Positions 1 to 64,000 of a DNA stretch of 64,000 bases are shown in pieces. The position numbers were made by a program, and so were the translations under genes. The first letter of the stretch is position 1; every line of letters starts with the position of its first letter. Source of the stretch: Welwitschia mirabilis (lineage: Eukaryota); contig JBOZIK010000001.1 of NCBI GenBank assembly GCA_051453625.1, positions 17,378,760 through 17,442,759 of the forward strand, in the 5' to 3' direction. The notes below the pieces were generated by a model that was given only the letters and a program-made list of their open reading frames with translations, was not told the DNA's origin and made no database searches.

Positions 1-3000
1 AGTTATGGGTATTACCTTTCATTATTACATTAAATACTTCCCATTTGAATCATGATGATTCTTAAAATTTCCAAAAAAAATCATTACCAAAGATTTCCAC
101 ATTTCATAACCTTATCATTAGATGACAAATATAGCTCATAACATAAGGTTAAGATTCAAGTTCCTTTACCAAATAATAATTAAAAATCTTCAAAGAACAG
201 ATTTGATTAGAAACCTATAGAAGAAAAAACATCATTCCAAGTATTAATTTTTTTTTCTCAACAATCTTCAAAACTACAAGCCACACCCAAAAAGAAAAAT
301 AGATTTGATCTCACAATAACAACAAGTACTGTAAACTACACAAAAGAAAATAGAGGCTGTCTCATAATAAAAATTAATGTAATAAATACTTAAGCATTTA
401 GAAATTGAAATCCAATAGCCCAAAAGAGGTACATTTAATCAAAATATTCTTCACCATTTTAGATCCATCAATCCTTCATAATTCATGCCATCTTAGCAAT
501 TAGGCTCCATATTTTTCACTTGTCACAAAAGAGTATGGGATAAGAACTATGAAAATCTCATAGCCCCCAGTATGGCCCAGGCAAGAATAGGTATTTGAGA
601 AGATACTTCAAGGACCAAGATGACAAGAAAAAGTTCAAGACTTTCAAGAAATCCAAGACATACACAGATAATGAGCTCATGGTTGTANNNNNNNNNNNNN
701 NNNNNNNNNNNNNNNNNNNNNNNNNNNNNNNNNNNNNNNNNNNNNNNNNNNNNNNNNNNNNNNNNNNNNNNNNNNNNNNNNNNNNNNAATTATAGTTATG
801 GATATTACCTTTCCTTTATTCAATCCAATATTTAAGCTTTCATAAAAACTAAGGGGCATTACCTAATACCCATTCTCCAAGATTACAAAATTATTATATT
901 AAATACTTCCATTTAAACCATGATGATTCTTATAATTTTCAAAAAAAATCATTACCAAAGATTTCCACATTTCATAATCTTATCATTAGATGACAAAAAT
1001 AGCTCATAACATAAGGATAAGATTCAAGTTTCTTTATCGAATAATAATTAAAAATCTTCAAATAACATATTTTATTGCAAACCTATAAAAGAAAATACAT
1101 CATTTCAAGTATCAATTTTTTTTTCCAACAATCTTTAAAACTACAAACCACACCCAAAAAGGAAAATAGATTTGGTCTCATAATAATAACAAGTACTGTA
1201 AACTACTCAAACGAAAATAGAGTCTATCTCATAATAATAATTAATGCATTGAATACTTAAGCATTTAAAAATTGAAATACAATAGCCCAAAATAGGTACA
1301 TTTAATTAAAATATTCTCCATTATTTTAGATCCATCAATCCTTTATAATTCATGCCATATTAGCAATTAGGCTCCATATTTTCACCTGTCAAAAAAGAGT
1401 ATGAGATGAGAACTGTGAAAATCTCACAGCCCCATGTATGGCCCAGGCAAGAATAGGTATTTCATAAGATACTTCTAGGTTCGAGACGATAAGGAAAAGT
1501 TCAAGACTTTTAAGAAATCCAAGATATACACAAATAATAAGCTCACGGTTATGTATGAAAATATCAAATATGTAATCTCCATTATTAATAACTTCACTGC
1601 CTCGTTTGGCAATATATGAAGCCCACTACCTATTTAGCTTCACTGAATTATTTGGTGATTGGTGAAGTCCGCTGCCTCATTTGGCGATCTATGGTATACT
1701 TAATCATCATCAACTTGACTACCTCATTTGGCAATCTATGCAGCTCACTATCTCATTCAATGATTTGTAATACTCTCAATCATCATTAACTTGATTACCT
1801 TATTTGACAATCTGTGAAGTCCACTACCTCATTTGGCGATCTATGGTAATATGATATCTCCACTGCCTTATTTGATGATTTGTGAAATTTTCTCTTCACT
1901 ACCTCATTTGATGATCTGTGAAGTCTAGACAAAATAATGTTTTAAAGATAAAGAAGTTTGAACATAATAATATACCTTGTCAAGAGAACAACTTCATGGA
2001 TAAATTTTCTAATAAATGATCATCTCATACAAGAAGATACTTCAAGATATAGAGGATAAGTCAATAGAGATGTGATATGTATCAACACAGAGTTTTTTCT
2101 TATTTAAGTAATACATGATTTAGTAACCATCTTACATGAATACATATGCATGAATTTCAATAAGCAAATGCATAAGAAGAACTATTAAAAGGATTTCAAG
2201 AGNNNNNNNNNNNNNNNNNNNNNNNNNNNNNNNNNNNNNNNNNNNNNNNNNNNNNNNNNNNNNNNNNNNNNNNNNNNNNNNNNNNNNNNNNNNNNNNNAA
2301 TAAGAATCAAGTTCTTTGCAAGTGTTCAAGGATTTTTTGGCTCTAAAACTCAGTAGCAAATGGTTCTTCAAAAAGAATGAAAGTGAGGAAAAAGGATGAG
2401 GAGGGTCCTATTTGTAATGAAAATTTTGTGGAATGTGAAGAGTCATAAAAATAGGAGGACAAAATAAAAGTTGGCAAAGATTCTATGCATTTTTTAAGAC
2501 AAAACATCATGAATGACAGTGGTTAAGAGAGGGGTTACACAACATCTCATAAATGATTGCCTAGTCATCGGGTGCTTTTAATAATATAAACAAGATAATG
2601 CTTCATATTTAATAATGAGAAAAAGGAANNNNNNNNNNNNNNNNNNNNNNNNNNNNNNNNNNNNNNNNNNNNNNNNNNNNNNNNNNNNNNNNNNNNNNNN
2701 NNNNNNNNNNNNNNNNNNNNNNNNNNNNTGAAAGTGAGGAAAAAGGATGAGGAGGGTTCTATTTGTAATTAAAATTTTGTGAAATGTGAAGAGTCACAAG
2801 AATAAGAGGATAAAATGAAAGTTGGCAAAGATTCTATGCATTTTTTTGAAGACAAAACATCATGAATGATAGTGGTTAAGAGAGGGGTTACATAACATTT
2901 CATAAATGATTACCTAGCCACCGAGTGATTTTAATAATATAAACAAGATAATGCTTCACATTTAATAATGAGAAAAAGTAATAAATAACATGTCTCCATA

Positions 3001-3100
3001 GTATACATTCATGTTAGCATTTACATTCACTTACATAAGTAAATAAAAGATATCATCTCCACCACCAGAGCATATAAAAATTTGGTACAAAGATTTACTA
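1..3100 (-). mobile_element. Non-coding remnant, probably the 3' region of a Tat/Retand-like Ty3/gypsy element (partly present in two copies)
   Basis: Minus-strand ACTGGGGGCT motif near 561-572, a degenerate short repeat cluster at 1590-1925 and a promoter-like purine block at 2375-2420. No coding domain recognised, so the lineage is inferred only from non-coding resemblance. Confidence 0.3.
1590..1926. repeat. Degenerate direct repeat cluster, unit about CACT(G/A)CCTCATTTGGCGATCT(G/A)TGAAGTC
   Basis: Recurring variants can be read directly: cactgcctcgtttggcaat, cgctgcctcatttggcgatct, gactacctcatttggcaatct, cactacctcatttggcgatct, cactgccttatttgatgattt, cactacctcatttgatgatct. Confidence 0.85.
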
Positions 3101-3266
3101 AAAAGGTATTCATATTACAACTCAATAATACTACATAGCAATTACAACAATTGGGGTTTCAAGTAATTTAACATTTTTCAAATATTTCATAAAACATAAA
3201 TTGCAATTCTTATAAGAAAAATAAAAAAAATTGTGTATGTGACACAAGCCTCTTTAATTTGAATTT

Positions 3267-6230
3267 TTAAATATTTAATAATGCTAATAGTTTCTTAATT
3301 AAAGTGTTTACTAATTCTAAGACAACTGAAGTAGGATTTATTATATCCTCCAAAATAAGTCTCTTATGAATGTGAAGTGGCATAATATTAACACTCTCTT
3401 TAATGTCTATTAAGGATTTTCTAATCTTTTTGTTTTCCTCCAAATTAACATTCACCATTGCTATTCCTAGATCTTTAAATTTTGGTGATTTTTATAAAAC
3501 TAAATTTCTGAGGGATTGTGCTAAAGAGACTTTGCTAGAGATATCTCATTTTTNNNNNNNNNNNNNNNNNNNNNNNNNNNNNNNNNNNNNNNNNNNNNNN
3601 NNNNNNNNNNNNNNNNNNNNNNNNNNNNNNNNNNNNNNNNNNNNNNNNNNNNNCTATTCCTAGATCTTTAAATTTTGGTGATTTTTATAACACTAAATTT
3701 CTGAGGGATTGTGCTAAAGAGACTTTGCTAGAGATATCTCATTTTTTTTTCCTCCTTATTAAGTCCTTCCATAATTTTAAGTACCCCAAATTTTGTTGCA
3801 AAAGTTTCCAAAAGGATAAGTTCATGCTGATGTTTTTCATCAAGATTTTTAAATGTTCATTAAAAGTTGAATTATTATTAGGCCTTTNNNNNNNNNNNNN
3901 NNNNNNNNNNNNNNNNNNNNNNNNNNNNNNNNNNNNNNNNNNNNNNNNNNNNNNNNNNNNNNNNNNNNNNNNNNNNNNNNNNNNNNNNNNNNNNNNNNNN
4001 NNNNNNNNNNNNNNNNNNNNNNNNNNNNNNNNNNNNNNNNNNNNNNNNNNNNNNNNNNNNNNNNNNNNNNNNNNNNNNNNNNNNNNNNNNNNNNNNNNNN
4101 NTTGGTAAAGGTTGTATTACTAAAGTTTCATGAGGTCTTTGATTTTATAACATTATTGTTGAAATATGTTTATTAAGTTTTCAAGTTTGGCATTTGTTTT
4201 TTCATGTGATCTTCTAATTTCATCTATAAGGTTTGTAATTGGATTATTTATATGTTGGTAGTAGGATGAACTTGGTGGGTAGTTTGTATTTTCAAGTCAA
4301 TTTCTAAAAGGTTGGGAGTTGTTTCAAAAGTAAATGTTCAACCTAGTTTGTACCTAATTTTAGTTTTGAAAGTTTTGAGATGTTTGGTTAAAAGTAAAAA
4401 CTTCTTCATAATTTTTTTTTTTTTTTTACATTGATAAGNNNNNNNNNNNNNNGTAATGTGATAATTATCCTTACATAAATCACAAGTTGGCACAAAATTT
4501 CTTTCAGTTGCAAATTTGACATCTAAGATCATTTCAGCATACTTCTCCATGATTGTTGTAAAGTTTTTTATGATATTTGTAGGATTGGATTCTACTTCTT
4601 TTTATTTTACTTCATTTAAATCTTTGATAATTTGGCCCATTATTTTTTTTTTTTTTTTTATTTGATCAAGTTTGACTAGCCTCCACAACTTCTTTTAATT
4701 TTTTATAGGCATTATCCAGAGTAAGGTTCATAAAATTTATATCATAAGAGAAATCTACACATTGTTTTATATGAGGAGTTAATCCATTGTAAAATTAAGT
4801 CACTAGTATTCTCATAAAAAAGCATTTACCAGATTAGAGTGGATTGCAATGAATAAATGTTCATATGTAGAGGCATAATCTTCATTGGTTTTGGTTGAAG
4901 GCTTGTTACTTCCTTTTTTCTTTTTTTCATGATTTCTTCACTCATGAATCTTTTNNNNNNNNNNNNNNNNNNNNNNNNNNNNNNNNNNNNNNNNNNNNNN
5001 NNNNNNNNNNNNNNNNNNNNNNNNNNNNNNNNNNNNNNNNNNNNNNNNNNNNNNTCAAGTTTGACTAGCCTCCACAGCTTCTTTTAATTTTTTTTAGGCA
5101 TTATCTAGAGTAAGGTTCATAAAATTTCTATCATAAGAGAAATCTACACATTGTTTTGTATGAGTAGTTAATCCACTGTAAAATTAAGTCACTAGTTATT
5201 CACATAAGAAAACATCTACCAAATTAGAAGGGATTGCTATGAATAAATGTTTATATGTGGAGGCATAATCTTCATTGGCTTTTTTTGAAATCTTGTTACT
5301 TCCTTTTTTCTTTTTTTCATGATTTCTTCACTCATGAATATTTTGATGAAGTATCCCTAGACTTGTTCCCAAGTTTTTAAGATTTTACAAGGTATGATTT
5401 TTAACTAATTTTTTACTCTATCCTTTAATATCATAGGAAATATTATCATATATGTTTTATCGATTATTTTTTTCTTCCCATTTTCTGAGATGAGGATTAA
5501 TTGTTCTATGTCTATTATGTGTTGAAAGGGATTCTCATCATCTTATCCATTAAATGTTAGATAGTCATTTAAATTTTTAATCTTAACATCATCTCCTAGG
5601 GATAAATAAAAAGGGTTTTGAATCTTTCATTTCTTGTTGGCTAAAAATTCCGTTAGGATAAGGTTTGCATTAGGATTAGGGGTAGAAGATTCTACAACTT
5701 ATTTTTACTTACGAGAGGTACTCAACATTGTAAATTAGTTCTCTCCTTCATAGAATTTTTGTTAAGAAAATTTGATTCTAAAAAAATAAATTTAAAAGGA
5801 GGATTAAGTACACCTAAANNNNNNNNNNNNNNNNNNNNNNNNNNNNNNNNNNNNNNNNNNNNNNNNNNNNNNNNNNNNNNNNNNNNNNNNNNNNNNNNNN
5901 NNNNNNNNNNNNNNNNNNAAGGGGATTCTCATCATCTTATCCACTAAAAGTTAGATAGTAATTTAAATTTTTAATCTTAACATCATCTCCTAAGGATAGA
6001 TCAAAAGGGATTTGAATCTCTCATTCCTGTTGGCTAACAATTTCATTAGGATAAGGTTTGCATCATGATTAAGGGTAGAAGATTCTACAATTTATTTTTA
6101 CTTACAAGAGGTTCTCAACATTGTAAATTAGTTCTCTCCTTCTATAGAATTTTTGTTAAGAAAATTTGATTCTAAAAGAGTAAATTTGGAAGGAGGATTA
6201 AGCACACCTAAAGATTATTTTTTTAATTCG
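3267..6230 (-). mobile_element. Degenerate Athila-type Ty3/gypsy gag-protease
   Basis: Motifs occur in the expected order on the minus strand: TFNG*DDENPFQHI (cf. QFGGLPNEDPYAHL), TWEQV*GYFIK..KKEVTS (retrotrans_gag), CDLCKDNYH, MNLSFWKLLQQNLGYLKLWKDLI (cf. INIPFLEALQQMPKYAKFLKDLL), PKFKDLG, and SLIDIKESVNIMPLHIHKRL..NPTSVVLEL (cf. ALLDLGASVNLMPLSIYKKL..KPTSITLQL). Many stop codons. Confidence 0.8.
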
Positions 6231-6300
6231 TTTTCTATGTCTACTAGTTCTTCTTTAATGTTCTTCTTTATTAACAGCTTTTATTTCTAATATATGTTCT

Positions 6301-6670
6301 TGCCATAAGAAATATAGGATTTTAAGATGTTTCTAAAATGCCATAAAAGGTCTTTAAAAATGTCTTAAATGCTTTTAAGATGTTTCTTTACAGAACACTT
6401 TGAAAAACTTTACCTAAAAAGCCAATAAGCTTTTAAGATGTTTCTAAGGTGTTTTAATAAAAACACTTCAAAAAGGCCTTTTAAGGCATTTCTTTTGTAA
6501 AACACCTTGAAAGGTCTTTTTAAGAGGCATTTTATGTAAGACATGCCGTAAAGGCCCTTCCAAGGCATTTTAGAAAGCAAACACATCTAAATCCTTTTGA
6601 GGCATTTCTCCCTTAAAAGACCTTTTGAGGCATTTCATCAGATAAATGCCTTAAAAGGCGTCACCCTAAA
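6301..6670. mobile_element. Degenerate CACTA terminus with subterminal AAGGCATTT/AAATGCCTT repeats
   Basis: tgccataagaaatataggattttaagatgtttctaaaatgcc resembles the reverse complement of the terminus ending at 50209 for about 100 bp. It is followed by dense direct and inverted copies of the subterminal motif. Confidence 0.75.
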
Positions 6671-8779
6671 AAAAATTACAAAATAAGCTACGATACAGTA
6701 AAAACTTTTTAAAAAAAATCTAAATTAAATAAAATCCAAATATATAAAAAGATAAGTAAAACATTGGATAGAGGTTAAGTATGAGTTATAGTTCAATTTA
6801 GAACCATTTTTCTTACTCTTTTAAATGTCTGAACATCATTAAAGCTTAGATGATGATTAGAAACTAAGAGACTAGATTCATTAATAACTATCTACTCATC
6901 TATATCTTGAACTTAAGGAGCAAAGACATTTGTCTCAAAGATAAATTATTAAATAATTATCAATGGATAAAAACTTAAAAAAAACTCATGTAAATAGCCT
7001 ATTTAAGGTATTCATAATTTCTAGAGGTGGACCAAAAAATAGAAAACATGATAAACCTAATTAAACTAAGCAATGTGAAACATGCCCAAAATCAAGCGTC
7101 TATTGCCATTTTGATAACTTTATCAAAAGCTGGAAAATAAAAGCAAATGGAAAAGCACTACATTAAACAGTCCCAAGAAAATTAATATGTCATTAAAGGA
7201 TTTAGGGCTTCATAGTCAAACATCTACAACATGAATAAATTATACACATAACTTCAGAAAACTAGAAGTAGAAAGACAACATGACTATCATACATACATT
7301 GCTCTAGAAGCTTTTGTATTAATTAAGAATGCTTACAATCTATAAGAGATAAAGGAGGATAAGCTGCCATTAGCATTTCAACTATTGCATAGCATAATAG
7401 AAGTTTATGATGAATAACATACTAAGAGAAAACTAATTTATTTCAAAATGCTAAAACGCCTATGAAACATATAAATGGCATGCCATCCAAATTAAAAAAT
7501 TTACAATGGTAAGGGTGTGGAAATAGAGGTTAAGTCCTGACAATGGTAATGATTTCATTACATTCTACAAATGAGCAAAAGTTTTTTTCAACTTATAGAG
7601 GCATCCTTAGCAAGAAGGGAAAAGAGTAGATGAATGAAAAAACTACTTTTTATCCCATTTCAACTGGTAGTTGGTAGACTTTTATCCTCTGTTAACATAT
7701 TTTTCCTTTTCCTTTTTTCCTTTTTTTTAAAAATTTTTCCTAGGGAAATAGTTGACTAATAATAAAAGGACCTTTTTATAGTTTGATTTGTATGTAAGAC
7801 AAGCAAAGTAATGGATTATACCTAAAGAAATTTTTTTCTCCCAACTTCAAAAGGATCACTGAAGTTTGAAACTTGTTCTTAAAGATACCAAATTGTGCTT
7901 GCCTTTCAATTTTAAAGTGATAGAGTAACCTTCATTGTTTCCAAGGTGTCCTAGACAATTGGATCAGTTTTAGTATAAGAAAAAAAGGATTTTAAAATCA
8001 TATCTCAATTTTGTTTAGGTTATTGGTCTTGCCTATTTGAAAATGATGAATTATTTGGAAATATCAAAAGGACAAGAATTGAAGAGCTCATTTAGATATA
8101 GCAACTAATGCTAGACAAATTCTATGTGAGGAAGGAACATCACAAATGAGTTAAATCTAAACATAAAAAGGATGGAAGTTCCTTTTGAATAAGGAAATAT
8201 TTTGTCTTCTAGTTATAAGTAGGAAGGATACCTATCAAAATAATACATAAGGAGAACCCAGAGTGCAAGTTCCAAAGGCATGTGCAATGGTCACAAAGAG
8301 AGCTCAAAAAAGATATAAAACTATCAAACTTAAAACTAAAAAGGAAATAAACTAAAACTGAAAAAAGGATTACAAAATTAATATAATTAGGAATATACTA
8401 CTTGAAATACATGTTTATAAAGATAAATAAAATGCATTTCAAATATCTTTAAATAAAGTAGAGTGAAACAAAAGTATTATTCTCTATTGCATTTAGTATA
8501 TTAGGTTTTAAGACATGTCATGATGAAAATAATAATGTGTTACCATATCAAAGGTGAAAAAGTCATTTAGCAACTAGAAACATTTAAAAAATTTATTTTT
8601 ATCTTTTACCCATCCTAATTCTCTTTTTCTTTGCTTGGTTCATTAGCCTCAGTATTTGTTGTCACCCCNNNNNNNNNNNNNNNNNNNNNNNNNNNNNNNN
8701 NNNNNNNNNNNNNNNNNNNNNNNNNNNNNNNNNNNNNNNNNNNNNNNNNNNNNNNNNNNNNNNNNNNNGAAAGATAGCA

Positions 8780-9815
8780 TGACTACCATATATACATTAC
8801 TTTAGAAGCTTCTGTATTAATTGAGAATGCTGACAATCTATAGGAGTTGAAGGCAAATAAGCTACCATTAGCATTTCAACTATTGCAGAGCACAATAGAA
8901 ATTTATGATGAATAACATACTGAGAAAAAACTAATTTGTTTTAAAATGCTGAAATTCCTATGAAACCTATAAATGGCATGCCATCGAAACTAAAAAATTT
9001 ACAATGATAAGGGTGTGGAAATAGAGGTTAAGACCTGATAATGGTAATGGTTTCATTCCATTCTACAAGTGAGCAGAAGTCTTTTTCATCTTATAAAGGC
9101 ATCCTTAGCAAGGAGGAAAAGGAGTAGATGAATGGAAAAACTACTTTTTCTCCCCTCTCAACTAGTAGTTGATAGAATTTTGTCCTCTATTAATATATTT
9201 TTCCTTTTCCTTTTTTTTTTAATTTTTCCTAGGGAAATAGTTGACTAATAATAAAAGGACCTTTTTGTAGTTTGATTTGTATGAGAGACAAGCAAAGTAA
9301 TGGAATATAATTGAAGAAATTTTTTTCTCCCAACTTTAAAAGGATCACTGAATTTGAAAACTTTCTCTTAAAGGTACCTAATTATGTTTACCTTTTGGTT
9401 TCAAATTGATAGAGTAACCTTCATCATTTCCAAGGTGCCTTAAACAATTAGGACTAATGTTAATATAAGAAAAAAAGGATTTTGAAAGAATATTTCAATT
9501 TTGTTTAGGTTCTTGGCCTTCCTTATTTGGAAATGGTGAATTGTTTGGAAATATCAAAAGGACAAGATTTGGAGAGCTCATTTAGATATAAAAATTACTA
9601 TGAAACTTATACAACTAATTCTAGATAGATTCTATGTGAGGAAGGAACATCAAAAATGATTTAAATCTAAAGATAACAAGGATGGAAATTACTTTTGAAT
9701 ATGGAAATATTCCTTGTCCTAACTATGAGCAAGAAGTATACCTACCAAAATAATACATAAGGAGAACCCAGAGTGCAAGTTCGGAAGGCATGTGTAAAGG
9801 TCACAAAGAGAACTC
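8780..9815 (-). pseudogene. Divergent chromomethylase (CMT)-like DNA methyltransferase remnant (second copy at ~7290-8305)
   Basis: 9814 downward reads SSLCDLYTCLPNLHSGFSLCIILVGILLAHS*...LSLDLNHF, in register with CMT motif I (LLDLYSGCGAMSTGLCLGAxLSGVNLVTRW...SLKLNHP). A weak chromodomain-like stretch follows (GYSINLKPKGKHN*VPL), then PPC*G near 9100-9116 (motif IV PPCQG) and PL*DEK in another frame. Confidence 0.5.
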
Positions 9816-11199
9816 ATAAAAGATATAAAACTATCAAACTTAAAATTAAACAGGGAATAAAGTAAGACTAAAAAAAGGATCAAAAAATTAATATAATTAG
9901 GAACATAATACTAGATGTGCATGTCTATAAAGATAAATAAAATGCATTTCAAATATCTTTAAATAAATTAGAGTAAAAGGGAAGTATTATTCTCTATTAC
10001 ATCTAGTATTAGGTTTCGATACATATCATGATGAAAATAATAATGTGTTACCATATCAAAGGTGAAAACGTCATTTGGCAACTAGAAATATTAACAAAAT
10101 TTATCTTAGCTTTTACCCCTCCTGATTCTCTTTTTCTTTGCTTGGTTCATTAGCCTTAGTATTTGGTGTCACTCGAGTGCCAACTGCCTTCCTTTTTGCT
10201 GCTTCTTCTTTTATATACCAAATAATATTAAATGTTAACTTATGAGAAAATAACATCCTAAGACATTGATACCCAATAGTTAGGACTTTAAATCAATAAT
10301 AAACATAATGAATTTAGATTAATATAAGATAGTAATAATAACATAAACAAATCTTAAAATGGAAGGAAACACTCATAATTTCTAAGATCAATGAAAATAA
10401 AAGCATAAAATATTCCTTAGTTATTTCATGTAATTTAAGAGAAATAGTCCAAAAGATGCTCAATATTGTCCTTTGTAGGAGAAACAATGCTAAATGTTGA
10501 AGGATAAAAAAATTGTAAAGTCATTTGTACATCCAAAAATTATTACATATTAAATTATAAACTATCAAAATAGAGAGCTAGTTCCTACTAATAAAATTCA
10601 GCCCTATTTCATAGATGTCAACCTCTAACTCTCATCCAAAAAAAAACTTTAATAACCAAAAAATTGTGTTTGATGCCAACTCAATTATTTAATTAGCTTA
10701 ACTCTAATAAATGATTAACTAATTTTAGCATTCTATTNNNNNNNNNNNNNNNNNNNNNNNNNNNNNNNNNNNNNNNNNNNNNNNNNNNNNNNNNNNNNNN
10801 NNNNNNNNNNNNNNNNNNNNNNNNNNNNNNNNNNNNNAGATGTCAGCCTCTAACTCTCATCCAAAAAAAAAAAACTTTAATAACCAAAAAAATTGTGTTT
10901 GATGCCAACTCAATTATTTAATTAGCTTAATTCTAATAAATGATTAACTAATTTTAGCATTCTATTTGGATTTGCATAGCAAAAATTTAATACATATGTT
11001 GTAAAATTTAATACATATGTTGTACCTTTAAAAAAAATTAAATTGACAACTTGGCAAGCATGTTTNNNNNNNNNNNNNNNNNNNNNNNNNNNNNNNNNNN
11101 NNNNNNNNNNNNNNNNNNNNNNNNNNNNNNNNNNNNNNNNNNNNNNNNNNNNNNNNNNNNNNNNNNNNNNNNNNNNNNNNNNNNNNNNATCAAATTGAT

Positions 11200-13800
11200 C
11201 AAAGTTATTCTATGAATCTTTTATATACAAGGGCATGGCAAGGGAATCCATGTCAAGATATCAAGAAACTTTAATATATAAAACAATGCAGTGGTAAGGA
11301 ACCCCTCACAAATGCTATCATACTTGTCTTTAATCCAAGTCATATAATATCTACCCAAAAATCATAAGAGTTTTAAAAATGAGGGTGAAGCATTCATCTC
11401 ACTTAGATGAGATGAAATGATTCTTTACATGATTAACTAATTTGCAAAAAGGTTNNNNNNNNNNNNNNNNNNNNNNNNNNNNNNNNNNNNNNNNNNNNNN
11501 NNNNNNNNNNNNNNNNNNNNNNNNNNNNNNNNNNNNNNNNNNNNNNNNNNNNNNGTCACATAGAAACTACCAAAAAATCATAAGAGTTTTAAAAATCAAG
11601 ATGAAGCATTCATCTCACTTAGATGAGATGAAATTATTCTTGACATGGTTAACTAATGTACAAAAATGTTCCTTTTGAATGCAAAAGATGAAAGTTTCAT
11701 TTGTCAAACTAGGTCTTTAGAAGTTCTAAATGATGAAGGTCATATCATTAGGTTAGAAAAAGTTTTAATAGCATAGTATTCTTGAATCTACATTATCACA
11801 TGTATTAGTATTTGTCTTTATTCTATTGTATAATAAGATGAACTTATTCTATTATACATAAAACACATTTTAATTGTGTGCACATTGAAATGCAATGTAA
11901 TGTCAAGAATAGAATTAATAGATTTATCTTCTCTATGTTAGGCTTTAAATCACACAAACTTCTAGAAAATTTATTTCAAACATAAGCACTTATGAAATGG
12001 CATCATGTGTAACATAATTAATTTGATTCTTGTTTAAAATGTTTGGCATGATTATTCATGGAGGATCTGGTATGACTTCATCAACCCATCTGCACAAATG
12101 ATATTCAAGGTTTATAAAGTAATTTAATGAGATGCACCTTAAATAAATAAAGTACAATATTAATAGAGAATTTCATAATATAAAAAAAATTAGAAACATT
12201 CGATGATCAAAATCATCCCAACCTATAATGTTAAAGGGACTCATAACATTAAGCCATTGTTATTATAGTCTTACCTTTATATTTATGTATAAGTTTATCA
12301 TTAAATGTTGATATATTTTTTGATTTATTTTTTATGACATACTTGACTGTTGTTGCTTTTGATAGTCTTTGATACGTTCATCATTTATTCTTCTTTAAAA
12401 ATGGTAAATACAAATGCTAATCAATTGATGATGTTTGGCTTTCCTCCATTATTGCACTTATTCTCTCTTCTTTGCTATGTTTTAAAGTCATTTCTCCTCT
12501 GTACTTTTTGATTTTTTTCATACCCTTTTACACTATCAATTACACTATTGATAGAATGATTAGGCCTAAAGAATTTAAATGAAATAATGATCAAAGTTGC
12601 AATATTAGTGGTAGATTTTATTGTGATGTATGTATTGAGTTGAGAGTATTAAGAAATTACAACTAATTAGTTAGAGATGTATGAAATTCTACTAATAGAC
12701 AATATGTACTGTAGTTTTGCAGTGCTAGCCCTTTTTCCTTTACCCCAATGAGATCATGACAATCTACTATGTTTGAAATTGATAATCAAGTATGTCTATC
12801 CCTATATTTTCTTGTTATGATTCCCCTTCTTTTCTGTGTTGACTTATGATGAGAAGAAGAAAAATAATTATATAGTAATGGTTTTCATGACTTACAATAG
12901 AATGGACANNNNNNNNNNNNNNNNNNNNNNNNNNNNNNNNNNNNNNNNNNNNNNNNNNNNNNNNNNNNNNNNNNNNNNNNNNNNNNNNNNNNNNNNNNNN
13001 NNNNNNNNAATGATGAAGGTCATATTATTAGGTGATAAAAAGTTTTAATAGCCTAGTATTCTTGAATCTACATTATCACATGTATTAGTATTTGTCTTCA
13101 TTTTATTGTATAATAAGATGAACTTGTTCTATTATACATAAAGCACATTTTGATTGTGTGCACATTGAAATGCAATGTAATGTCAAGAATAGAATTAATA
13201 GATTTGTCTTCTCTATGTTAGGCTTTAAATCACACAAACTTCTAGAAACTTTATGTCAAATACAAGTACTTATGAAAGGGCATCATGTATAACATAATTA
13301 ATTTTATTCTTGTTTAAAATGTTTAGCATGATTATTCATGGAGGATTTGGTATGACTTCATCAACCCATCCGCACAAATGGTGTTCATTGTTTATAAAGT
13401 AATTTAATAAGATGTACCTTAAATACATAAAGTACAATCTTAATAGAGAATTTCATAATACAAAAAAATCAAAAACATTCGATGATCGAAATCATCCCAA
13501 CCTATAATATTAAAGGGACTCATAACATTAAGCCATTGTTATTATAGTCTTACCTTTATATTCATGTATAAGTTTGTCATTAAATGTTTATATATTTTTC
13601 TATTTCTTTTTAATGACCTTCTTGACTTTTGTTGCTTCTGATGGTCTTTGATATGTTCATCATTTTTCTTCTTTAAAAATGGTAAATACAGATGATAATC
13701 AATTGATGGTATTTGTCTTTCCACCATTGTTGCACTTATTCTCTCTTCTCTGCTATGTTTTAAAGTCATTTCTCCTCTGTACTTTTCGATTTTTTCCATT
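11200..13800 (-). pseudogene. CACTA ORF2 (TnpA-associated Ulp1-like) remnants, duplicated
   Basis: NSLLRLYFMYLRYILLNYFINNEHHLCGWVDEVIP at ~13345-13452 resembles the ISIIQLWMMYL..IYGFLDP region of CACTA Ulp1-like proteins. FYILKFLDIL at ~11250-11285 resembles CGYYVMKFM. GT..AG intron-like borders lie at ~13503-13553. Confidence 0.5.
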
Positions 13801-14925
13801 TACTTTTACACTATCAATTGCATTATTAATAGGATGATGAGGCCTAAAGAATTTAATGGAATAAGGATCAAAGTTGCAATATTGGTGGAAGATTTTATTG
13901 TGATGTATGTATTGAGTTAAGAGTATTAAGAAATTACAACTAGTTAGTTGGATATGTATGAAATTCTACTGATAGATAATATGTAGTGTAGTTTTTCAGT
14001 TCTATCCTTTTCCCTTTACCCCAATGAGATCATGGCAATCAACTATATTTGAAATTAATAATCAACTATGTCTGTCCCTATATTTTCTAGTTATGGTTTT
14101 CCCTTCTTTTCTATGCTGACTTATGATGAGAAGAGGAAAAATGATCATATAGTAATGGTTTTTATAACTTGCAATAGAATGGACATATATTCTCTCTCAA
14201 ACTTTACTTTTGTATTCATGTATTAGAAGAGTTAATAACTTTCCATTGTTTTCTTACTTTATTCTTACTTTTTTCTTAAGCACTTTTAATAACATTTGGT
14301 TAGTGTCATTCCTAGCTATTATATAGTATTATCTATTCTTGCAGACAATCCATTTTTTTCATGCAAATGCCTTAGACTAGAACACTGATACTTGTAACTT
14401 AACTCTTGAAGGTTCTTACATTTCCACCCTACTCTCAGTTTTAGATAATCTTCTATAAAGAAATACTTAGAAAACTAAACCATAAGGCATTGGACAAGGC
14501 ATTGTCTTTTTCCTCTACTTTTAACTTATTTGATGATATCATGCATGATTTTTACTTCCATTTACCTTTGTATATTTTAATTATAAGACTATCTTTTTTA
14601 TAAAACATTGCTATTAGATGTTAAGAAATTAGGAAGACAAAGGAATTTGTTGCCCTCTTGTTCAAACTATGACAAGACTTTTCCAATTATACTTTAATAA
14701 CCTAAATATGGGGGTAGAAGCTATTTTAAAAACTTTTGGTTGGTTTGTGGCACCCTTCATGTTATTATGTATGAGGAAAAATATTTTTACTCTAGAAAGG
14801 CCTTAAATAGAATTTTGGATATTCCACTCTAATTTAATTAACATTTAGACTTCAAATAGATAATAATAAGTACTAGGTAAAATAAGTCAAGAATTTTTCT
14901 CCTTTTGGCTCTTCATAAGAGATCT

Positions 14926-15083
14926 TTAGCGAATATCTATTACCTTGAAGCTAGATATGTAGGCAGGCCTACTATGGTAGTTATAGCACTAAAATGCCTG
15001 GATGTTGAAGTTGCTGTGATGGACATCTTAACTACCTAGATTATTACTTAAAATAGTGACCAACTACCCTTTCATGAGACTAG
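14926..15083 (+). pseudogene. UGD: Duplicate 5' fragment of the UDP-glucose 6-dehydrogenase pseudogene
   Basis: Translates as [41 protein letters not shown], matching plant UGD [41 protein letters not shown]. Confidence 0.9.
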
Positions 15084-15675
15084 NNNNNNNNNNNNNNNNN
15101 NNNNNNNNNNNNNNNNNNNNNNNNNNNNNNNNNNNNNNNNNNNNNNNNNNNNNNNNNNNNNNNNNNNNNNNNNNNNNNNNNNNCTTAGTTCTAGATAATA
15201 TTCTATAAAAAAATACTTAGAAAACTAAACCACAAGGCATTGAACAAGGCATTGTCTTTTCCCTCTACTTTTGACTTATTTGATGATACCATGTATGATT
15301 TTTACTTCCATTTGCCTTTGTATATTTTACTTGTAAAACTACATTTTCTATAAAGCATTCCTATTAGATGCTAAAAAATTAGGAATCTAAAGGAATTTAT
15401 TGCCCTCTTGTCCAAACTATGATAAGACTTTTCCAATTATACTTTAATATCCTAAATATGTGGGTAGAAGATAATTTAAAAACTTTTGATCAGTTTGTGG
15501 TACCTTTCATGTTCTTATGTGTGAGGCAAAAGGTTTCTACTCCAAAAAGGCCTTAAATAAAATTTTGGATATTTCACTCTAATTGAATTAACATTTAGAC
15601 TTCAACTAGATAATAAGAAGTACTAGGTAAACCAAGTCAGGATTTTGCCTCCTTTTGGCTCTTCATAAGAGATCT

Positions 15676-17012
15676 TTAGTGAATATATATTACCTTGAAG
15701 CTGGATATGTAGGCAGGCCTACTATAAAAGTTATAGTACTAAAATGCCTAGATGTTGAAGTTGCTATGATGAACATCTCAACTGCCTAGATTATTACTTA
15801 AAATAGTGACAAACTACNNNNNNNNNNTATTTTTTAGCTCAGATATGAAGAAACATGTCATGAAAGGAAACATTATCTTTATTTCTATGAATACACCTAT
15901 AAAGACTAGAGGAATTAAAGCTGAAAAGGCTACTGATCTGACTTACTAGAAAAGTTCTGCAAGAATGACAACTAATATTTCAAAGTGTGATAAAATTATT
16001 GTTGAAAAATTGACTATTCTAGTGAAAATTACTAAGGCTACAGAAAAGATTTTAACTCACAACAGNNNNNNNNNNNGCTTTTAGATTTGTCAAATCCTAA
16101 ATTTCTTACCAAAGAAACTATGATCCAAGATCTTGTTAAGCCTAATGGGATTATAATTGGTGGTTGGAAAACTTCCAAATGTCAGAAGGCTACTAAGGCC
16201 TTAAAAGTTGATTATGTAAGGTAGGTTCCTAAGGATAGAATACTTGCTACAAATATGTGGTCTACTAAACTATTAAAACTTGTAGCAAATGCGTTCTTGT
16301 CCTAGAGAATTTCATTAGTGAATGTTATTTTAGCTCTTTACAAAGAAACTAAAGTAGATATTATGGAGGTTACTTATTCTATTGGTATGAACTCCAGAAT
16401 TAGCCCAAAGTTCTTAAATGCTAGCATTGGGTTTGGTGGATATTACTTCAAAAAGGATATACTAAACATTTTCTACCTCTATAAGTGCAATGATCTCATG
16501 GAAGTGGCAAACTATTGGAAATGGGTCATTAATATGAATGATTAGAAATAGACATGAATCATGTGGTTTCTTCAATGTTTAATATCATTTCTGGAAAGAA
16601 TATTATTGTTCTTATATTTGCATTCAAGAAGAACATTAGTGATACTAAAGAAGCTCCTACCATTGATGTTTGCAAGAGGATCCTTGGGGACAAGGCAAAC
16701 ATTAGTATTTATGATCCTTGATTAGGATCATCCGATACAACTACAGCCAGTGAGCCCATCATCTATCAAGTAAGTTAGTGTTGTATGGGATTCTTATAAA
16801 GAAACTAAAGATGCACATGATTTATGAATTTTAATAAAGTGGAATGAGTTTAAGAACTTATATTACTGGAAAGTATTTGATAACATGCAAAACACTGTAT
16901 TCATTTTTTATGGTCAGAACATTGTTAATGTGGAAAAGCTTAGGAACATTGGCTTTATTTCATTGGTAAGTCACTAAATCCATGGGTAAAATATCTTCCT
17001 ACAGTGGCATAT
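15676..17012 (+). pseudogene. UGD: UDP-glucose 6-dehydrogenase pseudogene, near full length
   Basis: Colinear with plant UGD from AGYVGRPT through NTPIKTRG, DKIIVEK, KLVANAFLS*RIS, SPKFLNASIGFGG..FKKDILN, FAFKKNISDTKEAPTIDVC to NIVNVEKLRNIGF..PWVKYLPTVA. It has no ATG, multiple stops and a deletion near 16718, and the catalytic GGSC is changed to GGYY. Confidence 0.95.
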
Positions 17013-18329
17013 GGATTTGAAATGGCTAGTCATTATGNNNNNNNNNNNNNNNNNNNNNNNNNNNNNNNNNNNNNNNNNNNNNNNNNNNNNNNNNNNNNNN
17101 NNNNNNNNNNNNNNNNNNNNNNNNNNNNNNNNNNNNNAAAAATTAAATGAATGTTCCCAAACTATAAAGTATAACAAGATTAAGAATAAAACTCCACAAG
17201 ATACAAGGAATCTCATAAAAGCTATGATACATAAAAGATGTTTTGGTCAATTCAAAAACTAACTAAAAATGATACATATGAACGAATAGCAAGGAAACTA
17301 CTAAATGATAAGGTTCTATGTAAAGATAAGAAAATGTAAATATAAATTTGAAATAATAAACTAAAAAAATTAAATAAAAGTAAAACAAAAATAAACATAA
17401 GAAAAAAGGAGTAGATTGCTTACCTATCCTAAATTCTAACCTAATAAACCCCTAAGAAAGACATTATAAAGTCACTTGAGTAAAAATGCATCATAAAATA
17501 TATAAACTCTATAAAGTTTCAATCAAAAAGGTAGTGATTATGGCAATGCTAAAACTTAAGTACTTAGAACAATGATGACAAGATCAAAAGCTATGCAAAA
17601 ATGAACTCATCTACTTATACCTCACAAGCACACCTAAATCCTTAAAATTGAAATGACCATGTGGGAATACTAAGATTTTATAAAATAAGTAATACTTATA
17701 ATAATACCAAGAATATTACATATCACATAATTTCAATGTTTATTACAACTTTATCCATTATGAGTGGAGTGCAACCATAATCAAATAAGTAAGAGATCAT
17801 GAAGCATGGCCAAAGAATCCCCTAGTGAAGTTCCCATAGCTATCAATACTACCAAAGGTTCCTCTCATAAAAATTTACTCTAGTATGATAGAATATTATG
17901 ATAACTATATATTTTATTTTAAGAATAAAATATAATAAATAATGGTTATTATTTATTTCTCTCTTCCTTTCTCTTTTTTCCCTAAAAAATTCCTAGATAA
18001 TCAATACTCAAAGAGATGAAGGTGAATAAGTGAGATCAAAGATAAAAAAGAATACTTCCAAATAATCAAAGACTTTATACCATTGAAAAAAAGGCACAAG
18101 AACTAAGACATCTTCCTTTAAAGTGAAGTTCATAGATATAAAAATATCTTAATATTGGGTGAGTTTAATCTTACCACTATAAAATACCCAAGTATGAATA
18201 CTAATCATGGAAAACATCATAAAGCAACACATAAACTTAGTTTAAAAGATGATTAAGTTACATCATAACATCCACCAAAGGAATAAGCTAATAAATAATT
18301 CAGATAATAATAGAATGAAAGTCCTTTTC

Positions 18330-20580
18330 ATCAAGGGAATCTTCCAAAATAAGTGCTTCTACCATGTTCATGGTTGCATCAAAAGATCCTTTGTATAGTT
18401 TTAACCATTATCTATTAACTTCCTAAATATCCTTAGTCTCTAAGTTTAAGGTTTTATATAAGATAAGGATCTAACCATTTAGAGGTCAACTTGTTATTCA
18501 AAAGATGTACTCTAGTGTTATATAAAAGGATGAGTTAACCAGGTTTAAAATTTTGTATGAAGTAATTTTTTATTATGTTTGAACTTAGCTTAGACTTTAT
18601 GGATTAATTGATGATGTATAGAAAGAGTGCTTTTTTTATCAAGGTGGTTTAATTAGGCTTATCTATGTTTAAGGTTTTTATAAAGGTCCACAAAATTAAG
18701 TTGATGAAAAGTACAAAAAGAGCTATAAAACACATCAATAGGTAAAACACAAACTTTTTCATACATAAATTGTTAAGGTCAAAAACTAAGAGAATCATAC
18801 CAAGGAGTATGGTAAGCCTAAAGAACATTGTTATGCTTATAAACCCAAGGTTTTTTATTAACATAAACAAGTTTTTACAACATTTTTTAATTTCTCTATT
18901 TGCATTTTTAGCCTATTCATTAGTCTAAGGATGATAAGGATAAGATACTCTATGTTATATTTCAATGGGAATAAGAAGTTTCCTAAAATGCTGATTAATA
19001 AAATGCATTTCTTAATTAATAAGGATAATCCTAGAAAAATCAAATCTCTAAAAAAATATGAGTTTTAAGAAAATGACAAATAGTTTAGACATCATTCAAA
19101 GAAGTCGAAATAATTTTAACCCATTTAGTCACATAATCTAAAACCATTAAAATGTAGTGTTTATCATGAAAAGGTGGGTGAAGAGGGCCTATAAAATTAA
19201 TACTTAAATAGTAAAAATAGTTACATTTAAGAATAGATCTAAGGATCATCTCCTGAGAATGAATATGGCTATTATAATTCTATCAAGAGTTATACCTTCT
19301 AGCAAAATCAAAAGAATCCTAAAAAAGAGTAAACCAATAAAAACTAGAATGAAGAATTTTCATAGTAATTTTCTATCCACTCAGTATTTTAAAATAAATC
19401 ATACTTATTAGCTACATTAATTAAAACTTATGCTATAAATTTCATCCTTTCATGCTAATCATGCCTCATTCTTCACTTAAATCTTAGAGTTTCTCCACTC
19501 ACTTGTATTCAATCTTTACAATGTCTTGTTACTTAATGCTTATAGAATATACTCCCACTCATTCTCCCATTATCGCTTTTAATGTTAAAAAGGTGAAACA
19601 TTACCTTTTTAACTTACATTATATGTAGATCTATATGTGCATTAGAAGTGTAGAACTCTAATTGCCATGTTTGAAAATGAGGTATGATACTCATTATATT
19701 ATCATTATAAATCAAATGTTGAGGTCTTAGATACTTTGAATACTTCATCACTGAAGCTAGCAGAGAAAACTTTGAAAATAGAATTATTCCTTCAATTTTT
19801 AATTCAATGATCCATCATTTAATAGCTAAGTATCTAAGGATTAGAATAGAAGAACTACATTGATAACTTAATGAAGGAAACTCAGCATACAATGTTTCCT
19901 TACACTACTAGAAATGTAGGCTTTTAAGGTATCNNNNNNNNNNNNNNNNNNNNNNNNNNNNNNNNNNNNNNNNNNNNNNNNNNNNNNNNNNNNNNNNNNN
20001 NNNNNNNNNNNNNNNNNNNNNNNNNNNNNNNNNAAGTTTTTACAACATGTTCTTAATTTCTCTCTTTGCATTTTTAGCCTATTTATTAGTCTAAGGATGA
20101 TAAAGATAAGATACTCTATGTTCTATTTCAATGAAAAAAAGAAGTTTCCTAAAATGCTGATTAATAAAGTGCATTTTTTAATTAATAAGGATAATCCTAG
20201 AAAAATCAAATCTCTAAAAAAATATGAGTTTAAGAAAATGACAAATAGTTTGAACATAATTCAAAGAAGTAGAAATAACTTTAACCCACCTAGTTACATG
20301 TTCTAAAATCATTAAAATGTAGTGTTTATCATGAAAATGTGGATGAAGAGCTTCTATATAATTAATACTCCAATAGTCAAAATGATTACATTTAAGAATA
20401 GATCTAAGGAGCATCTCCTAAGCATGAATATGGCTATCATAATGCTGTCAAGAATTATACCTTTTAGAAAAATCAAAAGAATCCTAAAAAAGAGTAGGCT
20501 AATAAAAACTAGAATGAAGAATTTTCATAGTAATTTTCTATCCACTCAATATCTTAAGACAAATCATACTTATTAGCTAC
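18330..20580 (-). mobile_element. Degenerate Athila-type integrase (part duplicated across the gap)
   Basis: KILHSSFY*PTLF*D (zinc-binding region), FDYWSINYIEALHPHFHDKHYILMILEHVTRWVKVI (rve core, cf. FDVWGIDFMGPFP..KYILVAVDYVSKWVEAI) and FKPG*LILLYNTRVHLLNNKLTSKWLDPY (C-terminal region). Confidence 0.9.
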
Positions 20581-21399
20581 ATTAAGTAAAACTTATGCTA
20601 TAAATTTCATCCTTTCATACAATCATGCATCATTCTTCACTTAAATATTAGAGTTCTCCACTCATTTGTATTCAATTCTTACTACGTCTTCTTATTTAAT
20701 GCTTATAGAATATACTCCCATTCATTCTCCCATTATCGCTTTTAATGTTAAGAAGGTGAAACATTACCTTTTTAACTTACATTCTATGTATATTGATATG
20801 TGCATTAGAAGCATAGAACTCTAATTTCTAGGATTGAAAATGAGGTATAATACTCATTATATTATCATTATAAATCAAATTTTGAGGTCTTAAATACTTT
20901 GAATACCTTCATCACTGAAGCTAGTAGATAATAATTTAAGAATAGGATCATTCCTTCAAGTTTTAATTCAATGATCCATCATTTAGTATCCAAGTATCTA
21001 AGGATTAGGATAGAAGAACTACATTGACAACTTAATTAAGGAAACTTAGCATACAATGTTTTCTTACACTACTAGAAATGTAGGATTTTAAGGTGTTTAT
21101 TTTAATAAATGCCTTATAACACATTTATTAAAATAAATTTATTTAAAAAAAGCTTATAAAAATCCTTAATTTTTTTTTAAATAAACACCTTGAAAAGCCA
21201 TTTTAAATTTATTCCCTGGCATTTATAAAAGAATGTCCTAATAATAAGATGTGTATTATATATTAAAGGGCTTAAAACTATGAGTATTTAAAGCATTTAT
21301 TCAAATTAATGTCTTAAATAATCAAAAAAATTTCTACATTTAAAAAAAAAGGCCTTAATCTTTCTAAGAGAACATCCACTTAATAAGATATTGTTAGCA

Positions 21400-24170
21400 T
21401 GCGACTTCTTCATCAAATACTAGTTTTGTATGAAATCATGCTTTATTAATAGAGTTTGCAAGGAGAAAGAATATGAAGGCTTCATTACTATGATTTTCAT
21501 CTTTTAGGTGGAGCAATAGCTTCTTAAAGTTTGTAATTAGATCTATGATTTAGAGGATTAATGTTATTCTCAGTTTTACATATTTAAAAANNNNNNNNNN
21601 NNNNNNNNNNNNNNNNNNNNNNNNNNNNNNNNNNNNNNNNNNNNNNNNNNNNNNNNNNNNNNNNNNNNNNNNNNNNNNNNNNNNNNNNNNNNNNNNNNNN
21701 NNNNNNNNNNNNNNNNNNNNNNNNNNNNNNNNNNNNNNNNNNNNNNNNNNNNNNNNNNNNNNNNNNNNNNNNNNNNNNNNNNNNNNNNNNNNNNNNNNNN
21801 NNNNNNNNNNNNNNNAAACAATCATGCTATGCTTGTTTTTGTTTACATCAAAGATCACAAATGATCTTTAACATGAATGACTTTATTATACTTTGGCAAG
21901 ATTGAAGAAGTTTAATGGTGCTTTTGATTTCTCATTTGATAACTTTATTAAAGTCTCTTAATAATTTAGAGAATGCTTAACTTTATTTCTTTCTTCCTTA
22001 TAAATTACTACTTTTAGAATAGATAGTAGGGGAGATGCATATTTTATAGAATTAAGAATGTCTACATTAAAACTCATATTTAGAGGCCATGATGTTTTTG
22101 ATGTTTCAACTTGTTTGAATGATTTTACTAAATTATTTCACTGCTCTCATTATCACTTATTGAAAACCAAAATAAATGAGGAAGGTAAAGATGAAAATGG
22201 AGATGGATTTATAGTCACTTCATAGGTTATATTTACTCCTCAAGTTTTGCTACCTACTTTTAAGCTTCTACTACTCTCATTATTATCAAATTCCTTCACT
22301 CACCAGCCTTTCTTCATGTACATCTTCATCCTTATCCTTAGGTATGTATGAATTTAACTCAATCCTATCTTTAATGGGAGGTTCCTGAATCCCTTTCATG
22401 ATAAATAAATCCTTTATTTTCATGAATTTTTATATGCATAGTTTGTTTATTAGAATTCAGATAAGAGATGGCATTAGTTGAAGATCAAACTCCAACATAA
22501 ATTCAAGGTAGATATCACTCTCCATAATCAAATGAATGCCTAATGCATTAGATAAAACAATTTTTTCTGATACATAAATTAGTAGAACAATTTGGATTGT
22601 TTCATTCTATAAATTAGATTCAAAAAATAATTTTAGTTCATAATTGAAAAAGAAATTATATAAAAATGCCAACTCTTTNNNNNNNNNNNNNNNNNNNNNN
22701 NNNNNNNNNNNNNNNNNNNNNNNNNNNNNNNNNNNNNNNNNNNNNNNNNNNNNNNNNNNNNNNNNNNNNNNNNNNNNNNNNNNNNNNNNNNNNNNNNNNN
22801 NNNNNNNNNNNNNNNNNNNNNNNNNNNNNNNNNNNNNNNNNNNNNNNNNNNNNNNNNNNNNNNNNNNNNNNNNNNNNNNNNNNNNNNNNNNNNNNNNNNN
22901 NNNNNNNNNNNNNNNNNNNNNNNNNNNNNNNNNNNNNNNNNNNNNNNNNNNNNNNNNNNNNNNNNNNNNNNNNNNNNNNNNNNNNNNNNNNNNNNNNNNN
23001 NNNNNNNNNNNNNNNNNNNNNNNNNNNNNNNNNNNNNNNNNNNNNNNNNNNNNNNNNNNNNNNNNNNNNNNNNNNNNNNNNNNNNNNNNNNNNNNNNNNN
23101 NNNNNNNNNNNNNNNNNNNNNNNNNNNNNNNNNNNNNNNNNNNNNNNNNNNNNNNNNNNNNNNNNNNNNNNNNNNNNNNNNNNNNNNNNNNNNNNNNNNN
23201 NNNNNNNNNNNNNNNNNNNNNNNNNNNNNNNNNNNNNNNNNNNNNNNNNNNNNNNNNNNNNNNNNNNNNNNNNNNNNNNNNNNNNNNNNNNNNNNNNNNN
23301 NNNNNNNNNNNNNNNNNNNNNNNNNNNNNNNNNNNNNNNNNNNNNNNNNNNNNNNNNNNNNNNNNNNNNNNNNNNNNNNNNNNNNNNNNNNNNNNNNNNN
23401 NNNNNNNNNNNNNNNNNNNNNNNNNNNNNNNNNNNNNNNNNNNNNNNNNNNNNNNNNNNNNNNNNNNNNNNNNNNNNNNNNNNNNNNNNNNNNNNNNNNN
23501 NNNNNNNNNNNNNNNNNNNNNNNNNNNNTCATATCATCATCCTCTGACTTATTATTAAATGTCTATATGTTGTATGCTTCTTTCACATTTTTAACTAAAC
23601 TACTTTTAGCATCAAAGAAAATGTTAGACCAACCCTAAAATTTCTCAAAGTCTCTTTACATTATGATGTTAACAACATTTAATACTAAAGAGTAGTAAAT
23701 AATTAGTCTTAACTAGAGTGAAAAAGATTCTACATTCCACAAAAAAGACTATAGATCAACTTATGTGTAATGTTGTAAATATAACTCCATGGAAAGATGA
23801 TAATTATTTCATACTATATTTTTGAGCATGAAATCTTTACATTTGAATATTCTACACAAGGTTTCTTCTCATAAAAAAATAAAACTTTGTAGTCCACATT
23901 TTTACAACATAGTAGAATATTAGTTTCTATAACTACAATGCTTGTAGAATAAGGGAAGTAAAGATGAATGTATTTATGGGTCTTCATCCATATCTGTGTT
24001 TTCCAAAGTGTTTTTCTAATACTCCAACACTTTGAGCAACCCTACAAAATTTTACAAATGTGGTTAATATAAATAATTCATTATTGTAATATGTACACTG
24101 AGGGTTCTCTATTGAAGTCCTAGTCTGCAACTTGTATTTCAAATGGCACTTGGTATACTATGCTTCTTTC
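21400..24170 (-). pseudogene. CACTA TnpD/TNP2-like transposase remnants
   Basis: Heavily decayed pieces in the expected order: PQCTYYNNEF..ICKIL (transposase-associated domain), LRNFRVGL (cf. PRNVRLGL), ILNS..ETLIKL, FDVNKNKHSMIV and NEAFI (DUF4216-like end). Confidence 0.55.
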
Positions 24171-24699
24171 TTTAGAATAGGTTTCTTTCTTCTCTATAAA
24201 TGTGATAACTTGGTAAAAGAATAAATAAAAAGAACATATCTAGTATTTTTTAAATTTCACTAAGACATCCTTCAAAAATGGTAGGCAGATGATTTAGGCA
24301 ATGCAAATGACATTAGCTAGATGCTCTTTATGCTTCTTCCATCAACTAATATATTGACAACATTTTAATAAAGAACTTAATCAACATACCAATGAAAAAG
24401 TAACATTCATATAGTATAAATATTTGTATATTCCTTATAGTTAAGTTATTCTTAATAGCGAAACTAATTTAAACTAGTAATTCCAATAACTTACACATAA
24501 GAGAAATTGTTTCAAATCTTGAAGATGATCATATTTAGTAAATCACACAAAAGAAAATAATAGAAATACATTAATATATATAATTGTTTGATAAATATTG
24601 TAGTAACATGTAAATCCAAGAAAAAGTTTTAGAAATAAAATAGATAAAAGTTAATCAATATTTAAGCTAATGACTTTGGATGAACTCAATAAATTACTC

Positions 24700-25690
24700 C
24701 CTTTTCTCCTTCACTCAGAATATTATAGGTTTTCTTTTTTTCTATTTTTTTCTAACCTTTTTTTTGTCCTTTCTATATGTTTATCTTTATAGCATTCAAT
24801 TCTGAGTTCTAGTTGTGGGATATCCTCCTCTCACTTTTTGCTACCTTTCCCTAATCAAATATTTAATTTTTTTTGTTTTTGGCCTCATTCTCTCTAAAGG
24901 CATCTTGTTATAGCATTCCCTTATAATATATTTAGTTGAGCAAGTCGAAGATGAGGAGGAAGTAGTTGTCACTGATGATTTTGAAGTATCTAAATCTACT
25001 ATATTAGAAGTAGGCAATGCAGGTGTAGAAGATTCTACAATAACTATTTCTTATTTTGTGCTATAGNNNNNNNNNNNNNNNNNNNNNNNNNNNNNNNNNN
25101 NNNNNNNNNNNNNNNNNNNNNNNNNNNNNNNNNNNNNNNNNNNNNNNNNNNNNNNNNNNNNNNNNNTTCATTTCATAATCTCTCTTCTAGGTTTTCTTTT
25201 TTTCTATTTTTTGCCAAACTTTTTTGTGTCCTTTCTATATAGCTTTATAGTATTTAATTCTGAGTTCTAGTTGTGGGATATCCTCCTCTGATTTTTTGCT
25301 ACCTTTCCCTAGTTGAATCTTTACTTTTTTTTGTTTTTGGCCTCACTCTTTCTGAAGGCATCTTGTTATAGCATTCCCTTGTAATAGATTTACTTAAGCA
25401 ATTCGAAGATGAGGAGGAAGTAGTTGTCACTGATGATTTTGATGTATCTAAATCTATTATATTAGAAGTAGGCAACGCAGGTGCAGAAGATGCTACAATA
25501 ACTATTTCTTAGTTTGTGCTATAGCTTATCTTGTTGCTATAGTTCTTCTTTTTTTGCTGAAATGCAACTATAAATGCCATTTCCATAATCATTGCAATGC
25601 AAAGGGATTTTATTGAAATTCTTTTCTTTTCTTGACTTTTATGATAAAAGACTCTATTATTTACTCTATACTTATTCATTTCAATCTATA
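24700..25690 (-). pseudogene. Unassigned decayed ORF (hydrophobic stretch, Ser/Thr-rich tract, basic tail); 5' part duplicated at 26459-26580
   Basis: MDKYRVNNRGFYHKNQEKKSIAIKSLCIAMMTGMAFAVAF then EIVIVASSAPALPTSNNIDLDTSKSSVTTTSSSSS..RECYNKMP, with GT..AG intron-like segments upstream. No family recognised. Confidence 0.3.
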
Positions 25691-28617
25691 ATTTATAGTT
25701 CATATCTATTTAAATTGAGAGATAGAAGAAGGAAATAAAAAAAAAACTTGTAGTACCTATAAACATAGAGATGAAATTAAGAAATTAGAAATTTCATAGC
25801 AAAATGTTAAATCATTTGTTAGTTACTTTGTATTACATACTTGTAGCAAGTGTGTTGGGATTTATTACATTATTACTACAACTCCAATATTTGGAATCAG
25901 TATAAGGAAGTATCTTATTCATACTTCATCATCTAATTGATGTTTTAGATAGGTTAAAGTTATTCCCTAAATAAGAATTTTTAAAGATCAATACATTTAC
26001 ACACCATCATGTAGTGTGTGCAATAAGCACTTCCAATTATAGTAGAACATCATACATGAAAAGGTAGAGACAAACTTTAAATGGTAAAATACCCATGGTG
26101 GTAGTTCCTCTCTAGGGAGGACCCAACAAAAGTAGATAATATGAGCTCATTGCATAGCACATTCATTAGAGTAGTGAGCAACATTGGTCAGCATAGAGAG
26201 GAAGCAATAAAAGTAGTATCTAATAGAGAAAGGCATCTCAAGCTAGAAATGAGTGAGAACAGGAGATGTAGTTACAACAAGAATAAAACATCTAAAAATA
26301 GGATGCTAGTAGTGTACTAGTGGCAATGAGAAAAGAGGAGCTACCAGCAGGACAAGGGNNNNNNNNNNNNNNNNNNNNNNNNNNNNNNNNNNNNNNNNNN
26401 NNNNNNNNNNNNNNNNNNNNNNNNNNNNNNNNNNNNNNNNNNNNNNNNNNNNNNNNNNTAAAATGCAACTGCAAATGCCATTCCCGTCATCATTGCAATG
26501 CAAAGGGATTTTATTGCAATGCTTTTCTTTTCTTGATTTTTATGATAAAAGCCTCTATTATTTACTCTATACTTATCCATTTCAATTTATAATTTATAGT
26601 TCATATCTATTTAAATTAAGAGAGAGAAGAAGGAGAAAAAAAACCTTGTAGCACCTATAAACATAGAGATGAAATTAAGAAATTAGAAATTTCCTAGCAA
26701 AATATTAAATCATTTGTTAGTTACTTTGTATTACATACTTGTAGTAAGTGTGTTGTAATTTATTGCATTATTACTACAACTCCAATATTTGGAATTAGTA
26801 TAAGGAAGTGTCTTATTCATACTTCATCATATGATTGATGTCTTAGATAGGTTAAAGTTATTCCCTAAATAATAATTTTCAAAGATCAATACATTTACAC
26901 ACCATCATGTAGTGTGTGCAATAAGCACTTCTAATTATAGTAGAACATCATACATGAAAAGGCAGAGACAATATTTAAAGGGTGGGATACCCATGGTGGT
27001 GGTGCCTCTCTAGGGAGGACCCAACCAAAGTAGATAATATGAGCTCAGTGCATAGCACATTCAATAGAGTAGTAAGAAACATTAGCCAGCATAGAGAGGA
27101 AGCAATAAAAGTAGTATCTAATAGATAAAGGCATCTCAAGCTAGAAATGAGTGAGAACAGGAGATGTAGTCACAACAAGAATAAAACATCTAAAAATAGG
27201 ATGCTAGTAGTGTAGTAGTGGTAATGAGAAAAGAGGAGCTACCAGTGGGATAAGGGTATTGACATAGGTGAACTAGTGCATAAGGAGCTCTGCCATCATG
27301 ACAAGTAGAATAGAGTTAGATAGGACAGAGTCATTGCTTTATAGAAGTTACAGTATCATCTAGGTTAGTGATTAATAAGGAAGACTACATCACAAGAGTT
27401 CTAGAGGAAGAAAAAAAAGCAGAGGCCATGTGAAGGAGTGTGGAGCTATTACATAGAACTCCTTACATTTTTGGTAAGAGATGATGTCTTAAAAGAGAGA
27501 ACAGACAAGAGTGCTCTAAGGAGGACATTCTAAAATCTCACAAGGATCAGTGTTGTAATGTGTATTTGTGTAAATGCTTAAGTTTGAAAAGATTCTATTA
27601 TTCATAAAATAAATAGATATCTTACATAATGCATCATACTAGTATGAGTGAGAGTAGACCTGAAATGTCGTATTCATGTTGAAGACTATAAAATGAAACT
27701 TAGGTTGCTTTGTAAAATGGAATAGAAATAAAAAATAAATAATGCAGGGAAATAAAAGAATGCAATGCAAATGTAAAGTGAAAATAATCTAGATGAAATG
27801 TAAAATGAACTAACACTACTTTCTTTTAGCCTTTTTACCCTTGATAATCTATATCACCTAAGAAATTGTCACTAGATGAAGGGCAACATAGATTATAAAT
27901 GTCATTAGAAAATATACAATGCAAATATGAAAATAAAATAAGGTTTATATTAAGAAAAAGTAACAATCATCTTGGTTACAAAACAATTGGGTCTTAATGA
28001 AGGATACATAGCCCTCCACTAAGTGCACATCTTTCTGCAATACTCAAGATGGATCTCCTACCTTTTGATCTCCTATCATGAGAATTTCTGATGCANNNNN
28101 NNNNNNNNNNNNNNNNNNNNNNNNNNNNNNNNNNNNNNNNNNNNNNNNNNNNNNNNNNNNNNNNNNNNNNNNNNNNNNNNNNNNNNNNNNNNNNNNNNNN
28201 NNNNNNNNNNNNNNNNNNNNNNNNNNNNNNNNNNNNNNNNNNNNNNNNNNNNNNNNNNNNNNNNNNNNNNNNNNNNNNNNNNNNNNNNNNNNNNNNNNNN
28301 NNNNNNNNNNNNNNNNNNNNNNNNNNNNNNNNNNNNNNNNNNNAGTGCATTAGGAGCTTTGCCATCATGACAAGTAGAATAGAGTTAAATAGGGTAGAGT
28401 CAATGCTTTATAGAAGATACAGTATCATTTAGGCTATGATTAATGAGGAAGACTACATCATAGGAGTTCTAGAGGAAGAAAAAAAGCAAAGATCATGTGA
28501 AGAAGTGTGGAGGGATTACATAGGACTCCTTACATTTCTTACAAGAGATGATGTCTTAAAAGAGAGAATAGACAAGAGTGATCTAAGGAGGACATCCTAA
28601 AATCTCATAAAAATCAG

Positions 28618-29553
28618 TGTTGTAATGTGNNNNNNNNNNNNNNNNNNNNNNNNAAAGAGGAATAAAAACTAAATAATAATGCAGGGAAATAAAAGAATTC
28701 AATGCAAATTTAAAGGGTAACTAATCTAGATGAAATGTAAAATAAACTAACACTACTTGCTTTTAGCCTTTCTTCCCTTAATAATCTATATCACCTAAGA
28801 AACTGTTACTAGATGAAGGGCAACATAGACTATAAGGGTCATTAGAAAATATATGATGCAAATATGAAAATAAAACAAGGTTTATATTAAGAAAAAGTAA
28901 TAATCATCTTGGTTATAAGATAGTTGGATCTTAATGAAAGATACATAGCCCTCCACCAAGTGCACATCTTTCTGCAATACTCAAGATGGATCTCCTACCC
29001 TTTGATCTCCTATCATGAGAAGTTCTGATGCAATGAAGATGAGAAGGAGAATTAAAGAGGGGGTTTATTTATAATAAATAATATCAAAAAAAGACAAATT
29101 ATAGGTACAAAGAGACACTCATAAATGAAACAGATAAAATAGTTAAAAGTTACTGTCAGAGTCAGTTACATGTCAGTGTATTATGGACTATCATATAAAC
29201 GACTATGGGGGCAATAGCATATTATATAAGATGACTCAAAATGATGATTTAGTAGCATTTTAGTAGTCCACATTAATAGTCATCGTCCTACCTATTGTGA
29301 GGATAACAGAGGGGATGATAGTCTTCTCTAATTATTTTCTTAAGGAGAAACAAGCATTTTTGTCAATAATATTTCTTTAAAGCTCTATGAATTAGTAAAT
29401 ACCTTTAATACATTAAATCTAGACAAGAATCACACATTTCTAAAATTTGCTCTTATGTCTCCAAAATCCTTAGAATTTCACTTAAACCTGTATAAAGTCC
29501 TATAAAAAAACTCATAAATCCTTATCAAATAACCACAAATTAGTAGTGCAACA
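28618..29553 (-). repeat. 3' LTR (partial alternative copy at 27551-28095)
   Basis: Homologous along its length to 38732-39803, with TGTTG/CAACA ends and a minus-strand TATAAATAAA near 29063-29073. Confidence 0.9.
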
Positions 29554-32500
29554 TAGCCTTTAACTTAGCCTTTATTAGTTCCTGACAAAATCTAGGTAGA
29601 AAAACCATAATTGCAAGCCAATTTGTTTTTTAAAAGATAAATCTAGAAGTTATAAAATAGGATCATAAAAACATTCCATAGATAAATGATAAGTAATGCA
29701 TAATGTTTATAAAAATTTAAAAACTTTATGTCATAAAAGATCTAAATTATGTTAAAAAGTTTTGAAAATGAGCCATAAAAATGGGTCTCTACCCTTTCCC
29801 TCCATAAAAAAAAAGCAATANNNNNNNNNNNNNNNNNNNNNNNNNNNNNNNNNNNNNNNNNNNNNNNNNNNNNNNNNNNNNNNNNNNNNNNNNNNNNNNN
29901 NNNNNNNNNNNNNNNNNNNNATAAAAAAAAAAAAAAAAAACAATACATCCTATATTGAAAAATAAAGTAAATAAAGTAAATAGGAGTGGAAAGGAAAGTA
30001 AAAGAGAGAAACTTTTAAACAAAGTACAAAGATGAGTAATGTCAAATTTGAAAAATATGGAGATATGAAATATTCTAATAGGTAAAGAAAAAAGTGGATC
30101 AAAATATTTCATCACAAAAAGAATAAGAGAAATGCTTAGAACACTTAAATTATGAAAAAATAAATAACACAAATTTATTGAGAAAACACTCATATAAGAA
30201 ACTATCTTTTATTCAAAACTAAACAAGAAAAATAAGATAAGAAAATATGGTAATGACTTTGAAATAACCAACTAAGCCACAAAAGAAAACAAGAAGAATG
30301 GGCATAAGATAACATAAAAGATAGCTCACCGATCTAATATTTTAACTTAGTAAACTCCCATGAAAGAAATTATAACATTACTTGATGTGAAAAATGCATG
30401 ACATAATGTAGAAAAATGCCATTCGATAAGGCAGTGGTTATGAGGATGCTAAAATAAAATGTTCTAAACAATAAATGATCAAACCAAAGAATTACTCAAA
30501 AATGAACTTTATCTACCATCAGACATTTAAATCTTAAGAAATGAAATGATCATGTGGAAGGACAAAGAGTCTAATAATCAGTTAATACCTCTAATAACAC
30601 CAAGAACACCACTGATCCCATAGCCTTAAAGTTTAAATATGACTTTATTATCCATGATGAGGGGAGTGTAACCCTAGTAAAAGAAGTAAGGACCTATGAA
30701 GCATGACTAACTAACCTCCCAATGGATTTTTCATAGATACCATATTACACTACCAAAGGCTCCTCTCAAAAATATCTGCCTTACTGTACTTGATGTAGGA
30801 CATCATGATAAGCATGTTTTTGAGATAGCACAAATAGAANNNNNNNNNNNNNNNNNNNNNNNNNNNNNNNNNNNNNNNNNNNNNNNNNNNNNNNNNNNNN
30901 NNNNNNNNNNNNNNNNNNNNNNNNNNNNNNNNNNNNNNNNNNNNNNNNNNNNNNNNNNNNNNNNNNNNNNNNNNNNNNNNNNNNNNNNNNNNNNNNNNNN
31001 NNNNNNNNNNNNNNNNNNNNNNNNNNNNNNNNNNNNNNNNNNNNNNNNNNNNNNNNNNNNNNNNNNNNNNNNNNNNNNNNNNNNNNNNNNNNNNNNNNNN
31101 NNNNNNNNNNNNNNNNNNNNNNNNNNNNNNNNNNNNNNNNNNNNNNNNNNNNNNNNNNNNNNNNNNNNNNNNNNNNNNNNNNNNNNNNNNNNNNNNNNNN
31201 NNNNNNNNNNNNNNNNNNNNNNNNNNNNNNNNNNNNNNNNNNNNNNNNNNNNNNNNNNNAATCAAGTTAGAAATCTCAATAGATCCATAAAAATTTATTT
31301 TCTCAAAATAATAAAAAACAAAAATTAAACTTTTATTAACTATCATCCTACGCATCATCCAGATGAGAGAGAGGATGACAGACAAATAAAAAATCATGAG
31401 AAAACACAACCATCATCCACCTAGTCGTGGGGATAATAGGTAAGATGATAGATTATTATTACTAAAACAAAAAATAGAAACTATAAATAAAAACATAAAC
31501 TAAAAATAGAAAACAAAGACTATCAAAGCCAAAAACTAAAAATCAAAATGAAAAGTATTAAGAAAGCCAAAAGATCAAGGCAAGCAAACTTTATTTAAAT
31601 TCTAAAATCTAACTCACACTTTTTATTAAAAAAAAAGAGAGAAAGCGAAAGAGATATGACCTCAATATATTTATATTCTTTTAAAAAAATAAGATCCAAA
31701 CCAAATATTCACCAATTAATAAAACATGAAAGGTATGCAATCATTCTTAAGTAGAATAATTTGAAGAAGTGAGAGTAAAAAAATAATACCTGGATAGAAC
31801 AATGTTCTAAATTTAAATAAGAGATAAAGAAATGAAAAGTGTCATTAGAAAATAATATCTTATAAAAGCTTTGTAAATCTTAAGCATCATTGGAAAAGGC
31901 ATGTGAAAAGGAACTCAAAGAAATTTTTCAAGATAGTTTTGAAGGATATTTAAAATGTTTCCTAACATTTTATTTAAGATATGAATACTTAAGAGGAAAA
32001 CAAGGCTTTTTTAATTTTGCATAAACACATAATGATTTGTTTTCATAATCATTAATGTAAGAGACAAAAATTCATACAACTTATGGAAAAAAAAAAATCT
32101 CTTATCAAACTCATGATATAAAGGATTTAGAACATATATTNNNNNNNNNNNNNNNNNNNNNNNNNNNNNNNNNNNNNNNNNNNNNNNNNNNNNNNNNNNN
32201 NNNNNNNNNNNNNNNNNNNNNNNNNNNNNNNNNNNNNNNNGTATTAAGAAAGCCAAAAGATCAAGGCAAGAAAACTTTACTTAAATTCTAAAATCTAACT
32301 GACACTTTTTATTTAAAAAAAAGAGAGAAAGAAAAAGAGATATGACCTTGATATATTTATATTCTTTAAAAAAAAGAGATCTAAACTAAATATTCACCCA
32401 TTAATAAAACATGAAAGGTATGCAATCATTCTTAAGCATAATAATTGGAAGAAGTGAGAGTAAAAAGATAACACCTGGATAGCATAATGTTCTAAATTTA

Positions 32501-32999
32501 AATAAGAGATAAAGAAATGAAAAGTGTCATTGGAAGATAATATCTTATAAAATCTTTATAAATCTTGAGCATCATTGCAAAAGGGATGTGAAAAGAAACT
32601 CAAAGAAAGTTTTCAACATAGTTTTGAAGGATCTTTAAAATGTTTTCTAACATTTGATTTAAGATATGAATTCTTAAGAGGAAAATAAGGCTTTTTCAAT
32701 TTTGCATAAACACATAATGATTTATTTCCACAAGCATTAATGTAAGAGACAAAAAATTCATACAACTTATGGAAAAAAAATCTCTTATCAAACTCACGAT
32801 ATGAAGGATTTAGAACATAGATTGCATTCAGAGCTTGATATTGAAAGAGGCTTTATTTAATATCCAAGGATTTATAAGAAACATCTTAGATAAGAGATTA
32901 ATATAGGTTTAACATACATAATAAGCTCTTTAACATTTAATTTCAAACATGGATTAGGATTAAGAATATATGGTTTTCCCCAATTAAGAATTCCAAGGT

Positions 33000-35940
33000 A
33001 TCCCAAATTTTATTTTAGAAAAGAATGATTAATGGAAGTACATGGTAGAGTCAACTTTGCAAATAAGAAAAAGATGTTACTTTTTGCACATGAATTTTTT
33101 AAAGGAAGAGGTTGGGATATTTTTGAGCTCAAGTCTTTAAGATGATGTGGTTTATTACTTTTAAGGATAAGAATCTGATTTGGAGGATTGCTTGTTTGAA
33201 TATTTTCATCATTAATTGTATCTCCCTCTTTTTTATGATTGATTATTTATTACTCTTTATTTTCATTTTGTTAAGGATCATTGTTCTTTTCTAAGTTGGT
33301 GGATTTCTTAAGAAGATCATTAGAAAGATTGTAGAAAGAAAATATCTTATTATTTTCATTATTTAATGAAATATATTTTAATGCCTCTTGTCTTGATTCC
33401 TCTTCCTCTCTAAATAATTCCATTAATTCTAAACTATAATCCTCATTGAAGTTGAGTTGATCATTTTCCATTGATTCTAGTTTAATGCTTATCTCCATTA
33501 ATTTCAAAAGTTGAGCCTCTAGTATTGGTGAAACTCCTTCATCCTTATAAAATATGTGAAACTATGGGACATGATCTAAAATTTTGATGTCATCATCTTC
33601 TTATTCTTCACTATTCTCATCAACTTATTTTATATTGTTGTTTCCATTAGGAGGGGAAATGTGATCATCATTTTTATCATAGATTAAAGAATTTTTATAT
33701 TGTTTATGAATGTATTTTAATGAATGATTTTCTAACACTTTATCATCATTATCTAACAAATAGTCATCCTCATATTCATTGTTGAAAGATATAGTTGAAT
33801 TGTTATTGTTTCTCCTTTGCTCATATCCTAATGAGTAGAATGATGAAGTTTTATCTAAAATTTTATTCTCAACTTGGAAGCAAGGATCATAATCATTCAT
33901 TTATTTTCATTTTTATTAAGGTAAGATGAATTAGAATAGTTTTGAGGATTNNNNNNNNNNNNNNNNNNNNNNNNNNNNNNNNNNNNNNNNNNNNNNNNNN
34001 NNNNNNNNNNNNNNNNNNNNNNNNNNNNNNNNNNNNNNNNNNNNNNNNNNAAGATGTTGGAATATTGTTGAGCTCAAGTCTTTAAGATGATGTGGTTTAT
34101 TACTTTAAGGATAAGAATGTGATTTGGAGGATTGCTTGTTTGAATATTTTCATTATTAATTGTATCTCTCTCTTCTTTATGATTGATTATTTCTTACTCT
34201 TCATTTTCATTTTGTTAAGGATCATTGTTCTTTTCTAAGTTGGTGGATTTCTCAAGAAGATCATTAGAAAGTTTGTAGAAAGAAAATCTCTTATTATTTT
34301 CATTATTTGATAAAATATATTTTAATGTTTCTTGTCTTTATTCCTTTTCCTCTCTAAATAATTCCATTAATTCTAAACTATAATCCTCATTTAAGTTGAG
34401 TTGATCATTTTCCATTGATTCTGGTTTAATGCTTATCTCCATTAATTTCAAAAGTTGATCCTCTAGTATTGGTAAAACTCCTTCATCCTTATAAAATATG
34501 TGAAAGTATGAAATATGATCTAAAATTTTGATGTCATCATCTTCTTCATCTTCACTATTCTCATTAACTTATTTCATATTGTTGTTTCCATTTGGAGGGG
34601 AAATGTGATCATTATTTTTATCATAGATTAAATAATTTTTATATTGTTTATGAATGTATTTTAATGAATGATTTTCTAATACCTTATCATCATTATCTAA
34701 CAAATAGTAATCCTCATCTTCATTATTAAAAGATATGTTGAATTGTTATAGTTTCTCCTTTACTCATATTCTAATGAGTAGAATGATGAAGTTTTATCTA
34801 AAATTTTATTCTCAACTTGAAAGCAAGAATCATAATCATTCATTCATTCTAATTTTTACTAAGGCAAGATGAATTAGAATAGTTTTGAGGATTTTTTGCA
34901 GTTGAAGAGATAGAAGATTTTGTTGAAGAATTGCAGCCAAATTTTTTTCCATGCATTTGTTGGTATCTTATTGATGCCTTACTATGTTCCTAAATACTTT
35001 ATTCGATCATTCTTTTCTTTATAGTAGTTTATGGAAGATGGATGGAATGGATAAAAGTGATTATATAAGGTTAANNNNNNNNNNNNNNNNNNNNNNNNNN
35101 NNNNNNNNNNNNNNNNNNNNNNNNNNNNNNNNNNNNNNNNNNNNNNNNNNNNNNNNNNNNNNNNNNNNNNNNNNGTTGGTATCTTATTGATGCCTTACTA
35201 TGTCCCTAAATACTTTATTCGATCAGTCTCTTCTTTATACTAGTTTATGGGAGATGGATGAAATGGATAAAAGTGATTATATGATGTTAACTATCTAATA
35301 TTTTCATTATTATTCCTATATGGATTTTGAAAAGGAAAAGGGAAATAATAAGATGGTTGAAAAGAGGAATGGGCTCAACTCCTATTCTCAACATTATTTT
35401 TTTTATCTCCCTTTTCTACTAAAATCTCTCTAAGTGTTTTCTTATCATTTTTCTCAANNNNNNNNNNNNNNNNNNNNNNNNNNNNNNNNNNNNNNNNNNN
35501 NNNNNNNNNNNNNNNNNNNNNNNNNNNNNNNNNNNNNNNNNNNNNNNNNNNNNNNNNTACTATGTTCCTACATACTTTATTCGATCATTCTTTTCTTTAT
35601 AGTAGTTGATGGAAGATGGATGGAATGGATAAAAGTGATTATATAAGGTTAAATATCTAAGATTTTCATTATTATTCCTATATGAGTTTTGAAAAGGAAA
35701 AGGGGAATAATAAAATGGTTGAAAAGAGGAATGGGCTTAAATCCTATTCTCAACATTATTTTTTTTAATCTCTCTTTTTTTAGTAAAAGCTCTCTAAGTG
35801 TTTTCATATTATTTTTCTCAAATTCTTTTCTCTCTTTTTTAGTAAAAAGTTCTTGAAGTATTTTACTATTATTGTCCTCAAGTTTGTTTTTACACCTTTT
35901 AGCAAGACTTTCTATATAAGTTCTTCTATTACTATTCACT
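33000..35940 (-). pseudogene. Decayed internal ORF of the non-autonomous Athila-type element (gag position)
   Basis: ORF pieces 35649-35939, 33625-33900 and 33271-33507 are low-complexity N/D/E/K-rich and sit downstream of the 5' UTR. No RT motif seen. Confidence 0.5.
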
Positions 35941-38710
35941 TTTGAGAAGAATGGGAAGAATAGAATATTAGTTGAAGATGAAGGAAGATTCTCAAAGATG
36001 ATGAAGTTTTAAAATTAAAATGAGCTTAAAAAAATAATGTATGCACCTAGAGTTTATGTTCCTATCCTTATTTAATACTTTCATTTATCAGCAACTCCTT
36101 TTTTTTATAAGGCTTTTTCTAAATCAAACTTATCATGGTTCTTGTAAATAATAGAAAAAAATAAAAAAATAACACTGTCATCCTGTCTATCATGAGTATG
36201 ATAGATGGGATAATACACACAGAGAAAACAAAAAAAATAGAAATAGAATTATAACCAAAATAAAAAGCAAAAAATACAAAAAATAGGATTGTCATCCACC
36301 TGGTCATCTAGACATCATAGGAAATAATAGAAACTAATTTATTACAAAAAAATTAAAATCCAAAAACAAAAAGTACACACTATCATCCTCTTNNNNNNNN
36401 NNNNNNNNNNNNNNNNNNNNNNNNNNNNNNNNNNNNNNNNNNNNNNNNNNNNNNNNNNNNNNNNNNNNNNNNNNNNNNNNNNNNNNNNNNNNTTTTTCTA
36501 AAAAGGATTTTTCTAAACCAAACTTATTATAGTTCTTGTAAATAATATAAAACAAATAAAAAAATAACATTGTCATCCTATTTTTCATGGGTATGATAGA
36601 AGGGATGGTACACACAAAGAAAACAAAAAAAAAATAGAAACAAAATTATAACCAAAATAGAAAGCAGAAAACATAAAAAATAGGACTGTCATCTACCTGG
36701 TCATCCAGACATCATAGGAGATAACAGAAACTAATTTATTACAAAAAAATTATCCAAAAACAAAAAGTGGACAATATCATCCTCTTTTATCATTGGAATA
36801 ATAGAAGGGATNNNNNNNNNNNNNNNNNNNNNNNNNNNNNNNNNNNNNNNNNNNNNNNNNNNNNNNNNNNNNNNNNNNNNNNNNNNNNNNNNNNNNNNNN
36901 NNNNNNNNNNNNNNNNNNNNNNNNNNNNNNNNNNNNNNNNNNNNNNNNNNNNNNNNNNNNNNNNNNNNNNNNNNNNNNNNNNNNNNNNNNNNNNNNNNNN
37001 NNNNNNNNNNNNNNNNNNNNNNNNNNNNNNNNNNNNNNNNNNNNNNNNNNNNNNNNNNNNNNNNNNNNNNNNNNNNNNTACATCATACTAGTATGAGTGG
37101 AAGTAAACCCAAAATATCATATTCACATTGAAGATTATGAGATAAGACTTAGGTTGCTTTGAAAAATCTAATAGGAATAAAAATTAAATAATAACATAGA
37201 AAAATAAAGGAATGCAATGCAAATGTAAAGTGCAACTAATCTAGATGAAATGCAAAATGAACTAACAGTAGTTTCTTTTAGCCTTAATAAAGGCTACACT
37301 TGATAATCTATATCATCCAAGAAATTGTCACCAGATCAAGGGACACATAGGCTATAAGGGTTATTAGAAAATCTATAATACAAACATTAAAATAAATAAA
37401 GATTTATATTAAGAGAGAGTAATAGGCATCTTAGTTACAAAATAGTCAGGTCTTAATGGAGGATTCATAGCCCTCCACCAAGTGCACGTCTTTTTACAAC
37501 ACTCAAGTTTGATCTCCCCTCCTTTGATCTCTTGTCATGAGAATTTCTAGTGAAACAAAGATTAGAAGAAGAGTTGAAGGGTGGGTTTATTTATAACAAA
37601 TCATAGCAGAAAAAGACAAAGGTAGGTATGGCTAAGTGTACTCATAAATGAAATGGACAAAAAGGTCAAAAATTACTGTTAGAATCAGTTACATATCAGT
37701 GTCATCTAGACTATCATCTGGATGACAATGGGGAGAACAATACATTATACAAGATTACATAGAATGATGACTTAGTAGTGATTTAGTAGTCCACATCAGT
37801 AGCAATTATCATGCCTATCATGTAAACAACAAAGGAGATGATAGTCTTATTTGATCATTTTATTAAGAAGAAACTAGCATTTTTGTCAATAATATTTCTT
37901 CTCTATGCATTAAAAAGTGACTTTAATACATCAAATCTGGATAAGAATCACACATTTTTGAGATTTCCTCTTGTATTTTTAAATCCTTAGAATTGCACTT
38001 AAACCTGTATAAAAGTCCTATAAAACAACTCATAAAACCCCATTAAATAACACAAATTGGTAGCAAAACAATCAAGGTAGATAATGGCCTCAGTGTTTCT
38101 TAATTATCCAACCAGAAAAAGTGGCACAAACAAAAAATGTAAAGGGGCCATTTGCAAATGATGTTATTGAATAGCGGAAGACCTATAAATAGGAGGGGAA
38201 AACATCAAAAGAAATGGAGAGTCCATTAGAAATAGCACTAGTGAAGAGATCACATCGATGGCATCTAAGAGGATTTATAAGGAAGTGCCTTGGATAAAAG
38301 AAGTACATTGTCATATTATAGTTTGACATTATTGATAGGCAACCACTCTTTAAGCCTCTTATCTAATGCAGTGACATTTAAATAGCTTGATTAGTTGCCT
38401 AAAGAACCACAAAAGTTAATTTAAGTTTTCTTTTATCCTTTTATTGACTTTTAGCTATATGAAAGGGGATTTACTATGTAGCATATATAGTTATAACAAT
38501 AAAATTTTGCTTTAGTATTCATTAGTTCATGACAAATTNNNNNNNNNNNNNNNNNNNNNNNNNNNNNNNNNNNNNNNNNNNNNNNNNNNNNNNNNNNNNN
38601 NNNNNNNNNNNNNNNNNNNNNNNNNNNNNNNNNNNNNNTAAATAAATAACTGAACTGAGATCCAATATACTCACTCCAATAAGGACAACCCTTGTACTCC
38701 TTAATAACCT

Positions 38711-38728
38711 TCCCTAATAACAGCACCA
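38711..38728 (-). promoter_or_regulatory. Primer-binding site, tRNA-Asp type (Athila)
   Basis: TGGTGCTGTTATTAGGGA, 3 nt from the LTR, differs from the Athila PBS TGGCGCCGTTGCCGGGGA only by C>T and G>A transitions. Confidence 0.85.
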
Positions 38729-38731
38729 ATT

Positions 38732-39803
38732 TATTGCAGTGTGTATTTATGCAAGTGCTTCAATTTCAAAAGATTCTATTATTTATAGAATAAATAGATA
38801 TCTTACATAATACATCATACTATTATAAGTGGAAGTAGACCTAAAATATCATATTCACATTGAAGATTATGAGATAAGACTTAGGTTGCTTTGTAAACTT
38901 TAATAGGAATAAAAAATAAATAATAATGTAGAAAAATAAAGTAATGCATTGAAAATATAAAGTGCCACTAATCTAGATGAAATGCAAAATAAACTAACAG
39001 TAGTTTCTTTTAGCCTTAACAAAGGCTACCCTTGAAAATCTATATCATTCAAGAAATTCTCACCAGATCAAGGGACACATAGACTATAAGGATTATTAGA
39101 AAATCTATAATGCAAAAATGAAAATAAAGTAATATTTATATTAAGAGAGAGTAATAGGCATCTTAATTACAAAATAGTCAGGTTCCAATGGAAGATTCAT
39201 AGCCCTTCACCAAGTGCACATCTTTCTGCAACACTCAAGATTGATCTCCTGTCCTTCAATCTCTTGTGATGAGAATTTCTAGTGAAACAATGATAATAAG
39301 AAGAGTTTAAGGATGGGTTTATTTATAACAACTCATAGCAGAAAAAGACAAAGGTAGGTGTGGCTAGGCATACTCATAAATAAAATGGACAAAATGGTTA
39401 AAATTTACTATTACAATTAGTTACATATTAGAGTCATCTAGACTATCATCTGGATGACAATGGGGACAACAACACATTATACAAGATGATGTAGAATGAT
39501 GACTTAGTAGTAATTTAGTAGTTCACATTAGCAGTCGTTGTTGTGCCTATCATGTGAATGACAAAGGAGATGATAGTCTTATTTGATCATTTTATTAAGA
39601 AGAAACCAGCATTTTTATCAATAATATTTCTTCTCTACGAATTAAAAAGTGACTTTAATACATCAAATCTAAATAAGAATCACATATTTTTAAGATTTTC
39701 TCTTGTATTTTTAGAATCCTCAAAATTGCACTTAAGCCTATATAAAAGTCCTACAAAACAACTCATAAAACCCCATCAAATAACACAAATTGGTATCACA
39801 ACA
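38732..39803 (-). repeat. 5' LTR (alternative copy at 37079-38070)
   Basis: Bounded by the PBS and the TSD, and homologous to 28618-29553. Confidence 0.9.
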
Positions 39804-39808
39804 ATCAG

Positions 39809-40284
39809 GGTAGAGTACTGGCCTCAGTGTTTCTTAAGTATCTAAGCAGAACAAGTGGCACAAACAAAAAATGCAGAGGGGCCATTTGTAAATGATGTTA
39901 TTGAAATAGTAAAAGACCTATAAATAGGAGGGGTAAATATCAAAAGAAATAGAGAGTCCATTAGAAATAGCACTAGTGAAGAGATCACATTGATGACATG
40001 TGAGAGGATTTATAAGAAAGTGCCTTGGATAAAAGGAGTACATTATCATATTATAGTTTGACATTGTTGATAGAAAACCACTCTTTAAGCCTCTTGTCTA
40101 ATGTAGTGACATTCAAATAGCTTGATTAGTTGCCTAAATAACCATAAAAGTTAATCTAAGTTTTCTTTTATTCTTTTGTTTACTTCTAGCTATTTGAAAG
40201 GGGATTTACTATGTAGCATATATATAGTTCTAACAATAAAATTTTGCTTTAGGATTCATTAGTTCATAACAAATTAGTGTCAGA
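39809..40284 (+). mobile_element. Possible 3' half of another LTR with a degenerate tRNA-Met PBS
   Basis: CCTATAAATAGG at ~39917, an end ...TTCATAACA at 40271, then AAT TAGTGTCAGA (cf. TGGTATCAGA). The left boundary is not identified. Confidence 0.35.
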
Positions 40285-40619
40285 AAATAAAAACTTGCAC
40301 TTGATGTTATTATATAAAATCGAGGATGCCTTTTCATCTTTTAAGTATTCAATTAAGTTCTAGAATCTTGTCTTAATTTAAACTTTTAAATAATCATTAC
40401 ATTCTATCTTCAACAAGTATGAAGTTTTTTATAGAATAAAGGATGAATGGTTTCTACAAAACTTTTTCTTAGGTCTATTCAACNNNNNNNNNNNNNNNNN
40501 NNNNNNNNNNNNNNNNNNNNNATGTGTTTTTGTATGAGTGCTAATCGCTTTATTTTTTTTTAAGAAAGAATAGGATATTGTACTAAATTAAAACTGAATA
40601 AACTAATAATATATAAGGA

Positions 40620-43400
40620 ACCTGTGTTCAAAGGTATTGTGTTTTTTATTAGTACACAATCCCTCTTACTTCAATTACATCAATGAGTTTTGACACTGTT
40701 GTACTATCACCTCCCTCAATACCTATAATTTCAGCATGCTTCTAGTTTTTAAAATAATCTTTTGGGATTTTACTCTATCAACATTTATTTATCATCTAAA
40801 GTTGATTATCCATGTAGATGCCTTCAATTAATAGTACTAAAAAACCAAAATGAAAAAAGTAATTCTCTCATAACAAGGATTTGTATGTGTGAAGGTCTAG
40901 CTTCACTCAGATATAAAGAAGAAAGCAATGTCCTNNNGCAAATGTAGACCTTTAGTCTTCCATCTTTAGAGACTTTAGTGATTACTATCATATGGATAGA
41001 AATACACCATTTGTAATCAAACCTCATAAATAAAACTATCAAAATAGTTATATAACTTTTGCTTTCAATCTTTAAGTATAAATGCTTCATAAGCCAAAAG
41101 TCACTAATCTAAAAGTGTAAAAATTTTACAAACTTTTTAATTTATTCTAGGTGGTTTACTTTGATATGGTAGATGATTANNNNNNNNNNNNNNNNNNNNN
41201 NNNNNNNNNNNNNNNNNNNNNNNNNNNNNNNNNNNNNNNNNNNNNNNNNNNNNNNNNNNNNNNNNNNNNNNNNNNNNNNNNNNNNNNNNNNNNNNNNNNN
41301 NNNNNNNNNNNNNNNNNNNNNNNNNNNNNNNNNNNNNNNNNNNNNNNNNNNNNNNNNNNNNNNNNNNNNNNNNNNNNNNNNNNNNNNNNNNNNNNNNNNN
41401 NNNNNNNNNNNNNNNNNNNNNNNNNNNNNNNNNNNNNNNNNNNNNNNGGATTTGTATGTGTGAAGGTCTAACTTTACTCAAATATAAAGAAGAAAGCAAT
41501 GTCCTAGAGTGCAAATGTAGATCTTCAGTCTCTTGTTTTTAGAAACTTTAGTGATTACTATCATATGGATAACAATACACCCTTTGTAACCAAACCCTTA
41601 AACGAAACTATCAAAATAGTTATATAACTTGTGCTTTCAATCTTTAAGTATAAACGCTTCATAAGCTAAAAGTCACTAAGTTAAAAGTGTAAAAATTTTA
41701 CAAACTTTTTAATTTATTCTAGTTGGTTTACTTTGATAGGGTAGATGATTAAAGTAAGTCCAAGAGATATCCTACTAAACACATACAACCACTAGCACAA
41801 TGGATAAATGAATTTAATCCTACCTTGCTCTTCAAATTTGTATAAACTAAATAAGGTAATAAAAATTTGATTATAAATACCATTGTTATTTATAATGCTT
41901 AGAGAAAAATAATTTATCTAATTCATTAAGTATTATCTTATGTAGGTTAAACAATCCTAAGAAATGAAAACATTTAAATTTCATCCACATTTTGATGAGG
42001 CGCATACTTGAGATTATTAGTCAAACATCTAGACTTAAATCTTTTTCAAAGTGATGATATTGATCATTTGGAAGTTGCTTATTGTGAAGTATTGCTTACT
42101 ATTAAGTATTGTCTTAGTTTTAGAAACTAATGTTTTTAACATATTCACTAACTATAAGTTTAGGAGACCTCTTTTAGAATTATGAAATTATTTGATAAAA
42201 TGTTATTTTACTTTAGTCTATAGATTTTCATAAATGACATCATTCTAGGTGTTGCTATACTAGCTGAGTATGACCTTGGTATTAATTAAAAGTCTTAGCT
42301 TTGGTGAGGTTTTCAATCCTCCTCAATGTTATTTTTACCTTATCTTTTACTTATCTTGGTCATGACTCATATGTGCTTCAGCTAAGCATGACTAAAGCTT
42401 TAGAATATTTAATTTATTTTTAGTTCATTTCCCCCTTTCTTTTGGAAGAATCATATGATTAAGTTGTCTTTCTATGTAGTTCTTAAGAAGTTCCAACCTC
42501 TAACTTCTAAAGAAGTTATTAAAGAACAATAGCAATAAGCAAAACTAAGCTAGATCATAATGGATTTACACAATTCTAAAAATATATACTCTATAAGACA
42601 ATAGATTTATAGTTTGTAAAATATTTAGAATATTTGATTAAGGATATAAAGTAAAAATAAATATTAGATATCATTTAGTTTCTAAATGTTTATTTTTAGA
42701 TAATTGCATAAATAATAGTGTTTCTTCTTGATTATAAAATTATTGTTAGTAATGTGATGTCCAATGTCCCTGCCCTTGGCTAAATAATACTCTTGTATCA
42801 TAGATTCTATGATCTACTAATTACTTGTGTCACTAATTACAAGAATTCATTTCCATCTAGTAAATTATATAATTCAAAGTAATTTCAAAGGAATTTATCT
42901 TATTATCATCCTCTTTGTCATTAAAGGATTTATTAGAGATGTGAAAAGAAAAGAAACACTAGCATTTTTTATAGCTTATTAGACATTTCATCCTTTATAA
43001 GAGGTCCTTGCATATCGTCACCAATTCCTACAAATATGGCCACTAGATTATTACTTTGTAGTAACCTTGGGATTCATCGTAGTACCTCTATAGAAATTAC
43101 TGATATTGAAGGTGTGTTAAACTCTACTAGTTTAGATATGGGTGTTTATTCATGTAAGAGTACTAGATCAGTGTTTAACAGAAAATCTTTCTATGGTCTT
43201 TCTTGCATCTCTTAGCTTGGGCAACTAGTTTCCTATTCTGATGTTTATAAAGACATATCATTCCTAAGATGTTTATGCCATATATCCATTGTTGATTCTC
43301 CTTTAAAATGTAAATTCCACAGCCTAGTGTGCATTCATTATGTTTGTAAAACTTAATACCAAACTATCCATGTTGGGATGGAGCTTTATATCAGTAGATC
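40620..43400 (-). pseudogene. Highly divergent Argonaute-like remnant (PAZ-MID-PIWI order)
   Basis: Ordered weak matches: PYL*ELVTICKD (~43003-43040, cf. YLPMELCMICEG), QGQGHW (~42761, cf. QVGQWN), QLNHMILPKERG (~42431-42467, cf. QLLIVILPDNNG), LLINTKV (42272-42292, cf. LKINVKV), DISWTYFNHL (~41745-41772, cf. GVSESQFNQV), KSYITIL..KGCIVIHMIVITKV..YIC (cf. KRHHTRL..SGNILPGTVVDTKI..YLC), ARPSHIQIL (40872-40901, cf. SRPTHYHVL) and IPKDYF (cf. VPPAYY). Confidence 0.55.
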
Positions 43401-43689
43401 AAAAAGCATAAATAAAAGTCGTATTGATAGTGGATCTGCTAGTTAGAACACTAGTTAATATATTAACCTACATTTCTAGCCAACACAATGAGCTTGTAAT
43501 TGAAAAAATAAGATACATTAGCTTGACCAACAAAATAAATTGCATGTTATAACAAAAAAACTCTATAGATAATGTACTTTAAAATGAATTTAGGAATTGC
43601 TCATGATGCATTGATGTAAAATGGTTTTTGATAAAAATAGATACCTAAATGATACATTTGATAAACAATGAAATATTAGGGAAGAGGAA

Positions 43690-46600
43690 TTCTCCTTTAC
43701 TACTATCAGCACGTAGAGCAATGTGTCCACTAGAAGGGTAAGCAAAAGGCCTCATTTCAAGGTAATGTAGACAACCATTATTAGCAAAGNNNNNNNNNNN
43801 NNNNNNNNNNNNNNNNNNNNNNNNNNNNNNNNNNNNNNNNNNNNNNNNNNNNNNNNNNNNNNNNNNNNNNNNNNNNNNNNNNNNNNNNNGGAATTATCCT
43901 TTACTACTATTATCATGTAGAGCACTGTATCCACTAGAAGGGCAATTGAAAGGCCTCATTCCAAGGTAATGTAGACAATCATTGTTAGCAAAGAGACATC
44001 TACATCCACTCTTGCACTATTAGTAAGGAAGAGCTAATGCTATGAAAATCTCTAGTTTACATTGTAATTTGTAGAAATTAAAGTGTTGAATAAAACAGAT
44101 GTGAGGAAATTGGATTTGTATCATGATAACAATGAGTTGTATAGACTCATAAGACTAGTATATCTATAGTTATTTAATGTCATAGTTCTTAAATTTTATG
44201 GCATCTTAGATAGCATGTAATTAAGCCTTAAGCAAATAGACTGCCCCACTAAGTAGCCTCTAGTAAATTCCCTCAACATATACAGGTAGGGGCAAACATA
44301 CTAGAATGGAACTTTTACTTCAGATGGTATCTTTTAATACATTTCATGCTTTCGTAAGTTAGTCTTTTCTTTGATTCTTAAATTACATTTGACTATTTTG
44401 ATTGGCTTTTATCTCAGTTCAAGTACTAAATAAAGTGTAAAGATATCTGCATTTTGAGTATCTCTTAGGTAGTAACCCTTTCTTACCTACTCCTTAAATA
44501 CAAAGTTTGCTTTAGCTTTATCATCACTACTTTGGCGCTATTCTAATTGCATAATTGAACTCATAAACAGATTGTCTGCTTCCTTAGAATGATATGATAA
44601 AAACAAGGAGGAATAATGCAATGTCATAAATTTAGAATAACTACCTTTGTTCTCCAAAAAATGGGACCTTTCAAAAGAGTTTAAATATTAAAATGTCTAA
44701 ACTATAGATGTCAGATGCTGAAGAGCTTTATGTTCCTAGACAAGCTAGTGTTTCATTATGTTCTTTAGGATTGGTATACTAGTTATCCTTAGCCATTAAT
44801 AGATCTTTAATAAGGTTGTAAACATTATCATTCAAAGTAGCTATGTAATTTTTCTCATTTTCTTCATTCAAAGTAGCACTTTGTAAGTTTGAATTTATAA
44901 ATTGATATTTTTTAGTGCTCTAAACTCAATTCCAAATTGAATGCAAATTAAACATTTTATTATTAGTTTAAGATTACATATATATTATAAATGATGATGT
45001 GGGTCATCAAATGAATTTTTTTGTAGAAGAGATTTTATTTAAAATATAGAGAAAATTGATACTCCTATTTTTGAAACTTATTTTCCTCTCTATAGAGGAC
45101 ATACAAAGTTTTGACTAGATCAAGCTAAACAATTTATTTATGTTGAGTTCCTTATCTGGAGGAAATTTTATGAATGCATACTTTATTTCTAATTATTTAA
45201 ATGCATGAAGGAAAAGGTCTTTTACCAAAACCAACAAGGCTCTCTGATATTAATAGTTGAATGTAAATGGACATATCAAATACCATTAAATAGAAACTAA
45301 ATTGCATAGCATAGAACTATCACAACTAAATGGTAGAAATAGAAGTTAATAAAACTTTAGCTAAATAAAGTATGTTCTTTACAATTTATAGGAGGAATGA
45401 TAAAAAAGAGTATGTGTTTTTTAGTTGTTTTACCTTAATCCAGATAAGTGTTGCACATTTTAGATATTAAGCATCTATTATTATTGTATGCTTTTCTNNN
45501 NNNNNNNNNNNNNNNNNNNNNNNNNNNNNNNNNNNNNNNNNNNNNNNNNNNNNNNNNNNNNNNNNNNNNNNNNNNNNNNNNNNNNNNNNNNNNNNNNATG
45601 TGTTTTTTAGTTTTTTTACCTTAATCTAGACAAGTGTTGCACATTTTATATATTAATCATCTATTATTATTATATGCTTTTCTGAATGTTAACTTCTATT
45701 TCGAAAATTGACTTTTCTTTTGGTATAACTAAAATGAATAGCTACAATAATATGTGTATCTATGCTTCCATTTGCTTTCTTTTTCTTTTATTTTCTTCCT
45801 TTTTTTTTTTTTGTTTTTTTTTCATTGTCATAGATTGCTTCTATAGGTATAATGTGATTTCTTAGTTTCTCACATACTAATGTTTCAAACCTATAGGCCA
45901 CNNNNNNNNNNNNNNNNNNNNNNNNNNNNNNNNNNNNNNNNNNNNNNNNNNNNNNNNNNNNNNNNNNNNNNNNNNNNNNNNNNNNNNNNNNNNNNNNNNN
46001 NNNNNNNNNNNNNNNNNNNNNNNNNNNNNNNNNNNNNNNNNNNNNNNNNNNNNNNNNNNNNNNNNNNNNNNNNNNNNNNNNNNNNNNNNNNNNNNNNNNN
46101 NNNNNNNNNNNNNNNNNNNNNNNNNNNNNNNNNNNNNNNNNNNNNNNNNNNNNNNNNNNNNNNNNNNNNNNNNNNNNNNNNNNNNNNNNNNNNNNNNNNN
46201 NNNNNNNNNNNNNNNNNNNNNNNNNNNNNNNNNNNNNNNNNNNNNNNNNNNNNNNNNNNNNNNNNNNNNNNNNNNNNNNNNNNNNNNNNNNNNNNNNNNA
46301 GTGTTCTAGAAGTAATTTGAGTGGTGAACTTTAATTTATAAGTTGGGAATAATTTCTTATTCCTCCTTAACAGGATAGACTAATGGATTATTCTACCTCA
46401 TAGATGGCTTTGTTAGACCATGATGTAACAATTAAGGTAAGGTTGTGCTTTATTTTAATTCATTTATTAAATGTGTTACTTATACCAATAAGACAAAAAA
46501 ACATTAAGCCATACTGACAATGTAGTTAGGCAATTTTATCAATTACCATTTACTATGTAGGCATGTAATTATCTTTATGTCCATTCTTGAATCCACAATA

Positions 46601-47640
46601 CTTTATTTTTTATCAACAACACCAATTTTCTTTGGAATCTTTCATTTGTTTTCTTTGGAGATGGTAATTTAATTCACATATTTAGTTTTGTTTTGATTTA
46701 TGATGTAAAATGGCTTAAAGGCTTTTAATTATGATTAGTTAATTTAACTATTTAAACATGAATTTAGTATGGGGACCTTGCATTTTTCTGTTGTCCCTTA
46801 AACACATCTCCCAAAAGGGATTAGATACCTATGTAAGATAACTAGCTTCCTAGATCTAATAAAAAAAAACAGATGCTTCGTAGACATGACATGTCTAAGT
46901 TTAGAATCTATGGTATCTATTCATAAAAGTAACCACATCTAATCTTCTATGCTTGGTAGAATGATATAAGGCACATAATTAATATAGAATTAGTATCTTG
47001 TCTTTGTACATGCACAGTCAAGGATGTCAATCTAGGGAGTTGAGAAATGAAAGTGAGATATGTAATGGAAAAAATTGTTAATGTAAATAAAAGCAAACAC
47101 AACAATGTATCAGGTATGAAAGTGGGAAATGAGTGAAGGAGATAAATAATTATGATTCAACCATAGCCATAATTACACATAATGCTTGTCGATGCTTCTA
47201 CTTTACACATATAATAACCTATAACCCATTTATTACCAGCATATCCTTATAGTTTTTGATGCCTTACTTTTCCTTGTCAACATTAAATAATTCTTATTCA
47301 TTTAAAATTATTACAACTAATATCAGCTTATCATGTTTTATGAAGATCATCCTTTGATTAGCATGTACATTCATTATTTTATCTTATATATCAATTATGA
47401 CATGATCTATAAGGGATTCCAAAGTAATATTTACTTGAACTATGACATAAGTAATCTTGAGGGGGTATATAATAAAATTTGAAAATTCTGGCTTTGTGGA
47501 GTCTAGTATCTACTTCACTTTTGCACTGGGTATCATGTGGTATTTATAGGCTGGTTACCATTATTACAGCAACAGTAGCATCTCTTTTTTATCATTCCTC
47601 CTATAAGTGTGTTAAAGCTCTTGATGCCAAAGAAAAATGA
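43690..47640 (+). pseudogene. RNA-dependent RNA polymerase (RDR1-like) pseudogene with retained introns; 3' part duplicated at 47762-48490
   Basis: Acceptor tatag|GCCAC at 45896/45897 (R-P-H). From 46302 it reads CSRSNLSGEL*FISWE*FLIPP*QDRLMDYSTS*MALLDHDVTIK|gtaagg (cf. CSGSDLDGDIYFVCWDxELIPPRQxxPMDY..LDHDVTIE|). NGTFTSDGI lies upstream (~44265-44291). Downstream are YDMIYKGF, TWYHV (48376-48390) and FLSFPYKCVKALDAKEK* (cf. AWYHV..FISFPWCVYDxL). The 5' boundary is uncertain. Confidence 0.85.
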
Positions 47641-49919
47641 ATTTTTGTATGTTATCTATTTNNNNNNNNNNNNNNNNNNNNNNNNNNNNNNNNNNNNNNN
47701 NNNNNNNNNNNNNNNNNNNNNNNNNNNNNNNNNNNNNNNNNNNNNNNNNNNNNNNNNNNNNGGTATCTATTCATAAAAGGAATCACATATAATCGTCTAT
47801 GCTTGGTAGAATTATATAAAGTACACAATCAATATAGAATTAGTATATTGTCTTTGTACATGCATAGTCAAGGATGTCAATCTAAGGAGTTGAGAAATGG
47901 AAGTGAGACATGTAATGGAAAAAATTGCTAATTTAAATTAAAGCAAACACATCAAAATATTAGGTATGAATGTGGGAAATGAGTGAATGAGACAAATAAT
48001 TATGATTCAAACATAGCCATAATTACACATAATGCTTGCCAATGCTTTTGCTTTACACATATAGTAACCTATAACCCATTTATTACCAGCATATCCTTAT
48101 AGTTTTTGATGTCTTGCTTTTTCTTATCAATATTAAATGAATTCTTATTCATTTGAAATTATTACAACTAATATTAGCTTATTATGTTTTATGAAGATCA
48201 TCCTTTGATTAGCATGTACATTCATTATTGTATCTTATATATCAATTATGACATGATCTATAAGGGATTCCAAATTGATCTTTACTTGAACTATGACATA
48301 AGTAATCTTGAGGGGGTATCTAACAAAATTTGAAAATTATGGCTTTATGGAGTCTAGTATCTACTTTATTCTTGCACTTGGTATCATGTGTTATTTATAG
48401 GCTGGTTACCATTGTTACAGTAATAATAGCATCTCTTTTTTATCATTCCCCTATAAGTGTGTTAAAGCTCTTGATGCCAAAGAAAAATGAATTTTTGTAT
48501 GTTATCTATTTTTTAATTCTTTTTTGTATAACATCTATAAATAGTATGAGNNNNNNNNNNNNNNNNNNNNNNNNNNNNNNNNNNNNNNNNNNNNNNNNNN
48601 NNNNNNNNNNNNNNNNNNNNNNNNNNNNNNNNNNNNNNNNNNNNNNNNNNNNNNNNNNNNNNNNNNNNNNNNNNNNNNNNNNNNNNNNNNNNNNNNNNNN
48701 NNNNNNNNNNNNNNNNNNNNNNNNNNNNNNNNNNNNNNNNNNNNNNNNNNNNNNNNNNNNNNNNAGATTGGCTAACCCATGTCAAAATATTCATCACTTA
48801 GGAAAAACATCTATAACTGATCATGTGATAAGGACATGCCAGACTTTCTTAGAATTACAATAAATAGATTGATTATAAATCTTCATTAGGGATGTGATAA
48901 CTATACCTTAGGGGCATTTACTCTATTAACTTTTTTTTCCTATGGTGATGCCTTTTGAGACATTTATTTGGTAAAATACCTTAAAATGGCTTTTTAGGTG
49001 TTTATTGAAATAAATGCCTCAAAAGGTCTTTTAAGATGTTCCTTAAGAAAAATGCCTTAAAATCCTTTTAAGGCATTTCTTTGAAAAATGCCTCGAAAGG
49101 CCTTTCAGTGAATCTTCATTAAAATACTAAAGTTTTTTATAAAGAAATGCCTTAAAAGCATTTAAGACGTTATTTTAAGACCTTTTAAGGCATTTCTTTG
49201 AAAAATGCCTCAAAAGGCCTTTCAGTGAATCTTTATTAAAATACTAAAGTTTTTTATAAAGANNNNNNNNNNNNNNNNNNNNNNNNNNNNNNNNNNNNNN
49301 NNNNNNNNNNNNNNNNNNNNNNNNNNNNNNNNNNNNNNNNNNNNNNNNNNNNNNNNNNNNNNNNNNNNNNNNNNNNNNNNNNNNNNNNNNNNNNNNNNNN
49401 NNNNNNNNNNNNNNNNNNNNNNNNNNNNNNNNNNNNNNNNNNNNNNNNNNNNNNNNNNNNNNNNNNNNNNNNNNNNNNNNNNNNNNNNNNNNNNNNNNNN
49501 TTTTGTATAACATCTCTAAATAGTATGAGATATTGAGAAGGGAATTCCATAATCTATGAGAAGACTCTCAGAGATTAAGAGTTAAATATGAATGGATGTC
49601 ACATGCTCTATATTATTCTTTCCTCTTCTCTTAATGTCATAAAGGTTTGTAACTACTAATTTGTTTAATGCATAAAATGCCTAACCCTTTATATAAATCA
49701 AAATTTGGTCCTAGGTTTATCCTTTAATTATAATGTAACATTAGAGATTGGCTAACCCATGTCAAAATATTCATCACTTAGGAAAAACATCTATAACTAA
49801 TCATTTAATAAGGACATGCTAAACATTCTTATAATTACAATAACTAGATTGATTATAAATCTTCATTAGGGATGCGATAACTATACCTTAGGTGCATTTA
49901 TTCTATTAATTGTTTTTAC

Positions 49920-50209
49920 TAAGGTGATGTCTTTTGAGACATTTATTTGGTAAAATACCTTAAAATGGCTTTTTAGGTGTTTATTAAAATACATTCGTTA
50001 AAAGGTATTTTAAGATGTTCCTTAAAAAAATGCCTTAAAAGCTGTTTAAGGCATTTCTTTGAAAAATGTCTCAAAAGGCCTTTTAGTGAATTTTTATTAA
50101 AATAGTAAAGTGTTTTATAAAGAAATGACTTAAAATCATTTAAGACGTTTTTTTTGAAACCTTTTAAGGCATTTTACAAACACCTTAAAAGCCTATATTT
50201 CTTGTAGTA
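49920..50209. repeat. CACTA right subterminal repeats and TIR (partial alternative copy at 48945-49262)
   Basis: Multiple AAATGCCTT/AAGGCATTT motifs ending in ATTTCTTGTAGTA. Confidence 0.85.
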
Positions 50210-50799
50210 CTAGGTAAACTAGCTAGATAGATCTAAGTGTTAGATAAGATTGTTGGTTAGCACTTAGTCTAGCTACACTAAGTTTTTATAAGGGAAACAT
50301 AGAGAAAATGATTTGTAATGCAAAGCCTTACAAGAATTTTTGATGAGATCTCCCTAAGAAAATAAGCATGCTATTAGAATCCTTGAGTGAGATGCACCTC
50401 CTACCCCTAGGTGAAAGTTTTGTAGGATCATCATCCAAGATTAAGTATTCTAATGGAAATAATAAGATATTTGGCCCCTTTAAGAATTGATTTGATTTAT
50501 TAGAGTAATTTGTTTCTTATTTTTTAATAGTTTGAATGAGGCTTTATTATGTTCTTAGAAATGATGTAATAGATTTCTTTATCTAATAAAGTTTTTATTT
50601 GTTATTTTATTTTAAAAAATTTATCTTATGATTATTTTTTTATTTTCTCATAGACATTATCAATTTCATTAAACGGAATTCATACTAAGTAACTTAACAA
50701 ATTGTAAGATAACATGAAATGATTTTAAAACTATGAAGCTTTATTCTTTGCTAAAATAGAATTTAATGATTATCCATGACATTGAATAAGATCTTTGAA

Positions 50800-52350
50800 T
50801 TCACATTCCATCATACACCAGAATAAAATTCTTATTTTTTACCTCTTTTTCTTTTTATAAGTTGTGAAATATAGTTATAGCCTTGGTAACTAGTTATGTC
50901 TCAGATGACTCCTTGGGCATAGCTATTCATCAAATTTTATTTCTCACAACTTACTTTTCTAACCACAATGATAAGAGTGCAACCACTATTAGAAGAATAA
51001 AGACTTATAATCTTTTCATAATTTATATCATGGACAATTAAGCCCTCAGTGGAGTTCTTATAGCTATCATATTACACTACTAAAGGCCCCTCTCAAGAAT
51101 GTTTGACCTAGTGCACTTATAGTAGAACATTGTGTTTTTTTCCTTTTTTGTGGTACATACACATTTACTAAAAGATATTCTATCATGTGATGGAATGTGT
51201 CTCCTTAATCTTCCTAATAAGGATAATGCATCATCTCTTGTTGAATACTTACCAAGTTAGCGTCTCATTTCAAAATCACTAAATTTACCTTAAACAACTT
51301 AGTAAATCAATAGTTTGAATAATCTTCAAAGAAATAACATATCCTTTATTATCTAGTTTAAGACTTTTTATTTATAAGTAAAGTAGAAGTATTACTTCCA
51401 TTCTATAAGGGTTTCCTAAATTATGTAGCAAAGATTTATGTTCATAATACATTTTTATGCTCTATTCATTAACTTGGCAAGTTAATTTTTCATTAGGATC
51501 ATATACATTGATGGACCCATTTCCAAAAATTTTTGTTATGCTATAAGATCCTAGTTAATTTTGTTTTTATATTTCTATTTGAAATGCATCTTTTTAGGAT
51601 TAGATTAATACATGATCTCCTATATTAAATTTGGTTTTTTAAATTTTATTATCTTTATGTATTTTAGTTGTTTATTATCTAAGTTCTTTATGCAAAAGAA
51701 CCTTCTTTTTAATTTTCATCCAAAATCTTCATGTTTTCTATCCATCATTCTTAAGTTGTATTCAATGGTTCTTTAGCCAATTTATAGGTCTTTATTTTAC
51801 ATTCAGTTATGAAGAAATGGTGTAAACTCTATGCTATGTTTTCAAGTTATTCTACAAGCCTATAAAGCTTTATTTAATTTTTTAGCCTAATCTATTTTCT
51901 TAATATTTATGACTTTTGTTAATATTCTATTAATTTTTCTATTAGTAACTTCATCTTGATCATCAAATTAAATATGATAGATAATAGAGAGTTTGTTATG
52001 GATTTCATGTTTAGTTAAGAGTTTCTTTTATGTTTTACTAGTATAATAAGTTCCTCTATCAAATATAATACTTTAAGGAACTTCAAAATAATGGATGATA
52101 TTTCTAAGAAAAATTATTAATTATAGTTTAGAAAGAATAGTGGAATTGTTGCAATGCCAATTTATAGAAATTTTATGGTGTATTTAGAGTACTTTTATAG
52201 GACATTTATATAAGTTTTAATGTAATTCTATTAATTATGAAGAGACGATACAATGATCATGGAAACATGTAATTCTTGACATAATTAGAGGCATTTTGGG
52301 CATATTCTGATACTTAGCATATGAAAGGAGAACTAAGTATGAAGAAGGCT
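50800..52350 (-). mobile_element. Degenerate Ty3/gypsy integrase followed by a second, more decayed RNase H/integrase-like segment
   Basis: NIIHYFEVP*SIIFDRGTYY..KKLLTKHEI..QDEVTNRKINRILTKVI..D*AKKLNKAL*ACR at ~51850-52110. Further downstream are VPQKRKKHNVL and ILERGL*-like pieces at ~51070-51170. Confidence 0.75.
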
Positions 52351-52387
52351 GATCTACTCTACTTAAGGACATTAGGANNNNNNNNNN

Positions 52388-54366
52388 CCCACTTTCGTTC
52401 TAATGACATGCAAGATAACAACCTTAATTATGTGGACAAATGCTATGGCACCGACAGTAGCACATGATGATAGGGCATCATCTGTATAGTTGTCTGGATG
52501 ACCAATAGGATGACATCATTAATAACATGTGAGCACAACCCATGGAGCTAATACTATCACATGGGCACATAACCCAAGGTAAAAAGGCAGTGTTGTCCCC
52601 TCTGTCGTGTTGACAACAGANNNNNNNNNNNNNNNNNNNNNNNNNNNNNNNNNNNNNNNNNNNNNNNNNNNNNNNNNNNNNNNNNNNNNNNNNNNNNNNN
52701 NNNNNNNNNNNNNNNNNNNNAACCCATGGGGCTAATAATATCACATGGGCACACAACCCAAGGAAAAAAGGCAGTGTCGTCCCCTCTGTCATGTTAACGA
52801 CAGACAAGATGACAACTATTTTTACATTTTCGCAATAAATATTGTTGGAAATGGGGTTAAATGAATCATGTGGCCTACTAGTATTTTCTTCATCAACATT
52901 TATGGTTATGGTTCATTGTAATTCTATAAATACCCTTCCCTCCTTCACTTTAAAACCATCTTTTNNNNNNNNNNNNNNNNNNNNNNNNNNNNNNNNNNNN
53001 NNNNNNNNNNNNNNNNNNNNNNNNNNNNNNNNNNNNNNNNNNNNNNNNNNNNNNNNNNNNNNNNNNNNNNNNNNNNNNNNNNNNNNNNNNNNNNNNNNNN
53101 NNNNNNNNNNNNNNNNNNNNNNNNNNNNNNNNNNNNNNNNNNNNNNNNNNNNNNNNNNNNNNNNNNNNNNNNNNNNNNNNNNNNNNNNNNNNNNNNNNNN
53201 NNNNNNNNNNNNNNNNNNNNNNNNNNNNNNNNNNNNNNNNNNNNNNNNNNNNNNNNNNNNNNNNNNNNNNNNNNNNNNNNNNNNNNNNNNNNNNNNNNNN
53301 NNNNNNNNNNNNNNNNNNNNNNNNNNNNNNNNNNNNNNNNNNNNNNNNNNNNNNNNNNNNNNNNNNNNNNNNNNNNNNNNNNNNNNNNNNNNNNNNNNNN
53401 NNNNNNNNNNNNNNNNNNNNNNNNNNNNNNNNNNNNNNNNNNNNNNNNNNNNNNNNNNNNNNNNNNNNNNNNNNNNNNNNNNNNNNNNNNNNNNNNNNNN
53501 NNNNNNNNNNNNNNNNNNNNNNNNNNNNNNNNNNNNNNNNNNNNNNNNNNNNNNNNNNNNNNNNNNNNNNNNNNNNNNNNNNNNNNNNNNNNNNNNNNNN
53601 NNNNNNNNNNNNNNNNNNNNNNNNNNNNNNNNNNNNNNNNNNNNNNNNNNNNNNNNNNNNNNNNNNNNNNNNNNNNNNNNNNNNNNNNNNNNNNNNNAGG
53701 CCACAAGGAGCTAAGAGGATTGTCATTAACCAAATAAGTACCTTGAATATTTTTGTTTAGGTTATTTATTTAAATTAATGTTGTATTTTTAGTATAGTTC
53801 AAGGTAGATTTATTTCTGCAAAATTTTGTTTTCTATAACTTTTAGGAACCCTATCGGTCTCTCTATCATTTAGATAACATAGGGCACAACAGTTCTAAAA
53901 TTTCAAAGTTAGATTGTGTTTTCATAATTTTTCTTCTATNNNNNNNNNNNNNNNNNNNNNNNNNNNNNNNNNNNNNNNNNNNNNNNNNNNNNNNNNNNNN
54001 NNNNNNNNNNNNNNNNNNNNNNNNNNNNNNNNNNNNNNNTCTCTATCATTTAGATAACATAGGGCACAACAGTTCTAAAATTTCAAAGTTAGATTTTGTT
54101 TTCATAATTTTTCTTCTATTCTTAGTCTACTAATAAACTATTGTTATCCTATCTATCCTTTTCATGACATTAGGGATAATAGTCTTGATTTCTGTAATCT
54201 TTCTTCTGTAGTTTTTAGAGTTCTGAAGTTTTTTGAGTTTAGTCTTTCTATGATCGTTGTCCTCTCTATCGTCCTCATGACTAGGTGAAAAACGGTCCAT
54301 TACATTTAATTTTGGTTTTTGTTTACTATTTATGCATGTAAGAATACAATAAATTCTAGTAGAAAG
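52388..54366 (+). mobile_element. LTR and 5' UTR fragment of another Athila-like element
   Basis: GATGAC/GTCGTC-rich U3-like sequence and CTATAAATACCC at ~52924. After the gap comes a T-rich leader resembling the reverse complement of the 36100-36800 and 31350-31450 regions. Confidence 0.5.
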
Positions 54367-55238
54367 ANNNNNNNNNNNNNNNNNNNNNNNNNNNNNNNNN
54401 NNNNNNNNNNNNNNNNNNNNNNNNNNNNNNNNNNNNNNNNNNNNNNNNNNNNNNNNNNNNNNNNNNNTAAAGTAACTCAGTTCACGTTCTACTAATTTTT
54501 ATGTGGTTACCCGTATAGTAACTATCAATTGCCTGTACTGCTATCAGATAGATTCTTACTGTGTGTCATATAGTCATCCATAATAATCTTGTCAGTTGTG
54601 TATCTTTCTATCACATTGGATTTAACTGTGTGTGTTCTGATCACTTATATGAATGAGTCTAGTTGCCTATCTTGCTATTAGATTTGATTAGATTAAGTTA
54701 GTAAGTCATGTACGGTCACCCATTTTTGAAGCAGTATTATAGTTCTTAATAATTCGGTCACCTGATCAGTCACTCGGTACTAAAAGCTACTTACACAAAA
54801 TAATAACTTACAAAAACTCATTAAATTAATCAAAGACAATGGATTCTCAACAAACTCTCCCTTTGTCATTGATTAAGAAAAAATAATAACTTGACATCTA
54901 GATCCTCCCCCTAACTTATTTAACTTTAAAAACAATTAGATTTAAATAAGTTTTGTATATAAAATATTAGAAGAAAATTAGAAGTAATTTATACAAAAAT
55001 AATCTTCTTTGTATTACTCAAAAATTTTCATTACATGTGAATATTATATTTAACCAACTTGCAATGTAAAGAAGTAACAAATATGTTACAAATTTTACTC
55101 CCCCTTTTTGACAAAATTAAGGATGGAGAGGATACAAAAAGACTAGAGGAGATAAAAATACACACAAAGACTTAATCAGACTCTAAAGACTCAAAAGACT
55201 AAGTACCCTTAAACTAAGATGTATTAGTAACTAGAGTC

Positions 55239-56520
55239 CTAATGGTAATTAGGGCCTCCCTGATGTGATGAGTTTTCAAATTGACCTAATGTAGAAGATG
55301 GAAGATTTNNNNNNNNNNNNNNNNNNNNNNNNNNNNNNNNNNNNNNNNNNNNNNNNNNNNNNNNNNNNNNNNNNNNNNNNNNNNNNNNNNNNNNNNNNNN
55401 NNNNNNNNNNNNNNNNNNNNNNNNNNNNNNNNNNNNNNNNNNNNNNNNNNNNNNNNNNNNNNNNNNNNNNNNNNNNNNNNNNNNNNNNNNNNNNNNNNNN
55501 NNNNNNNNNNNNNNNNNNNNNNNNNNNNNNNNNNNNNNNNNNNNNNNNNNNNNNNNNNNNNNNNNNNNNNNNNNNNNNNNNNNNNNNNNNNNNNNNNNNN
55601 NNNNNNNNNNNNNNNNNNNNNNNNNNNNNNNNNNNNNNNNNNNNNNNNNNNNNNNNNNNNNNNNNNNNNNNNNNNNNNNNNNNNNNNNNNNNNNNNNNNN
55701 NNNNNNNNNNNNNNNNNNNNNNNNNNNNNNNNNNNNNNNNNNNNNNNNNNNNNNNNNNNNNNNNNNNNNNNNNNNNNNNNNNNNNNNNNNNNNNNNNNNN
55801 NNNNNNNNNNNNNNNNNNNNNNNNNNNNNNNNNNNNNNNNNNNNNNNNNNNNNNNNNNNNNNNNNNNNNNNNNNNNNNNNNNNNNNNNNNNNNNNNNNNN
55901 NNNNNNNNNNNNNNNNNNNNNNNNNNNNNNNNNNNNNNNNNNNNNNNNNNNNNNNNNNNNNNNNNNNNNNNNNNNNNNNNNNNNNNNNNNNNNNNNNNNN
56001 NNNNNNNNNNNNNNNNNNNNNNNNNNNNNNNNNNNNNNNNNNNNNNNNNNNNNNNNNNNNNNNNNNNNNNNNNNNNNNNNNNNNNNNNNNNNNNNNNNNN
56101 NNNNNNNNNNNNNNNNNNNNNNNNNNNNNNNNNNNNNNNNNNNNNNNNNNNNNNNNNNNNNNNNNNNNNNNNNNNNNNNNNNNNNNNNNNNNNNNNNNTA
56201 TAAGATCTGCAATGATATGCATTTCTTAGCCAAACACGGAGGTAATGAAAGTAGACTGAGATGCATCATACCTGGCATTTGAGTAGAATAACCTGGTAAC
56301 CAAAGGGTAACACGTGCCAAGAACATGAAGGAAATAATCCTAGTTCACTTATTTTAACAGAATCTAAACCTACCTGAGGCTACAAAATTTCATGGGTTTA
56401 CAAGTTCTCTCTAATGCAATAGGGCTTGACTCAAAATGCTTCTCGTACTNNNNNNNNNNNNNNNNNNNNNNNNNNNNNNNNNNNNNNNNNNNAGGTTTGA
56501 CTGTAGCTTCCTTTCTTCTC
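55239..56520 (-). pseudogene. Sirevirus extra (env-like) ORF remnant, mostly in a gap
   Basis: DYFLHVLGTCYPLVTRLFYSN..FITSVFG*EMHIIADL at 56203-56339 resembles the YPxLVREFYAN..VRGxxIxI motif. It lies between pol and the PPTs. Confidence 0.65.
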
Positions 56521-57029
56521 TTTTTAGATCTCTCTCTTAGTCGAGAAAAAGCTATTTAAATTCTAGATATGAGAAAAATCACATGAAAAAAGTGGAAGAG
56601 AGTCCCCCAGAAGCTCATAAAATGATAGAAAAAGATGTTAAAAGAATAAGACAAGAGAAAGGGCAGGCAGATTTTAAAAATATGTTGTGCATCACCTTAA
56701 ATGCGGGCAACTAATTAGAAGGTCAGTTGATCCATGNNNNNNNNNNNNNNNNNNNNNNNNNNNNNNNNNNNNNNNNNNNNNNNNNNNNNNNNNNNNNNNN
56801 NNNNNNNNNNNNNNNNNNNNNNNNNNNNNNNNNNNNGAAAAAGTGGAAGAGAGTTCCCCAAAAGCTCATAAAATGATAGGAAAAGATGTCAAAAGAATAA
56901 GATAAGAGAAAGGGTAGGCAGATTTTAAAAATATGCCGTGCACTACCTTAAATGCAGGCAACTAATCAGAAGGTTAGTCGATCCATGTAATGTTTTAAAA
57001 ATATAAATGTAAGGTGGAAGTCAATCCAA

Positions 57030-57235
57030 ATAATTTGGTGGTTAACCCTGCAAGAAAAAATTTTTTTAGATAAAATCTGAATAAAACTCGGTTAACCTAT
57101 AAGAAATGAGAGGTCAACCTAATGAGTGAGGTCAACCGAAGTGAATTATTCGGTCGACCTAGTTTCTACAAGATTTTACAAGTAAAAATTGAAACTAAAC
57201 CAGTCAACCAACTCAATGTATAATCAACCTAGTGA
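57030..57235. repeat. Palindromic GGT(C/T)(G/A)ACC repeats
   Basis: ggttaacc, ggtcaacc, ggtcgacc and agtcaacc recur between pol and the extra ORF, typical of Sirevirus non-coding motifs. Confidence 0.6.
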
Positions 57236-57369
57236 GTGGAAAATCTAATAATTAAGAAGTCTAAGAGAAAAGCAGTTGGCCTAATGGAAAAAGAGATTGA
57301 TCGGGGTTCAAATATATATGAAAAGTAAATATTTGAACCTCCTCACTGAAACTTATTATCAGATGATGC

Positions 57370-60300
57370 TAAGTGAGGCAAGTCCTTTTTGGACTTAATA
57401 CCTAGAAAATAGTGCAGGGTTAAAAATCGATCTAAATGATTTTATAAAAATATTTGCCAATTGATCTTCTATGCAAACATATTCTAAAGATATTATTTTT
57501 TTCTACTAATTCACGAATAAAGTGGTATCTTATATCAATGTATTTGATGTGAGTGTGTTAAATTGGGTTGTAAGCTATTTGAATGACACTTGAGTTGTCA
57601 CAAAGGATTGGCACTTCTATGATATTTATCCCATAGTTCTTCAAGGTCTATTTCATTCACAAGGTCTAAGTGCAACAATCTCTAGCTGCTATGTACTCAG
57701 ATTTGATGGTATAAAGAGATATAGAGCATTATTTCTTACTATATAAGGCTGTGAGACAATTTTTAAAGAAAACGTATCTACCACTTGTGCTTTTCTGATC
57801 ATCTTTACATCCATCCCAATCTGCATCACTATATCCTATTACGATTAAAGTAGTATTATTTAAAAACCATAAACCAAAATCTAGAGTATGTTTCACATAG
57901 CGAAGCATTCTCTTTGTAGCTGTAAGATGTGATTCTTTAAGTTTACTTTAATACCTGGCATACAAACCAACACTAAAGTCTATATCTTGGTAATTAGCCA
58001 TTAAATATAATAGACTTCCAATAGTACTACGATATACTTTTTGATCCATATCCTTGCTATGTTCATCTAAAGAAAGTTTAACATTTGTAGCCATTAGAGA
58101 GTCCATGCACTTTGCATTTTCCAGTTTGAACTTTTTAATCAAATCTAAGAAGTATTTCTTTTGATTGNNNNNNNNNNNNNNNNNNNNNNNNNNNNNNNNN
58201 NNNNNNNNNNNNNNNNNNNNNNNNNNNNNNNNNNNNNNNNNNNNNNNNNNNNNNNNNNNNNNNNNNNNNNNNNNNNNNNNNNNNNNNNNNNNNNNNNNNN
58301 NNNNNNNNNNNNNNNNNNNNNNNNNNNNNNNNNNNNNNNNNNNNNNNNNNNNNNNNNNNNNNNNNNNNNNNNNNNNNNNNNNNNNNNNNNNNNNNNNNNN
58401 NNNNNNNNNNNNNNNNNNNNNNNNNNNNNNNNNNNNNNNNNNNNNNNNNNNNNNNNNNNNNNNNNNNNNNNNNNNNNNNNNNNNNNNNNNNNNNNNNNNN
58501 NNNNNNNNNNNNNNNNNNNNNNNNNNNNNNNNNNNNNNNNNNNNNNNNNNNNNNNNNNNNNNNNNNNNNNNNNNNNNNNNNNNNNNNNNNNNNNNNNNNN
58601 NNNNNNNNTAAAGATTCCCTATTTGTATTACTGAATTTGTGAATCCAAAAACATATTTATAGGTCCAACCAAGTTCATTTCAAATTCAGAACTCATAAAT
58701 TTTACAAAATCATTTGATAAGCTTTCATTTATTGATCCAAAAATAATATCATCAACATAGATTTACACTAGAATTAAGTTATTATTCAAAAACTTTCAAA
58801 ACAACATTTTATTAATGGATCCTCTAGAAAAACCATGTTGAAGTAAGAATGATGAGAGCTTCTCATACTAAGCTCTAGGAGCTTATTTTAACTGATACAA
58901 GGCTTTGTTAAGTTTATAAACATATTCAGAATTGTGAGGATCAGAAAAATCTTAAGGTTCCTTAACATAAACTTCTTCTTCAATATTTCCATTAAGAAAA
59001 GCATTNNNNNNNNNNNNNNNNNNNNNNNNNNNNNNNNNNNNNNNNNNNNNNNNNNNNNNNNNNNNNNNNNNNNNNNNNNNNNNNNNNNNNNNNNNNNNNN
59101 NNNNNNNNNNNNNNNNNNNNNNNNNNNNNNNNNNNNNNNNNNNNNNNNNNNNNNNNNNNNNNNNNNNNNNNNNNNNNNNNNNNNNNNNNNNNNNNNNNNN
59201 NNNNNNNNNNNNNNNNNNNNNNNNNNNNNNNNNNNNNNNNNNNNNNNNNNNNNNNNNNNNNNNNNNNNNNNNNNNNNNNNNNNNNNNNNNNNNNNNNNNN
59301 NNNNNNNNNNNNNNNNNNNNNNNNNNNNNNNNNNNNNNNNNNNNNNNNNNNNNNAAGAAAGACATGAGCAGTAAATTTCTTAAGAGAATTTATGGTAATG
59401 ATACCTTACTAATCATTTTAAATAATAGAATCCAAAGGATTATCCTTGAGTTCCTTAATTTCTAGAGTCGCTATATCTTTTGAGTTTTCATTTATTTGAT
59501 CACTAGAGCACAAGCGAAAAGGATCATTGTTATGGTTAATGAATTTTAAAGAATCTGAGATATCATGTATTTTTAAATTAATTAATTCTTCCATATGAAT
59601 AGTTCTTTTGTTAAAAACTCTATAGGCTCTACTAGATTAAGAGTATCCTAAAAATATTTCTTCATCTAATTTAGAATTAAATTTAGCTAATTCTTCTCTA
59701 TCTCTTAGAATGGATCATTTACTTTCAAAAGTTTTAAAATATGATATATTTAGTTTCTTACCTTTTCATAGTTATTAGGAGTTTTAGATATTTTCGGTCT
59801 TAAATAAACTCTCTTAGATACATGAGATGCCATGTTCACAGCTTCAGCTCAAATCTGTTTTTGGATGTTTTTGTCATTTAGCATTACTCTAGCCAAATCT
59901 AGTATGGTTCGATCTTTCTTTTTAGCTATTCCATTTTATTGAGGTGTTTTAGGGGCTAAAAATTCATGGCCAATTCCATTTAAGTTGCCATAAATTTTAA
60001 ATCTTTTAGTTTTAAAATCTTTACCATGATCACTTCATATTTTATTTATTACATACCCCTTCTTAGTTTCATAGGCATTAGATTTTACATGAATAAAAGC
60101 TACCAACAAAAACATAAAAAAATTGTTAACCATGACTAGAAAATATCTTTTTCTAGATAGACTCATAGTTTGGATAGGTCCAACTAAATTCATGTAAATT
60201 AAGTCTAAGGATTTACTAGTTGTAATATTGCTAACTCTTTTGTGAGAGGTTTTGGTTTGTTTTCCCTTTTGATAAGCATCACATAGCCCTTTGTGAGAAA

Positions 60301-63300
60301 AAGAGATTTTAGGGAGACCCCTAACTATCATATCATGACATAATTTTTTCAAAGATTTAAAACTCATATGACTTAAACATTAATACCAAATAACGTTATC
60401 TTGAGTATGAGATGATACACATGTAGNNNNNNNNNNNNNNNNNNNNNNNNNNACATTATCATGTCTATTTTCTATAAGTAGAGGTTGATCAATTTTTTCG
60501 TGTTTCATAATATATGTGTTTTCATCAAAAAGGTCTTTATGACCCTTATCATAAATCTGACTAATGCTTAACAAATTATTCTTTAAACCATTAACAAATA
60601 AAACATTATGAATATTTAGTAAATTACCTTTATTAATGCTTCCAATTCCTTTAATTTGAAATCTTTCATTATCTCCGAAAGTGATTTCTTCTCCATTGTA
60701 TTCCTTGAAGCTGATGAAGTTTAATTTATTATGTGTCATATGTCTCAACCAACCACTATCTAGATACTAACACAAATTATTAGTTACTTTTAAAGCCATT
60801 TGGATCAATAATTTATTAAGCATTAGTCAGATTTATGATAAGGATCATAAAGATGAAGGACTTCATGAGATTCAATGCTATTCCTACAAAGATTTTGGTC
60901 ATACTTCAAATGTCTACCCAAATAACAGAAAGAATGACAAAAGAAAGGAAAAGAAAGTCCTATCTGCAACATGGGATAATGATGAAAGTAAAAGTGAACA
61001 AAACTCAGATTTAGAACATGGTGGTATCTCTCTTATGGCTATCATCAATGAAAATGTATGTTCTACTTCTAACATTAACTCAGTTATTAGTGAAGATATG
61101 CTTAATGATATTAAATTGGAATTATATTTGGAATGCCAAAATCTAGCTCACAGATTAAACCAATTAGAAAAGAAAATAAGATCCTTCTAGATGAGCTTGA
61201 GATTAGGAAAAAGGAAGTTAATGATCTAAAAAATAGCCTTGCATCAACTTCCTATAGAATAAAGAATCAAACCTCTAAAAAATCATTTCCTAGATATGAC
61301 CCTTATCNNNNNNNNNNAAAACATTATGAATATTCAATAAATTACCTCTACTAATGCTTCCAATTCCTTTAATTTGAGATCTTTCATTATCTCCGAAAGT
61401 GATTTCTTCTTCATTGTATTTCTTGAAGCTGATGAAGTTTGATTTGTTATTTGTCATATGTCTTAACTAACCACTATCTAGATACTAACACAAATTATTA
61501 GTTACTTTTAAAGCCATTTGGATCAATAGGCTCTTAGTTATATACTTAGGAATCCACCTCAGATATTTATTTCTATTTATAACATGATGAGGTTTTTTGG
61601 TAAATGTAAACTTAGATCCTAAAAGGGAGTGCGGAAATTAACTTTTGGTAAAGACACAATCAATCTTAGAGTGATCTTTTTTGTTCTAATAGTAATNNNN
61701 NNNNNNATTAGCTAAAGAATTCTTAGAATCTGCCTTAGACAAGTGTTTAAAATGAGAGGAGTGATAAGAATTTAGAGATCTAGGGAATGATTTTTTAGAG
61801 GCTTAATTCTTTATTCTATTTTTTAGAGGCTTGATTCTTTATTCTATAGGAAGTTGATGCAAGGCTATTTTTAGGTCATTAACTTTCTTTTTCCTAATCT
61901 CAAGCTTATCTAAAAGGATTTTATTTTCTTTTCTAAGTTGNNNNNNNNNNNNNNNNNNNNNNNNNNNNNNNNNNNNNNNNNNNNNNNNNNNNNNNNNNNN
62001 NNNNNNNNNNNNNNNNNNNNNNNNNNNNNNNNNNNNNNNNNNNNNNNNNNNNNNNNNNNNNNNNNNNNNNNNNNNNNNNNNNNNNNNNNNNNNNNNNNNN
62101 NNNNNNNNNNNNNNNNNNNNNNNNNNNNNNNNNNNNNNNNNNNNNNNNNNNNNNNNNNNNNNNNNNNNNNNNNNNNNNNNNNNNNNNNNNNNNNNNNNNN
62201 NNNNNNNNNNNNNNNNNNNNNNNNNNNNNNNNNNNNNNNNNNNNNNNNNNNNNNNNNNNNNNNNNNNNNNNNNNNNNNNNNNNNNNNNNNNNNNNNNNNN
62301 NNNNNNNNNNNNNNNNNNNNNNNNNNNNNNNNNNNNNNNNNNNNNNNNNNNNNNNNNNNNNNNNNNNNNNNNNNNNNNNNNNNNNNNNNNNNNNNNNNNN
62401 NNNNNNNNNNNNNNNNNNNNNNNNNNNNNNNNNNNNNNNNNNNNNNNNNNNNNNNNNNNNNNNNNNNNNNNNNNNNNNNNNNNNNNNNNNNNNNNNNNNN
62501 NNNNNNNNNNNNNNNNNNNNNNNNNNNNNNNNNNNNNNNNNNNNNNNNNNNNNNNNNNNNNNNNNNNNNNNNNNNNNNNNNNNNNNNNNNNNNNNNNNNN
62601 NNNNNNNNNNNNNNNNNNNNNNNNNNNNNNNNNNNNNNNNNNNNNNNNNNNNNNNNNNNNNNNNNNNNNNNNNNNNNNNNNNNNNNNNNNNNNNNNNNNN
62701 NNNNNNNNNNNNNNNNNNNNNNNNNNNNNNNNNNNNNNNNNNNNNNNNNNNNNNNNNNNNNNNNNNNNNNNNNNNNNNNNNNNNNNNNCACACTCTTCTT
62801 CTTTTGCTTTTCAAATTTCAACTCAAAAATGTGATGGTTCCCTTCGAGTTTATCTAGTTTCATGATGTCTAGGTCCTTGCTTTCTTCTATAGCAATCACT
62901 TTTGATTCGAATGTTTTTGGTAGAGATCTCAAGGCTTTGTGAAGCACTCTTGATTATTTAATTGATTCACCTAATTCACGCATAGAATTTACAATATCTG
63001 TTAGTTTTGTAAAGAAATTATTTATACCTTTATCATCTTCCATCTTTAGGTTCTCAAACTGGGTGATCAGCAATTAAAGCTTAGCCTACTTTATTAGATT
63101 TATTCCTTCATGAGAAGTCTCAAATATATCCCATGATTCTTTAGTAGTGGTATAGTTCACCACTCTTTTAAAATCTTTTAGACCTATGACACAGAAGATA
63201 GCATTTAGGCCTTTGAAGTTATAGGTTGTAGATTGTTTCTTATCTAGTGTTCATTTGTCCCTACTTTTTGGAATTGCTAACTTGCTAATCAAATCCTACA

Positions 63301-63454
63301 TAGTAGGAGAACAATACCCATTAATAATAGACTCCCAAATTTCTAGGTCACTGGATTGAATAAAGACTTTTATCTTTCCTTTCTAATAACCATAATTTAT
63401 TCCATCGAAGAAGGGAGGTCTTATGATAGAGTTTCCTTTAGTGGATTGACTCAT
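57370..63454 (-). pseudogene. Ty1/copia gag-pol (gag, protease, integrase, RT, RNase H) with stops and frameshifts
   Basis: MSQSTKGNSIIRPPFFDGINYGY*K, LRSLPKTFESKVIAIEESKDL, YLDSGWLRHMT, LCDAYQKGKQ, AFLNGNIEEEVYV, IYVDDIIFGS, YRSTIGSLLYL, YSDADWDGCKDDQKSTSG and KYIDIRYHFIRELVE. Confidence 0.95.
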
Positions 63455-64000
63455 TCTATAGGGATGAATGGAGCAAAGACCTGTTATGATCTATTTCTCA
63501 ATCTTGTTCTCATACCAAAAACAATAAGTATAAATAAATACTAAAACAAGGTATTTAATGGTGGATGGATACCACCCTTCAACTTTATAGACTTCTTATC
63601 CTAGCTAGCATATATTCACTCAAAAGAATAGTTTTCAGGTTTACCAAATAACCTTTCACAATCAATAAGGATTTTATAGCTTATCCTCAACCAAAAACAA
63701 ATGATATATAAAAGGATGCACTAATGCACAAATGTGATCTCTAATGTATATTAATCTTGTTTTCGAAAAATGTATTGATGTAAGTACAACAGAAATCTAA
63801 ACTTTTTGAAATGTTTAGATGTGCTAGTAGAAAGTATAATAGTTCTTATTCAATCTTAGATTTGATAAAATAGTATCAGTGTCCTCTAGTGATTAGAGGA
63901 AAGCTTTTATACTTAAGATGTAATATATGATCATTTCTTCAAAAAGAAATGAACTGTTTTAATTTTCTAAGGAACCGTTGTACTTTTCTAATGAACATTT

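Follow-up and report, generated by a model that had tools for sequence, protein, structure and literature searches.

Pack-CACTA is a known kind of element, described in Arabidopsis (Catoni et al. 2019, PMC6379663), and the sections of that report drawn on here describe newly formed hybrid Pack-CACTAs whose ends have non-matching flanks, as well as terminal remnants of 264 bp left behind by aberrant CACTA excision. As far as excerpts of this work, of the packFinder survey (PMC8903248), and of the report on soybean Tgm-Express (PMC1947982) describe Pack-CACTA and Pack-TYPE elements, the locus studied here, contained in a window of 64,000 nucleotides of Welwitschia mirabilis DNA, resembles them in its (C/T)ACTACAA terminus, its subterminal repeats, the absence of a transposase, and the presence, inward of the terminus, of host gene DNA showing exon-intron structure. 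However, it would be far larger than the Arabidopsis Pack-CACTAs covered there, measuring 29-44 kb in the assembly if its partner end is the one at 21067 or at 6301, its cargo is one heavily decayed exon only, and the pairing of both ends as well as the 3-bp duplication are putative here. Captured or pseudogenic fragments of seed plants provide a second comparison. According to the available part of PMC13477047, the average gymnosperm genome has about 400,000 captured coding fragments in its transposons, and the short decayed coding fragment in repeat DNA reported here is like those treated in the accessible portions of that source and of a maize study of epigenetic conflict (bioRxiv 10.1101/777037); the only distinction is its donor, a gene of the silencing pathway. 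Thirdly, with regards to plant RDR1/RDR2 (PF05183; solved for Arabidopsis RDR2, 7eu0/7roz), the fragment has its borders at conserved intron positions, but it spans only about 45-51 of 582 profile positions, has lost DLDGD, carries four stops, and is accompanied by no other exons, so that it is no member of the family in a functional sense. Whether captured or stand-alone, this RDR fragment is thus of a well-known kind. Pack-type capture of the exon by a non-autonomous CACTA is the best reading of the locus, unproven and, in our estimation, with even chances of being right.

The host-derived part is an RDR1/RDR2-type catalytic pseudo-exon of 45 codons (46302-46436, + strand), recognised by phmmer, by profiles, and by frame reading, whose single frame reads CSRSNLSGEL*FISWE*FLIPP*QDRLMDYSTS*MALLDHDVTIK. 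The whole 44-45 residues align with residues 826-869 of Arabidopsis RDR2 (7eu0_M) at E 3.7e-7 (phmmer), and among 1.84 billion representatives the pseudo-exon found 40 matches at E<=1e-3 (top E 1.6e-6). Furthermore, a profile built from 75 RDR proteins scored it with an i-E of 2e-11 (matched profile positions 809-854 of 1132), and an exon-only profile (141 sequences) gave 40.2 bits and an i-E of 9.3e-14. Alignment to the RdRP family PF05183, whose failure would have refuted the initial annotation, had a divided outcome: hmmscan against Pfam returned no PF05183 match for the decayed fragment alone and no RdRP domain in the long frames of 41448-50212, whereas the intact counterpart of the pseudo-exon in protein P0002 matches PF05183 positions 425-479 at E 1.5e-13. 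Querying a word index for homologues of the 45-aa fragment yielded zero candidates, and no relatives of P0002 were found in metagenome contigs. Although it falls under Pfam's own reporting, the fragment appears, from the RDR2 and profile alignments, to be homologous to RdRP.

The alignments point to a donor gene encoding an RNA-dependent RNA polymerase of RDR1/RDR2 kind, and weakly favour RDR1 over RDR2, so that the RDR1-like identity first proposed stands for the broader kind and only tentatively for the type. Seven RDR1-type exons are the closest, the sixth and seventh sharing their 22/41 with the RDR2-type P0024; identity averages 0.528 over 28 RDR1-type exons and 0.504 over 9 of RDR2-type, the type labels being based on CSGS/CSGG and two named proteins. 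In this RDR1 versus RDR2 exon comparison, which contained no RDR6 sequence, the pseudo-exon shares the S at CSxS and LDHDVTI; no RDR6 occurs among its 40 database matches.

The DxDGD catalytic motif (DLDGD) is absent, and NLSGE stands in its place (46314-46328, +), aligned column for column in the RDR2, exon-set, and profile alignments, exactly as the initial annotation had read it. Four in-frame stops lie on the same strand at 46332-46334, 46350-46352, 46368-46370 (TAA), and 46401-46403 (TAG). Contigs of other runs reproduce this stretch (46301-46458 with 3/158 differences, 46301-46493 with 9/193), and the stops are therefore no assembly error. DLDGD was lost in the course of general decay, not through a specific lesion. 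Homology is the one point in favour of a functional or dominant-negative RDR-like gene; four reproduced in-frame stops in 45 codons, the absence of any other RDR exon, and the longest stop-free ORF near the pseudo-exon, which stays below 100 aa, make such a gene so improbable as to be negligible. The fragment is dead and encodes nothing now, an ordinary gene-fragment relic rather than a working gene.

Its borders bear on how it was copied. GTAAGG, resembling a 5' splice site, directly follows the last codon of ...DHDVTIK (46437-46442, +). On the other side, a putative 3' splice site AG (45895-45896, +) and the GCCAC that starts 'RPH' (45897-45901), together seven bases only, abut a 398-N gap within the pseudo-exon (45902-46299), across which no overlap exists; the position of the AG agrees with the intron immediately 5' of RPH in relatives. 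An uninterrupted exon would lack just 9 bases here, so the 398 N must either misstate the gap size or cover an insertion. In the contig comparison with other runs, 45765-45901 was skipped as repeat and the N-run bins were without cover. In 27 of the 37 database matches, the RDR similarity starts precisely at RPH..., stops precisely at ...DHDVTxE/Q/K, and gives way to unrelated sequence at either border; for the Ginkgo model P0025, the match to Pfam is interrupted at profile position 423, immediately 5' of the catalytic exon. Since the borders coincide with intron positions in many plants, the pseudo-exon was copied from DNA, not from mRNA. This agrees with the copying step of the DNA-level capture proposed earlier, for which the donor-site border is confirmed, while the AG and 'RPH' border is so in part, with its seven bases before the gap.

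The proposal had further envisaged a gene with its introns kept and with shorter, more diverged flanking exons in 43690-48490. Besides 46299-46436, two RDR profiles in six frames and tblastn detected nothing significantly similar to RDR in the window, and the profiles found no upstream RDR exon in the 45 kb 5' of it; among the upstream-exon queries five were on target, and the P0032 query was off target (earlier 'RPH'). Several candidates were rejected: 7467-7520 (-; PHPYHCKFFNLDG), with tblastn E values of 0.38-6.8, -3.5 bits and an i-E of 4.4 with the exon profile, and no nucleotide match to the exon region; 43750-43785 (-; ANNGCLHYLEMR), with E 2.6 in a 6-kb target and no profile match; 47578-47604 (+; ASLFYHSSY), with E 1.3, at chance level; and 47768-47932 (+), with an i-E of 0.99 and not collinear. 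Hence the flanking exons are not borne out, nor is a gene with introns, as one exon with four stops in 45 codons is all that is detectable.

The En/Spm terminus is CACTACAAGAAAA. At 50181-50209 (- strand), a terminal inverted repeat reading inward TACTACAAGAAATATAGGCTTTTAAGGTG was delimited by a 29-nt pattern and by contig breaks, and the element ends at 50208/50209. It has one mismatch to the pattern, for which the window contains three matches where chance would give none, and it reads TACTACAAGAAAT..., one change from the CACTA terminus. It starts TACTACAA, and the Arabidopsis CACTA terminus used in the survey, in the part consulted, is CACTACAA (PMC8903248). No relatives of the pattern were found in metagenome contigs. 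Adjacent to it, 49938-50180 (-) is a high-copy CACTA-type subterminal region with direct and inverted copies of a AAATGCCTTAAAAG-like motif, as seen by motif search and depth. In each of four public runs, 48-85 contigs continue into unrelated sequence just past 50208 and 50209. Contig depth, which is not copy number, was 555-1050 in the bin 49938-50161 versus 20-75 in the two preceding bins, and 555 to about 10,000 in terminal bins versus 6-120 inside. Three features of the CACTA superfamily, namely the inverted repeat, the subterminal repeats, and many copies diverging exactly at the terminus, are present, and the right end at 50208/50209, already suspected in the initial annotation, is a genuine terminus of a high-copy CACTA transposon, with the pseudo-exon on its inner side. 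No opposing terminus of this family was found between pseudo-exon and 50209 by TIR pattern and motif search, and no high-depth bin lies within 43890-48817. Only the terminal ~270 bp are high-copy, and because this is the size of the remnants known from aberrant excision, the right end could be a stump.

Exon and terminus are connected through low-copy sequence on the exon's own contig (46437-47661, +), either intron of the parent gene or transposon interior. Self-comparison identified the following stretch, 47662-49500, as redundant assembly, a second version (~90-92% identical) of 46912-47661 and 49745-50191 together with three N runs; it is absent from an 804-nt contig of run X5, which joins 47321-47661 to 49501-49959 at ~96% identity. 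With the redundant stretch discounted for this reason, the true distance from pseudo-exon to right terminus is about 1.9 kb. We regard as improbable an assembly chimera in which the exon and the transposon end, on contigs from separate loci or repeat copies, only seem to be neighbours. The window does contain 56 N runs in 64 kb besides the redundant block, and unmerged overlaps of 87-99% identity at 25 of the 28 100-N gaps reveal a scaffold that is a chain of overlapping contigs in which neighbours represent different molecules or copies, which affects any structural claim made on it. Nevertheless, the X5 contig joins both sides independently, and the second version, ~91% identical, keeps the same order, its 214-N gap matching 215 nt in the first.

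The left end is ambiguous between 6301 and 19903/21067. A candidate left TIR found by the pattern, CACTACTAGAAATGTAGGATTTTAAGGTG (21067-21095, +), is flanked by TTA, as opposed to CTA at the right end, and has a second version in the redundant block that precedes the gap (19903-19931, +). With 0 and 1 mismatch, respectively, and none expected by chance, these ends read CACTACTAGAAAT... and offer a clean TIR with little subterminal likeness to the right end. The alternative, identified by subterminal comparison (6301-6680, +), shows the opposite combination, a degenerate tip, TGCCATAAGAAATATAGG, and a subterminal region 70% identical over 278 nt to the reverse complement of 49942-50203. No 3-bp target-site duplication fits, with CTA after 50209, TTA before 19903 and 21067, and TCT before 6301; TTA and CTA are reconcilable by one transition, and the target-site test is weak either way. 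The claim that the exon lies inside a CACTA element thus holds insofar as the exon lies inward of a genuine end, and not for a settled left end or a duplication. As none of the 216 stop-free ORFs of at least 45 aa in the window matched a DNA-transposase family (TnpD/TnpA-type), in a search blind to remains below 45 aa or inside N runs, the element is non-autonomous or degraded. Contig depth of 6.5-31.6 over the pseudo-exon bins, where single perfect contigs give 3.5-4.3, hints weakly at a few genomic copies. Elsewhere in the window, a motif cluster at 14365-14496 that resembled another transposon end was rejected, a PDR_assoc match at 42286-42420 was not accepted, its 19.4-19.8 bits falling short of the 24.9 cut-off, and a long UGDH pseudogene occupies 15821-16736.

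The exon is also bracketed by a perfect 25-nt inverted repeat (45386-45410, + and 47582-47606), found by repeat search, with exactly two matches in the window, none expected by chance, and sharp, TIR-like edges. The exon could accordingly be read as the passenger of a smaller element, ~2.2 kb long as assembled, that lies within or next to the CACTA. We consider this quite unlikely: the repeat is not known to fit any TIR type and has no flanking duplication of 2-10 bp, and the would-be element encloses the 398-N gap and has no other copy in the window.

The main rival to capture is a stand-alone RDR pseudogene, either single-exon or multi-exon with very long introns, whose exon never was a CACTA passenger; the end at 50209 would then be no more than a truncated terminal piece, or would mark an insertion into the intron 3' of the catalytic exon. 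We hold this to be possible, though clearly short of an even chance. The ~270 bp of high-copy sequence would suit the excision remnants as the quoted part of PMC6379663 describes them, neither a fitting target-site duplication nor an unambiguous partner end is present, and the UGDH pseudogene shows that plain pseudogenes occur in this window. In addition, 50868-51077 (+; TSYVSDDSLGI...), beyond the element end, may be a vestige of the next RDR exon; it is collinear and on the same strand, begins with the opening residues of that exon, and is matched by 105 of the 109 RDR queries. However, its 23.5 bits are at background level, ranking third among ~25 loci of at least 21 bits in the window, with ~20 within 2.5 bits, and neither RDR profile reports it. 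Unlike at the real exon, the gymnosperm query P0006 fits it worse than angiosperm RDR1s do, and we did not accept it as an exon. A stand-alone pseudogene is further disfavoured by the absence of an upstream exon in 45 kb and of any left boundary of a stump between exon and terminus.

For capture by a non-autonomous CACTA speak the terminus itself, the exon inside it, the contig linking both, the lack of an opposing end between them, and the lack of a transposase; against it stand the unsettled left end, the missing target-site duplication, the mere ~270 bp of high-copy sequence, the next-exon likeness outside the element, and the scaffold of unmerged contigs. According to this preferred reading, an exon of ~51 codons with the catalytic DLDGD loop of an RDR1/RDR2 gene would have been copied from DNA with bits of both flanking introns, and would now lie just inside the right terminus, ~1.9 kb away, of a high-copy non-autonomous CACTA of En/Spm type. 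Most likely, host DNA came between CACTA termini and travelled with them, as in Pack-type acquisition; silencing and neutral decay, against a strongly AT-rich genomic background, would have followed. What we infer from this constellation is that both ends flanking the exon belong to a single element, which carried the exon along when it moved.

By itself the RDR relic matters little, being one more gene fragment in the repeats of a large, AT-rich plant genome. Gene finders, and readers making a first pass through a sequence, may nonetheless mistake such relics for RDR family members and so inflate counts of silencing genes. A far more speculative idea, to which we give very little credence, is that the CACTA family carries a piece of a host RDR1-type gene and that small RNAs from the silenced element also target the donor RDR gene; if true, this cross-targeting would create an epigenetic conflict dampening a silencing or antiviral component, to the transposon's benefit. 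Because the donor belongs to the silencing pathway, younger related copies, if they exist, would be natural test cases for small-RNA cross-talk between transposon and gene.

The stretch at 46302-46436 (+) reads in a single frame as CSRSNLSGEL*FISWE*FLIPP*QDRLMDYSTS*MALLDHDVTIK, with four in-frame stops (TAA three times, TAG once), and is an RDR-derived, DNA-copied and dead fragment. A search of 1.84 billion representative proteins returned 40 matches with E no higher than 1e-3, of which the best reaches 1.6e-6 with 56% identity, and Arabidopsis RDR2 (7eu0_M 826-869) matched it over its full length in a phmmer search of all solved structures (E 3.7e-7). Furthermore, it is detected by a profile of 75 RDR proteins (i-E 2e-11) and by an exon-only profile of 141 distinct exon sequences (40.2 bits, i-E 9.3e-14). 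With regard to the alignment to PF05183, Pfam hmmscan does not report the decayed fragment itself, whereas the intact exon of P0002, the best match, covers PF05183 positions 425-479 (E 1.5e-13), and the domain of the RDR1 protein P0032, at residues 373-947, takes in this exon. As the initial annotation had stated, the catalytic DLDGD columns are occupied by NLSGE (46314-46328), a loss that is ordinary decay. Assembly error as the source of the stops is ruled out, since contigs of other public runs reproduce the stretch, showing 3 differences over 46301-46458 and 9 over 46301-46493.

With regard to type, CSxS and LDHDVTI are common to the fragment and RDR1-type exons, and the seven most similar exons, including a Ginkgo model and a Welwitschia transcript, are all RDR1-type, although the RDR2-type P0024 equals the last two (22/41). 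Mean identity is 0.528 to 28 RDR1-type and 0.504 to nine RDR2-type exons, a small margin in a comparison confined to these two types. Among named relatives, RDR2 is represented by P0030 from Cucurbita, and the RDR1 clade by P0032 together with those of its 120 listed relatives that carry a name. Judged from these exons, the label "RDR1-like" appears reasonable but not proven.

The RPH...DHDVTxE/Q/K block is flanked on both sides by non-RDR sequence in 27 of the 37 matches with a locatable motif, followed mostly by V, as expected for read-through into a GT intron; canonical continuation on both sides occurs in six. The Pfam match of the Ginkgo model is likewise interrupted at profile position 423, just ahead of this exon. 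The catalytic exon of ~51 codons is thus bordered by conserved introns on either side, and since the window copy stops at the exon end, it originated at the DNA level, as initially proposed. Regarding the AG and GTAAGG borders claimed for it, GTAAGG indeed directly follows the last codon, while the AG and RPH part is weaker, as it comes down to the few bases at the edge of a 398-N gap, AG (45895-45896) followed by GCCAC. The first readable bases past the gap, AG TGT TCT, agree with ...(G)AG TGT TCT (E C S), and therefore just 9 exon bases would be missing. The contig comparison left out 45765-45901 as repeat and is thus silent on the 5' border.

Diverged flanking exons, which had also been proposed, were not recovered. 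In tblastn with the protein matches of the fragment (rows of nine queries inspected, full-length queries included), only 46302-46436 was significant in the window; there, a run of the 75-protein profile over all six frames with filters disabled yielded no further domain better than i-E 0.99, and the exon-only profile nothing further better than i-E 3.3. Targeted searches used the 120 residues upstream and the 120 downstream of the exon as queries. They gave three candidates, all of background-level score: 50868-51077, taken up below, and two that were rejected, ANNGCLHYLEMR at 43750-43785 on the minus strand and ASLFYHSSY at 47578-47604. The last of these stems from the right arm of a perfect, sharp-edged 25-nt inverted repeat (45386-45410 and 47582-47606) that brackets the RDR exon, occurs at these two sites only in the window and has non-matching flanks. 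Probably, such motif-like glimpses lay behind the exons suggested earlier.

Contigs of four public runs from two organisms were compared with the window. Behind 50208 and 50209, 48-85 contigs per run continue into mutually dissimilar sequence in all four, and contig depth is 555 to about 10,000 in bins 49938-50385 and 6-120 in bins 46130-48593. This position is the terminus of a multi-copy element with its interior leftward, and therefore the exon lies on the inner side. Inward from 50209, the end reads TACTACAAGAAATATAGGCTTTTAAGGTG, and direct and inverted copies of a AAATGCCTTAAAAG-like motif crowd both 49938-50180 and the redundant second version of it at 48934-49262. Just outside, 50386-50600 shows summed contig depths of 141-877 in the four runs; the CACTA element seems to be inserted in another repeat.

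The window has 28.4% G+C, 56 N runs and only short stop-free reading frames (the longest 139 aa). Of 28 gaps that measure exactly 100 N, 25 have a left-contig tail that recurs at or near the right-contig head with 87-99% identity, against only 3 of 28 gaps of other sizes; these 28 overlaps hold 384 transitions and 225 transversions. The scaffold is a chain of overlapping unmerged contigs, diverged copies or haplotypes; lengths are thus inflated, contig adjacency is uncertain, and both distances and adjacency require independent support. For exon and terminus, such support comes from an 804-nt contig of run X5 that spans 47321-47661 and 49501-49959 with ~10 letters between. The intervening 47662-49500 consists of N runs and a second version, about 90-92% identical, of 46912-47661 and 49745-50191, and therefore the exon end lies ~1.9 kb from the terminus. 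The linkage to the right TIR at 50209 claimed earlier accordingly exists in at least one real copy in the genome.

Two more CACTA-type ends, from this family or one related to it, face right at 6301-6680 and at 19903-19931 / 21067-21095, with no partner but 50209 in the window; which of them pairs with 50209 is ambiguous. The 19903/21067 end has a clean TIR (the 29-nt pattern of the 50209 end on the other strand, 0 mismatches at 21067 and 1 at 19903, none expected by chance), while 6301, with a degenerate tip, is 70% identical over 278 nt to the right subterminal region in reverse complement. At 7467-7520 (-), some 1.2 kb inward from 6301, PHPYHCKFFNLDG, duplicated near 8980-9018, resembles the start of the catalytic RDR exon in mirror orientation to the true one; as an RDR exon it was rejected as insignificant (exon profile -3.5 bits).

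The reading that we place first, and regard as evenly balanced, is that a CACTA element carries the exon. None of the 216 ORFs of at least 45 aa in the window matches a transposase family, so the element would be non-autonomous, and the flanks show no matching target-site duplication (TTA or TCT left, CTA right). In the exon bins, contig depth is 6.5-31.6, compared with 3.5-4.3 where single perfect contigs lie; this gives a hint of only a few copies, depth not being copy number. Only ~270 bp of the right end is high-copy, which also fits a terminal stump of the aberrant-excision kind described in PMC6379663, and hence the chief rival, a stand-alone RDR pseudogene fragment adjoining a transposon remnant, which we consider rather unlikely. 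Relevant to this rival, if a true exon remnant, is 50868-51077 (+), TSYVSDDSLGI...LF.I...D...GV...H, a collinear likeness to the RDR exon after the catalytic one that begins at that exon's first residues, is matched by 105 of 109 queries and is kept as a lead because it sits outside the transposon end; however, its 23.5 bits are at background level (third of ~25 window loci with at least 21 bits).

Other relics accompany the fragment. A UDP-glucose dehydrogenase pseudogene without introns (15821-16736, +) is frame-shifted: the Pfam domains for NAD binding, the central part (E 6e-19) and UDP binding follow one another collinearly, each in a different frame, and the sequence contains stops as well as two small N runs. 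Copia-type remains at 60038-62953 (-), broken by N runs and duplicated blocks, retain Pol beta-barrel (E 8.6e-19, 1.3e-8), GAG-pre-integrase (5.6e-6) and weak gag matches. At 42286-42420 (+), a weak likeness to the domain associated with plant PDR ABC transporters, at 19.4-19.8 bits short of the Pfam cut-off of 24.9, is possibly another decayed gene fragment.

Among the papers listed by a literature search, no title or abstract opening mentions an RDR1 fragment carried by a transposon, which is only weak evidence of absence. Pack-CACTA and other Pack-type elements are non-autonomous, with family termini and duplications, and carry segments of host genes, exons and introns alike (PMC6379663; PMC8903248; PMC1947982); they may form from neighbouring terminal remnants with non-matching flanks (PMC6379663). 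For maize, bioRxiv 10.1101/777037 discusses cross-talk through small RNAs that links captured fragments with their donor genes, and a 2026 gymnosperm comparison gives a mean of ~400,000 captured coding fragments in each genome, with numerous pseudogenic fragments (PMC13477047). Whether CACTA passenger or pseudogene, the Welwitschia fragment is a member of a common, well-described class.
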